Origin: Verrucomicrobiia bacterium
GTDB taxonomy: Bacteria; Verrucomicrobiota; Verrucomicrobiia; JADLBR01; JAIBCM01
Assembly (NCBI GenBank): GCA_019694135.1
Contig: JAIBCM010000003.1
Span: forward strand, 198,626-262,625
Direction: 5' to 3'
DNA: 64,000 nt
Positions 1 through 64,000 of this stretch are shown one piece after another; positions within the stretch are counted from its first letter, which is position 1, and the number at the start of each line of letters is the position of its first letter. The position numbers and the translations under genes are program-made. The notes under the pieces were generated by a model. It did no database searches. It had not been told where the DNA came from and was given only the letters and a program-made list of their open reading frames with translations.

Positions 1-11012: not shown

Positions 11013-11944
11013 AAGCCCCATTGAGTGATAAGAAAAGTGGTAGGCTCTTCCGGAAAAATTTCGTCCGAAGCGTCCATTGCAGGCACCAAAACAAATTCGC
11101 CTTTTTGCAAAATTTCATTCCCCCATCGCGCTCTTCCTTCAACCACAAAAATCAATTGAAAAGTGCTCGGATCATTTTTCCATAAAAATGGCGTAGCGAA
11201 TTTTTGTTGTTTCAAAGAAAAAAAGGGTGTGATCAATGGATTTTTTTCAAGCAAAGCATGTGGCGACATTTCTTTTCCTCGCCAAATAATGGATTTTAGC
11301 GCTTCATTAGAGTGTAACGATCGCAATTTTCTCTGAGCATCAACCCGATCCCAATCATGCAACCGATAAGTCGTATCGGCATTTTGTTGCACTTCAACAA
11401 TCAAATTTCCTCCTCCAATCGCATGCAAACAACCGGCTGGGATAAATGCCACTTCGCCAGGTTGTGGATGATACCGATTCAATTGATCAATCACAGTATG
11501 ATTCCTAATTGCTTGAGTAAGTGAAGACTCAGTCACACCCTCTTTGACTCCTAAAAAAATTTCAGCATTGGGCTGTGCTTCCACAAAATACCAAGCTTCC
11601 GTTTTCGATTCACTATTCAATTCTTTCGCGATTTGCGCCGGAGGATGCACTTGCAAAGAAAGTTTATCTTGGGCATCTAAAATTTTAATTAAAAGAGGAA
11701 ATCGATCAACATCAGGAGCTTGAGTTCCAAAAATTTTTTCTCGTTCATGGATCCAAAGTTCATGCAATGTTTTCCCTTGATAAGGAGCACTTGTGACCAC
11801 ACTTTGCGCTTCTTTACGGTCCACTAACTCCCAAGATTCCCCAATAACAAGAGCAGGCGGTAAGGGTCGACCATATAAAGTCTCAATTTTTCTACCGCCC
11901 CACACCCTTTCCAAATAAATCGGTTGGAAACGGATAAGAGACAT
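11009..11944 (-). CDS. manA: Mannose-6-phosphate isomerase, class I
   Basis: Cupin-type PMI signature (LSLQVHPP, HAIGGGNLIVEVQQNADTTYRLHDWDR). Confidence 0.75.
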   Translation of the reverse strand: MSLIRFQPIYLERVWGGRKIETLYGRPLPPALVIGESWELVDRKEAQSVVTSAPYQGKTLHELWIHEREKIFGTQAPDVDRFPLLIKILDAQDKLSLQVHPPAQIAKELNSESKTEAWYFVEAQPNAEIFLGVKEGVTESSLTQAIRNHTVIDQLNRYHPQPGEVAFIPAGCLHAIGGGNLIVEVQQNADTTYRLHDWDRVDAQRKLRSLHSNEALKSIIWRGKEMSPHALLEKNPLITPFFSLKQQKFATPFLWKNDPSTFQLIFVVEGRARWGNEILQKGEFVLVPAMDASDEIFPEEPTTFLITQWGF

Positions 11945-11956
11945 GGCTCAAGTTAG

Positions 11957-12002
11957 AATTATGAATTATGAATTAAAAAGTTAATTTTCATAATTCATAA
12001 TT
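11957..12002. repeat. AT-rich inverted repeat (16-bp arms, about 14-nt spacer) between aminotransferase stop and manA start
   Basis: aattatgaattatgaa ... ttcataattcataatt read directly from sequence; possible terminator or operator. Confidence 0.5.
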
Positions 12003-12007
12003 TTAAT

Positions 12008-13174
12008 TTACTTCAAAGATTGGCAAAAGCGCGAGAATCGTTCCAAGCCCGATTCAATTTGTTCCAGGCTGGCCGCATAACTTAAGCGCACCGTGTTATC
12101 ATCCCCAAAAGCAATACCAGGCACAACGGCAACTTTATGTTTTTCCAAAAGTTTTTCAGCAAACTCTTGAGAACCTAAACGAAATTGAGAAATGTCTGGC
12201 AAGACATAAAAAGCGCCTTGCGGTTCTGTTACTTTAACACCTGAAATCCCGCGCAACAACTCCACCATACGTTGGCGCCGTGTATCAAATTCATCTCGCA
12301 TATGCGCCACACAATCTTGAGGACCACGCAAAGCGGCTAAAGCCCCTTTTTGAGCAAACGAAGTCGGATGCGAAGTGCTATGACTTTGTAAACTATCAAT
12401 CGCAGCGGCAATGTGTTCCGGAGCCGCAACATAACCCAAACGCCACCCTGTCATCGCATAAGCTTTGCTAAAGCCATTGACCGTAAGCGTCATATCATAA
12501 ATACCCTTACTGAAACTCGCAATACTCACCGCTTTAGCATCGCCATAAATTAATTTTTCGTAAATTTCGTCACTTAAAATATAAATTTCTTCTTCCAAAG
12601 CAATTTCTGCCAACTCCACTAACTCCGCCTCGGTGTAAACCGAACCGGTAGGATTACCTGGCGAGTTAAGGATCACCATCTTAGTGCCAGGAGAAATATT
12701 TTCACGAAACAATTCTGGCGTTAATTTATAACCATTTTCCGCTGTAGTAGGCACAATATAAGGTTCACCCCCAGCAATTCTCACCATTTCCGGATAACTC
12801 AACCAATAAGGCGCTGGAATTAAAACTTCGTCACCTTCATTCAACACTGCCATCATGGCATTGAAACAGGAATGTTTTGCCCCACAATTAACAATGATTT
12901 GCGAAGGTTTGTAATCCAAACCATTATCCTCTTTTAACTTATCGGCAATTGCCTGACGCAACTCTGGAATTCCAGAAGAAGGTGTATATTTAGTAAAACC
13001 CGCTTCCAAAGCGCCCATAGCAGCCGCTTTGATATGTTCAGGCGTATCAAAATCCGGTTCGCCTGCGGCAAAACTTAACACATCTTCTCCGGCAGCCTTT
13101 AATTGCTTAGCTTTCGCATCGATCGCTAAAGTCTGTGATGGAGTCACTTCTTGAATTCGTTTGGCAACTTGCAT
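12008..13174 (-). CDS. Class I pyridoxal-phosphate aminotransferase (aspartate aminotransferase-like)
   Basis: SFSKAYAMTGWRLGY-type PLP-lysine block, GEPDFDTP near N-terminus. ORF track extends to 13342, but Met 57 (MQVAKRIQEVTPSQT) matches typical AspAT N-termini, so start set at 13174. Confidence 0.8.
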   Translation of the reverse strand: MQVAKRIQEVTPSQTLAIDAKAKQLKAAGEDVLSFAAGEPDFDTPEHIKAAAMGALEAGFTKYTPSSGIPELRQAIADKLKEDNGLDYKPSQIIVNCGAKHSCFNAMMAVLNEGDEVLIPAPYWLSYPEMVRIAGGEPYIVPTTAENGYKLTPELFRENISPGTKMVILNSPGNPTGSVYTEAELVELAEIALEEEIYILSDEIYEKLIYGDAKAVSIASFSKGIYDMTLTVNGFSKAYAMTGWRLGYVAAPEHIAAAIDSLQSHSTSHPTSFAQKGALAALRGPQDCVAHMRDEFDTRRQRMVELLRGISGVKVTEPQGAFYVLPDISQFRLGSQEFAEKLLEKHKVAVVPGIAFGDDNTVRLSYAASLEQIESGLERFSRFCQSLK

Positions 13175-13372
13175 GCAATTTTCCTTATCTACTAACATTT
13201 TCTTACCTTTTATTTCGTTTCTTTCAAAGTTGGCGAGCCTAAGCAGCCCCAGAGTAATCGTCAACGAAAAAGCCACACTCCCATTGGCATCATATTTTTG
13301 ATTGATGACAAAAGCAGGAGAAACACTGGACAAAAGAAACACTTTCTCACACCCTTCGCTCTTATTTTAAAA

Positions 13373-14047
13373 ATGAAAAATATGAAAAATTGGGGAGTTA
13401 TCTTTGATTGGGACGGAGTCATCGTAGACTCTTCGCGCCTACATGAGAAAAGCTGGGAAATTTTAGCCAAACAACTCAACCTGATTTTACCTGAAGGCCA
13501 CTTCAAAAAGGGTTTTGGCATGAAAAATGATTATATCATTCCCAACATCTTAAAATGGGCTTCGGAGAAGGAATCCATTCAACAATTAGCAGATCGTAAA
13601 GAAGCACTTTATCGTGAACTCGTGCGTGACGAAAAAATTGAGTTATTGCCAGGAGTTCGTTCTTTGTTGGAATCTCTAGCTCGCCACGAAATTCCTCGCA
13701 CCATTGGTTCGTCCACTTGCCTAGCCAATATCCAAGTTGTATTAGAATGCACGGAGATTGCCCATTTTTTTGATAATATTGTTTCAGCCGAACAGGTCGC
13801 ACAAGGCAAACCGCATCCTGAAGTTTTTTTAAAAGCCGCCCAACGCTTAAACCTTATCCCGCAACAATGTTTAGTCATCGAAGACACACAAGTCGGATTA
13901 CAAGCAGCACAAGCTGCGCACATGTTTGCTTTAGGTGTAGCCACCACGCATCCTGCAGAAACATTAACTCAAGCCGATCGCGTCGTAGATAACCTGACAG
14001 TCGTCTCAGTCGAAGAGTTAGAGCAATGGGTCACAGACGCGCTTTAA
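13373..14047 (+). CDS. HAD-superfamily hydrolase (beta-phosphoglucomutase-like)
   Basis: HAD motif [11 protein letters not shown] near N-terminus; ORF track begins at 13298 but the Met just upstream of the motif is the likelier start. Confidence 0.7.
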
Positions 14048-14963
14048 ACCATTCGATCGTTTTTTGAAGACCCTCTTCCAACTTCACTTTAGGTTCCCAA
14101 CTTAAAATCTTTTTTGCTCGAGAAATATCGGGACGCCGTTGTTTAGGATCATCTACTGGCAAAGGTTTATAAATAATCTGACTTTTGGCTCCAGTGATTT
14201 TAATGATTCTTTCCGCAAACTCCTTCACCGTTAACTCAATCGGATTACCAATATTTACCGGCTCATGAAAATCAGATTGCGACAAACGATAAATGCCATC
14301 AATCAAATCGGAAACATAACAAAAACTCCGAGTTTGACTCCCATCACCAAATACTGTTAACGATTCATTGCGTAACGCTTGACTTACAAAAGCCGGCACC
14401 ACACGACCATCGCGCAAACGCATGCGAGGGCCGTAAGTGTTAAAAATACGAACAATATGCGTGTTCACCTTATGATAGCGATGATAAGCCATCGTCATTG
14501 CCTCAGCAAAACGCTTCGCTTCATCATAAACGCCGCGCGGGCCGATTGGGTTCACATTACCCCAATAATCTTCCGATTGCGGATGCACCAAAGGATCTCC
14601 GTAACATTCCGAAGTCGACGCCAAAATAAAACTCGCCTTCTTGGCTGCAGCCAAACCTAATGCTTTATGCGTGCCCATCGCCCCCACTTTCAAAGTTTGG
14701 ATCGGTAATTCCAGATAATCAATCGGACTCGCTGGTGAAGCAAAATGAAAAACAAAATTTACCTCGCCTGGAATATAAAGATATTCCGTGACATCCTGCT
14801 TAATAAATTTAAAGCGTTCGTTTCCTGCAAGATGTTCGATATTAGCCACATTCCCAGTAAGCAAATTATCCAAACCAATCACCGTATGACCTTCGGCTAA
14901 CAATCGATCGGATAAATGTGATCCTAAAAAACCCGCAGCTCCTGTAACAACACTTATTGGCAT
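14031..14963 (-). CDS. UDP-glucuronate decarboxylase (NAD-dependent epimerase/dehydratase family)
   Basis: N-terminal [12 protein letters not shown]ossmann motif, YDEAKR catalytic block, overall UXS-like length. Confidence 0.8.
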
Positions 14964-15007
14964 GCAATCGGTGTAACGAAATTAATACGAAAGTCGAGCG
15001 TGAGAAT

Positions 15008-15808
15008 TTAATTGTTTCGAAACGGCCTGCCAAATGCCACAAACCGTCCTTGCACCCGATTCCATTTCGAACCATAACCACCGAAAGGTTGATTCGGATC
15101 AAACTCATAAAGATCAGGCCCCCCGCGCTTCGCAGTCAAAAAACCGCGCGCACTGGATTGAGATCCGCCTACGATCGCTTTACCTTCACGATCTCGACCC
15201 AAATACACCATCACATGCGTAATGGGAGGATAACGCTCAGGACGGTAAGTATTCTCCCAAAACAAAAGATCACCCACTTGCAAATAGCGAAACAAAGACT
15301 CTTCATCCACATGTCCACCTTTACGAGGGGCAGCCCAAGTGCGATTGCGCAAACGTAAAAAATGATATTGATCCGAGGCTGTGCGTCCCAAATCTAAACT
15401 CACCACTTTTTGGTAAAGATAACGCGTCGTATTGGAACAATCCATCACCCAATTTTGCGGCAATCCCGGAGGTCGCCATAAACCTCGATAACCTACCCCC
15501 GCTGCCGCGATCCGTTTAATTTCATCAATAAATTTCTGTTGCAGTCCTCGCCAAAAAGAAGGCGCGACAGCTTGTTGTTTCATTTTTTGTTCTAAAACCG
15601 CTTTTTGCAAAGATTCATTGAAAGATGATAAACGAGCCGTTACCACATTAGTTGTTCGAACTATTTCTGGTTCACCCATCGCATCCAATGCTGGCTCATC
15701 CAAGGAACGCGCTTGAAGCGAACTTAAAGAAAGAGAAAAAAGAGATAAAATAAAAATCAGCCAAGCGCTTATCCTTAGCGCCCAAACGATATTGATCTCA
15801 ATCTTCAT
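15008..15808 (-). CDS. NlpC/P60 (C40) family peptidase, secreted
   Basis: Signal peptide; Cys in DCSNTTRY and downstream His in THVMVYLG, spacing consistent with NlpC/P60 catalytic pair. Confidence 0.55.
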   Translation of the reverse strand: MKIEINIVWALRISAWLIFILSLFSLSLSSLQARSLDEPALDAMGEPEIVRTTNVVTARLSSFNESLQKAVLEQKMKQQAVAPSFWRGLQQKFIDEIKRIAAAGVGYRGLWRPPGLPQNWVMDCSNTTRYLYQKVVSLDLGRTASDQYHFLRLRNRTWAAPRKGGHVDEESLFRYLQVGDLLFWENTYRPERYPPITHVMVYLGRDREGKAIVGGSQSSARGFLTAKRGGPDLYEFDPNQPFGGYGSKWNRVQGRFVAFGRPFRNN

Positions 15809-16953
15809 AATCGATTATTACCGTCTTGAAATCCGCTCAAAACAGAAAATGGTTCCAAGACATTCTTTGTCTGACATAATAACTTAAAATTCGCGCCCAT
15901 CAAGCCTGGATGCATTAAAGTTTGAAAAGCTCTAATCCAACTTTTAGAAGACGAATCTGCTAATTTTCCCTCCATTTTTAATAACTCTTCTTTTGCTAAT
16001 CCGATTAAAAAATGATGTTGATCGGTAAAACCATAAAAATCTAATCCCACCTTCTCTCCCTCCCTCTTTAACAAAGAAAAATTAACATGTGCCGTCAAAT
16101 CCTGATCCCCAACCCGTTCGCAAAAACTTTTCTGTCTTTGATGCCGATAATAAGCGCTTAACGCGCCTTCACTGCGATGCTCAGCATAATATTCTTCCTG
16201 GCTGTAACCGTAATCAATCGTTAACACAAACCCCTTTTTTATGATTCGCGCCACCTCTTTTATCCAATCTTTCACCTCCAAATTAATTTCTGTTCGATAA
16301 CCCTCAATCCTTGGCAAAGGCAACTGCTCAATTTCTTTTGTCAAAACTTCCGAAGACAAAACGCTAGCAAACTCAAAAAAACCGCGATCCTTTTCCCAAC
16401 CCACATAAATTTCTCGCCACTCCTCTTGACCCCGAACAATTCGATGCACCGGAAAAGCATCAACCAACTCATGACTAAAAAAAATGCCACAAATCGATCC
16501 CTCATCTATTTTTTTCAACGATTCCGAGTGACAAACTTTTTTTTCCAACTTTGCTTCACATAATTTTTCTCTTTGCCATTGTTGCCCCTTCTCCCAAGGC
16601 TCGATTATCCCGTAAGTTAAAGCCTCAAAAAAATCAGAAGAGAAATCTCGGCACCATCGCAAAATATCCACTGCCAACTGGCCATCATGCGCCCCCTGTT
16701 CCATAATGGTAAACCCACCCGGCTTTCCCATCGTCACCCATACCTCTCTCAATTGTTGCGCTAATAACTGTCCATACAAATGGCTTACCTGAACATTGGT
16801 AAAAAAATGGCCTTCCTTGCCCAAGGGTTGACGTATTTTACGATAAAATCCCTGATCCTCATCATACAAACAACGCTCCATGAAATTTCGAAACGTCAAA
16901 GCGCCATGCGCCAAAATATCGTTTTTTAATTTTTCCTCCAATGCCACAGACAT
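15805..16953 (-). CDS. SAM-dependent methyltransferase, MidA/DUF185 family
   Basis: Translation resembles the MidA-type family; stop overlaps downstream gene start by 4 nt. Confidence 0.6.
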   Translation of the reverse strand: MSVALEEKLKNDILAHGALTFRNFMERCLYDEDQGFYRKIRQPLGKEGHFFTNVQVSHLYGQLLAQQLREVWVTMGKPGGFTIMEQGAHDGQLAVDILRWCRDFSSDFFEALTYGIIEPWEKGQQWQREKLCEAKLEKKVCHSESLKKIDEGSICGIFFSHELVDAFPVHRIVRGQEEWREIYVGWEKDRGFFEFASVLSSEVLTKEIEQLPLPRIEGYRTEINLEVKDWIKEVARIIKKGFVLTIDYGYSQEEYYAEHRSEGALSAYYRHQRQKSFCERVGDQDLTAHVNFSLLKREGEKVGLDFYGFTDQHHFLIGLAKEELLKMEGKLADSSSKSWIRAFQTLMHPGLMGANFKLLCQTKNVLEPFSVLSGFQDGNNRL

Positions 16954-17111
16954 ATATTAGCAAAACTAATCCACTTATAGAAATTTAGTCAAATAACTCA
17001 AAATAAATTACTTACAATATAAATTGAGCTTTTCATTAAAAATCCTCTTATCACCTTCGCTTTACACATCTCTTCTCAACCCTTATATTTATTCTATCAG
17101 AACCTAACTAT

Positions 17112-18104
17112 TTGCTCAAACCTAGTTTCATGCCAGAAACCACACTTCACTTTGAAAACCCTAGAGCTTTACAACTGCTCTACGCCAACAATCCAGCCAA
17201 TTTACAACAACTCGAAGAAAAATTGGATCTGAAACTTACGACTCGTGAGGGATGGATTAAGCTTAAGGGTAAAACTCCCCAAATCGAAAAAGCCAAACAC
17301 CTCTTTGAAAGTCTACACGCCGCCCGAGAGCATGGCATTCCCATTCGTCAACATGAATTTCAATATGCTCTCAACCTAATCAATCAAGGCAAAGGCGAGC
17401 AACTGGAAAAATTATATCATCAACCCATTGCCCTTTCCCCTAAAAACCCACCTATCGTGCCCAAAACACTTGGCCAAAGCCGCTACCTCGATCTCATTCG
17501 CCAATGCGATGTCACGCTCGGCATCGGCCCCGCAGGCACCGGCAAAACCTACCTCGCCGTCGCCATGGCCGTCGCCGCTTTAAAAGCAAACCAAGTGCAT
17601 CGCATTATTCTTACTCGCCCCGCCGTGGAAGCGGGCGAATCACTGGGCTTTTTACCCGGCGATCTTAAAGAAAAATTACTCCCCTACCTGCGCCCCTTAT
17701 ACGACGCGCTCAACGACATGTTAGAGCCCGAAGAAGTGGAACGCTACATTGAACGCAACACCATCGAAATCGCTCCATTGGCTTACATGCGAGGTCGCAC
17801 TCTAGCTAACGCTTTCATCATCCTCGATGAAGGCCAAAACGCAACCACCGAACAGATGTTTATGTTCCTCACACGACTTGGCCCTGATTCGAAATGCGTC
17901 GTCACAGGCGACCCTACCCAAATCGACCTTCCGCGCGCACGCAAATCCGGTCTAATCGAAGCCGTTGAAGCCCTCTCCAACACTCCAGGAATTGGACTAC
18001 ACGCTTTTAACGAAACTGATGTTATCCGTCATCCTATCGTGCAAAAAATAATAAACGCCTATCGCTCTCATCGTGGGGAAAAGAATACACCTCTCAACTT
18101 TTAA
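17112..18104 (+). CDS. phoH: PhoH-family ATPase
   Basis: Walker A GIGPAGTGKTYLAVAMAV and PhoH-like body. Confidence 0.9.
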   Translation: MLKPSFMPETTLHFENPRALQLLYANNPANLQQLEEKLDLKLTTREGWIKLKGKTPQIEKAKHLFESLHAAREHGIPIRQHEFQYALNLINQGKGEQLEKLYHQPIALSPKNPPIVPKTLGQSRYLDLIRQCDVTLGIGPAGTGKTYLAVAMAVAALKANQVHRIILTRPAVEAGESLGFLPGDLKEKLLPYLRPLYDALNDMLEPEEVERYIERNTIEIAPLAYMRGRTLANAFIILDEGQNATTEQMFMFLTRLGPDSKCVVTGDPTQIDLPRARKSGLIEAVEALSNTPGIGLHAFNETDVIRHPIVQKIINAYRSHRGEKNTPLNF

Positions 18105-18109
18105 ATGTT

Positions 18110-19801
18110 ATGTGGCGATTGTGGAAACGTCGTAATCTGGTCAAAGAAGGATTAGCCTGCGAAAAACAACGGCGTAATGCTGAAGTCGCCACATGGCGCG
18201 AAACTTTAGAAACTTCCTGGGGCAGCAAAATTTTTCTAATTTTATTAATCGGCGCAGCTCTTGCCGCTTTAAATTTATGGGGCAACGAAACCGCTCAAAA
18301 TAAATTTTTCACAATGATTTTGATTGAAGCCATCTACGCCATTTCGATTGTTCTCCTTTATCTGCTCCATCCCAAAACACTACGGCGCCACTCCCGTTTT
18401 CTCCTGCTCTATGGAGCAGTTTTAACTAATTTATTGCTAGCAAAAATCATCGGCTCCTTTGCTGAAGATGTCGACGTCTCCTTCAAACGTTTTCCTTTTA
18501 TCTACATGATTCCTTCAGCTTTTGCGCCCATGCTCATTTCCACACTTTTAGGAGTCAGATTAGGCGTAGTAACTGTGCTATTTACCAGCCTTTTTGAAGC
18601 CATCCTCCTTTCCAAAAACTTTACCTTTCTGCTCGTCGTCAGCCTCCTAACCGGATTGATCGCCGTGCTTTTAACGCGAAACATTCGCAAACGCGGTCAT
18701 CTCATTCGCGCGGGTCTTTACGTGGGATTAACCGGTTTTATTTGTTCCTTATGCTTTGGCTTATTACTTGGCCAAAAATATCCCATCCTCCTCAATCAAG
18801 CCATGTGGGCCGCTGCGACAGGTGTCATGACTGGCGTGCTCGTCAATATGCTTTTACCCATTTTAGAAGCGCTTTTTAGCATCACCACCAATCTTTCCTG
18901 GCTCGAAATGGCCGACCTCAACCATCCTCTCCTTCGACGCCTAACCTTGGAAGCTCCTGGCACCTATCATCATAGTTTACTTGTGGCTAATCTCGCAGAA
19001 GCCGCGGCTCAAGCAGTCGGCGCTAACGCCTTGCAATGTCGCGTCTCCTCCTATTTTCATGATGTCGGAAAAGTAGTGAAACCAGAATATTTTACTGAAA
19101 ATCAACCCTTCGATCACAATCCCCATGACGATCTGAGCCCTACTATGAGCACTTTAATCGTTATGGCTCACGTCAAAGAAGGCATTGACCTCGCTTTCAA
19201 ATACAAACTTCCTGAACCCATCATCGAAGCCATCCGTGAACATCATGGCACCACTTTAGTCAGCTATTTTCATGCGCGCGCCTTACGCCAACACCAAGAC
19301 GCTTTAGTCGGTGTGCAAATCATGAACCTACGCGAAGAAGACCTGCCCGACGTTGCGGAAGAAACATTTCGCTATCCCGGGCCTAAACCGCAATCGCGCG
19401 AAACCGCCATTCTCATGATTGCTGATTCGGTAGAAGCTTCATCACGCGCTCTATACCGTCCTACCCCCAAACAAATCGAAGAACTCGTTCATTCTATCAT
19501 ACAAGAAAAAGCACAAGACGGGCAATTTGACGAATGCCATCTCTCCTTCAAAGACCTCGAAACCATCGAACAAACCCTCACCTTCACTCTCAAAACTATG
19601 CTCCACTCTCGCATCGCTTATCCCAAGGAAGAAAGAAAGGGAGAAGGAAAGAGAGAAACAAAAGAAGAGGAAAAAGAAAAAGCCCCAAAAGATGAAAAAC
19701 AAAATTCTTCTGTTCAACCAACAAAAACAATTTCGTCTACCACTCAAAGCTCTTCAACGACAACTACAACACCTAGCGAAAAAAGAACCCCTGCCTCATA
19801 A
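18110..19801 (+). CDS. 7TM-receptor-linked HD-domain phosphohydrolase (YqfF-like)
   Basis: Multiple N-terminal TM helices, then HD/HDIG domain (HHSLLVANLAEAAA...HDVGK); low-complexity Lys/Glu/Ser/Thr C-terminal tail. Confidence 0.8.
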   Translation: MWRLWKRRNLVKEGLACEKQRRNAEVATWRETLETSWGSKIFLILLIGAALAALNLWGNETAQNKFFTMILIEAIYAISIVLLYLLHPKTLRRHSRFLLLYGAVLTNLLLAKIIGSFAEDVDVSFKRFPFIYMIPSAFAPMLISTLLGVRLGVVTVLFTSLFEAILLSKNFTFLLVVSLLTGLIAVLLTRNIRKRGHLIRAGLYVGLTGFICSLCFGLLLGQKYPILLNQAMWAAATGVMTGVLVNMLLPILEALFSITTNLSWLEMADLNHPLLRRLTLEAPGTYHHSLLVANLAEAAAQAVGANALQCRVSSYFHDVGKVVKPEYFTENQPFDHNPHDDLSPTMSTLIVMAHVKEGIDLAFKYKLPEPIIEAIREHHGTTLVSYFHARALRQHQDALVGVQIMNLREEDLPDVAEETFRYPGPKPQSRETAILMIADSVEASSRALYRPTPKQIEELVHSIIQEKAQDGQFDECHLSFKDLETIEQTLTFTLKTMLHSRIAYPKEERKGEGKRETKEEEKEKAPKDEKQNSSVQPTKTISSTTQSSSTTTTTPSEKRTPAS

Positions 19802-20099
19802 AGAAATCTCTTTCATTTTTCTTAATCCTCAAGCGATGGCAACCTTGAATCAACGCTACCTCAACCATCGCGGCGCTACCGACGTTATCACCTTTCAACA
19901 CGGCGAAATTTTTATCTGTCCGGCCATTGCTAAACGACAGAGTCAACAACGCAACCTACCCTTTGCTAAAGAACTGTTGCTTTACGCTATTCATGGTTGG
20001 CTTCATCTACGTGGGTTTAATGATAAAACCGTCGCCCAAGCCAAACGCATGGAACAACAGCAGCAAAAGTTGCTCGACCAACTTTATTCTTCATCATGA
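19692..20099 (+). CDS. ybeY: rRNA maturation endoribonuclease YbeY
   Basis: EISFIFLN...TDVITFQ and HGWLHLRGFND metal-binding motif; ORF track starts at 19527, start chosen at Met 56 (MKNKILLF). Overlaps tail of upstream gene. Confidence 0.8.
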   Translation: MKNKILLFNQQKQFRLPLKALQRQLQHLAKKEPLPHKEISFIFLNPQAMATLNQRYLNHRGATDVITFQHGEIFICPAIAKRQSQQRNLPFAKELLLYAIHGWLHLRGFNDKTVAQAKRMEQQQQKLLDQLYSSS

Positions 20100-20671
20100 C
20101 TCCCATAAAAACGCGCGCATTGATTTTAAAGCGCCAAAAAACAGGAGAAACCTCCTTGTTAATAACACTTTTAACCAAAGATTATGGACTAAGACAAACC
20201 CTGGCAAAAGGCGCAGCTAAACCGCCCAACCCCCTTGCCGGAATCCTTGATCTTTTTCATGAAATTGAAGTCGTCCTAACCCCTTATCGAACCAGCACAA
20301 AAACTTATCTCAAAGAAGCGCGCCTCATTCAATCTTACTCCGCTTTGCATCGTGACTATCTTAAACTGCAATTAGCCAGTTACTTTGCTCAACTTTATTT
20401 CATCTGCCTGCCGCACGCCCACCAAGCCTCAGATTTATATGAACTCATGCAAAAAGCCTACGATTATCTCGATCATCATCCCGCCTCTTTAACCCTTATG
20501 CAACGTTTTGAAATAGCGTTACTCACTCACTTGGGCCTGGCTCCCACTCCAGAAAAAGGTGCCCTTCAGTATTTTGCTAATGTCTTCGGTCAAAATTTTC
20601 ATCAAATTCCCGAAAAACGAAAAAAACTTCTTTTCACATTGCAAAAAATCGCAACAATGCCGAACCATTAG
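20096..20671 (+). CDS. recO: DNA repair protein RecO (short form)
   Basis: N-terminal OB-fold-like pattern (RALILKRQKTGETSLLITLLTKDYGLRQTLAKGAAK); 4-nt overlap with ybeY stop. Confidence 0.65.
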   Translation: MTPIKTRALILKRQKTGETSLLITLLTKDYGLRQTLAKGAAKPPNPLAGILDLFHEIEVVLTPYRTSTKTYLKEARLIQSYSALHRDYLKLQLASYFAQLYFICLPHAHQASDLYELMQKAYDYLDHHPASLTLMQRFEIALLTHLGLAPTPEKGALQYFANVFGQNFHQIPEKRKKLLFTLQKIATMPNH

Positions 20672-20695
20672 CAATAACAAAGAAAGAAAAAAATT

Positions 20696-21148
20696 ATGGA
20701 AACGAGTCTCATCTTATTAAAACCCGATTGTGTCACCAAAAAATTAACCGGAGAAATCATTCGCCGCTTTGAAACAGCTGGATTCCAAATTCGTGGCTTA
20801 AAAATGATGCGTCTCAACAACGCCATCTTAAAAGAACATTACGCGCATCTCATCGATAAACCTTTTTACCCGGAAATCGAATCCTTCATGCAATCCGCGC
20901 CAGTCGTAGCCCTAGCGCTGTCCGGCGAAAATGTCATTGCCCGCATTCGCGATCTCATCGGCCCTACCGACTCGAAAAAAGCCGCTAAAGGCACTGTTCG
21001 CGGCGATTATGGCGTCGACGTCATGGTTAACATCGTTCACGCCTCGGATTCTTTAGAAAATGCCCAACTCGAACTCAAACGTTTTTTTGCTAACAGCGAA
21101 CTCTTTGATTTCGATCCAGCAAAAGTGCCTGTTGGTTCACAACGATAA
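20696..21148 (+). CDS. ndk: Nucleoside diphosphate kinase
   Basis: LILLKPD, NIVHASDS active-site His motif, about 150 aa. Confidence 0.9.
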   Translation: METSLILLKPDCVTKKLTGEIIRRFETAGFQIRGLKMMRLNNAILKEHYAHLIDKPFYPEIESFMQSAPVVALALSGENVIARIRDLIGPTDSKKAAKGTVRGDYGVDVMVNIVHASDSLENAQLELKRFFANSELFDFDPAKVPVGSQR

Positions 21149-21267
21149 CAATAATTTCTTAACCGCAAAGGGTGCTGAGAAAAGCAGCGCTTAATAACCA
21201 AACCGGTTTTGAAACTTTTTCTTAACTGGCCACATGCTCTGTGTCTTCTGTGGCTATTCGGTTAAAA

Positions 21268-21621
21268 TTATTTCCCAGCTTTAACCGCTTTAAAAATTTC
21301 GCTAAATACTTTGGGTTCGCGCACAGCGATTTCAGCTAAAACTTTGCGATCGAGTTCAATTCCCGATTTTTTCAAAGCTTCAGCAAACCGACTGTAAGTC
21401 GCTCCGAGTTCTCGGCACAAAGCATTCAGGCGAGTAATCCATAACGCGCGAAAATTGCGTTTACGCGTTTTACGATCGCGATAAGCCCAATATTTGCCCT
21501 TCATCTGGGCATCTTTGGCATAACGAAAAAGTTTACTGCGTCTTAAACGATAGCCTTTTGAAGCTTTAAGGACGCGTTTCCTTCTCTCACGAGAAGCTGG
21601 AGCATTAGTGGCACGTGGCAT
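21268..21621 (-). CDS. rplT: 50S ribosomal protein L20
   Basis: Basic 117 aa protein, MPRA...RRKR, typical L20; position in infC-rpmI-rplT operon. Confidence 0.9.
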   Translation of the reverse strand: MPRATNAPASRERRKRVLKASKGYRLRRSKLFRYAKDAQMKGKYWAYRDRKTRKRNFRALWITRLNALCRELGATYSRFAEALKKSGIELDRKVLAEIAVREPKVFSEIFKAVKAGK

Positions 21622-21746
21622 AAGATTTACAAATTATAATTAAAAATTAAAGCTTAATGAAGTAGCACAGGCATCTTTACTGTAAAGTAAATTTAAAAAA
21701 GCTAACTAAATCATTGAACACTGATAGTTCACGGCTGATTGCTAAA

Positions 21747-21962
21747 TTAAAACCGGCTAAAAGGCAAAGTTTCCAACAAAGGAGCTTCCATCGTTTTATG
21801 CACCACTGATTTTTTGCCTAATAAACGTTTTCGTTTACGATTTTTGCTAGCAGCTAAATGACGACGACCCGCCTTGGATCGCAATATCTTTCCGGTAGCT
21901 GTTACTTTAAAACGTTTTGCAGCTGCCTTTTTAGTTTTTCGTCTCGCAATAGGTCTCGGCAT
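21747..21962 (-). CDS. rpmI: 50S ribosomal protein L35
   Basis: MPRPIARRKTKKAAAKRFKVT... basic small protein; start set at Met 5 of the tracked ORF. Confidence 0.85.
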   Translation of the reverse strand: MPRPIARRKTKKAAAKRFKVTATGKILRSKAGRRHLAASKNRKRKRLLGKKSVVHKTMEAPLLETLPFSRF

Positions 21963-21970
21963 ATTTTTAC

Positions 21971-22561
21971 TCAACTTTCTTCATCATCATGTTCATCATG
22001 TTCTTCAATCTCCTCTTCGTGAGGCTGACTGTATTTTCTAACTCGTTTATTTTCAGGCAAGGGCGCTATCATCATTGTAATCGCACGACCGATTAATTTA
22101 GGTTGCATTTCAACCGTGCCAATATGACTTAGGTCATCACGAACTTTTTGCATCAACACGTTACCGTTTTGGGCATTTTGCATTTCGCGACCCCGAAACA
22201 TCAAAGTTAATTTTACCTTCATCCCTTTGTCAAGAAAGACTTCGCCATTGCGAATTTTTGTCATGTAATCATGCGACGCAATGTTAGGTCGAAATTTAAT
22301 TTCTTTCAGCTTAGTCGCCGAAGCATGCTTTTTGGAATCTCGCTGTTGTTTGGCAAGTTGATAACAATATTTTCCATAATCCACGATTTTACAAACCACC
22401 GGATTGGAACGACTGGAAATTTCAATCAAATCCAGTCCATATTCTCTGGCTTTCATCAAGGCCTCTTCCAAACGAAGCACTCCAAGATTTTTTCCTTCGG
22501 GATCAATGACCAGAATCTCGCGAGCGCGAATCCTGTTGTTTACTCTAGGTTTTAGTTGAAT
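21971..22561 (-). CDS. infC: Translation initiation factor IF-3, probably initiating at non-canonical ATT
   Basis: Tracked ORF (start 22480) lacks the conserved IF-3 N-terminus; in-frame upstream reading gives IQLKPRVNNRIRAREILVIDPEGKNLGV, matching it. First in-frame codon after thrS stop usable as start is ATT at 22561..22559. Confidence 0.75.
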   Translation of the reverse strand: MQLKPRVNNRIRAREILVIDPEGKNLGVLRLEEALMKAREYGLDLIEISSRSNPVVCKIVDYGKYCYQLAKQQRDSKKHASATKLKEIKFRPNIASHDYMTKIRNGEVFLDKGMKVKLTLMFRGREMQNAQNGNVLMQKVRDDLSHIGTVEMQPKLIGRAITMMIAPLPENKRVRKYSQPHEEEIEEHDEHDDEES

Positions 22562-22576
22562 AGATCGTCTCCTTGT

Positions 22577-24412
22577 TTAGTTTTGTTTTGTCACCACTTC
22601 TTGATGAAAACGAGTTAACCATGTTTCAAACGGTTGAACCCCCTCATCTCCATGCTTGCGACTCCGCACAGAAACATTACCCGAGGCCGCTTCTTTAGCG
22701 CCCACCACGAGCATGTAGAAAACTTTTTCCACCTGAGCAAGTCGAATTTTTGCACCCAACTTCTCATGGCTTGTGTCTAAACTAACCCGAACTCCCAACT
22801 CGCGCAACTGCGCTTCATAATTTTTTGCCACTTCAATCTGCTGATCTGTAATAGGAATAATACGAACCTGCTCCGGTGACAACCATAATGGAAAAGCGCC
22901 GGCAAAATGCTCAATCAAAAGCCCGCAAAATCGCTCCATCGAACCAAACGGTGCGCGATGAATCATCACAGGTCGATGCGATTGACCATCTGAACCAACA
23001 TAAGAAAGATCAAAACGAATCGGCAAATTATAATCCACTTGCACTGTGCCTAACTGCCACTCACGACCAATCACATCCTTCACTACAAAATCAATTTTCG
23101 GCCCGTAAAAAGCCGCTTCTCCTGCCTCTTCAGAAAATGGCACTCCCAAAGTCTGAGCCGCCTCACGACAAGCCGACTCTGCTTTGTCCCAATTAGCTGA
23201 CTCACCAATATATTTATCCGAATTCACATCGCGCAAGCCTACGCGCACCCGATAATCGTTCATGCCTAACGTTTGCAAAACTAGACTCACCAAAGCCAAA
23301 CATCCCTTCAACTCATCGGCCACTTGTTCTTCTGTGCAAAAAAGATGCGCATCATCCTGAGTAAACCCACGCACCCGCGTCATGCCATTCAACTCGCCAG
23401 ATTGTTCCCAGCGATAAACCGTGCCAAATTCCGCCAAACGCACCGGCAAATCTCGATAAGAACGAGGTTCCGAATCAAAAATTTTAATGTGATGCGGACA
23501 ATTCATCGGCTTCAATAAATAACCATCCACCTCGCCTTGATTCAATCGATTCGATAAATCCGCACAACTGCAACCTTCTGAAGCGAGCTTATCTAAAAAA
23601 TCGCGCTCAATTAAAGGAGGATACTGCGCCTCTTGATAATAAGGAAAATGACCAGAAGTACGATAAAGTTCTAATTTACCGATGTGCGGCGTAAACACCG
23701 TGGAATACCCCTGCTTTCTCAGCTCTTCAGAAATAAAATTCTGCAACTCCTGACGAACGATCGCTCCATGAGGCGTCCACAACACTAAACCCTGCCCCAC
23801 GGAATCATCAATATGAAACAATTTTAATTCCTTGCCCAACTTGCGATGATCCCGCTTTTTCGCTTCTTCCAATGCATTAAAATAATTATCCAATTCCGAT
23901 TGCGTGGCAAAAGCCGTGCCATAAATCCGTTGCAACTGCGGATTACGCTCATCGCCTTTATAATAAGCGCTCGCTACATGCGTTAAACGAAACGCACCTA
24001 TCGCATCGGTACTCGCCACATGCGGACCTGCACAAAGATCAATAAACTCGCCATTCTGATAAAGAGAAATCGGTTCATCCTCTGGAATATTTGTCAAAAT
24101 ATCTAACTTAAATTTACTAGGCTCTGCACGATCGGACACAGCCGCCAACCTTCCCGATTTTGCCAACTCAAGCGCCTTCTCCCGAGACACCACTTCCTTC
24201 GCAAAAGATTGCTTAGCCTGAACTACTTTTTTCATCTCCGCTTCGATTTTCGGAAAATCTTCCGGCGAAATACGATGTTTTAACTCCACATCATAATAAA
24301 AACCATTTTCCACAGGTGGCCCGGCAGCAAATTGCGCATCTGGCCAAATTTCACAAATCGCCGTGGCTAAAACATGCGCACAAGAATGACGTAAACGCTC
24401 CAACTCAGTCAT
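22577..24412 (-). CDS. thrS: Threonyl-tRNA synthetase (no N-terminal TGS domain evident)
   Basis: RHSCAHVLA editing-domain motif near N-terminus, class II catalytic core and anticodon-binding domain; 611 aa. Confidence 0.9.
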   Translation of the reverse strand: MTELERLRHSCAHVLATAICEIWPDAQFAAGPPVENGFYYDVELKHRISPEDFPKIEAEMKKVVQAKQSFAKEVVSREKALELAKSGRLAAVSDRAEPSKFKLDILTNIPEDEPISLYQNGEFIDLCAGPHVASTDAIGAFRLTHVASAYYKGDERNPQLQRIYGTAFATQSELDNYFNALEEAKKRDHRKLGKELKLFHIDDSVGQGLVLWTPHGAIVRQELQNFISEELRKQGYSTVFTPHIGKLELYRTSGHFPYYQEAQYPPLIERDFLDKLASEGCSCADLSNRLNQGEVDGYLLKPMNCPHHIKIFDSEPRSYRDLPVRLAEFGTVYRWEQSGELNGMTRVRGFTQDDAHLFCTEEQVADELKGCLALVSLVLQTLGMNDYRVRVGLRDVNSDKYIGESANWDKAESACREAAQTLGVPFSEEAGEAAFYGPKIDFVVKDVIGREWQLGTVQVDYNLPIRFDLSYVGSDGQSHRPVMIHRAPFGSMERFCGLLIEHFAGAFPLWLSPEQVRIIPITDQQIEVAKNYEAQLRELGVRVSLDTSHEKLGAKIRLAQVEKVFYMLVVGAKEAASGNVSVRSRKHGDEGVQPFETWLTRFHQEVVTKQN

Positions 24413-24630
24413 GATTAACGTAAAACTGCCACAACAGAAAAATGAGAAGCAAGCACCTTCGTCGATTGACGAATCGCTACAAAAAACGGAGTCTGTCTTA
24501 AAACTAAACTTGCCACAGATTTTTATTCTCTAGCATTTTCCTAGGAAATGTCGACTGAAATTACTAAGCAATTTTAAAATAAATTTACCCTTGTTTCTCA
24601 ACCGATTCCTATCAAACTATAATAACTAAC

Positions 24631-25035
24631 ATGCAACGTATTGTTTCAGCCCTTATCCTTGTCGCAATCCTTGCCATCGCTCTAGGATATGGTTGGCATT
24701 ATTATCAACAACAACGGGAGCTGGTCGATATTGGCATCGCAGAAGAAGAACTCAATAACTGCCCTGCTCTCATGGATGAGGCCGCCATTCGCTCGGTCAA
24801 ACTTTATCATCAACTCGAAAACGCCGTTTCAAGAGGCAATTTAAAAATCGTCAAACGCAATGCAAAAACTCTCTCCACTTACCTATCCAAAATAAATCCT
24901 GAAGCATCCGTAGCCGCACAAAAGCTGGCTCAAGTCTCCGATAAAAATCAGGCTAGTAACGAGTTTCAAAAATTCGATCAACTACTCGAACCCAAAACTC
25001 GCAAGCAAAATCCCAATATCCAAGTGCTGCCTTAA
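24631..25035 (+). CDS. Hypothetical membrane-anchored protein
   Basis: Single N-terminal TM helix (IVSALILVAILAIALGYGW), no recognisable motifs. Confidence 0.4.
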   Translation: MQRIVSALILVAILAIALGYGWHYYQQQRELVDIGIAEEELNNCPALMDEAAIRSVKLYHQLENAVSRGNLKIVKRNAKTLSTYLSKINPEASVAAQKLAQVSDKNQASNEFQKFDQLLEPKTRKQNPNIQVLP

Positions 25036-25047
25036 CTCTCTTTCACC

Positions 25048-25159
25048 TATCATCCTCGGGCTTGCTTTACACCTGTCCGAAGTGTGCCCAAAAACTCTAA
25101 GTGTTATCTTGCAACTCCAACCACACCTTTTGTCATCCTCGGGCTTGACCCGGGTATCC
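25048..25159. repeat. Two direct copies of a 17-bp motif (tatcatcctcgggcttg / tgtcatcctcgggcttg) about 83 bp apart
   Basis: Read directly from sequence; second copy followed by cccggg-centred palindrome. Same core (TGTCATCC..) recurs at 56125..56196 and 57825..57893. Confidence 0.6.
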
Positions 25160-25239
25160 ATATTCATAAGACATAATTAGCATCAAAGCATTAAGATTAA
25201 ACACTGGCTTCCCAATAGAGTTTCAGCTTAGCTCTGTTT

Positions 25240-27345
25240 ATGTCATTGGAAACAAGCCTTCTTAAAATGTTAAAACGCGAGGATTATTCGCCGGCAGACT
25301 TTCATACCTTACGAAAAAAATTAAACCTCAAAGCCCATCAAACTCACGAGTTTAGCCATCTCCTCGAACGGCTTGAAAAACAAGGAGTGATTGTTAAAAT
25401 CAGAAATAACGCATTTGCACTAGCAAAAGAAGCCGATCTCGTGACTGGCCGACTTCGTTTCAATAAAAATGGCGCAGCAACACTGATTCCTTTAGAACCC
25501 CTTTCCTTCCCTATCCATATTCCTTTTGAAAATACAGCTACTGCATTACACAACGACCTCGTAGTCGCTCGTCTGGAATCTCGTCCTATTCATCGGAGAG
25601 GAGTCTATCATAAAACCGGTATCGTCATAAAAATTTTGGAGCGCAGCCGAACTGAATTAGTCGGCACTTTGAAAAAAAGTCAGCAGTTTTATTATGTCGT
25701 TCCAGATGACGCCCGATTTCCGCACGACGTTTATGTGAAACCCTCCCTTCCCACTGCGCCACAATCCATTATTTCAACCGGCAGCAAAGTGCTGGTAAAA
25801 TTACTCGAATGGACAGATCGACAACGCAATCCTGAAGGAACCATCATCGAAATCCTGGGTAAACCGGAGGAGCCGGGCGTAGACATGCTTTCGATTCTCA
25901 AACACTACAATTTATCGAGCGATTTCCCTGATGAAGTTTTGGAAGAATGCCGCAATTTATCAAAAAACTTAGATGTAAAAAATCGCCGCGATTGCCGTTC
26001 CCATCTCGTCATCACCATCGACCCCGACGATGCTAAAGATTTCGACGATGCCATTAGTTTAGCTCCTGCCTCAGAAGGTCAATGGAAACTTTGGGTACAT
26101 ATCGCCGACGTCTCTCACTACGTCTCACCCGGCTCTCATTTAGACCGCGAAGCGCGCAAACGCGGCAATTCCACCTACCTCGTCGATCGCGTCATCCCGA
26201 TGTTGCCACCTATTTTAAGTAACGATCTTTGCTCACTCAAACCGCATGTTGACCGTCTAACCGCCTGTGTCGAATTTCTTATTTCGTCTAAAGGCAAAGT
26301 TATCAAAACTCAATTTTATCGAGCCATTATCCACTCCAAACATCGCTACACTTATCAAGAAGCGTTCAAAGTTTTACAACGACAACCCAAAAACTCGACA
26401 GAACGCATGCTGCACCAAATTCATCATTTAGCTCAAAAGTTTCGTCGCCAACGATTTTCAAGCGGTTCACTCGATCTTGATTTTCCTGAATCCAAAATTC
26501 GTCTCAACACCCAAGGTGAAGTGGTCGGAGTAGAGCGCGTCGAAAATGACATTTCTCATCAACTCATCGAAGAATGCATGCTCTTAGCTAATGAAGCTGT
26601 AGCAAAATATCTCAAAACCAAAAAGCGCCCCTCGCTTTATCGCATTCACGAAACGCCCGATCCGGAAAAACTCCAAGAATTTCGTGAAATGGTTTGCGCC
26701 TATCACATTCCATGTGGAGATTTAACTTCACGACGCGAAATACAAAAACTATTACAACACCTCAAAAAAGATTCATTAGGCCAGGCACTAAAAATTGGTT
26801 TATTACGCTCTTTAAAACGCGCCTGCTACTCCCCTCAACCCCTCGGCCACTATGGTCTAGCCAAAATCCATTACACCCACTTCACCTCACCTATCCGACG
26901 CTATGCGGACTTAATCGTGCATCGCAGCTTATTTGATAACGCCAAAAAATTCCTTGGCCAAGGCGCCTTGAAAGAAGTTTCTGAACATATTTCCTTAACC
27001 GAACGCAATTCTGCAGAAGCCGAACAAGACAGCAAAACCACTAAAATGCTACAGTTCTTGCAACAACAAATCACCTCCAACAAACGCGTCCCTTACGAAG
27101 CGCTGATTACCGATGTGCAAAATTTTGGATTCTTTGCAGATGTTCACGATCTTTGTCTGAGCGGTTTAGTCCCCGTTTCCTCCATGAAAAAAGATTTTTA
27201 TTTATTTGATGCCTCTCGCTTTCAACTACGCGGCAAGCGAACTCGTCACTTGATCGCTATCGGCGACAAAGTAAAAGTCCAAGTTCTGAATGTAGATTTT
27301 TACAAAAAACGCGTAGATTTTTCTTTAGCAACTGAGTCGTCTTAA
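25240..27345 (+). CDS. rnr: Ribonuclease R
   Basis: RNB catalytic block (DPDDAKDFDDA), cold-shock-like N-terminus, S1-like C-terminus; 701 aa. Confidence 0.9.
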   Translation: MSLETSLLKMLKREDYSPADFHTLRKKLNLKAHQTHEFSHLLERLEKQGVIVKIRNNAFALAKEADLVTGRLRFNKNGAATLIPLEPLSFPIHIPFENTATALHNDLVVARLESRPIHRRGVYHKTGIVIKILERSRTELVGTLKKSQQFYYVVPDDARFPHDVYVKPSLPTAPQSIISTGSKVLVKLLEWTDRQRNPEGTIIEILGKPEEPGVDMLSILKHYNLSSDFPDEVLEECRNLSKNLDVKNRRDCRSHLVITIDPDDAKDFDDAISLAPASEGQWKLWVHIADVSHYVSPGSHLDREARKRGNSTYLVDRVIPMLPPILSNDLCSLKPHVDRLTACVEFLISSKGKVIKTQFYRAIIHSKHRYTYQEAFKVLQRQPKNSTERMLHQIHHLAQKFRRQRFSSGSLDLDFPESKIRLNTQGEVVGVERVENDISHQLIEECMLLANEAVAKYLKTKKRPSLYRIHETPDPEKLQEFREMVCAYHIPCGDLTSRREIQKLLQHLKKDSLGQALKIGLLRSLKRACYSPQPLGHYGLAKIHYTHFTSPIRRYADLIVHRSLFDNAKKFLGQGALKEVSEHISLTERNSAEAEQDSKTTKMLQFLQQQITSNKRVPYEALITDVQNFGFFADVHDLCLSGLVPVSSMKKDFYLFDASRFQLRGKRTRHLIAIGDKVKVQVLNVDFYKKRVDFSLATESS

Positions 27346-27664
27346 TGAATCTTTTTTCTTAACAAGCTCCGCTCAACGCTTTGCTCTGTACTATTTTCGC
27401 TTTCCGCGTGGCGAATGGAGAGTTGACCTGTTCACACCCTGTTCACATCAAAATAGACGGCTTGGAGTAACGAGGTAGTCAGGAAAAAGATGACAATTGT
27501 TGACAAAAAAGGTGTTTTCAATCGCTGAAAAAGTTGAAAAAAACATTTTCTTAAGGAGTTTAACCTAATCATCAATTCTTAAATGCTTCGCTTTTGCTTT
27601 ATATTGTCAATCTTTTTATTGTTTATTTCGATAACACGACTTATCTAATACATGACATAAAACT

Positions 27665-28396
27665 ATGAATACAGCTAAGCTCCCTTCACTTGATGGCATT
27701 TTATTAGTCGACAAACCGACCAACTGCACTTCTCACGATATGGTGGATTTTGTGAGAAAAAAATTCCGTTTTAAAAAGGTAGGCCATTGCGGAACGTTGG
27801 ATCCTTTAGCAACTGGCCTCATTATTTTGACTCTGGAACGTGGCACTAAAATCCAGGATCTTCTCATGAGCGAAGATAAAGTTTATGAGGGAACTTTGGA
27901 ATTAGGAAAAGTCACTGATACCCAAGATGCTCAAGGTAAAATGATTGAAGAACACCCCGTAGCGCCCGAAATCCAAAATCAAATTCCTCAAGCTTTTAAA
28001 AAATTTTCCGGCGATTTTTATCAGCTTCCGCCTATGGTTTCTGCCATTAAAAAAGATGGTGTTCCCCTTTACAAACTAGCCCGACAAGGAAAAACGATTG
28101 AACGAGAACCACGCCTGGTTCATGTTTATCGTCACGAAATTCAGCGTATTGATCTGCCCGAAGTAGATTTTCTCGTGGAATGCAGCAAAGGATTTTATGT
28201 GCGCACTTATTGTCACGATATTGGGCACCTTTTGGGTTGTGGAGGGCATTTGAAAAAATTGCGACGAACGCGTTCCGGCAATTTCAATGTGCAACAGGCG
28301 CTCACTCACGATCAACTCAAAGCCATGGAAAGCATCGAGACATTGCGGCCTCACATCATTAGCCTTCCTGAAGTTAGTCGCATTCGAAGGTTTTAA
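27665..28396 (+). CDS. truB: tRNA pseudouridine(55) synthase
   Basis: GHCGTLDPLATGLIIL catalytic Asp motif. Confidence 0.9.
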   Translation: MNTAKLPSLDGILLVDKPTNCTSHDMVDFVRKKFRFKKVGHCGTLDPLATGLIILTLERGTKIQDLLMSEDKVYEGTLELGKVTDTQDAQGKMIEEHPVAPEIQNQIPQAFKKFSGDFYQLPPMVSAIKKDGVPLYKLARQGKTIEREPRLVHVYRHEIQRIDLPEVDFLVECSKGFYVRTYCHDIGHLLGCGGHLKKLRRTRSGNFNVQQALTHDQLKAMESIETLRPHIISLPEVSRIRRF

Positions 28397-28402
28397 ATTT
28401 GC

Positions 28403-29317
28403 GTGAAAACGCTTCATGCCATTTCTGAACTTGTCTCCTTACCAAAACCGTTATGTCTCGCTATTGGTGTATTTGATGGCGTGCATCGCGGTCATCAAGC
28501 CCTTATTGCTGCTGTAAAAAAAGAGGCTTTAACCCGACAGGCTCTCGACGTTATTGTCACTTTCGAGCCTCATCCCCTAAAAATTCTTCGCCCCGAAGCC
28601 CCACCTCAACTTCTTACTTCAACTCGACATAAGCTTTATATTTTAGAATCTTTCAAAGTTTCTGCAACACTCGTGATTCCTTTTAATTTAGCATTTTCTC
28701 AAACCTTACCTGAGGATTTCATTCAACAACTGGTGGATGCTTCTCCATCTTTAAAACTGATCGGCATCGGTCATCGTTGGGAGTTTGGTTATCAAAGAAT
28801 GGGCAACGCCAAACTGTTAGAAAAATTGGGACAACGCTATCATTTCGATGTTTTAGAATTATCCCCCGTCATTGAAGATAATGAAACCATTAGTAGCACC
28901 CGCATTCGTCAAGCCGTTCGTGATGGCAATCTGCATCAAGCAGCCCTTTTGCTAGGCCGCCCTTTTTCACTTTTTGGTAAAGTAGTTAAAGGCCAGGGCT
29001 TGGGAGAACAACTCCAATTTCCTACAGCCAACCTCGATTTAGAAGGAGAAAAATTGCCTCCCTTTGGTGTTTATGCCGCTCGATGTCAGGTTCAAAACCA
29101 AACCTATCAAGCCGCGGTCAACATTGGAATTCGTCCAACTTTTAACTCCAATACACCAACTGTAGAAGCTCATTTATTAAATTTTACAGGCGATTTATAC
29201 GGAAAAGATATAGAAATTTTTCTTCTCAAAAAAATTCGTGACGAAAAAAAATTTTCCGGTGTAGAAGATTTAAAACAACAGATTAAAAAAGATATTGAAC
29301 AAATCAAAAAAACTTAA
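28403..29317 (+). CDS. ribF: Bifunctional riboflavin kinase / FAD synthetase
   Basis: N-terminal nucleotidyltransferase (GVFDGVHRGHQ) and C-terminal riboflavin kinase domain. Confidence 0.9.
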   Translation: MKTLHAISELVSLPKPLCLAIGVFDGVHRGHQALIAAVKKEALTRQALDVIVTFEPHPLKILRPEAPPQLLTSTRHKLYILESFKVSATLVIPFNLAFSQTLPEDFIQQLVDASPSLKLIGIGHRWEFGYQRMGNAKLLEKLGQRYHFDVLELSPVIEDNETISSTRIRQAVRDGNLHQAALLLGRPFSLFGKVVKGQGLGEQLQFPTANLDLEGEKLPPFGVYAARCQVQNQTYQAAVNIGIRPTFNSNTPTVEAHLLNFTGDLYGKDIEIFLLKKIRDEKKFSGVEDLKQQIKKDIEQIKKT

Positions 29318-29321
29318 CCAA

Positions 29322-29996
29322 TTAACGTGTTTGATTCAAAGTCGTATGATTTTGAACTCTCTGATTTTCCACAATTGGTGGTGGAGAGTAAGTATCAGGA
29401 TTAATTGCATCCGGCATACGATAGCTTGCAATTTTATCAACAGAAAAAGCGGAAATTTTTACTTGATCGCTTTGGTTACCACCTAATAAATAAACCGTTT
29501 TTCCATCTTTTGAAACTCCAGCAACAAAACCGACATGCCCCTTGCCTTTTCCATAATCAATCACTGCAATGGCACCATAAACAGGTTCTTCAGCTTCCTG
29601 TCCCCAATTTTTCCAAGACAAAGCTGCCGCACTATTGGTACCTGGATAACCCGCTTGTTCCATAGTCCAATTTACAAATGAACTACACCAAGGTGTTTCG
29701 TCATCATTAGCTCTCAATTTAGTGGAATCATGATACTCAATAATTCGCTCAGAATTCTCAGAACCGCTAATTTCTTTAATACCACTCGCATCTTCACAGC
29801 CTGCCATAAGCATCCAGTTGCTAGGATCACAAATTGGAGCAACCAATTCTTTTGTAGTCAAAATATCACGTCGCCCTCGTCCAATCGCTAAAAAATTTTT
29901 GGGCTGCATATAAAAATTCAAACCTGCAAAAAAACCTTCTTTTAAAGGTGCTTGAGGTGCTTTTCCCACACCACTCATAATAATTTCGTTTTCCAT
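29322..29996 (-). CDS. CHAP / NlpC-P60-like cysteine peptidase-amidase domain protein with unknown N-terminal domain
   Basis: C-terminal TPWCSSFVNW (Cys) ... GHVGFV (His) resembles CHAP-type papain-fold amidases; no signal peptide. Confidence 0.5.
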   Translation of the reverse strand: MENEIIMSGVGKAPQAPLKEGFFAGLNFYMQPKNFLAIGRGRRDILTTKELVAPICDPSNWMLMAGCEDASGIKEISGSENSERIIEYHDSTKLRANDDETPWCSSFVNWTMEQAGYPGTNSAAALSWKNWGQEAEEPVYGAIAVIDYGKGKGHVGFVAGVSKDGKTVYLLGGNQSDQVKISAFSVDKIASYRMPDAINPDTYSPPPIVENQRVQNHTTLNQTR

Positions 29997-30001
29997 ATTT
30001 T

Positions 30002-30262
30002 TTATTTTCTAAGATTTTTGTTTAATGCAATTTGAAATTCACTAACAAGTTGATCACTCGTAATTCCACTCAAAATCCAAATCATTAACTGTTCATAAGA
30101 AACAGCACGCCCAAAACGTTTTTTAATTAGCTCTGAGGCTTGAAAAAATTCTCGCATAATTAGATCGGGAATTTTTAGCACAACATCATGTTGAGTTTCT
30201 AAAAGAGCTTTTTCTGATTTTTTCACATTGAAAATATTCTTTAAAGAAACAAATTCGCTCAA
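30002..30262 (-). CDS. Small hypothetical protein (tandem paralogue of 30263..30532)
   Basis: 86 aa; shares E-L-M-V/I-W-I-L-S-x-I block with neighbour. Confidence 0.5.
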   Translation of the reverse strand: MSEFVSLKNIFNVKKSEKALLETQHDVVLKIPDLIMREFFQASELIKKRFGRAVSYEQLMIWILSGITSDQLVSEFQIALNKNLRK

Positions 30263-30532
30263 CTATTTTCTTCCACTCTGTTTCGCAGCTGATCGCAAGG
30301 CCAGAGCCTCTTCAAATTCTTTAATCAAATAATCTTCTCGAATTTCACTTAAAATCCAGACCATCAATAATTCGGGTGAAATATCGTAATCGTATTCTTT
30401 TTGAATTTTTTGAGAAGCTCGCTGAAATTCACGAAGCAAATTTTGAGGCAATTTCAAACAAAACTCGACATCTTTATTAGAAAAATTCTTTTTAACTGTT
30501 TTCTGAGTGTTACGAGTAGTTTTTTTCTTCAC
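30263..30532 (-). CDS. Small hypothetical protein (tandem paralogue of 30002..30262)
   Basis: 89 aa; LREFQRASQKIQKEY...LLMVWILSEI similar to the adjacent gene; stop abuts next start. Confidence 0.5.
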   Translation of the reverse strand: MKKKTTRNTQKTVKKNFSNKDVEFCLKLPQNLLREFQRASQKIQKEYDYDISPELLMVWILSEIREDYLIKEFEEALALRSAAKQSGRK

Positions 30533-30582
30533 TAGATTAAGAATATCCGATTTATAAAAAATATCAATCGACTAACTTTAGT

Positions 30583-31023
30583 TTAATAATTTAACTTTGG
30601 TGCAACTGCCCCCGGCGTGGGAGCGGTTTGCAATTCGCCCTTGTTAAGCGCATCCCAAACTGATTGTTTACAATCTACACTTTCTCCCCCCTTCACAGCT
30701 AGTTTACGACCCACTTCATTATTATTCACGTCCATTACTATTTCTTCAGGTGGATTCTCGCCATATTGCTCATGAATATTCCCAATCTTTTCTGCCTGGT
30801 CAGTACCTAACTCTTGTGCCATTCGACATGATAAATATGCATGACGAAAAGCATCTCTTTGCCCGTTATGTCTACCAGGAAGCCCAGTTTTATCGGAAAC
30901 TTGAAAAGCTTCTTCTCCTATATTACTAGCTTCATTAGCATCCAGAGGCCCAACCGCTAAAACTTGAGTTCTAACTTCAGGTTTATCAAAAAATTTTTTA
31001 ATTTTATCATAAATTTCACCCAT
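30583..31023 (-). CDS. Hypothetical protein with conserved RDAFRHAY (R-x4-H) and HE motifs
   Basis: 146 aa; motif fits the HEPN R-x4-6-H pattern, but assignment is speculative. Confidence 0.45.
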   Translation of the reverse strand: MGEIYDKIKKFFDKPEVRTQVLAVGPLDANEASNIGEEAFQVSDKTGLPGRHNGQRDAFRHAYLSCRMAQELGTDQAEKIGNIHEQYGENPPEEIVMDVNNNEVGRKLAVKGGESVDCKQSVWDALNKGELQTAPTPGAVAPKLNY

Positions 31024-31052
31024 ATAAAATCCCTTTGTTTTTTCTTATTCTA

Positions 31053-31895
31053 TCAATTTTGTGCTTTTTGAGCAACAAAATAACGATCTTTCAAAGATAA
31101 ATCTTTCAGAACCTCTATTTCAATTAAACCGCTCTGCTCTCCCATGTGCATGACCTCATTTTTTTGATCTTCTCCCATTTCCAACAAAAGCCATCCACCC
31201 GATTTTAAATAATTATCAGCCTTTTCGATAAGATTTCGGATGATAGCCAAACCATTTTCTCCACCATCCAAAGCTGGCTCAGGATCCGCTTGAACTTCTG
31301 GAGATAAATTTTTTAAAATGGAAGTAGGTAGATAAGGAGGATTTGAGACGATAATGTCCACTAAAGGCATTGTTTCTTCCAAAAGATTACATTGAATCAA
31401 TTGCAATCGATCCACCACTTTTAATTTTTCAGCATTCTCTTGGGTCAAAGCGAGCGCTTCAGAGCTTATATCACTTGCAATTGCCTTCCATCCCGGTTTT
31501 TGCAATAGAAACGTAATGGCAATAACTCCGCTCCCCGTCCCCACATCCCACAAAACTCCTTCTTTTTGAGTCGCTTTACTCAAAGCAAGCTCCACCAATT
31601 TTTCCGTTTCAGGACGTGGCACTAAAGCTCGCGCATCCGATTTAAAAGTGTAACCATAAAACTCAGCAGTTCCAATAATATGTTGCAAAGGCTCACGGCT
31701 TGCACGTCGTTTTACCAAGTTCCTCAATCGCGCTAAATCGCCCTCGTCAATTTCTCGATCAAACTGCAAGTAAAGATCAAGCCGTTTGACTCCCAACCCA
31801 AAAGCGATCAACTGTTCCGCATTCAATCGCGGCGAATCAACTCCCTGTTTCTGAAAATAATCGGAAGTAATTTGAATGAGCTCCAAAAGCTTCAT
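31053..31895 (-). CDS. prmC: Release factor glutamine N5-methyltransferase
   Basis: NPPY motif (IVSNPPY) and SAM-binding VGTGSG; 4-nt overlap with prfA. Confidence 0.9.
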   Translation of the reverse strand: MKLLELIQITSDYFQKQGVDSPRLNAEQLIAFGLGVKRLDLYLQFDREIDEGDLARLRNLVKRRASREPLQHIIGTAEFYGYTFKSDARALVPRPETEKLVELALSKATQKEGVLWDVGTGSGVIAITFLLQKPGWKAIASDISSEALALTQENAEKLKVVDRLQLIQCNLLEETMPLVDIIVSNPPYLPTSILKNLSPEVQADPEPALDGGENGLAIIRNLIEKADNYLKSGGWLLLEMGEDQKNEVMHMGEQSGLIEIEVLKDLSLKDRYFVAQKAQN

Positions 31896-32977
31896 TGCAA
31901 CTCCGCCAATCGCGCTTCCAAATGATTTTTTCTTAAGGCTTCTAGCATCTCTTCAATGCTACCCTCCATGAATTCGCTCAAATTATAAAGTGTTAAATTA
32001 ATGCGATGATCCGTGATTCGATTTTGCGGATAATTGTAAGTGCGAATCTTTTCATTGCGATCTCCCGTCCCTACTTGGCTTTTGCGATTGGCAGCATATT
32101 TGGCATCCTCTTCTGCGCGCTGCTTTTCTAACAATCGAGAACGTAAAACATTTAAGGCTTTTTCACGATTTTTTAATTGGGATCGTCCATCCTGACATCG
32201 CACAATCATACCGCTAGGAATATGCAAAACTTGCACCGCTGAATCAGTAGTATTAACACCTTGCCCACCTGGCCCTCCCGAGCGACACACCTCAATACGC
32301 AACTCATCCGGACGAATCACAATATCCACCTCCTTCGCTTCGGGCAAAACTGCTACCGTGGCGGTGGAAGTGTGAATACGACCTTGCGCTTCAGTTGCAG
32401 GAACACGCTGCACACGATGCACACCACTTTCAAATTGAAAATATTTGTAAACCTCTTCACCAAACACTTGAAAAATCACTTCGCGAATACCGCCCAATTC
32501 GCCTGGACTCAAATCCATAACCTCCCATTTCCAGAACGGATTTTTTTCAATATAACGCGTATACATTCGGTAAAGATCAGCAGCAAACAAAGTCGCTTCA
32601 CTGCCACCCGTGCCCGCGCGAATTTCAACAATCACATTTCGCTCTTCATCAGGATCGGCTGGCAATAAAGCCGCCTGAGCCGCTAAAGCTAAATGAGCAT
32701 GTTTCGCCTTTAACTCCTCTTGTTCCGCCTCCAACATCTGAAGAAACTCAGGATCTTGCTCTGCACCATCCGCTAAAAGTTTTTCATTGGCCGTCAAATT
32801 GCGAGAAACTTCTTGCAACGCTTCATAGTCAGCCAAAGCGGCTTTTAAACGACTATGTTCCCGCGTGACCTCCTGCGCCTTTTGAGGATTAGAAAAAACG
32901 CTTCCCTCAGAAAGTTGCGCTTCCACTTCCTGAAACCGTTTTCGCAATCGTTCAAAATGAGGTGTTAAATCCAGCAT
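31892..32977 (-). CDS. prfA: Peptide chain release factor 1
   Basis: GGQ motif (SGGPGGQGVN) and RF-1-like body. Confidence 0.9.
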   Translation of the reverse strand: MLDLTPHFERLRKRFQEVEAQLSEGSVFSNPQKAQEVTREHSRLKAALADYEALQEVSRNLTANEKLLADGAEQDPEFLQMLEAEQEELKAKHAHLALAAQAALLPADPDEERNVIVEIRAGTGGSEATLFAADLYRMYTRYIEKNPFWKWEVMDLSPGELGGIREVIFQVFGEEVYKYFQFESGVHRVQRVPATEAQGRIHTSTATVAVLPEAKEVDIVIRPDELRIEVCRSGGPGGQGVNTTDSAVQVLHIPSGMIVRCQDGRSQLKNREKALNVLRSRLLEKQRAEEDAKYAANRKSQVGTGDRNEKIRTYNYPQNRITDHRINLTLYNLSEFMEGSIEEMLEALRKNHLEARLAELQ

Positions 32978-33056
32978 AAACTATATTTTTTCGTTACTAA
33001 AAACAAAACAGGCGAGGAAAGTTAACCCTTCCTCACCTGCTAAAATGATATCTCAG

Positions 33057-33290
33057 CTACTTCTTAGCTTTAGTTTTTTTATTTCCAGCAATCAAAGTCG
33101 TGCCGTAGCGTTTACTAAATTTTTCTACGCGCCCCGCAGTATCGACAAATTTTTGCTGGCCAGTAAAGAAAGGATGACAAGCCGCACAAATACTAATATG
33201 CAAATCACGCTTCGTCGAACGAGTATGATAAGTTGCGCCACAGGAACAACGAATCGTTGTTTCCGCATAATCTGGGTGAATCTCAAGTTT
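33057..33290 (-). CDS. rpmE: 50S ribosomal protein L31
   Basis: MKLEIHPDY ... CxC...CxxCHP zinc-ribbon pattern; start set at Met 12 of tracked ORF. Confidence 0.85.
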
Positions 33291-33410
33291 CATAAACAAT
33301 ATTTCGTTAGCATGCTTTTTCATGAAGTCAACTGCCGCTTTTTAGACAAGAAATAACATTGATCCTCAGCTAGACTGGCTTATGCTAAAGATAAGAAACG
33401 ATAAGCTTTT

Positions 33411-36400
33411 ATGATTACGCATCAACCTTACCATTTTACTCTGAACGGAAAAAAAATTCAAATTACTGATGAATCTCCGAATTTAACCCTTCTGCAATAT
33501 TTGCGACAAAATGGTCACATTGGCTCCAAAGAAGGTTGTGCTGAGGGTGATTGCGGCGCGTGCACAGTAGCGATTTTGGAACGCAATGCAAAAGGTGAAG
33601 CCTCTTATCGTGCGGTAAATAGTTGCATTATGCTCCTCCCCATGTTGGCGGGTCGCGAAGTGATCACTTCGGAAGGATTAGCCTGTCATGAAACCTTACA
33701 CCCGGTGCAGCAAGCGATGGTGGCCAATCACGGCTCGCAATGCGGTTATTGCACGCCGGGTTTTGTCATGTCACTCTTTGAAGCTTACTATCGCAAAGAT
33801 CTGAAGCAACAATGGCAAATTAACGATCAACTTTGCGGCAATTTATGTCGTTGCACGGGTTATCGACCTATTCGCGATGCTGCAGTGGAAGTATTAACAG
33901 GACGATTTAAAAATGGTGTGACTGATCCTTTTGCGGAAAGATTGGAATGCGTTAAAAATGAGTCACAATTAGCGCCCGGTCAATATGCGCCTAATTCGAA
34001 ACAATTTTTCTTACGTCCCAGTTCTCTCAAAGAGCTTTTGCAAATGATTCATGAGTTTCCCGATGCGCGACTTATCGCAGGCGGTACAGAACTGGGAGTC
34101 GATATTGCAAAAAATTTCAAATATCATCCTTACTTAATTTCCACAGAAGCCGTAGGGGAACTCAAAACGATTACCTCTACCAAACAAGAATGGCACATTG
34201 GCGCCGCAGCTACTCTCACCCAAATTGAGGAAACGTTACAAGGCGAAATTCCTTCCATTCAAAAAATGTTAACCGTATTTGCATCGCGCCAGATTCGCAA
34301 TCGCGCCACGCTTGGAGGAAACCTGGTAAACGCCTCCCCTATTGGCGATATGGCACCGGTTTTATTGACTTTAGACGCGCGTCTCATTGTTGCCTCGATG
34401 GATGGTGAAAGGGAAATTCCGATTGATCAATTTTTCCTGGCTTATCGCAAAACTGCTTTAGAACCTCGCGAAATTTTGAAATCCATTATTATTCCCAGAC
34501 AATTACCCGGGCGCGCCAATTCCTTCAAAGTCTCTAAGCGAATGGAATTGGATATTAGCACCGTGGCTGCTGCATTTCGTGTGGAATTGGATGATGCAGC
34601 ACAGGTTAAAACCGCGCGTCTTGCTTATGGGGGTGTCGCAGCAACACCTGTACGCGCTAAAAAAACAGAACAGTTTTTACTTAATAAAGCGTGGAATCGC
34701 GAAACATTGACTGAAGCAATGGCTATCATTAAAGATGAATTCACGCCTATCACCGATGCACGCGGCACTGCGGATTATCGTCGTGAACTCATCCCTAGTT
34801 TATTGGAAAAATTTTTCGATGAAGAAGAATTTCCCATCAATTATAATGCCATTACGCCGATTCCAGCTCCCGCAATTCGACCGATTCCACATGAAAGCGG
34901 TCATAAACATGTCGCTGGCACCGCAATTTATGTCGACGATGCAGCGGAACCTGCTGGTATGCTCGAAGTCTGGCCAGTTTGTTCGCCTTACGCCCATGCG
35001 CGAATTATTAAACGCGATGCTCATCTTGCAAAACAAATGCCTGATATTGTTGCCGTGCTCATGGCAGAAGATGTGCCAGGTGAAAATGATGTGGGCGCGG
35101 TGCGACACGATGAAATTTTGCTCGCTGACAAAGAAACGCTTTACCACGGTCATCTGGTCGCACTAGTAGTTGGAAAAACTCAGGAAGCCTGTCGCGCAGC
35201 AGCCGCAAAAGTTCAAGTAGAATACGAACCTTTGGAGCCTGTAATTGATTTAAAAAAAGCAATCGCTCAAAACATGTTTCATACTGATCCGCATGTGATG
35301 GAACGAGGCGACGCAAAGAAAGTATTAAACAATTCGCCCAACACTTTAGTTGGCGATTTTCATTTTGGCGGTCAGGAACATTTTTATCTCGAAACTCACG
35401 CGGCATGGGCCGAACCGGGCGAAGATGGAGAAATGTTTGTGAGTTCATCCACGCAACACCCGTCCGAAATTCAAATTGTTGTCGCTCGCGTTTTGGGTGT
35501 TTCACGACACAAAGTCGTCTGCCAAAGCCCGCGCATGGGCGGTGGATTTGGTGGAAAAGAAACGCAAGGCAACACTCCCGCTGCGCTTGCTGCTATTGCT
35601 GCCCGAAAAACTGGTAAACGCGTCCGAGTGCGTCTCAACCGAGAACAAGACATGATTCTTAGCGGAAAACGTCATCCGTTTTATGCGCAATTTAAAATCG
35701 GTTTTGATAACGAAGGCAAATTACTGGCTTTGCAGGCGGATCTTTTTGCCGATGGGGGTTGGGCTTTGGATTTATCGCAACCTGTGGCCGATCGTGCGCT
35801 TTTTCATTTAGACAACTCTTATTACCTTCCCAACGTTCGCGCTACCAGTCGTGTTGTGAAAACTCATATTGCTTCCAACACAGCATTCCGCGGTTTTGGC
35901 GGTCCTCAAGGCATGTTGGTAATTGAAGAAATTATGGATCGCATCGCGCGTCAATTAGGTTTACCTCCCGAAACGGTTCGCGAGCGAAATCTTTATCATG
36001 GCACGGGTGAAACGAACACAACGCACTACGGGCAAGTTATCGAAGATAATCGTTTGCAAAAAATTTGGCATGAACTCATTCGCTCTTCCGACTTTCATCA
36101 ACGTCGTAAACAATTAAAACAACGCAATGCAGAAAATGCCCGCTTTAAACGCGGCATTGCCATTACGCCGGTTAAATTTGGGATTTCTTTCACTTTGACA
36201 CACATGAATCAGGCTGGAGCTTTTGTAGTGATTTATGCCGATGGCAGTGTGCAACTCAACCACGGCGGCACAGAAATGGGGCAAGGGCTTCACACTAAGA
36301 TGATAGCGGTCGCTGTGAAAGAGCTGGGCGTCAAAGTCGAACAAATTCGTGTGATGAACACAAGCACCGATAAAGTGCCAAACACCTCTCCTACTGCTGC

Positions 36401-37220
36401 TTCCAGCGGCTCCGATCTCAATGGACAAGCCGTGAAAAATGCCTGTGTCATATTGCGCGAACGTTTGACACCCGTGGCAATGAAATTGTTGGAGGAAGAA
36501 TTTCAGCAAAAATCGTCCGGGATCATTTTTGAAGATGGCGAAGTTTATGACAAAAAATTTCCGCACAACAAAATTTCTTTTATCGCTCTGACCCAACGCG
36601 CTTATGTCGAACGCATCAGTTTATCAACCACGGGTTTCTTCGCGACTCCCGGTATTTATATGGACTGGAGCAAGGGCAAAGGAAATCCTTTCCTTTATTT
36701 TGCCTGCGGTGCAGCAGTGACGGAAGTAGAAATCGATAGTTACACGGGCATGAATCGCATTTTGCGAGTCGATATTTTGCATGATGTTGGAAGCTCTCTT
36801 AACGAAGCGGTGGATCGTGGCCAAATCGAAGGTGCGTTTGTTCAAGGCATGGGCTGGTTAACCTGCGAAGAATTAAAATGGGATGATAAAGGCAAGCTCC
36901 TTACTAAATGCGCTAGTACTTATGCAATTCCTGCCATTAGCAACGCACCGATTGAATTTAATGTGAAACTGCTGCCCGATGCGGCACAACACAACACCAT
37001 TCACGGCAGCAAAGCCGTGGGAGAACCACCTCTCATGCTTGCAATTTCTGTGCGTGAAGCGCTTCGTGACGCTATCGCAGCCTTTAGCGAGTCAGGCGAA
37101 CAAATTCCTCTTCCCTCACCCGCTACGAATGAAGCGATTTATTTAACTTTGAAAAATAGGCAAACTTCAAAAAGTAACAAATCTAACAAAGAAAAGAAAT
37201 CTCTTAAAGTCTCTGCTTAA
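33411..37220 (+). CDS. Xanthine dehydrogenase, single-chain (2Fe-2S + FAD + molybdopterin domains fused)
   Basis: N-terminal 2Fe-2S cysteines (CAEGDCGACTV; CGYCTPG), FAD-binding middle, molybdopterin domain with GGGFGGKE; 1269 aa; adjacent to guaD-like and xdhC genes. Confidence 0.85.
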   Translation: MITHQPYHFTLNGKKIQITDESPNLTLLQYLRQNGHIGSKEGCAEGDCGACTVAILERNAKGEASYRAVNSCIMLLPMLAGREVITSEGLACHETLHPVQQAMVANHGSQCGYCTPGFVMSLFEAYYRKDLKQQWQINDQLCGNLCRCTGYRPIRDAAVEVLTGRFKNGVTDPFAERLECVKNESQLAPGQYAPNSKQFFLRPSSLKELLQMIHEFPDARLIAGGTELGVDIAKNFKYHPYLISTEAVGELKTITSTKQEWHIGAAATLTQIEETLQGEIPSIQKMLTVFASRQIRNRATLGGNLVNASPIGDMAPVLLTLDARLIVASMDGEREIPIDQFFLAYRKTALEPREILKSIIIPRQLPGRANSFKVSKRMELDISTVAAAFRVELDDAAQVKTARLAYGGVAATPVRAKKTEQFLLNKAWNRETLTEAMAIIKDEFTPITDARGTADYRRELIPSLLEKFFDEEEFPINYNAITPIPAPAIRPIPHESGHKHVAGTAIYVDDAAEPAGMLEVWPVCSPYAHARIIKRDAHLAKQMPDIVAVLMAEDVPGENDVGAVRHDEILLADKETLYHGHLVALVVGKTQEACRAAAAKVQVEYEPLEPVIDLKKAIAQNMFHTDPHVMERGDAKKVLNNSPNTLVGDFHFGGQEHFYLETHAAWAEPGEDGEMFVSSSTQHPSEIQIVVARVLGVSRHKVVCQSPRMGGGFGGKETQGNTPAALAAIAARKTGKRVRVRLNREQDMILSGKRHPFYAQFKIGFDNEGKLLALQADLFADGGWALDLSQPVADRALFHLDNSYYLPNVRATSRVVKTHIASNTAFRGFGGPQGMLVIEEIMDRIARQLGLPPETVRERNLYHGTGETNTTHYGQVIEDNRLQKIWHELIRSSDFHQRRKQLKQRNAENARFKRGIAITPVKFGISFTLTHMNQAGAFVVIYADGSVQLNHGGTEMGQGLHTKMIAVAVKELGVKVEQIRVMNTSTDKVPNTSPTAASSGSDLNGQAVKNACVILRERLTPVAMKLLEEEFQQKSSGIIFEDGEVYDKKFPHNKISFIALTQRAYVERISLSTTGFFATPGIYMDWSKGKGNPFLYFACGAAVTEVEIDSYTGMNRILRVDILHDVGSSLNEAVDRGQIEGAFVQGMGWLTCEELKWDDKGKLLTKCASTYAIPAISNAPIEFNVKLLPDAAQHNTIHGSKAVGEPPLMLAISVREALRDAIAAFSESGEQIPLPSPATNEAIYLTLKNRQTSKSNKSNKEKKSLKVSA

Positions 37221-38490
37221 CACCCGTAATTTTTTTCTTTTTTTCTTCGCTTTCCTCTTGTTGTTCTTGCTGCTCTTGCTTTTCAGATTCAGGGTCTTTG
37301 AGCAAGGGAGATTTTTGCATTTTATCGATCTGTTCTGCAGTCCAGCGTTTGGCATTTGAAGCAGGATCAAATTCTCTATTAATATTACAAACTGCCATAA
37401 CATTTCTTGCATCTTCGGGCTTTGGCGGGCAAGAGTATTTGTCAGCATGATACGGGTAATGATGATCCTGCGTTAAAACATGACCAATTTCATGAGCTAA
37501 AACGAAAGGCACTTTTGTATCAGACATCACAACATTGTTAATACGATTATCATCAGGACTTTTATCGTTTAAAATCGTGTCTTCCTTGTAAATTTTAGCA
37601 TAAGCTACTGCTATATTATCTTTTGAAGGAGGATCCACCTTATCAAACTTGCCCACATAAAAAACCTGAACATCTCTAGGATTTGGAGTTGCTAATTTAT
37701 CAAATAATACCTTTTCATCGCTTTCGCTGAAACCATCCGATAAATTGACACCCTCCGGAACATCGACAGAAACAATATTGGCATTAATCTTAATCCCAAC
37801 CGATGCATAAATCTCATTAGCCTCTTCAACTTGCCTCTCAACATCTTCTCGGCTCGCCGCTTCTTGACCATCTTTTTTAAGAATATTAATGGTTATATCA
37901 AGTTCTTTAACAATAGGCACTTTAGCTGTGGTTGAAATATTTTTTTCAGGATAATCAACCTTAACTTCACCTCCCAGCATTGTTTGAAAGGTTTGATCGC
38001 ATTGCATCACTTTCTTATCACATTGATTATCTTCAATTTTATTTACAACTACAGCATCATCAATGGCATCAGACGTTAATAATAAGGGTTTCGACTCAAA
38101 AATCCCCGACCCTTCTGCCGTTTCGTTTAAGACAACTTTTCTGTCTTTCTCATCATATTTAGGATTTGGATTTTGAGTGGATAATGTAACATTTATTTGT
38201 TTTTCACCACTTTCATTGATATCTTTCAATCGAATAAAAAACTTATTGTCATCGTTATTGGGATCAAAGGTTGCTTTTCCAGGATTAACTCCATCTTTAG
38301 TTTTTACATAATGAGCTTCAACAAAAGATTTTTCCATGGTCCCCACGTTAAGCTCCTCTGTTGGCTTTTTCTCAGCATCAAGAATTTCTAAAACGGGCGG
38401 ACCAGCAGCAGCTTGAAAAACGGTTTGATTAGAGTTTCGATTGGTTTCGGTTTGTTGAGACGACTCTTCAGGTTTTCTGATTTGTCCCAT
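37204..38490 (-). CDS. Hypothetical protein with HExxH zinc-metallopeptidase-like motif (paralogue of 1623..2873)
   Basis: VLAHEIGHVLTQDHH near C-terminus; EIYASVGIKI block aligns with EIYASQGIKL of the paralogue; Glu/Lys-rich C-terminal tail; no signal peptide. Confidence 0.6.
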   Translation of the reverse strand: MGQIRKPEESSQQTETNRNSNQTVFQAAAGPPVLEILDAEKKPTEELNVGTMEKSFVEAHYVKTKDGVNPGKATFDPNNDDNKFFIRLKDINESGEKQINVTLSTQNPNPKYDEKDRKVVLNETAEGSGIFESKPLLLTSDAIDDAVVVNKIEDNQCDKKVMQCDQTFQTMLGGEVKVDYPEKNISTTAKVPIVKELDITINILKKDGQEAASREDVERQVEEANEIYASVGIKINANIVSVDVPEGVNLSDGFSESDEKVLFDKLATPNPRDVQVFYVGKFDKVDPPSKDNIAVAYAKIYKEDTILNDKSPDDNRINNVVMSDTKVPFVLAHEIGHVLTQDHHYPYHADKYSCPPKPEDARNVMAVCNINREFDPASNAKRWTAEQIDKMQKSPLLKDPESEKQEQQEQQEESEEKKKKITGVKQRL

Positions 38491-38585
38491 GAAAAAGACA
38501 TATAAGCTAAAATTAATTATATTTCAAATGCAATATTTTTATTCAACTTGCTCTAAAATTTAGCTTTGTTAGGTTAGACTTTTAT

Positions 38586-39053
38586 ATGAAAGAACAATTC
38601 ATGCGAGAAGCGATCCATATGGCGGATCATGGAATGTGTAAGGGTCATGGAGGGCCGTTTGGAGCGGTTATTGTTAAAGATGGAAAAGTGATCGGTCGCG
38701 GATGCAATCAAGTGACTTCCACCAATGATCCTACCGCTCATGCCGAAATGGTTGCCATTCGTGACGCATGTAAAAATGTGAAAGATTTTTCTCTGGATGG
38801 CGCTGAAATTTACACCAGTTGTGAACCGTGTCCCATGTGTTTAGCAGCGATTTATTGGGCGCGAATTGCTAAAATTTATTACGCGAACACTCGCAAAGAT
38901 GCTGCGGATATTGGGTTTGATGATGATTTTATTTATCGTGAAGTTCCGCTGCCTTTGGAAAAACGTTCGCTCAAGATTGAACCTTTACTGCGCGAAGAAG
39001 CGCAACGCGCTTTTCAAGATTGGCTCAAAAAAGAGGATAAAATTCCTTATTGA
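38586..39053 (+). CDS. guaD: Guanine deaminase, cytidine-deaminase fold (GuaD-type)
   Basis: HAEMVAIR...CEPCPMC zinc motif; overall pattern recalled as similar to small Bacillus-type guanine deaminase; in purine catabolism context. Confidence 0.75.
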   Translation: MKEQFMREAIHMADHGMCKGHGGPFGAVIVKDGKVIGRGCNQVTSTNDPTAHAEMVAIRDACKNVKDFSLDGAEIYTSCEPCPMCLAAIYWARIAKIYYANTRKDAADIGFDDDFIYREVPLPLEKRSLKIEPLLREEAQRAFQDWLKKEDKIPY

Positions 39054-39102
39054 GTCGAAGTTAAAGGCGCGCATCTTATGATAGGATTAAGATGCTGAAT
39101 TT

Positions 39103-40017
39103 ATGACTCATTTTTTTGAACAGATTGCTACTGTGTCGCAATCCGCTCAGCCTGCGGTTTTAGGCATCATTACGCGGGTAAAAGGTTCCAGCCCTCAAAA
39201 GCCCGGCGCTAAAGCGCTTTTTTTCCCGGATGGCCGCATCATCGGAACTTTGGGCGGTGGCTGTTTGGAAGCAGAAATTCAAAAACGGGCGATTGCTTCG
39301 TTGCAAACGCAAAAAGCTGAATCTTTTGATCTGTTGCTAGATCATGATTTTGGTTGGGATGATGGGCTTATTTGTGGTGGTAAAGTTTTTGGCCTTATTT
39401 TACCGCAAGCAATCCAAGAAATTTCGCTTTGGCAAAAACTGGCTCGAAGAGAAGAAAAAATTCGGTGGGGTATTGATGAAAATTTTACTGTCGTAGAAAA
39501 TCCGGTTAAAGATAAGGTTTTATACGAAGAAACCACTTATCCTCCGGTGCATTTATGGATTGCCGGTGCAGGACACATTGCCAAAGCTCTGGCGCCTTTG
39601 GCGGCTTCATTAGATTTTTCTGTAACAGTTTTTGACGATCGCCCTACCCTTGCCAGTCACGAAAATTTTACTAAAGAAATCCAGCTTAAAACCGATTATT
39701 GGGATAATCTTTTAACCATTCGCCCACCCGATCATCAAAAAACGTTTGGCGTAATTGTCACTCGAGGTCATAAACATGACGCCTTGGTGCTACGACATTG
39801 GATTCATTACTCTTTCGACTTTTTAGGAATGATTGGCAGCAAGAGAAAGGTTCAAATTATTCGCGATCACTTTCTCCACGAAAAATTAGCTACTGAAATC
39901 CAATTTAATCGCGTACAATGTCCCGTAGGGATTAATATCGAAGCCCAAAGTCCGCAAGAAATTGCAGTGAGCATTGCAGGTCAATTGATTCAATCGCGTT
40001 CATCATTAATTTTTTAA
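39103..40017 (+). CDS. xdhC: XdhC/CoxI-family xanthine dehydrogenase accessory protein
   Basis: XdhC-like N-terminal domain (GTLGGGCLEAE) and Rossmann-like C-terminal domain. Confidence 0.8.
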   Translation: MTHFFEQIATVSQSAQPAVLGIITRVKGSSPQKPGAKALFFPDGRIIGTLGGGCLEAEIQKRAIASLQTQKAESFDLLLDHDFGWDDGLICGGKVFGLILPQAIQEISLWQKLARREEKIRWGIDENFTVVENPVKDKVLYEETTYPPVHLWIAGAGHIAKALAPLAASLDFSVTVFDDRPTLASHENFTKEIQLKTDYWDNLLTIRPPDHQKTFGVIVTRGHKHDALVLRHWIHYSFDFLGMIGSKRKVQIIRDHFLHEKLATEIQFNRVQCPVGINIEAQSPQEIAVSIAGQLIQSRSSLIF

Positions 40018-40027
40018 TTTCACCAGC

Positions 40028-40771
40028 TTAATCATTCGCTCGTTTAAATTCTCGCAAACGCCCTTTAAACGCCAGCTGCACCCATTCCCAGCGTTTATTA
40101 AGGGAAAGTCGTGCTGGAATCAAAGGCATAAACCCAACTAAATTTTGATTTCTTAACGCCGCTTCAAGATTGTTTTGCTCTCGAATTAAAGCATTACTGA
40201 TATCTTCATCCGTAATCGTTCGCGATTTTTCGAGTGGATTGCCAATTTGAATTAAAATAAAAGGTTTTTCTTCTTTCAAAAATTCATAGCGAAAAATAAC
40301 CGGTAAAAGTTGCGCGCGCGGCACGTTATTAGCCAAATAGGCTGTTCCCTCTTTTACTTCAATGGGAGTGTAGATAGAAGTCGTCTTTCCTTGAGGGAAA
40401 ATCCAGCATAATGATTCAGGATTTTGCAATAATTGAATCGTATAACGCACCGAAGCCGCCGCACGAAGAGGATTGGACGTGTCGACCGAATACATTCCCA
40501 GCCAAGTGAAAAAACGATAATATTTTAATTGTTTTTCCTCCATCATACAAAAAGTCGCTTTTTGCGAATTGAATCGTGTTAGATAAAAAGTCAAAAAACC
40601 ATCCCACCAATTAGTATGATTAGCAAAACAAATAGCTGGATGCGTTTTTTCCAATTTAGAATAGTTTTCTAAACCTTTAACATAAATGCCTGAAAAATTA
40701 CGTCGCAAAAGCCAGCGACAATAAAGGTAAAAAAGACTGTCCAACAAAGGATTTTTATTGGCGGGAATCAC
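40028..40771 (-). CDS. Lysophospholipid (1-acyl-glycerol-3-phosphate-type) acyltransferase family protein
   Basis: HxxxxD acyltransferase motif (HTNWWD) and downstream FPQG-like block. Confidence 0.6.
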   Translation of the reverse strand: MIPANKNPLLDSLFYLYCRWLLRRNFSGIYVKGLENYSKLEKTHPAICFANHTNWWDGFLTFYLTRFNSQKATFCMMEEKQLKYYRFFTWLGMYSVDTSNPLRAAASVRYTIQLLQNPESLCWIFPQGKTTSIYTPIEVKEGTAYLANNVPRAQLLPVIFRYEFLKEEKPFILIQIGNPLEKSRTITDEDISNALIREQNNLEAALRNQNLVGFMPLIPARLSLNKRWEWVQLAFKGRLREFKRAND

Positions 40772-41642
40772 AAGAACCCTTTTTATAAAGCCAATAAGCT
40801 TTTAAAACAAGTCGGAGTTTTTTGAATAAAGAGACATGATGCCTAACAGAAACATCATAGTCGTGTTTGGCAATCTCATCCAAAATCGCAGCATACACAT
40901 ATCTCATAATCCAAACCGTAAATTGAGAACCATCATCAGCCAAAGAAGAAATGCCTTTTTCGCTTGTTAGATAATATTCTTGCGCACGTTGAGCAAAGAA
41001 AATGGCGTATTTTTTCCAATTTTCCTGAGTAAAACCGTTTGTTAAATCGACCTGATACGACTCCAATTCTTCTGCAGGTAAATAAACTCGATGGTTTTCA
41101 TAATCTTCTTTCACATCACGTAAAATATTGGTCAATTGCATCGCAATCCCCAGGCTAATCGCGTGCTCTTTCGCGTTCGGATCTTTTATTTCAAAAATGT
41201 GACTCATGATAAGTCCCACCACTGACGCAACGTAATAACAATAATCCTCCAGATCTAACCAGGTCTTGATTTGAATGGAAGGTTGAGCATCCATTTCTAC
41301 TCCTTTGATTAAATTTTCAAAGTGGCCTTTCGGGATTCGATAAGTTCGAATCGTGGAATAAAAAGCGTCTGCCCAATCGAATTGCTCTGGAACATTTTTG
41401 GAATAAAATTGATTCAGTATCTTTCTAAGGTTCTGAGCAACTTCCAATTGATCTTCAAAAGATGTGCTGCAATCCATTCTATCATCGACATAACGACAAA
41501 AAGCGTAAACAGCATAAGCAGCATCTTTTTTCTTTTTAGGTAAAGCGAAGGAAGCAAAGTAAAAACTTCTAGCATGTTGACGAGTCATTTCCCGAGCGGC
41601 TTGGAAACTTTGCTGCAAATGTGAAGATTTAGCGGTTGGCAT
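40755..41642 (-). CDS. Squalene/phytoene synthase family protein
   Basis: Asp-rich motifs YAFCRYVDDRMD and ILRDVKEDY typical of trans-isoprenyl diphosphate synthase head-to-head enzymes. Confidence 0.75.
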   Translation of the reverse strand: MPTAKSSHLQQSFQAAREMTRQHARSFYFASFALPKKKKDAAYAVYAFCRYVDDRMDCSTSFEDQLEVAQNLRKILNQFYSKNVPEQFDWADAFYSTIRTYRIPKGHFENLIKGVEMDAQPSIQIKTWLDLEDYCYYVASVVGLIMSHIFEIKDPNAKEHAISLGIAMQLTNILRDVKEDYENHRVYLPAEELESYQVDLTNGFTQENWKKYAIFFAQRAQEYYLTSEKGISSLADDGSQFTVWIMRYVYAAILDEIAKHDYDVSVRHHVSLFKKLRLVLKAYWLYKKGSCDSRQ

Positions 41643-42477
41643 TCAAAAAATAATTACGCTGCTTTTCACTAATTGGCATTTCCATTTTTTCCATTACCAT
41701 TAGTAAATCCTCCCAAACTTTGCGTTTTTCAGTGTTGCTCTGATTTCTTAAAAGATAAGCGGGATGATAAGTTGGCATTACTGGGATATCTTGAAATTGA
41801 AGCCAGTGCCCACGCAATTTCCCAATCGGCGCTTCGACCCCTAAAAGACCAGTAACCGCCGTTGCACCCAACGCAATAATAGCTTTCGGTTGAATTAGTT
41901 CAATCTGCTCCTTGAGATAAGGTAAACAAGTGTTCATCTCTTCAATGGTTGGTTTACGATTGCCTGGCGCACCTGGCGGCATATCGGGACGACATTTCAA
42001 AACATTGGAAATATAAACTTCATCACGCGATAAATCCATTGCTTCCAACATTTTATTGAGTAATTGTCCAGCCCGCCCCACAAAAGGTTCCCCCAAACGA
42101 TCCTCATCCGCTCCAGGGGCTTCTCCAACCAACATCAATTGGGCATCAATATTGCCAATACCGAAAACAACCTGAGTGCGACTCCTGACAAGATGCGGAC
42201 ACTTTTGACAGACCAATGCAATGTTTTTTAAATGTTCAAGTTTCTTTTTTTTATCGTTTTCAGAAAGATGTTCATGATGCGTTTTTTCTGAATTTTCTTT
42301 TTTCATAGAGGATAGATTTGGAGTTATTTTGGAAAAATCCGCAACACTTGAAAATCGAATAAAACGATCTCCTCGTTTTTTGCGTTGCTCTAAATATTGC
42401 AAAAGAATTTCAGAAGTTTTTGCCATGACGCAGTTGCTCAAGTAAGTGAATAAAATCTTCGGGCAAACCCGCCTCAA
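41629..42477 (-). CDS. Uracil-DNA glycosylase, family 4 type
   Basis: GEAPGADEDRLGEPFVGRAGQLL motif and CxxC near N-terminus; true start may be internal. Confidence 0.75.
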   Translation of the reverse strand: MRRVCPKILFTYLSNCVMAKTSEILLQYLEQRKKRGDRFIRFSSVADFSKITPNLSSMKKENSEKTHHEHLSENDKKKKLEHLKNIALVCQKCPHLVRSRTQVVFGIGNIDAQLMLVGEAPGADEDRLGEPFVGRAGQLLNKMLEAMDLSRDEVYISNVLKCRPDMPPGAPGNRKPTIEEMNTCLPYLKEQIELIQPKAIIALGATAVTGLLGVEAPIGKLRGHWLQFQDIPVMPTYHPAYLLRNQSNTEKRKVWEDLLMVMEKMEMPISEKQRNYFLNANR

Positions 42478-43318
42478 TTACCATCTCTTTTTTAGTAAGA
42501 GGATGCTGAAAAATAAGTCGTCTCGCATGCAGCATTTGCCGAGGTGCTTGAGATGCAACTTTACCATAAAGTTTATCTCCAAGCACCGGACATCCTATGG
42601 AAAGCAAATGAACTCGGATTTGATGCGTACGCCCTGTTAAAATTTGACACTCTAAAAAGCTCGCAGCCTTGAATTTCTCTATTATTTTATATCGCGTAAT
42701 AGCTAGTTTGCCTTTTTTCGAAACTGCCATCTTTTTTCGATGAACGGGATGCCTCTCTATTGCTGATATAATTTCTCCTTCCGATTTCTTAGGGAAAGAT
42801 TGGGCTAAAACTTGATAAAATTTTTGAATTTTTCGATCCTTAAATTGCTGTGATAAAGCCTGATGAGCTTTATCAGTTTTAGTAACAAGCAACACGCCAC
42901 TTGTTTCCTTATCCAAACGATGAACGATTCCTGGCCTTTCCACACCACCGATCCCCGAAAGCGAGCCCCGGCAATGATGCAACAAAGCGTTAACCAGTGT
43001 CCCTTCAGAATGTCCAGGAGCCGGATGCACAACCAAACCCTGCGGTTTGTTAATTGCTAGAAATTCATCATCTTCATATAAAATCTGCAATGCAATTTCT
43101 TCGGGTTTCAAATTCAAAGATTGCATCGGCGGAAAATGAATCGTTATCTCATCTCCTATTCGAACTCGAATAGAAGATTTCGCCGATTTTTGATTTACTA
43201 AAATACACGAACCGCGAATTAATTGTTGAATCCGAGAGCGCGTTAATTCAGGATTTTTTTTAACCAACCATTGATCAACGCGCAACCCCGCTTCATCCAC
43301 AAATAAAACCCGATCCAT
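42410..43318 (-). CDS. RluA-family pseudouridine synthase (RluD-like)
   Basis: S4-like N-terminus and catalytic HRLDKETSGVLLV motif. Confidence 0.85.
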   Translation of the reverse strand: MDRVLFVDEAGLRVDQWLVKKNPELTRSRIQQLIRGSCILVNQKSAKSSIRVRIGDEITIHFPPMQSLNLKPEEIALQILYEDDEFLAINKPQGLVVHPAPGHSEGTLVNALLHHCRGSLSGIGGVERPGIVHRLDKETSGVLLVTKTDKAHQALSQQFKDRKIQKFYQVLAQSFPKKSEGEIISAIERHPVHRKKMAVSKKGKLAITRYKIIEKFKAASFLECQILTGRTHQIRVHLLSIGCPVLGDKLYGKVASQAPRQMLHARRLIFQHPLTKKEMVIEAGLPEDFIHLLEQLRHGKNF

Positions 43319-43337
43319 ATCAATGGATTACTCTAAC

Positions 43338-43814
43338 CTACTCAGGGAAAAATTTTTCAAATTTTACCGTGCCATCTGCCATAACAACGACATTTCCCGA
43401 AGAATATATCTGATTTTTTCCAACAAACAAATAAAGTTGATCTCGATCCTCTGCATAAAAAAAATCTTTAGGACAAACTCCACCATAAAAAAAATCTGGT
43501 AGATCACCTGCTTGATGTTTGGGCTGAGTCGGATCATACCAAGCCTCATCAGGAACACCATAAGCTTTAAGCTGCCTTTGCCACCATTTCATATCACTGG
43601 ACAATTGTTCCGTAGATTTTGCAGTTTCTGGATTCATATCATCAAACATTTTTTGCGCTCCAGAATAAAGTTGTTGAGCACGAGAGAGACACTTGGTTGT
43701 ATTAATGTGCTTACGAAACGTGAAAAATGTGGGTATTGAAATCCCTATCAACAATGCGATTAGAGACATTGTAATTAAAAGTTCTAAAAGAGTAAAAGCC
43801 TTTTGCGATTTCAA
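43338..43814 (-). CDS. Prepilin-type N-terminal cleavage/methylation domain protein (pseudopilin-like)
   Basis: N-terminus KAFTLLELLITMSLIALLIGI matches prepilin leader plus hydrophobic helix. Confidence 0.7.
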   Translation of the reverse strand: MKSQKAFTLLELLITMSLIALLIGISIPTFFTFRKHINTTKCLSRAQQLYSGAQKMFDDMNPETAKSTEQLSSDMKWWQRQLKAYGVPDEAWYDPTQPKHQAGDLPDFFYGGVCPKDFFYAEDRDQLYLFVGKNQIYSSGNVVVMADGTVKFEKFFPE

Positions 43815-43825
43815 ACCTTAAGACA

Positions 43826-44491
43826 TTAACGATAAACTTTCGTTGTGGGAATACCAAAAAAATTCGGAACAGTAGAGATTTTTTTTGCCTCAACTATAAC
43901 ACCTGGGACTGTTTTAGAACTTCTTATAATAGTAACCCCAGTTTGCCTATCAAAATCCACACGCATATTATTGTTATCAGAGGTGTACTCAACGTTACCT
44001 CTCATTATTTTTCCAGGCGCTTTTTTCTGATAAAACATTATTCCTTCAACTAATAATTCAGCTGAAAATCTTTGAATAAATGGAATTTCTACGGGGCCAA
44101 ATGAAAAGGTAATATTCCTATTTTTAGAATCACCTGGTATAGAAATAATATTAGTCCCAGAACCTAGGGTGCTTCCAAAAGGTAAAACCAAAACGGATCC
44201 TCGCGTATTAACTTTTCTTCCCGCAACAAATAAAAACCCTTGCAAAACTCGACCTTCATGAAATCCCAGGGGGCTAAAATTTAAAGTAAAAGTAAAAAGT
44301 CCTCCATTCAAAACAAAAGTAAAACCTTCTCCAGTAGTATCATTAAAAGTAATAGGAATACGTTGTGGTCCAATCATACATTGATAAGTTCCAACAATTT
44401 TAATATCTCGTTCAGCTTGGGCTTTAAGCTGAGTACTGTTAACAAACACTAATGTTAAAACAACAAGTAAAATTATGATTTTTTGTTTCAT
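43826..44491 (-). CDS. Hypothetical secreted protein
   Basis: Signal peptide (MKQKIIILLVVLTLVFVNSTQLKA); no recognised motifs; sits between secretin and prepilin-like genes. Confidence 0.45.
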   Translation of the reverse strand: MKQKIIILLVVLTLVFVNSTQLKAQAERDIKIVGTYQCMIGPQRIPITFNDTTGEGFTFVLNGGLFTFTLNFSPLGFHEGRVLQGFLFVAGRKVNTRGSVLVLPFGSTLGSGTNIISIPGDSKNRNITFSFGPVEIPFIQRFSAELLVEGIMFYQKKAPGKIMRGNVEYTSDNNNMRVDFDRQTGVTIIRSSKTVPGVIVEAKKISTVPNFFGIPTTKVYR

Positions 44492-44495
44492 AGAC

Positions 44496-46892
44496 TTAGC
44501 GGCTTGCAGTTTTTTGTGAAGGTATGACTAATGGTTCAGGTGGATTGACTAATTCTCCTGTTGGCGTAATTAATTTAGGGGTCACAAAAATCACCAAATT
44601 CTTTTTAATCGATTGCTCTACATCTGAACGAAAAAATCGACCTAAAAGAGGAATATCGCCAAGAATGGGAATCTTATCTTTAATTTTTTGAACATCTTCA
44701 CGTAATAAACCGCCTAAAATAACGGTGGACCCATCTTTAACCTGAACACTTGTCTCAATACGTCGAGAATTAAATACTGGCATATTAATAACGTTTTCAG
44801 TTAAAACAAAGGTTTGATCCCCATCAGCTACGGTCATAGGTGTACCATAATTAATAAATCCTTCAAAATCTTCGACCAAAGGAACAAGATTAAGATCAAT
44901 CGTTTGATTATCAGGACCAACCTCCGGGGTGACGTTTAAAATAACACCGACTTCTCTATCAGTAAAATTAGAAGGTTGTGCCGGAGTAATAACAGGCGGC
45001 GGTTGACTAATAAGATTATTAACGTCATTTGCTCCACCACTTGATGTGGTAGGAGGCAATTCAGGAGCATCATAAGTATCAGCATAAGAAAATCGACGAA
45101 CAATTTTTATGGTAGCTTGTTCACCACTACGAGCCACCACTTTCGGCGCTGACAAAAGATCGACTGATTTTTTCTGAGCTAAAGTTCGGATTAAAACATC
45201 AATATTATATTTGGCAATACCCACAGCAAAATTAAAGCTATTGGGTATAGGTCTCGCATCAATACCGTTATTTTGAGAAAGCAAAGCATCGACTGAATTA
45301 GGTTTGATATGAGCCGAACTTCGTAATCCATCAAAATGGTTTAATCCATCCATATCAAGAGGGGAAAAATTACCTGATGGACGAGTATAATTTCCCTCTT
45401 TCACTACGTTCATTGCAATCGAAAGTTCATCAAAATCGGTTTGATTAAGTTCGATAAACTTGGCCTCAATTTCAACCTGAGCAGGAATATCGGTTGGAGA
45501 ACCAACTAAGGCATCAATGAGCTCCAAATTAGCCGGAGAATTTCGAACAGTCAATTTACTGGACGCTGAAGAATAAGAAGCGCTAGCGCCTTCAGGAAAA
45601 GTAACACCTCGTGATTCTAAAACTTTTCGAATATCGGTTTCTCGCTCAAATTGCACTTTTTCCATAAGAGAACGACTAAAAGATCTTCGTGTGCGAGAAC
45701 CCCCTTGTTGTTCTCCACCCGTTTCAACATTAAAAAAGTCTGGTTTAACACGATACTCTTTGGTCAATAACTGATCGGTTGGCGCTGTTAAAGGAAGAAT
45801 ACTCACCGAAAACTCATCCATTTGATATTTTAAATTGGCTAAACGCGTCGCATAACGAATGACTTCCTCTAAAGGAACACTCTGAAGATTTAATGTTACC
45901 TCAGATCCCATTGAGTCAGGAGTTAAACGCGAAACAAAATTAATACCCTTTCTTTCGGGATCGAGTTCTTTACTTTTTACATTGAGAAAATCAATAACAT
46001 CTAAAATGCTAGCTCGATCAAAAGCTACTTGAGGCAGAATAATCGTTTTTAATTTTCTGCTAAGATTTTCTACATTGGAACGTGTTAAAGGGGCATTGGC
46101 AAAAATTCCGGAATCCGAAATCACATCTTTGGGAATGGGCATTTCCCATTTTTCAGTAACTTCAGTCATGCCTTGAAAACGAGCTACTTCTTGAGCTTTT
46201 TTAGCATAACGCAACTTATGATCTAACACCTTATCTAATCGCTTACGTGCCGTGCTATTGAAAGGATCGATCGTCAAAATTTGCTGATATTTTTTCTCTG
46301 CCTCATCAAATTGAGCCGTGTCCAATAAATCATCACCCTCTTGCAACAAAGTATTCACATCTGCCACATCTTTTAAATAACGCGGAGTAATAGCAGGATT
46401 ATCACGTTCAATCATGGGCTTACCCTCTTGATCTAAAGCAATACCCATCGCAGCATACAAACTCGCTCGCTCTGCTTGAATGCGAGAATCTTTAGGCGCA
46501 AAAGATAACGCTTCATCAGCATTCGCTCTAGCTTCATCCAAAAGGTTGGCTTTTAAATTTTCATGAGCTAATTGTATCAAGGCAACGGCTGCCCCATCAT
46601 AAGCCTTATTTTGCAACGGCGCGGTCGCCGGAGAAGGAGCCGGTAAAAGAGCTACAATCGCACGATATTTTTCTAAAGCTTCTTTATAACCTTGCGCTTC
46701 TAACAAAGCATTTCCCTCTCTGAGTAAAGCAGTTCCTCGAATCACAGCTTGTTGACGCTTTAATACTGCAGTTTGAGAAGCTTTTTGTGCGCTGATATAA
46801 TCGGACTGATCAACATTCCCATTCCCTAGCAAAGCCAAAGGTGCTATACCTAATAAAAAGAAACAAAAAATTTTATAATAACAAAGTTTCAT
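44496..46892 (-). CDS. Secretin-family outer-membrane channel protein (PilQ/GspD-like), copy 2
   Basis: C-terminal secretin signature (VILGGLLREDVQKIKDKIPILGDIPLLGRFFRS); signal peptide; TPR-like N-terminal region. Confidence 0.8.
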   Translation of the reverse strand: MKLCYYKIFCFFLLGIAPLALLGNGNVDQSDYISAQKASQTAVLKRQQAVIRGTALLREGNALLEAQGYKEALEKYRAIVALLPAPSPATAPLQNKAYDGAAVALIQLAHENLKANLLDEARANADEALSFAPKDSRIQAERASLYAAMGIALDQEGKPMIERDNPAITPRYLKDVADVNTLLQEGDDLLDTAQFDEAEKKYQQILTIDPFNSTARKRLDKVLDHKLRYAKKAQEVARFQGMTEVTEKWEMPIPKDVISDSGIFANAPLTRSNVENLSRKLKTIILPQVAFDRASILDVIDFLNVKSKELDPERKGINFVSRLTPDSMGSEVTLNLQSVPLEEVIRYATRLANLKYQMDEFSVSILPLTAPTDQLLTKEYRVKPDFFNVETGGEQQGGSRTRRSFSRSLMEKVQFERETDIRKVLESRGVTFPEGASASYSSASSKLTVRNSPANLELIDALVGSPTDIPAQVEIEAKFIELNQTDFDELSIAMNVVKEGNYTRPSGNFSPLDMDGLNHFDGLRSSAHIKPNSVDALLSQNNGIDARPIPNSFNFAVGIAKYNIDVLIRTLAQKKSVDLLSAPKVVARSGEQATIKIVRRFSYADTYDAPELPPTTSSGGANDVNNLISQPPPVITPAQPSNFTDREVGVILNVTPEVGPDNQTIDLNLVPLVEDFEGFINYGTPMTVADGDQTFVLTENVINMPVFNSRRIETSVQVKDGSTVILGGLLREDVQKIKDKIPILGDIPLLGRFFRSDVEQSIKKNLVIFVTPKLITPTGELVNPPEPLVIPSQKTASR

Positions 46893-49454
46893 TTATTTCA
46901 TCCTTCCCTGAGGCTCATTTACTATCCTCAACTCCTGAGGCTCTTGAGTCGAATCCCAACGAGGAACCTCAGCAAAAGTAGGATTATTATCAAAGCTTTG
47001 TGTATCTTCAAAATTACGTTTATTAAAAAGTTCTCCATCAGATCGAATCAAATTACAGGTAACAAAAATCAACAGATTCTTTTTAATGCTTTGATCAATT
47101 TTCGAACGGAAAAGACGCCCTAATAATGGTAAATCGCCCAGTAAAGGAATTTTATCATCAACTTTTTGAATGTCTTCCCGGATTAATCCACCTAATAAAA
47201 CTGTTTGACCATCTTCAATACTCAATCGCGTTTTAACCTCTCGATAATTAAAAACAGGTGTGTTAATAATATTATCAGCGACTTTAACTGCTTGAGACGT
47301 TCCCAAGTCTAAAGCATTAATAGGATTTCCATAATTAATGAATCCTTCAAAATCGACAACTCTAGGTGTTAACTGAAGATCAATCGTTTGATTATCAGGA
47401 TAAAGTTGAGGATTGACCGTCAAAATGACGCCGATCTGCTCATTTTTAAAAGTCGAAGGAGTTGAAGGAGTCACAGCACGGTAGCCATTTCCACTCGGCA
47501 ACTGTGAAATAGACGCATCAATTTGAGGTGGCTCAATAGCTTGAGGATCAGGATAAAAAAAGTCGCGAGCAATACGAATTTCAGCATCTTGAGAAGGTTT
47601 AGTGACTACTTTGGGCACAGCTAAAAGATCAGCACCCGTTTTTTGTGAAAGCGCATAAACTAACAATTCAAACTTATACTTACTTAATGAAATCGCACTT
47701 TGAAACGCTGTTCCTAAAGGCCCTGCAAAAGCGGTAGCGGCTCCTGCTAATAAAGCATCAAAAGTATTAGCATTAATAGCATTTCCTCCCACTGCTAAAT
47801 CTACCGGTAATCCCAAAACCTCCGTTGAAGCCGAAGGAGCTGAAGTTCTTAAACCAGGAGTATCAGTTGGAGCCGATTGAGAACGTCCTCTTCGATTAAT
47901 ATTCCAACGGAAAGAAAGCTCATCCAAATCAGTCTGATTCACCTCCATAAAACGAGTTTCGATTTGAACCTGAGGAACTTCCTGACTTTCCGAACTAATC
48001 ACACTTTCAATCAAAGCTAAATTATCCAATGTATTTCGAACTACGAGCAAACTTCCATTCGACAAATAATTAGCCGAGGAGCCGGGAGGAAATTGAACAC
48101 CATAAGTTTCTAATTTTGTCTTCACTTCTTCACGAGCAATATTGACTGATTCACTTAACGTGCCACCGTCCTTGCTCTCAATTTTCGCGCCAATAAAACC
48201 CGCTGGCACTTGGAACGTGCGAGTAAATAACGCCTCAATATTTTCTGAAGCCGGCGCCACTAAAACTGCATATTCCTCCACTTTATAGATCAAATCCGCT
48301 TGTTTTGCGATAAGATCCAAAACCGCGGCCAAAGGCAAATTTTCTAAGTTCAAAGTAATGCGACGCGCATCAATCGTTTCAATCGAAACCTGCTCGCCAG
48401 CGCTCGGTTGACTTTCTGCAGCATCTGAAACAGTTGCAATCGTGGTCTTCAAAACAAAATTCAAACCTTGCCCAGTCGGATCTAACTCTTTGGATTTAGC
48501 CTGTAAAAAAGTCACCGCTTCTTCCACCGATGCTTCGTCAAAATTAATTTTATCAATAATAATATTGTTTAACTTTTCCTCAATACGTGCCGTATTCGAC
48601 AAACTCGCAGCAGAAACACTTCTCTCTTCGCGAGGCTTCAAAATATTACGATTCACCGGATTACTCCAAGCTTTCGTCACTTCATAAAGCATTTCTTTAC
48701 GACTATTCTCTTTAGCATCTTTGGCATATTTCAAACGCAGTTGAGAAACTCGCTTCAAACCGTCCTGTGCAGCCTTATTATAAGGATCAATCGCCAAAAC
48801 CTTTTTAAAGTTTTCTTCTGACTTAATATATTGCCCAGTTTCGCGCTGTTTTTCGCCTAAATCCAAAAGCCGTTTCACTTCTCCAACAGCTTGCACAAAC
48901 TCAGGTGTCACTGCAGAATTGGGCTCAATTACCAATCCCTCACCCGATTGTTTTTGAATCGTCTTAGCAAGTTTCTGCAACTCCTTATCTTCAGGAGAAT
49001 AAGCTAACGCCTCAGAAACATAGCCTCCTGCTGTCTGAAATTTTCGCGTTTCCAAAGCCTCCTCAGCCAAACGCATATTAGCCATCGTCAACCCCTCAGC
49101 CGCAGCCTGATAAAGATCGAAAGTATTCGTTGTCATCGGCAAATTCTGCAAAACAAAACGATAACGATCCGCTGCAGAAACATATTCTTTAGCGGAATAA
49201 AGCTGTTCGCCTTCCACTAAAGCTTTTTTGCTGCCAGTAAAAAGTTTTTGTCGTCGCGCTGTTTCATTTTGCAAAGCGCGATCAACTGCTGCATTTTCAG
49301 CATAAACCATGTTTTGCGTCAAAAAAATGGAACCTAAGAAAAAACCAAGACAAAAGAAACGATTGCTACCCTTCAATCTCATAAAGTAAGTCGATAGTGA
49401 ATAGAGCCTTTCTTGAATGCAAGAATTAATTTCCCTTATTTTTAAAATATTCAA
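46893..49454 (-). CDS. Secretin-family outer-membrane channel protein (PilQ/GspD-like), copy 1
   Basis: C-terminal secretin signature (VLLGGLIREDIQKVDDKIPLLGDLPLLGRLFRS); paralogous throughout to copy 2; start possibly the internal Met before the hydrophobic segment. Confidence 0.8.
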   Translation of the reverse strand: MNILKIREINSCIQERLYSLSTYFMRLKGSNRFFCLGFFLGSIFLTQNMVYAENAAVDRALQNETARRQKLFTGSKKALVEGEQLYSAKEYVSAADRYRFVLQNLPMTTNTFDLYQAAAEGLTMANMRLAEEALETRKFQTAGGYVSEALAYSPEDKELQKLAKTIQKQSGEGLVIEPNSAVTPEFVQAVGEVKRLLDLGEKQRETGQYIKSEENFKKVLAIDPYNKAAQDGLKRVSQLRLKYAKDAKENSRKEMLYEVTKAWSNPVNRNILKPREERSVSAASLSNTARIEEKLNNIIIDKINFDEASVEEAVTFLQAKSKELDPTGQGLNFVLKTTIATVSDAAESQPSAGEQVSIETIDARRITLNLENLPLAAVLDLIAKQADLIYKVEEYAVLVAPASENIEALFTRTFQVPAGFIGAKIESKDGGTLSESVNIAREEVKTKLETYGVQFPPGSSANYLSNGSLLVVRNTLDNLALIESVISSESQEVPQVQIETRFMEVNQTDLDELSFRWNINRRGRSQSAPTDTPGLRTSAPSASTEVLGLPVDLAVGGNAINANTFDALLAGAATAFAGPLGTAFQSAISLSKYKFELLVYALSQKTGADLLAVPKVVTKPSQDAEIRIARDFFYPDPQAIEPPQIDASISQLPSGNGYRAVTPSTPSTFKNEQIGVILTVNPQLYPDNQTIDLQLTPRVVDFEGFINYGNPINALDLGTSQAVKVADNIINTPVFNYREVKTRLSIEDGQTVLLGGLIREDIQKVDDKIPLLGDLPLLGRLFRSKIDQSIKKNLLIFVTCNLIRSDGELFNKRNFEDTQSFDNNPTFAEVPRWDSTQEPQELRIVNEPQGRMK

Positions 49455-49460
49455 AATTAA

Positions 49461-50426
49461 TTATTGACTTGGAATCTGTAGCATTTCCTTTTCCGTGCCA
49501 TCTTCCGATAAAGCCATAATCTCCGCACCGGTTTCACTCAAATTTTTCACGCGATAATTTATTCCGCGAAACGTAATCTCTTGAGCTTTTTCTACAGGAT
49601 AATTTTTATTTTCTAATAAATCTACCAACGTTCCCGTTAAAATGGGCGCATCCGACACCTGTTTCATTACCAACGTTAAACGTTCGCCTGTCACCTCATT
49701 CACCACGTCCAACTCCGATTCATCATAAGGCAACATCACTCCTTGCATTTTAGGATTTTCTCGTTCCCCTTTTTTCTCGCGATATTCTTCCACTCGCCAA
49801 TCTTCAAACTTATCACCTTTTTTCACAGAATTGGAACGATGTCTTCGATCGCGCGGATGGGAAAGCTTGACTTGGAAAAATGTCTGTCCTCCCACTTCGT
49901 TGACCCCAGTAAACTCCAGCGAATACGGTTTCGCCTCAAAATTCGTCAAACGCAATTTCGTTGTAAAAGGGGGATGCGATTCCGCCTTCAAGGGATCCGT
50001 CTTGCCCAAATACTCATCCTTATTCGTAAAACCATCTTTATCGGGATCCTGATCTGCGACGGTTGGATCACTCAGACTAAAACCATACTGTTCTTTCCAC
50101 AATGGCGCAATCCCATCAACCCCCGCTTCATCAGGTCGATACAATTTCAACTTACGCTCATCCGCCAACCATTCCAACTTTCGAGAAATAAACAAACGAT
50201 GCCCATTCTCAGCAGCCTTCCACTCCTCATTTTGATCCAACTCTTTTCCCAAATCTTGATATTGATCCAAATCCTCACGGACCTTTGCATTGCCACCCAA
50301 CACTTCCGCCACCGCTTGGGGAGGAGCTGTAGAAAAAGACAACGCTTTAAAAATGGCGACGCCCAATAAAATTAACAACACGCTAAACAACAACGTCCAT
50401 TCAATATTTTTTTTTGCCCAATTCAT
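49461..50426 (-). CDS. Hypothetical membrane-anchored protein (possible PilP-like component)
   Basis: N-terminal TM helix; position between pilO-like gene and secretin; assignment by context only. Confidence 0.4.
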   Translation of the reverse strand: MNWAKKNIEWTLLFSVLLILLGVAIFKALSFSTAPPQAVAEVLGGNAKVREDLDQYQDLGKELDQNEEWKAAENGHRLFISRKLEWLADERKLKLYRPDEAGVDGIAPLWKEQYGFSLSDPTVADQDPDKDGFTNKDEYLGKTDPLKAESHPPFTTKLRLTNFEAKPYSLEFTGVNEVGGQTFFQVKLSHPRDRRHRSNSVKKGDKFEDWRVEEYREKKGERENPKMQGVMLPYDESELDVVNEVTGERLTLVMKQVSDAPILTGTLVDLLENKNYPVEKAQEITFRGINYRVKNLSETGAEIMALSEDGTEKEMLQIPSQ

Positions 50427-51394
50427 TTTTTAACACTCACATTTTCATCACTCTGCCAATTAATATAATCAATTCTCATCGTAATGCGAATCGTCTCCTC
50501 ACCTAAAATCAAATTAGCCGCCACACTTTTAGGACCTTCCGAAGTTGCGCCCTTAGTCTTCAAATCCTCTACTGTCGGCGGTTCCCCTCGTTCATTAATA
50601 ACCTCCAAAGAACGCACTATCCAAAAAGGCTGAGCGCCATTTTCCTGGCCTTCCCCACCTCTTTCATTCAAAGCATCCACAATTTTTCTCAAACTCGTAT
50701 CCGTTCCGACAAATTGAAAAACAAATGGAAGAGTTCGATAAAAAAGCCCTTCGCGATCCAATGACATAGCGGGCAACAACTCTCCCAACTCCCCCTCACT
50801 TCCACGCACAGGTTGTCGAGTTGCTGCGGCCGCTCCAGAACTTTGGGTTAGCAAATCTTCCACAGGCAAACGCGACACACTCTTTAACTCATTAATTCCC
50901 GATTCAAATAACAACTGCGTCAACCGCTCAATAATTCTCAACTCTTGCGTTAAAAACACCGTCGCCTCCGGCGCTGGAATACTGGTTAAATAGCGACCAA
51001 ACCCAAACGAAAAATTTTCTGGTAATGTAACAGGATTTCTTGCCTTTTGCGCCATCTCCACCAAACGATCGCGCGTATTGCGAAATTCCGTTTGAAAATC
51101 GATCGGATTCAAAGCCTCGCCTTGAATTTGTCCCTGCTTCAATTCAGCAATAGCCGGCTGTAAATAACTTTCCAACTGCTGCGCCTTCTCCTGATAAACT
51201 TTCGTATTGGCCTCACTCGGAAACACCGATTGCCCACGATAACGCGATAACGTCATCGCCTGCGACTCCAAATCCGTATTCAACGAACTCACCCGTTGCC
51301 CTTCATGCCACCAAAAATAACCGCCCACTGCACTAATCACTATCGCCACCAACAGCGCCTGAGAAGTTTCACGATTTTTCTTAAACCAATCCAT
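50423..51394 (-). CDS. PilO-like pilus assembly protein (putative)
   Basis: N-terminal TM helix followed by coiled-coil-like region; follows pilM-pilN fusion; 4-nt overlap with downstream gene. Confidence 0.45.
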   Translation of the reverse strand: MDWFKKNRETSQALLVAIVISAVGGYFWWHEGQRVSSLNTDLESQAMTLSRYRGQSVFPSEANTKVYQEKAQQLESYLQPAIAELKQGQIQGEALNPIDFQTEFRNTRDRLVEMAQKARNPVTLPENFSFGFGRYLTSIPAPEATVFLTQELRIIERLTQLLFESGINELKSVSRLPVEDLLTQSSGAAAATRQPVRGSEGELGELLPAMSLDREGLFYRTLPFVFQFVGTDTSLRKIVDALNERGGEGQENGAQPFWIVRSLEVINERGEPPTVEDLKTKGATSEGPKSVAANLILGEETIRITMRIDYINWQSDENVSVKK

Positions 51395-51423
51395 ATTACT
51401 TTTTTCTCATTTCTCTATTTTTC

Positions 51424-53205
51424 TTAAGGCACCAAAGGAATCGGCGTCTTTAGCTTTGCCTTAATTTTAAAATTCAATGCCAACCGCTTTTCTTCCACCG
51501 AAACCACATCTACCGTCACCAACTTGGGATCGGCTATATCCTGCTCTGTCATCGCAAAAAATTGAGATTGCGGAAATTTCTTCAAAAAATTACCAATCAC
51601 TTCCTGTCCATCAATTCGCAAATCCGGCGTTTGCAAATCAGCCGGATTAATATTTTCATACGACCCCTCAATCAATAAATGCGTGATCTGCGTCGCATCC
51701 GCAGCAGCAGACTGAGGCTTGCCCGTAGTGCGCTTGGGCGGCGCTGTAATCGGACTCACCACCATCGGCAACTCCCGATCATCAAAAGCCGGTTTCAAAG
51801 CAGTAATCCAGACTCCCACAGGAATCATCGTATTTAACTCCTTCAACAAACCTGGCCAATAACGACGCATCTTAATTAAGCCATCAATCTGCTCCGCCTC
51901 ACTCAAAGCCTTCTCATATCGCGTCTGCACTGCTTTCAACTCACGATTCGCCGACTCCAAAGTGCCTACCTCGCCCGAAATCGTTGCTAACTGCGCTTGC
52001 AAAATATTTCCTTTACGCCAATGACTCGCCCATAGCACCCCAAACAAAACCACCAAAGCCGCCGCCAATGCCACTTGCAAACTGCGTCTTTTTCCCGAAG
52101 CTCGTGACGCCTCAACACTTGCCGGCACCAAATTAATATCTAACGGACAAGGCCCTGTTGCATGCAACGCCAAACCCACCGTCTCGCCCAACCAAGCCGC
52201 CGAACGCACCAACGTCTCACGCGAAATCGAAGGGGCCACAGCCACATTCCGTAAAGGATTAAAAAATTCAATTGGCACACGCAACTTTTCCGAAAAGAAA
52301 AGATCCATATAAGCCAACAAACTCGATCCACCAGTTAACAAAATTCGCATCGGAGCGCTGCCCCCTTGTTGACTGCGATAAGACACGATCGAACGCGACA
52401 CTTCTGAATGCAAACGCGTTAAAATGCCGCGAATCACCTTGGAAATGCGGGCCGCCGTTGCATCATCGGGATCTGCATAAGCGCCACCTAACCCCACAAA
52501 CCCTTTTTCCTGCTTCAACTGCTCTGCTTCAGCAAACGACAATTGCATATCCGTTGCAATCGCCTGAGTAATCTGATTGCCACCAATCGGCACACCACGA
52601 ATGAAAATTTTACCATCTTCCGCAAAAATGAGTTGAGTCGATTTCGCGCCAATATCTAAAATCAACGTGCAACCTTCATAATCGGGATAATTAAAACGAA
52701 ACGCATTATAAAGCGATAAAGGTCCCACGCCTACACGCTCCGCAACACAACCCGTCGCGCTCACCCCCGAATTGATACGATCCAACATCTCTGCCTTAAT
52801 CGCAACAATCACGGCCTCCAAATCCGAATTCTTCACCGATTGAACTAACTGATAATCCCACACCACTTGATCCATGGGGAAAGGAACATTCTGTTGCGCT
52901 TCAAAGCGCACCATCTGCGTAACCTGCTCAGGAGCTGAAGGAGGCAACTTCACAAAACGCGTAAAAACCGATTGACCCGAAATACAATAATAAATCGAAG
53001 TGCCTTGACTTATCTTGCCCGTCAAAACCCGCCGCAACACATTGGCAACAGCTTTCTCTCGCTCCTCTTCCGAGGCTCCTTCCAACGCAATTGTCTCAAT
53101 GACTGCCCCCTCCAACAATAAGCCACCCGCTGTAGAACTATAAAAACCCACACTAATACTGTGGCTACCTAAATTAATCGCAATTACCCTACCGCTTTTA
53201 CTCAT
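51424..53205 (-). CDS. pilM: Type IV pilus assembly protein PilM fused to PilN-like domain
   Basis: Actin-like ATPase N-terminal part (IAINLGSHSISVG...); internal TM helix (LQVALAAALVVLFGVLWA) preceded by LDINLVP PilN-type start; 593 aa. Confidence 0.7.
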   Translation of the reverse strand: MSKSGRVIAINLGSHSISVGFYSSTAGGLLLEGAVIETIALEGASEEEREKAVANVLRRVLTGKISQGTSIYYCISGQSVFTRFVKLPPSAPEQVTQMVRFEAQQNVPFPMDQVVWDYQLVQSVKNSDLEAVIVAIKAEMLDRINSGVSATGCVAERVGVGPLSLYNAFRFNYPDYEGCTLILDIGAKSTQLIFAEDGKIFIRGVPIGGNQITQAIATDMQLSFAEAEQLKQEKGFVGLGGAYADPDDATAARISKVIRGILTRLHSEVSRSIVSYRSQQGGSAPMRILLTGGSSLLAYMDLFFSEKLRVPIEFFNPLRNVAVAPSISRETLVRSAAWLGETVGLALHATGPCPLDINLVPASVEASRASGKRRSLQVALAAALVVLFGVLWASHWRKGNILQAQLATISGEVGTLESANRELKAVQTRYEKALSEAEQIDGLIKMRRYWPGLLKELNTMIPVGVWITALKPAFDDRELPMVVSPITAPPKRTTGKPQSAAADATQITHLLIEGSYENINPADLQTPDLRIDGQEVIGNFLKKFPQSQFFAMTEQDIADPKLVTVDVVSVEEKRLALNFKIKAKLKTPIPLVP

Positions 53206-53252
53206 CGTTTCTCCAAGACTATTTTCAAAACCATTTCAAAAAAATGATGCCA

Positions 53253-54032
53253 TTAAGGACTGTTTGTCTCCATCATAGTAGTCACCTCCGGTCGAGGCAA
53301 AGGCGCCGTCATGCGAGGCATCGCGCTACTACCACCACTACCCGACTCTCTTAAAGGCGGATAATGTTCCCAATAATCCATCGCCCAAGGCGTCTTCGTA
53401 ATTGGCATTAACACCCCTGTCTTACCACCTTTTAAAAACCAGTCTGCTTCCGCCACCCGCTCAGCGCGACGTGTCTCCGCCCAAGACACTCGCTTTCCAT
53501 CTACAAACACTTCCGCTGCCATCGCTGACTGCTTAAAAGCTTGTTCTCCGCCATACATTTCCACCTGAAACGGCGACAAATAAGCCGAAGCAAAATAACC
53601 TTCGCCCAAAGCCAAAGGCCCGTAATGCAATTCTATCGACAAAACTTCCTGATCCAAATCCTGCGGCCGTTGCGGCTGCGGCGTTAAAAGATGAAGCTTC
53701 ACCATCACATCCTGAAAAAAACCGCCCCCCGGCTGCTCCAACTCTTCCCGAGACAATCGCGGATTCAAACTATATTCCACCTCAACTTCCAACCATTTCA
53801 TACGCGGCCCTCTTAAAGGATCCGAAGGCCGTTTCAATTCCACAGCATTCACACCACGTTTCGGCGTTTCAACAAATTCTATTTTAATATTATTAGGTTT
53901 AATCTCAAACCCTGGCACCTGGTCAAAATTTTCCTGATCAGAAAAAGGCATTGGATCTTGAGGCTCTTGTCCTCCTACCACCATACAACTCCCTACCAAT
54001 GCCGCTACTAAGATAAAAAAGTGTCGGCTCAT
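53253..54032 (-). CDS. Hypothetical secreted protein, first gene of the pilus-like locus
   Basis: Signal peptide (MSRHFFILVAALVGSCMVVG); Pro/Gln-rich; no recognised motifs. Confidence 0.4.
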   Translation of the reverse strand: MSRHFFILVAALVGSCMVVGGQEPQDPMPFSDQENFDQVPGFEIKPNNIKIEFVETPKRGVNAVELKRPSDPLRGPRMKWLEVEVEYSLNPRLSREELEQPGGGFFQDVMVKLHLLTPQPQRPQDLDQEVLSIELHYGPLALGEGYFASAYLSPFQVEMYGGEQAFKQSAMAAEVFVDGKRVSWAETRRAERVAEADWFLKGGKTGVLMPITKTPWAMDYWEHYPPLRESGSGGSSAMPRMTAPLPRPEVTTMMETNSP

Positions 54033-54208
54033 ACCTACCTATTTGCCAAAAAAAGAGTATAGGTCAAACTTTATATTAGTGATTATTAACTCGTGACCAG
54101 TGACAAGTAATCGGCTATTAATCACCAACTAATCTAGATAGTGTTTAGTATCGTCACGAAATAGCTAAAAGGTAAACGTATTAAGACTAGATCTCCAGGT
54201 CACCGCCT

Positions 54209-55981
54209 TTAAGCCACGACAATTAGCTTAATCGACGTCGGCAAATGGCGCGCGACTTGCGTAATGACATTACCTTGAATCAAATTAATAATTGCTGCGC
54301 GATTCGAACTACCCATCACCAAAAAATCCACTCCCAATGTGGATGCCACATCTAAAATCGTCTCAGAAGGATTACTGCTCTGACTATACAACGTTCGCAC
54401 CGCCACCTCATTGCCAATCCCCTTTACCTGATTAAAAAACGACACGGCATAAGCGTCATCCTGCCAACGCCCGCCAATATCCAACGTCACTGCCACCTGC
54501 TTAATATAAAGCACAAACAAACTGGCTCCCCGTAACTTGGCTTCATCCAAGGCAAACTGCACCGCCGGCGTCATCCCACGTGCAGCCACTAAAATCTTCG
54601 CTCCTCCTTCCATCACTTGGGTAGCTTCTTCTTTTTCAGCCTCAGAAGAACTTAATCCTAACTCCAATCCTGGCTGAGGTTCCACCGAAACTTCGACACC
54701 CTGTTTACGGGCCACATAACGCAATAAAAAGCCCATACTTAAAACTAAAATCATAAAAACCGTGGCAGAATGTTTGGTTATAGCAATCGTAACCCACACC
54801 CCAAACAAAACCAAAAACGTCATCAACATCACCACTCGCTCCCACCGTTTCATGGGCAATTTGCGATTCACTCCACACGAAAATAAATTAATACAAATTG
54901 CCCCCACGACACCAATGGCATACAACGAAGCCAAATACTTTACTCCTTGATCAGGACTCGCAGACTCCAAAACAATCACCGGCGCCACCATTGCCACAAT
55001 CAATGGCACCCATGGCACACCGAAACGATTCAACTGCGTAAACGGTTTAGGCAACTCCCCATCATGCGCTAACAAATATAAAATCGCGATCAACCCACCA
55101 ATTGCTGTATTGACTGCCGATAACAATAATAATCCAAAAACAATACCCACAATCCAACCAAACCAAGGCCCTATCCACAACTCGCCCATATAACGCAACA
55201 AATTAGCTTCCTTCGTCATCGCTTCTTTCGGCAAAGCCATCGCTAAAAAACCCAACAAAGCCGTCGCCACCGCCACCTCAACCAAAACAATCGTAATAGC
55301 CACCTTCGACGTCCGATGCACCGAAGGTTTTTCCGGCGTGCTGCCCGGATCTAAACGCATCACCCCCGTCGTGCTCGCAATCGCCTCCACCCCTGACAAA
55401 GCCAAAATAATACCTACAAAAGCCGCCCAATTGTGTCCAGCACCCCCTTGCATCGGCTCAATTCGAATTTCATCCAAATGAAATAAACCCGCAACTAACA
55501 AAACAATAACCACAAACAACGTCGGAGCCGCCAACCAAATCGCAATTCCACCAGTATGCTTCGGCCCAAAAAAATTTAAAAAACCGACACCAAAAATCGC
55601 CAAAGTCGCAAACCGCTGCGCCTCATACGATTCAAATCCAAAATAATGAAACGCCTCAAAACAACTCAACGACGCGGTAATAATATAATCCGCCACCAAC
55701 ATCAACGCCCCAATCACTGCAAGCTTTTGCGACAATCGCTGCGCTGAACTATAAACCCCACCCCCTGTAGGAAAATATTTGCAAATCCAAACATAATTCA
55801 ACCCCACAATCGCCGTCAGAGCTGCTACCGCTAAAAAATGAGGCAACGCCGTATAACCCAGAAGCGCAAACCCAATCCCAATCACATACGCCTTGCTCGT
55901 CCCCCAATCCCCATAAAGCAAAGCAGCTGCCCGTGCCCAACCCACGTTGCGCGGACGACCTACCTTATTTAACTCCATCAT
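54209..55981 (-). CDS. APC-family amino acid permease fused to C-terminal universal stress protein (UspA) domain
   Basis: About 12 predicted TM helices, then Usp-like domain (ILVAARGMTP...VDFLVMGSSNRAA...). Confidence 0.7.
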   Translation of the reverse strand: MMELNKVGRPRNVGWARAAALLYGDWGTSKAYVIGIGFALLGYTALPHFLAVAALTAIVGLNYVWICKYFPTGGGVYSSAQRLSQKLAVIGALMLVADYIITASLSCFEAFHYFGFESYEAQRFATLAIFGVGFLNFFGPKHTGGIAIWLAAPTLFVVIVLLVAGLFHLDEIRIEPMQGGAGHNWAAFVGIILALSGVEAIASTTGVMRLDPGSTPEKPSVHRTSKVAITIVLVEVAVATALLGFLAMALPKEAMTKEANLLRYMGELWIGPWFGWIVGIVFGLLLLSAVNTAIGGLIAILYLLAHDGELPKPFTQLNRFGVPWVPLIVAMVAPVIVLESASPDQGVKYLASLYAIGVVGAICINLFSCGVNRKLPMKRWERVVMLMTFLVLFGVWVTIAITKHSATVFMILVLSMGFLLRYVARKQGVEVSVEPQPGLELGLSSSEAEKEEATQVMEGGAKILVAARGMTPAVQFALDEAKLRGASLFVLYIKQVAVTLDIGGRWQDDAYAVSFFNQVKGIGNEVAVRTLYSQSSNPSETILDVASTLGVDFLVMGSSNRAAIINLIQGNVITQVARHLPTSIKLIVVA

Positions 55982-56124
55982 TACATCCCCACTCTAAAAG
56001 AGATTTAACCAAAAATTCAAACAGGAAATTTGAATAATAACACTTCTTTAATGATTTAGCTTTAGCTATGACGCACAAAGCTGGGATGTTTGATTTAGGT
56101 AAAGTCGCCCAATTCAATCATATC

Positions 56125-56196
56125 ATATCATCCTCGAACTCGATCCGAGAATCCACATTCCCACCCCATTGTCATTCCCGACTCGATCGAGAATCC
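56125..56196. repeat. Two tandem copies of about 29-bp unit (atcatcctcgaactcgatccgagaatcca / gtcattcccgactcgatcgagaatcca)
   Basis: Read directly; contains 10-bp palindrome ctcgatcgag; shares core with repeats at 25048 and 57825. Confidence 0.55.
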
Positions 56197-56354
56197 ATTC
56201 TTTATTTCTCTGGATCCCCGGGTCACCAAAGCGGGATGAGGAGTGTAGTTGACATTTTAGGATAGCGCTTAGCGCTCTTTGGGACTTCAGACAATTATAT
56301 TAAAGCTTAACCGGGGCTCCCATTGTTCAGCAGTTACCTATTCCCGACAATCTT

Positions 56355-57746
56355 TTACCAAGGACTAGGCATCCCCCAACCCTTAGTCTGAGCAGCTTCA
56401 CCAGCAATCCTAGCAGGTTCTTGAAAAGCTTGGCGGAGTTTATCGCCAGCTGGCCTGACCAAATGTTCATTGGCTAGTTCAGCTCCTTTACCAACAGCCG
56501 GGGCTACCATCTCTCCCACCTTACCACCCGCTGCTATGCCTGTTTTTACTACTGGTACAACCACAGGAGCAACTACATGCTCTGCTACAGGCAACACCAC
56601 GTGGTCAACTGCTGCATCTACTGCCGGGTTAATGGCATAACAAAGTCCTACAGTCTCCACACAATCAGCTACATCAATCACATCAAGAGCGGCCTCTCCT
56701 AATTCAGCCCCCCTCTTTAACGCTTCTCTAGCCACCACACCCGCTCCCAAAGGATGCTCTCGACCAGACGGCTCTGGCTCTTCAGAAACCTGACTCACGT
56801 AAGCCACACCGCTTACCACAACAATCTTTTCAGATTTTGCCAGATAATTCCTAGATCTTGATTCGAGACTATTCAACAACTTATAGAAACATGCATCCGC
56901 CTCACGATAATCGTCCCAAGCTTGACGAAGTCTATCCGTATTTGGCTTTATTTGGGTATTGCCTAACTCTTCTGATAGAACACGTGAAAAAATTTCCAAT
57001 TTCTCATTCTGATTAATAGTAACCTGTAAAAATTCGTCAAAATACTCAGCCAAAGCTTTAGCTTCAGCAGCAAGTTCACGACTAGCCTTACTAGGATTTA
57101 ATGCTGCAATCTCATTAGCATGATGCAAAGCTTCTTTAGATATCTTATTCATTTCTTTCATAGAATGAATGAAACCTTTATTATCAGATATTATTCCTCC
57201 TACATCACTCAAAATATCGTTCCAAAAATAAATTTCTTCAGATGAATGAATTTTTTTTGGGGCTTTTGGGGCAATCGAAGATGATGGATCACCAAAATAA
57301 TTATCCATTCTTTTTCTGATGCTCGCCAAAGCCTTAATGTAGGAAAAATCAAAACCCCTAACTCCTCTATTAAATTCATGTCCAGCCTGAGCTAAACGAG
57401 CAGCGTGATAATAAGGCTTATCAACATGGCTCGCAAGCCTAGCGAATCGTGCCTTTTTATAAGCTTCTTGAGCCTCTTGAATTCCATAAAGATCTTTATA
57501 TGCTTCATCACAAGCATGATTAGCTTCTAAGAAAGCTTTTTCATTTTCTGGAGTAGAATCGGCTCGAAATCTTTGTTTCGCCAGAGTCATCTGGTCATGC
57601 GCTTCGTATGCTAGCTTATGAGCCTCTTCCAATTCCTCTGCAGCAAAGGGTGGGATCTCTATCTCTCTAGGCTTCGAACCGCTAATCCTATCCCAAGCAT
57701 CACCAAGTTTTCTTCTCCAACCACTTTTGCTACCACCTTTACCCAT
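56355..57746 (-). CDS. Hypothetical Ala-rich protein, compositionally atypical
   Basis: 463 aa, no recognised catalytic motifs; N-terminus MGKGGSKSGWRRK; codon usage looks different from neighbours by eye (frequent CTAG); flanked by repeat loci. Confidence 0.5.
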   Translation of the reverse strand: MGKGGSKSGWRRKLGDAWDRISGSKPREIEIPPFAAEELEEAHKLAYEAHDQMTLAKQRFRADSTPENEKAFLEANHACDEAYKDLYGIQEAQEAYKKARFARLASHVDKPYYHAARLAQAGHEFNRGVRGFDFSYIKALASIRKRMDNYFGDPSSSIAPKAPKKIHSSEEIYFWNDILSDVGGIISDNKGFIHSMKEMNKISKEALHHANEIAALNPSKASRELAAEAKALAEYFDEFLQVTINQNEKLEIFSRVLSEELGNTQIKPNTDRLRQAWDDYREADACFYKLLNSLESRSRNYLAKSEKIVVVSGVAYVSQVSEEPEPSGREHPLGAGVVAREALKRGAELGEAALDVIDVADCVETVGLCYAINPAVDAAVDHVVLPVAEHVVAPVVVPVVKTGIAAGGKVGEMVAPAVGKGAELANEHLVRPAGDKLRQAFQEPARIAGEAAQTKGWGMPSPW

Positions 57747-57824
57747 AATAATTTCCTTAAATTTCCTCTTTTTAAGAATTAAACATAGAAAAAAATTTTG
57801 TCAAATACCCCCTCGCTACCAAAC

Positions 57825-57893
57825 TTGTCATCCGTCATCCTCACCCTTACAGAAAATGCCAAATGCCAACCTTGTCATCCTCGTCCGTCAGCC
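57825..57893. repeat. Two copies of cttgtcatcc(g/t)... motif, period about 46 bp
   Basis: cttgtcatccgtcatcctcaccc and cttgtcatcctcgtccgtcagcc, with aaatgccaaatgccaa between; same core as 25048 and 56125 loci. Confidence 0.55.
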
Positions 57894-57983
57894 GATGGAT
57901 TTAGCAGCACTCAAAAGTTTATATCTTCTCACTACGTCAAATGACGTATTTCCAAACCGGAAAAAATATATAATAAAGAAATA

Positions 57984-59234
57984 ATGAAAATCCAAATTAG
58001 CCTTTTACTTCTTTTTATCGGCCTCTGCCAATCGACCTGGAGCGCAATCAATGACAACTTTGCAAACCGCATCCCGCTCGTAGGTCTTCCGGTTACGGCT
58101 CAACTCCTAACCAACACCGACGCCACTGTCGAAGCCGGCGAACCTCAACATGCGGGTCTCGCTGACACCACCAACTCCGTCTGGTGGACCTGGACAGCGC
58201 CTGCTAATGGCGATTACGCTTTTTTAACCCTAGGCAGCGATTTCGATACCGTGCTTGCGCTTTATGAAGGAAACGCCGTCAACATGCTTACTACTTTAGC
58301 CTCGAATAATGATGCCAATTTAGGTGGCACTAACATCGTTAAACGCAGCTATCTTCATCTTAATCTAACCAATAGCCAAACCGTCCAAATCGCAGTATCC
58401 GGCACGGGCCCTGATAAAAGTAATAAAGGCCAAATCAAACTACAAATTGCCCAACGCCCGATTAATGACGATTTTGCCAATGCTCAACCCCTTTCCGGCC
58501 CCACACTTACCACAAACGCCACCACCCTTGGCGCTTCCAAAGAATCGAGCGAACCTCAACTTCAACCCACCGCCCCCGGCAGCGCTTCAATCTGGTGGCA
58601 ATGGTCGCCCCCCACCAACGGCTCTTATGTCGTCTCAACAGAAGGCACAGGTTTTGACTCTCTCTTAGGCGTTTACACCGGCAACTCACTCAACGCACTC
58701 ACACAAATACTACGCGCCAATAACACCAGCTCCAACTTAAACGAAATCGCATCCTTCCAAGCCGATGCTAACACAACTTACTTTATTACCGTCGATGGCA
58801 ATGGACCACTGCAATTCGGCAATGTCGTCCTTAGCATTTATCCAGGAGCCGTCGAAAATTTTATTGACCCGAATCTGCTGGGTTTGGAAATCTCAATTCG
58901 CGCCCCTAAAAACGATGGAAAAACTTATAAAAAACGTGCCAGACGTGGCGTTCGAGCCCGAGCCAAATTCGTAGACACCACCGGCACCAACACCATCAAA
59001 AAAATTGAATACGCCGTCGTCAGTGGCACCAATTTAACCAACAGCGCCATTCCTAATCCTTTCATCAGCTTCGAAAAAGTTAAAATTCGTAAAAAAGGTA
59101 AAGTAGCTCGCGGTCGCACCACCATCGCATCCAACCTACCCAGTGGCGAAGTTCGCTTGGAAGTGCGCGCAGTCATCAACGACACCAACACCACCAGCAC
59201 CGTGAAACGAACATTTAATTTGATTCGAAAGTAG
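57984..59234 (+). CDS. Secreted protein with two tandem internal repeats of about 130 aa
   Basis: Signal peptide (MKIQISLLLLFIGLCQSTWSA); repeats start INDNFANRIPL... and INDDFANAQPL..., each with W-x-W and G-x-Y...FD..L..Y blocks; basic C-terminal region. Confidence 0.6.
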   Translation: MKIQISLLLLFIGLCQSTWSAINDNFANRIPLVGLPVTAQLLTNTDATVEAGEPQHAGLADTTNSVWWTWTAPANGDYAFLTLGSDFDTVLALYEGNAVNMLTTLASNNDANLGGTNIVKRSYLHLNLTNSQTVQIAVSGTGPDKSNKGQIKLQIAQRPINDDFANAQPLSGPTLTTNATTLGASKESSEPQLQPTAPGSASIWWQWSPPTNGSYVVSTEGTGFDSLLGVYTGNSLNALTQILRANNTSSNLNEIASFQADANTTYFITVDGNGPLQFGNVVLSIYPGAVENFIDPNLLGLEISIRAPKNDGKTYKKRARRGVRARAKFVDTTGTNTIKKIEYAVVSGTNLTNSAIPNPFISFEKVKIRKKGKVARGRTTIASNLPSGEVRLEVRAVINDTNTTSTVKRTFNLIRK

Positions 59235-59703
59235 AAACCTTCTTTTTCCATTCAGCCCAATAATACCCAAGCGCGATAGCTAACAACAAGCTATTGCGCA
59301 CCACCATTCCTTGCGCTGTTTTTCCTAAAAAATTGAGCGCGCCAAAACAACTGCATTCTATCGCAATTCCCCGATAAATAGCCGATCCCAAAGCCCCCAA
59401 AAAAATGACCAATAAAAAACTGGCTGCCAAAGCTCCAACCCGTCGCCCCATCACCAATAACAAACCCGTAAAAACTTCAAAAATAAGCAACCCCATCGCC
59501 AACACCGGCAATAAAAATTCCGGTAACAAATGATAAGCCTTCATTGCCTTCACCAAATCCCAAGGCGCTTGCAATTTCATCACACCTGCCAACAAAAAAA
59601 CAACTCCCAAAAAAAATTGTACTACTTGTAGCGCTTTCGAACACCAAAATTCCCGATTCTTCACCGCTCCACCTCCTGCCCCGACCTCTCCCACATTTCC
59701 CAA
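59215..59703 (-). CDS. DoxX/MauE-family membrane protein
   Basis: Four hydrophobic helices (LQVVQFFLGVVFLLAGVMKL ...); overlaps upstream rhodanese ORF. Confidence 0.55.
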   Translation of the reverse strand: MGNVGEVGAGGGAVKNREFWCSKALQVVQFFLGVVFLLAGVMKLQAPWDLVKAMKAYHLLPEFLLPVLAMGLLIFEVFTGLLLVMGRRVGALAASFLLVIFLGALGSAIYRGIAIECSCFGALNFLGKTAQGMVVRNSLLLAIALGYYWAEWKKKVSTFESN

Positions 59704-60149
59704 CCCCCCGCAAAAACCATAACCTGATTCACACCTAGTCCCAATAACTTTTCCGCAACAATCCGACTATCCTCACAGTCCGCTCCAGAACAATAAACCA
59801 CAACCTTCCGCTCCGCCAAATCTGACACTTTCAGATTTAACCTTTTCCAACCTTCCTCAAATTGACGCCTCGCCAAATTTAACGCACCAGGCACATGCCC
59901 CATTTGATAAAATCCACTATCCCTCGCATCCAAAATCACCACGTTTTGATCCGTCATCAATTTCAAAAATTCTGTTAAACTGATTTCGTGAACCAACGAT
60001 TTTTTTTCCTGAATCGGTTCAACCAACGCTTGATGCCATCGGGGAAAATAACGTTTTCCAACTTGCACCGAAGCAAAGCCTAAACCGCAAGCAACAGCCC
60101 CCATTATTAAAACCTGAAAACAATCTTTAAAAAAAAATCTTATTCCCAT
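59661..60149 (-). CDS. Rhodanese-domain sulfurtransferase, membrane-anchored
   Basis: N-terminal TM helix; rhodanese fold with active-site Cys (VVVYCSGADCEDS). Confidence 0.7.
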   Translation of the reverse strand: MGIRFFFKDCFQVLIMGAVACGLGFASVQVGKRYFPRWHQALVEPIQEKKSLVHEISLTEFLKLMTDQNVVILDARDSGFYQMGHVPGALNLARRQFEEGWKRLNLKVSDLAERKVVVYCSGADCEDSRIVAEKLLGLGVNQVMVFAGGWEMWERSGQEVER

Positions 60150-60181
60150 GCAATGATCAGCTTACCAACTCGTTTCATAAC

Positions 60182-60967
60182 TTACTTCGCATTTAACAGT
60201 TTCTTAAGAGAAGGATAAGAATCAGGCGAATTCGGATTCGGAGGCAAATTCGTAATCAACTGCACCACACGATCCCCTCCTTCTCCCTTATATCTTTCAA
60301 CAAATTTTTTAAAATCTTCACTCGCTGCATCATCCGCCTTGTCACTAACCACCCGCAACGCAACATGTGGCACAGCATAACTCTCCAACACCGACAACAA
60401 ACCAAATAAATTCATATCCACGGCTTGCGCTTGCGTGCTATCACGCAACTCATTTCTAAACCGTTCCGAAGCAATAAACGCTTCACCCGAAGCCACCGTA
60501 ATTTTTTTCAATTCATTTTCCAAAACCATTTCTTTCACCCAACTCGGAAAAGGCAAAACAAACTCTGCTCGCTCGCCTCGTTGAAATGCCGAACCCGTTT
60601 GAGTCCCTTTTTGATAAGCCACCACATTCGTCACCAAACACCATTGCCCCACCTTCAAATCGTCCAACAACGCCCCAATCGGACCCAACGAAATCGCCAA
60701 ATCGCAACGAAACCGACTCAACAACGCCTGCGCAGAAATCGCGCTCTCCACCACCCCCGCACCCATTTTCACACCGTAAACCTGATGCGCTCCCAGCCGC
60801 ACCGTTTCAATCGATCGATTCCCCACTTTAGTCGCACCGTTTACCGATTGAGCCTGCGCCTTGATTTGATCCCAATCCCGTTCCAAAGCATAAAACACCG
60901 CAATCTCATCCGCCCAAATCCGCCAACTTAAAAATAATCCAACACTTAGAATAAGCGCTAATTTCAC
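60182..60967 (-). CDS. Nucleoside phosphorylase-family protein (MTA/SAH nucleosidase-like)
   Basis: ASGEAFIAS...VDMNLFGL...RVVSDKADD matches PNP/MTAN family patterns. Confidence 0.55.
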   Translation of the reverse strand: MKLALILSVGLFLSWRIWADEIAVFYALERDWDQIKAQAQSVNGATKVGNRSIETVRLGAHQVYGVKMGAGVVESAISAQALLSRFRCDLAISLGPIGALLDDLKVGQWCLVTNVVAYQKGTQTGSAFQRGERAEFVLPFPSWVKEMVLENELKKITVASGEAFIASERFRNELRDSTQAQAVDMNLFGLLSVLESYAVPHVALRVVSDKADDAASEDFKKFVERYKGEGGDRVVQLITNLPPNPNSPDSYPSLKKLLNAK

Positions 60968-61047
60968 ACCTTGATTTTAAACGATTTTCTGCAGGAGTAA
61001 AGCTAAGCTAAAAGACATCAACTCTCGAAAGCCATTATTTAAAAACC

Positions 61048-61119
61048 TGCCAGAGGGGAGATTTGAACTCCCGACCAAGGGCTTATGAGTCCCCTGCTCT
61101 ACCACTGAGCTACCCTGGC
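61048..61119 (-). tRNA. tRNA with anticodon CAU (elongator Met or Ile2-lysidine type)
   Basis: Minus-strand GCCAGGGTAGCTCAGTGGTAGAGCAGGGGACTCATAAGCCCTTGGTCGGGAGTTCAAATCTCCCCTCTGGCA folds as cloverleaf: 7-bp acceptor stem, T-loop TTCAAAT, anticodon loop CTCATAA. G1-C72 paired, so not initiator. CCA not encoded. Confidence 0.8.
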
Positions 61120-61206
61120 TCTGGTTTTTTCTTAGAATAATAAACCTTCTGCGTAAAACAAATTTTTATATTCTAGTTACGAGTTACCAATCACCAGTCA
61201 CTTACC

Positions 61207-63282
61207 TCACGCCTGATCCACCCATTTACGACGTTGACCTTGCAATAAATTTTTAATGCGCCGTTTCAATTCTTTATTTTCTGAATTATTCAACCGGGGA
61301 TCCTGCTCCACTGTCTCACGCGCAAAAGTTTGCGCTTTACGAATCAAATCCCAGTCCGTCACCAAATTTCCTAATCGAAATGGAGCGACCCCACTTTGCC
61401 GTTTTCCTAAAACATCCCCTACTCCTCGTAACTGCAAATCGGCTTCCGCAATTTTAAAACCATCTTGGGTCTCTTCCAAAATTTTTAATCGCTCCCAACT
61501 TTCAGCATTTTTCGCCTGACTCACTAAAATACAATAAGACGTGTGTGGTCCGCGTCCAATGCGACCCCGGAGTTGATGCAATTGTGCTAAACCAAAACGT
61601 TCCGCATTTTCAATAATCATCACTGAAGCATTGGGCACATCCACGCCCACCTCAATTACAGTCGTAGCAACTAAAACCGAAATTTTACCCTCCCGAAATT
61701 CCTCCATTAACAATTCTTTTTCCTGAGCTTTCAATTTTCCATGCAATGCCACTACGGAATAAGGGGCTAATTGTTTCTGCAAAGTTTCGACCTGTTTTTT
61801 AACCGTTTTCAAAACCTTCTCATCACCCTCTTCAATCGCCGGATAAACAATATAAACTTGTCGCCCCTGCTTACACTGCACACATACAAAATCCCAAATT
61901 TTTTTCAAAGCCTCTTCTGATCGCAATGCTGTGATCATTTTACCACGACCTTTCGGCATCTCATCAATCACCGAAACATCCAGATCGCCATACACAGTTA
62001 AGCCAAGCGTGCGAGGTATTGGCGTCGCGGTCATCACCAGAACATGCGGCGATTCTCCTTTCGCACGCAAACGAGCGCGTTGTTCCACACCAAATTTATG
62101 TTGCTCATCAATCACAATTAATCCCAGATTTTCCAAGCGCACCTTTTCCTGAAATAAAGCATGCGTTCCAACCCAAATTTGCGGCTTAAAAAAATCGCCT
62201 GATTGCGTTTTTTTATTTCCTGTCATCAAACCAATCGTCAATCCCATTCCTTTCAAAAGTCGACGCAAGGTTAAGAAATGTTGATTCGCAAGAATATCCG
62301 TAGGCGCCATGAATGCCGCAGTAAATCCCGCCTCTACCGCTTGCAAAATTGCAAGAATGGCCACCAAAGTTTTCCCAGAACCCACATCCCCTTGCAGCAA
62401 ACGATTCATGGGATGTTCTCGATTCAAATCCGCACTAATTTCTAAAAACACACGTTGCTGTGCTACAGTCGGCGTAAATTGAAGTTCAGTAAGAAACTTG
62501 GGGATGAACTGCGAACTCGGGGCTATCGCTTTTCCCAAAGCCACCTTATTCTTATGACGACGCAACGCCAAAAGACTTTGCCAAACATAAAATTCGTCAA
62601 AGGCTAAGCGTTTTCGCGCTTTTTCGGCATGCACAAAATTTTCGGGAAAATGAAGCTGCCAAAGATTTTCCTGCCACGATCTCCCTTCTCGAGCCATGGG
62701 CAACCATTCCTGATATTGCGAATCCAATTGTTTCAACGCACGAAAAATAATACTGCGATAAACGCGTTGCGACAAACCATGGGTCAAAGCATAAATCGGC
62801 ACAATGCGCTCCATATGAACTTGCCTCTCGGCATCATCATAGATCGGTTCCCACTCCGGCATATCCAGCACCCAACGATTTCGAGATTGTTTCAACTTGC
62901 CAAAAACATAGAGCTCAACAGTTTTACCTTCCCATTGCTTGGCTAAATAAGGAACATTAAACCAGCGCAATTGCAAAGCCATCGAAGAATAGCTCAACGT
63001 TTTCGCAGAAACTTCAATAATTGATCTTCCCCCTCGCAAACGTCGCATTTTTACACTTTGAAAACGAACCGGTATAGCAATCCATTCTCCATCTTCCCAT
63101 GGTTTACTAGCTACCTCAGTTGCATGCGACCTTCGATCCTCATAACGCCTTGGTTTAGTAAAAAAAAGATCTTCTACCGTAAAAATATCCAATACTTCAA
63201 AAAGCGCAGAACGCGTTGCACCGACAAAAGGCAACTGAATCAAAGGCGTGTTAAGTGTGTCAAAGCTAGGGCGTATTGGCAT
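61207..63282 (-). CDS. recG: ATP-dependent DNA helicase RecG
   Basis: Wedge-domain N-terminus, Walker A GDVGSGKT, DEQH box (IVIDEQHKFG), helicase C-terminal motifs. Confidence 0.9.
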   Translation of the reverse strand: MPIRPSFDTLNTPLIQLPFVGATRSALFEVLDIFTVEDLFFTKPRRYEDRRSHATEVASKPWEDGEWIAIPVRFQSVKMRRLRGGRSIIEVSAKTLSYSSMALQLRWFNVPYLAKQWEGKTVELYVFGKLKQSRNRWVLDMPEWEPIYDDAERQVHMERIVPIYALTHGLSQRVYRSIIFRALKQLDSQYQEWLPMAREGRSWQENLWQLHFPENFVHAEKARKRLAFDEFYVWQSLLALRRHKNKVALGKAIAPSSQFIPKFLTELQFTPTVAQQRVFLEISADLNREHPMNRLLQGDVGSGKTLVAILAILQAVEAGFTAAFMAPTDILANQHFLTLRRLLKGMGLTIGLMTGNKKTQSGDFFKPQIWVGTHALFQEKVRLENLGLIVIDEQHKFGVEQRARLRAKGESPHVLVMTATPIPRTLGLTVYGDLDVSVIDEMPKGRGKMITALRSEEALKKIWDFVCVQCKQGRQVYIVYPAIEEGDEKVLKTVKKQVETLQKQLAPYSVVALHGKLKAQEKELLMEEFREGKISVLVATTVIEVGVDVPNASVMIIENAERFGLAQLHQLRGRIGRGPHTSYCILVSQAKNAESWERLKILEETQDGFKIAEADLQLRGVGDVLGKRQSGVAPFRLGNLVTDWDLIRKAQTFARETVEQDPRLNNSENKELKRRIKNLLQGQRRKWVDQA

Positions 63283-63327
63283 ATACAGATAGGAGGGCTG
63301 TCGGCGAAGGGTTGAACGTTAAAAAAA

Positions 63328-63888
63328 ATGAATCGACTTCGCAACGACAATATCCTTGGTTCTTATCAAAAAATGAGTTATACTGTTAAAAAAATGAAAA
63401 GTTGTAAATTGTGGTGGCTTAATTTCCGTGGGAAGTTTCAAAGCAAAAGTTTCTGGAATATCAGCTCTGTGCTGTTGGTTCTATTTAGTTTTATTTATCA
63501 ATCTCAAAGTGACAGCGCCATAAGTTTAATGACACCCGGTTCAGTGATCAAAGGATTTAAAATTCCTCGCTTTAATGAAAAAGGCGAAACTATCGCCCAA
63601 CTCTCAGGAGAAAGCGCAAAGATTATGGATTCCGAACGCATTCTAATACAAGATATGCGCTATGAAACCTTGGAAAAACATAAACCCCATTTTCAATTCG
63701 AAGCCGAAAGTGGCATTTTTCATCGCAAAGCAGAAATTCTGACCTCAAAAAAACGCGTGCACTTTTATCGGGACAACTTAAAAATTAATGGAACCGGTCT
63801 GGTATGGAATTTAAAAAATAATCAGTGTCGCATGGCTTCAAATGTAGTTATGCTTATTCAAAACATGGAACAGGGATTAACACAGTAA
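63328..63888 (+). CDS. Putative LptC-like periplasmic membrane-anchored protein
   Basis: Single TM helix (ISSVLLVLFSFIY) then beta-rich domain; followed by a signal-peptide gene (possible LptA). Weak assignment. Confidence 0.35.
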   Translation: MNRLRNDNILGSYQKMSYTVKKMKSCKLWWLNFRGKFQSKSFWNISSVLLVLFSFIYQSQSDSAISLMTPGSVIKGFKIPRFNEKGETIAQLSGESAKIMDSERILIQDMRYETLEKHKPHFQFEAESGIFHRKAEILTSKKRVHFYRDNLKINGTGLVWNLKNNQCRMASNVVMLIQNMEQGLTQ

Positions 63889-63898
63889 CATGAAAACA

Positions 63899-64000
63899 CT
63901 AAAAATATTTCGATTATGTTTAGCCACCAGCATCGTGTTGCTTGGAACAGTTTACTTTTTTTCCTGCTACGCCGCTTCTTCCCCATCCACACCACCTAAC
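63899..64000 (+). CDS. Start of secreted protein (partial, continues beyond window)
   Basis: ATG at 63899 then signal-peptide-like MKTLKIFRLCLATSIVLLGTVYFFSCYA; open to window end. Confidence 0.4.

Follow-up and report, generated by a model that had tools for sequence, protein, structure and literature searches.

Gene, Protein, and Family

The window analyzed here, a 64-kb stretch of a Verrucomicrobiia genome, carries a gene for a 463-residue protein that lies between the gene for a 416-aa secreted protein and a permease gene. Beyond the permease gene is the Amuc_1102-like member of an Amuc_1098–1102-type pilus and secretin cluster, which was recognized from an NCBI protein named "Amuc_1100 family pilus-like protein" as well as from Pfam matches to PilM and secretin. 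The ORF and its MGKGGSKS N-terminus (MGKGGSKSGWRR) are present as the initial annotation described, and the product is identical (100%) to K1X66_05785, a hypothetical protein of a MAG deposited at NCBI as a Verrucomicrobiae bacterium. The start codon is backed by a ribosome-binding-like AAGGAAA and by the sequence ATGG(G/C)TAAAGGTG, which is kept in one relative. We conclude that the ORF is a true gene and belongs to a very small family. Coordinates are collected in Table 1.

A search of 1.84 billion cluster representatives (of ∼15 billion proteins) yielded a family of about eight proteins. The homology search called for in the initial annotation did find relatives. All of them come from Verrucomicrobia MAGs or metagenomes, and no donor was found in the collections searched. 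Further members were absent from two metagenome-contig scans and one viral-contig scan, from tblastn searches of phages and plasmids, and from a 5.8-billion-protein set probed with a profile of the C-terminal-domain alignment. There are two paralogs per MAG, and the genome studied here also has its second copy. The family is confined to a single uncultured Verrucomicrobia lineage. The loci compared with the window were the neighborhoods L001, L002, and L003, each with a homolog, a second locus (L007), and a distant branch (L005) with a tandem pair; the genomic locus of family member P0002 is not on record. Adjacency to the pilus cluster counts as a single evolutionary observation, the L007 second locus and the L005 branch being situated elsewhere.

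Searches of Pfam, NCBIfam, PHROGs, PADLOC, and PDB sequences with the protein and its family returned only weak coiled-coil-type noise (e.g., DUF1978, E = 0.013, below its cut-off). PADLOC gave no match for the 463-aa protein and only marginal ones for one paralog (E 0.01–0.02), and no convincing toxin, enzyme, or trafficking domain emerged from Pfam, NCBIfam, PADLOC, or PDB. Sequence and profile searches found no eukaryotic homologs, effector domains, or eukaryote-like domains. A Sec/Tat hydrophobic signal and a lipobox are absent, judged by reading of the sequence and a hydropathy scan, and no transmembrane helix is predicted.

Table 1. Features of the gene and its surroundings (positions in the window)
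Feature	Position	Strand	Basis
Protein-coding gene, 463 aa	56355..57746	-	ORF list; 100% match to NCBI K1X66_05785
Codons 1–22, conserved basic N-terminal segment	57681..57746	-	Family N-termini, hydrophobic moments, AF2 helix
Codons 35–310, variable helical-bundle module	56817..57644	-	No significant similarity to other family members
Codons 331–463, conserved C-terminal domain, Val/Ala/Gly/Pro-rich	56358..56756	-	Alignments, composition
Putative promoter and 5′-UTR block	57734..57842	-	91% identical to L001 9095-9200
Window-specific upstream flank of relocated segment	57843..57925		No counterpart in L001, L002, L003
Window-specific downstream flank	56032..56354		Unique among all sequences compared
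Upstream-flank repeat copy TGTCATCCTCG	57873-57883	+	Repeat search
Downstream-flank repeat copies, two	56126-56136, 56170-56180	+	Repeat search
Empty ancestral slot, permease to Amuc_1102-like gene	54033..54208		Aligns to L001 flanks 9051-9100, 10439-10527

Domain Architecture and Divergence

The protein is a three-part mosaic: a conserved basic helix at the N-terminus, an exchangeable four-helix bundle in the middle, and a conserved domain at the C-terminus. Across the family, the first 20 residues carry a net charge of +4 to +5, and the amphipathic-helix signal (hydrophobic moments 0.57–0.88) is strong in most members and weaker in P0002 and P0004. AF2 places a helix at residues 9–21 with low confidence. 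The N-termini of the family read MGKGGSKSGWRRK, MAKKKWYN, MAKGVWRQRGRRIW, MAKGKRGIFRRMW, MGSKKRIVERV, MAVNVVRKIFRR, and MAIGFIRKLVRR; the MGKGGS start sits on this conserved segment yet is itself non-conserved. The C-terminal domain (∼135 aa) is marked by the motifs HPLG, ADCxxTxGxCY, VVPVVK, and KLxxAFxEPARIA and by a C-terminal W..P.PW, and shares 74% DNA identity and 61%–67% amino acid identity with L001. Two Cys residues of the domain are conserved (C-x6-C). Its AF2 pLDDT of 26–45 corresponds to no confident fold. The best Kyte-Doolittle window in the domain scores 1.83 and includes Glu and His, and the domain has no uncharged 19-residue stretch.

The central module is unique to this genome, and family searches found no relative of it anywhere. 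Foldseek ranked designed proteins at the top and gave no match with E < 0.08. Generic long four-helix bundles (designed proteins, talin/vinculin/alpha-catenin, IpaD, ClyA/NheA) share 3%–15% identity with it. The resemblance of the bundle is uninformative about function. No known family or fold matches the protein.

The C-terminal domains group by locus, with 60%–67% identity among P0001, P0004, and P0003 versus 46%–52% to P0002 and P0005. The N-modules break this grouping: P0003 carries a module of the P0002/P0005 type (E 1e-14 to 1e-50), and P0001 and P0004 each have a module of their own (E > 1). The central modules are shuffled between the two loci of the family and are wholly different between close relatives. 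As in polymorphic toxins and effectors, a conserved module is joined to interchangeable variable ones. No small co-directional ORF of the immunity type is conserved downstream, either in the window or in the relatives' loci. A DGR-like or silent-cassette mechanism was considered and rejected, since the window holds no internal or dispersed copy of any part of the gene; the template/variable repeat pair of a DGR is missing from the window, and no reverse-transcriptase-like ORF was seen.

The gene is fast-evolving. Neighboring genes are mostly 90%–97% identical to their L001 counterparts at the amino acid level (79% for a rhodanese gene), whereas this gene can be aligned only over its last third. 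In that conserved part, dN is 0.23, against 0.02–0.03 in the neighbors, and dS is 0.55, against 0.23–0.45 in these vertically inherited genes. The dN/dS ratio is 0.24–0.42 (the upper value compares with 0.06–0.13 in the neighbors) and, being below 1, does not demonstrate positive selection. The differences between modules could reflect old alleles instead of an arms race.

Relocation of the Gene and Flanking Repeats

In L001, L002, and L003, the order of genes is 416-aa gene, permease, homolog, and Amuc_1102. In the window, it is 416-aa gene, the gene under study, permease, and Amuc_1102. The interval between the permease and the Amuc_1102-like gene retains both flanks of the position that the homolog occupies in relatives but lacks the gene itself, and the 1.9-kb segment 56032-57925 is missing from the corresponding slot in L001, L002, and L003. 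The block upstream of the gene comprises, in order, a GAGGATGACGGATGACAAG repeat core, a −35-like TTGACA, an AT-rich spacer, AAGGAAA, and ATG. Its counterpart in L001 lies directly upstream of the L001 homolog, and L002 keeps the block in part. This putative promoter travels with the gene. It was not called in a scan for consensus sigma-70 promoters. Together with its own promoter, the gene has shifted ∼1.9 kb across the permease gene in this genome, a reading that rests on MAG assemblies. Neither a target-site duplication nor inverted terminal repeats are present at the junctions (56031/56032 and 57925/57926), and no integrase or transposase ORF was found near the gene among the window ORFs or by profile searches. 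A conserved pairing with the neighboring 416-aa secreted protein was also considered and rejected (upstream secreted protein of L005, BLASTP E = 8e-4, hhalign probability 2.4%).

The claim that the gene is bracketed by TGTCATCC-type repeats holds in substance. The exact 8-mer occurs 5 times (1.3 expected), and the longer form TRTCATYCYCG has five copies in the window, all of them intergenic and on the plus strand, with two downstream of the gene and one upstream. A degenerate double copy is found at 57826-57843. Each downstream copy leads into a short imperfect palindrome (e.g., ATTCCCGA-CTCGA-TCGAGAAT), and a 33-nt unit is common to 56128-56160 and 25133-25165. The predicted RNA fold of the downstream flank was not above that of shuffled sequences (z = −0.74), and a structured RNA or terminator was discarded as not significant. 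Motif matches at 33169 and 33220, which fall in a small gene missing from the ORF list whose product looks like ribosomal protein L31, and at 5643, within a gene, were set aside as chance. Across 92 kb of loci from relatives, the strict motif does not occur; L001 has the repeat core, altered by one base, where its homologous block has its 5′ edge. The repeats bear a tentative resemblance to REP/BIME elements in being short, strictly intergenic, multi-copy, and often paired, and in having a fixed head (TRTCATCCTCG) that precedes a short imperfect palindrome. They differ in that only five copies are present in 64 kb, their stems are weak (7–8 bp with mismatches), and no RAYT transposase was seen in the 64-kb window.

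Composition and Codon Usage

The gene does use codons differently from its neighbors, as had been suspected by eye. Its tetranucleotide distance is the highest of all same-length sliding windows in the 64 kb, and its dinucleotide δ* lies at the 99.7th percentile. The AGA and AGG codons (AGR) make up 17 of 26 Arg codons (65%, versus 12% in the other genes of the window), GCT accounts for 57% of Ala codons (versus 33%), and the CpG observed/expected ratio is 0.61–0.62, with most other genes at ∼1.0–1.5, a few at 0.75–0.84, and intergenic DNA at 1.11. The Karlin B global codon-bias distance is unremarkable (rank 20 of 50). The reported abundance of CTAG was borne out: the 1392-nt gene has 10 sites where 1.4 are expected (Poisson P = 2e-6), a density of 7.2/kb compared with 1.0/kb elsewhere in the window, and CTAG is the most over-represented tetranucleotide of the gene (z = 9.5). 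The CTAG excess is a by-product of codon choice: eight of the ten sites fall where an NCT codon meets an AGN codon (NCT|AGN), and a Markov model based on the trinucleotides of the gene itself predicts 7.4. The initial annotation was mistaken about silent positions, which are poorer in GC rather than richer (GC3 0.29 versus 0.43–0.51 in adjacent genes); the GC-rich 3′ third arises from first codon positions (GC1 0.7–0.86) in Ala, Val, Gly, and Pro codons.

The same bias is found in homologs. Those of the close relatives L001, L002, and L007 have AGR fractions of 0.39–0.54 and CpG ratios of 0.73–0.85. In the distant L005 branch, one paralog has values of 0.47 and 0.84, and P0006 is weaker (0.27 and 1.06). 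Genes neighboring the homologs have AGR of ∼0.1 and CpG of ∼1.2, with the exception of a P-type ATPase gene in L007 (0.39 and 0.99). The unusual composition is a signature of codon choice common to the whole family, made up of AGA/AGG, NCT codons, and CpG avoidance. It has been retained over species-level divergence. The only Rfam match in the window is a tRNA, which is tRNA-Met and not a rare-Arg tRNA.

Origin and Function

The initial annotation read the composition and repeats as evidence of horizontal acquisition. A recent foreign gene, brought as a mobile cassette from an unrelated, low-CpG donor and placed by the flanking repeats between the permease and the 416-aa gene, would account for the strongest compositional outlier of the window, for the novelty of the segment in its slot, for a central module without any relative, and for repeats that are missing from the relatives' loci examined (save the core variant in L001). 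We nevertheless consider it unlikely. The promoter is 91% identical to that of the resident L001 homolog, the C-terminal domain retains 74% DNA identity with a dS near that of the neighbors, and the ancestral slot is there, emptied. The genome has a paralog, and relatives' homologs share the codon signature. An island would be absent from close relatives, whereas homologs are present in the L001, L002, and L003 neighborhoods. Integrase, transposase, target-site duplication, and inverted ends are all absent, and phage, plasmid, and viral collections yield nothing. What stands of the earlier claim is the foreign-looking composition and the changed slot; the lineage-confined family, with its two paralogs per genome, speaks against a recent import, which could at most have involved the central module. 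The same annotation proposed a host-targeted effector whose Gly2 would be acylated by host N-myristoyltransferase after delivery, directing the protein to host membranes as for some type III effectors. MGKGGSKS indeed offers Gly2 after the initiator Met, Ser6, and flanking Lys, the protein has no Sec signal, its codon usage is atypical (CpG-poor and AGR-rich), and next to the gene lies a cluster of the Amuc_1100 type, the Akkermansia counterpart of which interacts with host TLR2 (PMC5332112). Gly2 is found in only two of seven family N-termini (the rest have Ala2), however, and Ser/Thr6 in this protein alone. Lys3 is excluded by PROSITE pattern PS00008, G-{EDRKHPFYW}-x(2)-[STAGCN]-{P} (as quoted in PMC9405953), in a regular-expression test that none of the seven N-termini passes because of Lys or Arg at excluded positions. 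Gly2 is one G/C change in codon 2 away from the L001 homolog, 4 of 50 window ORFs start with MG, no eukaryotic homologs or effector-like domains were found, and no injection system is visible in the 64-kb window. The MGxxxS start is probably a one-nucleotide accident and not a lipidation signal, and myristoylation is highly improbable.

Two further readings address function. The gene might by itself form a conflict system, acting either in anti-phage abortive infection or as a contact-independent toxin, with the variable helical module as sensor or specificity element and a membrane-perturbing C-terminal domain. Hypervariability of the module among close relatives, atypical composition, variable position, and a hydrophobic Val/Ala/Gly-rich C-terminal domain fit this picture, and the predicted bundle faintly echoes ClyA, NheA, and XaxA-type helical toxins at a non-significant level. 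We find it improbable: PADLOC has no match for the protein and Pfam, NCBIfam, and PHROGs nothing convincing, no immunity-like small gene or defense island surrounds it, no transmembrane helix is predicted, and the structural matches are those of any long four-helix bundle, with designed ones at the top. It is similarly doubtful that the protein is an accessory component or substrate of the neighboring pilus and secretin apparatus. The homologs in L001, L002, and L003 do immediately precede Amuc_1102, 81–170 nt away and in the same orientation, and the window gene is still co-directional, one gene further off. Against this, the second paralog in L007 and the tandem pair in L005 are not near such a cluster, the protein has no prepilin or Sec signal, and the gene, which comes with a promoter block of its own, moved away from the cluster in this genome without being lost. 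The paper on the Akkermansia cluster (PMC5332112) describes no such gene.

Taken together, the gene is a fast-evolving mosaic orphan, and a host-targeted effector is not supported. Our best explanation combines the mosaic family, its codon signature, and the relocation with a division of labor in which targeting would fall to the conserved ends and partner binding to the variable module; we give it about an even chance of being right. The conserved N- and C-terminal ends would confer a common localization (membrane association, anchoring, or export independent of a signal peptide), and the variable bundle would provide specificity for a fast-changing partner, such as a phage, competitor, or host surface. 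The assignment of the ends to membrane or export is a best guess, and homology ties neither end to such a role. Still more speculatively, and with low odds, the family may represent an undescribed class of signal-peptide-less, cassette-swapping proteins. The C-terminal domain and N-terminal helix would then act as a signal for delivery or anchoring, perhaps one that serves the Amuc_1100-type pilus/secretin machine, and the bundle as a payload or specificity module that is diversified by two-locus recombination and relocated by short repeats.

At present, the result is of little consequence outside annotation. It disposes of the tempting but unsupported call of a host-targeted lipidated effector, and it documents an orphan family that is mosaic and fast-evolving and whose strong codon signature persists, in a rarely sampled Verrucomicrobia lineage related to Akkermansia by its gene cluster. 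If the ends did prove to be a targeting signal tied to the Amuc_1100-type apparatus, the protein would be the first candidate client or partner of that machine, the Akkermansia version of which is of medical interest.

Comparison with Known Systems

The N-myristoylated type III effectors of plant pathogens include the AvrRpm1, AvrB, and AvrPto class. Like them, the protein has a Met-Gly start, a small residue at position 6, nearby basic residues, and no Sec signal. Unlike them, it has a Lys3 that violates PS00008, Gly2 and Ser6 are unconserved in its family, it has no effector domain, and the window shows no secretion system. Xanthomonas (X-Tfe with XVIPCD, T4SS) and Bartonella (Bep with BID) have modular effectors in which a C-terminal delivery domain is conserved and the N-terminal modules vary. 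In sequence and profile comparisons, the family described here resembles no described domain, its variable modules are plain helical bundles and not enzymes, and neither a cognate immunity gene nor a T4SS is in view in the window. What it shares with these effectors is the overall plan, in which a conserved C-terminal domain of ∼120–135 aa is combined with an N-terminal module that can be exchanged, and each genome has several paralogs.

A real gene in a small family

K1X66_05785 is listed as one long ORF (56355..57746, minus strand) of 463 aa with the N terminus MGKGGSKSGWRRK, and its product is identical to the NCBI entry [quoted passage not shown] from a 405-kb contig. The gene is real; several genomes keep it as an ORF, and the dN/dS of its C-terminal third is 0.24–0.42. 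The start codon is credible, as it is preceded at a distance of 7 nt by AAGGAAA and the block from TTGACA to the ATG (...TTGACA...AAGGAAATTAT(T/C)ATGG(G/C)TAAAGGTG) is kept in a related genome.

A word-indexed search of 5.8 billion proteins returned only this protein (P0001) and a paralog from the same MAG (P0002, K1X66_06850). When 1.84 billion representatives were scanned exhaustively with HMMER profiles, the family grew by P0003, P0004, P0005, and the distant P0006; a tandem paralog beside P0006 came to light in a local profile search. Pfam, NCBIfam, PHROGs, PADLOC, PDB sequences, phage and plasmid records, IMG/VR, and metagenome contigs from JGI yielded no convincing match. The tandem paralogs (locus L005, from a distant lineage) are 56% identical in their C-terminal domains, each has a TTGACA-containing upstream region, and no pilus cluster is near them. 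The called starts of P0003 (L002 2882–2914) and P0005 (L007 9800–10000) are probably too far downstream, since translation from in-frame ATGs further upstream yields MAKGKRGIFRRMW... for the one and MGSKKRIVERV... for the other, both in keeping with the N terminus that the family conserves.

Conserved ends and a variable center

Family N termini are basic (residues 1–20 have a net charge of +4 to +5), are amphipathic in most members, and often contain the pattern x-F/W-R-R. The C-terminal ~135 residues (17% Val, 17% Ala, 10% Gly, 7% Pro) hold the family's conserved motifs: HPLG, ADCxxTxGxCY, VVPVVK, KLxxAFxEPARIA, and a terminal W..P.PW. Modeling of this domain, in context and alone, gave no usable structure (pLDDT 26–45). 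On reading the protein sequence, we found no hydrophobic signal peptide, Tat h-region, lipobox, or clean transmembrane stretch.

C-terminal domains group by locus, with P0001, P0004, and P0003 60–67% identical to one another versus 46–52% to P0002/P0005. The grouping of the central modules, predicted helical bundles, departs from this: the module of P0003 is of the kind seen in P0002 and P0005 (E 1e-14 to 1e-50), and those of P0001 and P0004 match nothing, each other included (E>1). Compared with L001, the related locus that encodes P0004, surrounding genes mostly show 90–97% protein identity (79% for the rhodanese gene), and only the last third of P0001 aligns (61–67% identity). There dN is 0.23, versus 0.02–0.03 in the neighbors (about 8–10x), and dS is 0.55, similar to their 0.23–0.45. 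The C-terminal domain therefore has the look of an ortholog under weak constraint; the central module has either been replaced or diverged past recognition. The window was found to contain neither a template repeat nor a silent cassette, and no reverse transcriptase.

Codon choice sets the family apart

The initial annotation had singled out the gene for frequent CTAG and atypical codons. CTAG is indeed abundant (10 sites; 7.2/kb versus 1.0/kb elsewhere; Poisson P=2e-6) and is the most over-represented tetranucleotide, followed by AGCT. The excess is a mundane by-product, because 8 of the 10 sites fall at NCT–AGN codon junctions (Ala, Pro, or Ser, then AGA, AGG, or AGT) and a Markov model based on the trinucleotides of the gene itself predicts 7.4 sites. 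Window-wide, CTAG density is 2.5/kb in intergenic DNA versus 0.84/kb in coding DNA.

The real anomaly is codon choice. AGA/AGG supply 17 of 26 Arg codons (65%) versus 12% across the 49 remaining ORFs, the share of GCT among Ala codons is 57% versus 33%, and NCG and CGN codons are shunned. Observed/expected CpG is 0.61–0.62, against ~1.0–1.5 in most other genes (0.75–0.84 in a few); intergenic DNA is at 1.11, and the gene is therefore not simply like unselected DNA. Its tetranucleotide distance is the largest among all sliding windows of its length, and its dinucleotide delta* reaches their 99.7th percentile; by global codon-bias distance, the gene is no outlier (rank 20 of 50). The supposed GC enrichment at silent positions runs the opposite way: GC3 is 0.29 versus 0.43–0.51 in adjacent genes, and the 3′ third looks GC-rich owing to the first positions of Ala, Val, Gly, and Pro codons.

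This AGA/AGG-rich, CpG-poor signature is family-wide. Homologs in close relatives and one L005 paralog have AGA/AGG shares of 0.39–0.54 and CpG ratios of 0.73–0.85, compared with ~0.1 and ~1.2 in most of their neighbors (the exception is an ATPase gene at L007, the second-locus paralog's site, at 0.39/0.99). It is weaker in P0006 (0.27 and 1.06). Four other window genes show a milder form (AGA/AGG 0.25–0.58, CpG 0.75–0.84, low GC3; see table), which suggests that accessory genes with this codon usage may form a class.

Relocation beside a pilus-like cluster

The neighborhood is an Amuc_1098–1102-type pilus-like cluster, whose Amuc_1100-like protein has only a handful of relatives among 5.8 billion proteins.

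Features of the window and sources of family members
Feature	Coordinates	Strand	Basis or remark
Complete Amuc_1098–1102-type pilus-like cluster	44496–54032	minus	
Secretin genes	44496..46892; 46893..49454	minus	Pfam
Unknown gene of cluster	49461..50426	minus	
Amuc_1100-family gene	50423..51394	minus	NCBI name "Amuc_1100 family pilus-like protein"
PilM-like gene, long C-terminal extension	51424..53205	minus	Pfam
Amuc_1102-like gene	53253..54032	minus	L002 ortholog
TRTCATYCYCG copies	25048; 25131; 56126; 56170; 57873	plus	
CHAP-domain protein gene	29322–29996		milder codon signature
Reprolysin-like M12 peptidase gene	37204–38490		milder codon signature
Prepilin-type N-methylation-motif protein gene	43338–43814		milder codon signature
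Unknown 221-aa protein gene	43826–44491		milder codon signature
P0003			Logan runs DRR4384xx
P0004, P0005			MAG Verrucomicrobiia ABC2.39, GCA_041395165
L005 tandem paralogs	8910–9878; 10001–10990		Logan ERR15459717 / JGI 3300037311

In all three related loci (L001, L002, L003) the order is 416-aa gene, permease-Usp, homolog, Amuc_1102; in the window it is 416-aa gene, K1X66_05785, permease-Usp, Amuc_1102. BLASTN delimits the window-specific segment as 56032–57925. Within it, the stretch 57734–57842 (promoter, 5′-UTR, first codons) shares 91% identity with the DNA that immediately precedes the homolog in L001; for 57843–57925 and 56032–56354, both containing repeat copies, no counterpart was found. 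The ancestral slot (54033–54208) retains both flanks and contains no gene. No target-site duplication, inverted ends, or recombinase gene was found for the segment. By parsimony, as read from MAG assemblies, the window arrangement is the derived state, produced by local relocation, or by duplication then loss, in association with a repeat family that this genome has and the compared loci of its relatives lack.

The emptied slot holds a ~60-nt filler with two CTAG sites (GATCTAGTC, TATCTAGAT; window 54100–54135). In MAG ABC2.39, the permease-Usp (L001 7289–8845; 518 versus 590 aa) and PilM-like (L001 11368–12897; 509 versus 593 aa) ORFs are shortened; DNA alignment to the window runs on through the missing parts, and frameshifts or assembly errors are likely. 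The 416-aa product of the divergent neighbor (57984–59234, plus strand) carries a signal peptide and is internally duplicated: INDNFANRIPL... and INDDFANAQPL... each start a ~140-aa domain with weak PPC-type matches. This neighbor has the window's largest codon-bias distance (0.654) and top GC3 (0.505).

The TGTCATCC-type repeats noted earlier do flank K1X66_05785, with five occurrences in the window versus 1.3 expected. All five copies of the longer motif TRTCATYCYCG are intergenic and on the plus strand, and a short palindrome with imperfections comes after each one. A further, degenerate double copy occupies 57826–57843, and a 33-nt unit at 56128–56160 matches 25133–25165. We take these elements to resemble REP-type extragenic palindromes, a lead only. 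Across 92 kb of relatives' loci the strict pattern was absent; the conserved promoter block does open, in both genomes, with a copy of the repeat core (CGAGGATGAC at L001 9094, TGAGGATGAC at window 57843). The distal pair (25048–25141; TRTCATCCTCG + GGCTTG..., 83 nt apart) sits between a small ORF (~24633–25030) and the RNase R gene (25240..27345), and one copy precedes the palindrome CGGGCTTGACCCGGG. Two motif matches were discarded as coding and fortuitous; they fall in a small unlisted minus-strand gene (32978–33410) that reads like ribosomal protein L31.

Discussion

The analyses show K1X66_05785 to be a real gene of mosaic build that evolves fast, is confined to one lineage, and has the codon signature of its whole family. 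In this genome it has moved along with its promoter, and it is bracketed by a short repeat that the compared loci of relatives lack. The two conserved ends would share a role in localization (by membrane association, by anchoring, or by a non-classical export route), and the interchangeable bundle would confer partner specificity. We consider this package as a whole an even bet, and its mechanistic half alone far less probable.

Four other explanations each have some support, and none passed a test. Horizontal acquisition, as first proposed, is favored by composition insofar as this points to a foreign or special origin. Recent import of the whole gene is rejected because homologs share the signature and both the promoter and the C-terminal domain are kin to the sister genome's resident copy, from which they differ by approximately background synonymous divergence; the lineage may have acquired the gene long ago, or only the central module may have been imported. 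A myristoylated, host-targeted effector had been suggested from the MGxxxS N terminus. Of the 7 family N termini, 2 have Gly2, which here is one base change relative to L001; Ser6 is found only in this protein, Lys3 is excluded by PS00008, MG starts are locally common (4 of 50 window ORFs), and nothing connects this bacterium with a eukaryotic host or an injection system. What the family conserves at its N terminus is a basic charge, joined in most members by an amphipathic helix, and not a lipidation motif. The protein might also be a conflict or defense protein, or an accessory or substrate of the pilus cluster. The initial annotation's observation is thus partly confirmed and its interpretation largely unsupported.

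As an uncharacterized orphan family, these proteins are of modest interest. Most intriguing is the persistence of AGA/AGG-rich, CpG-poor codons together with module shuffling beside an Amuc_1100-type cluster, the Akkermansia counterpart of which has been described (PMC5332112).
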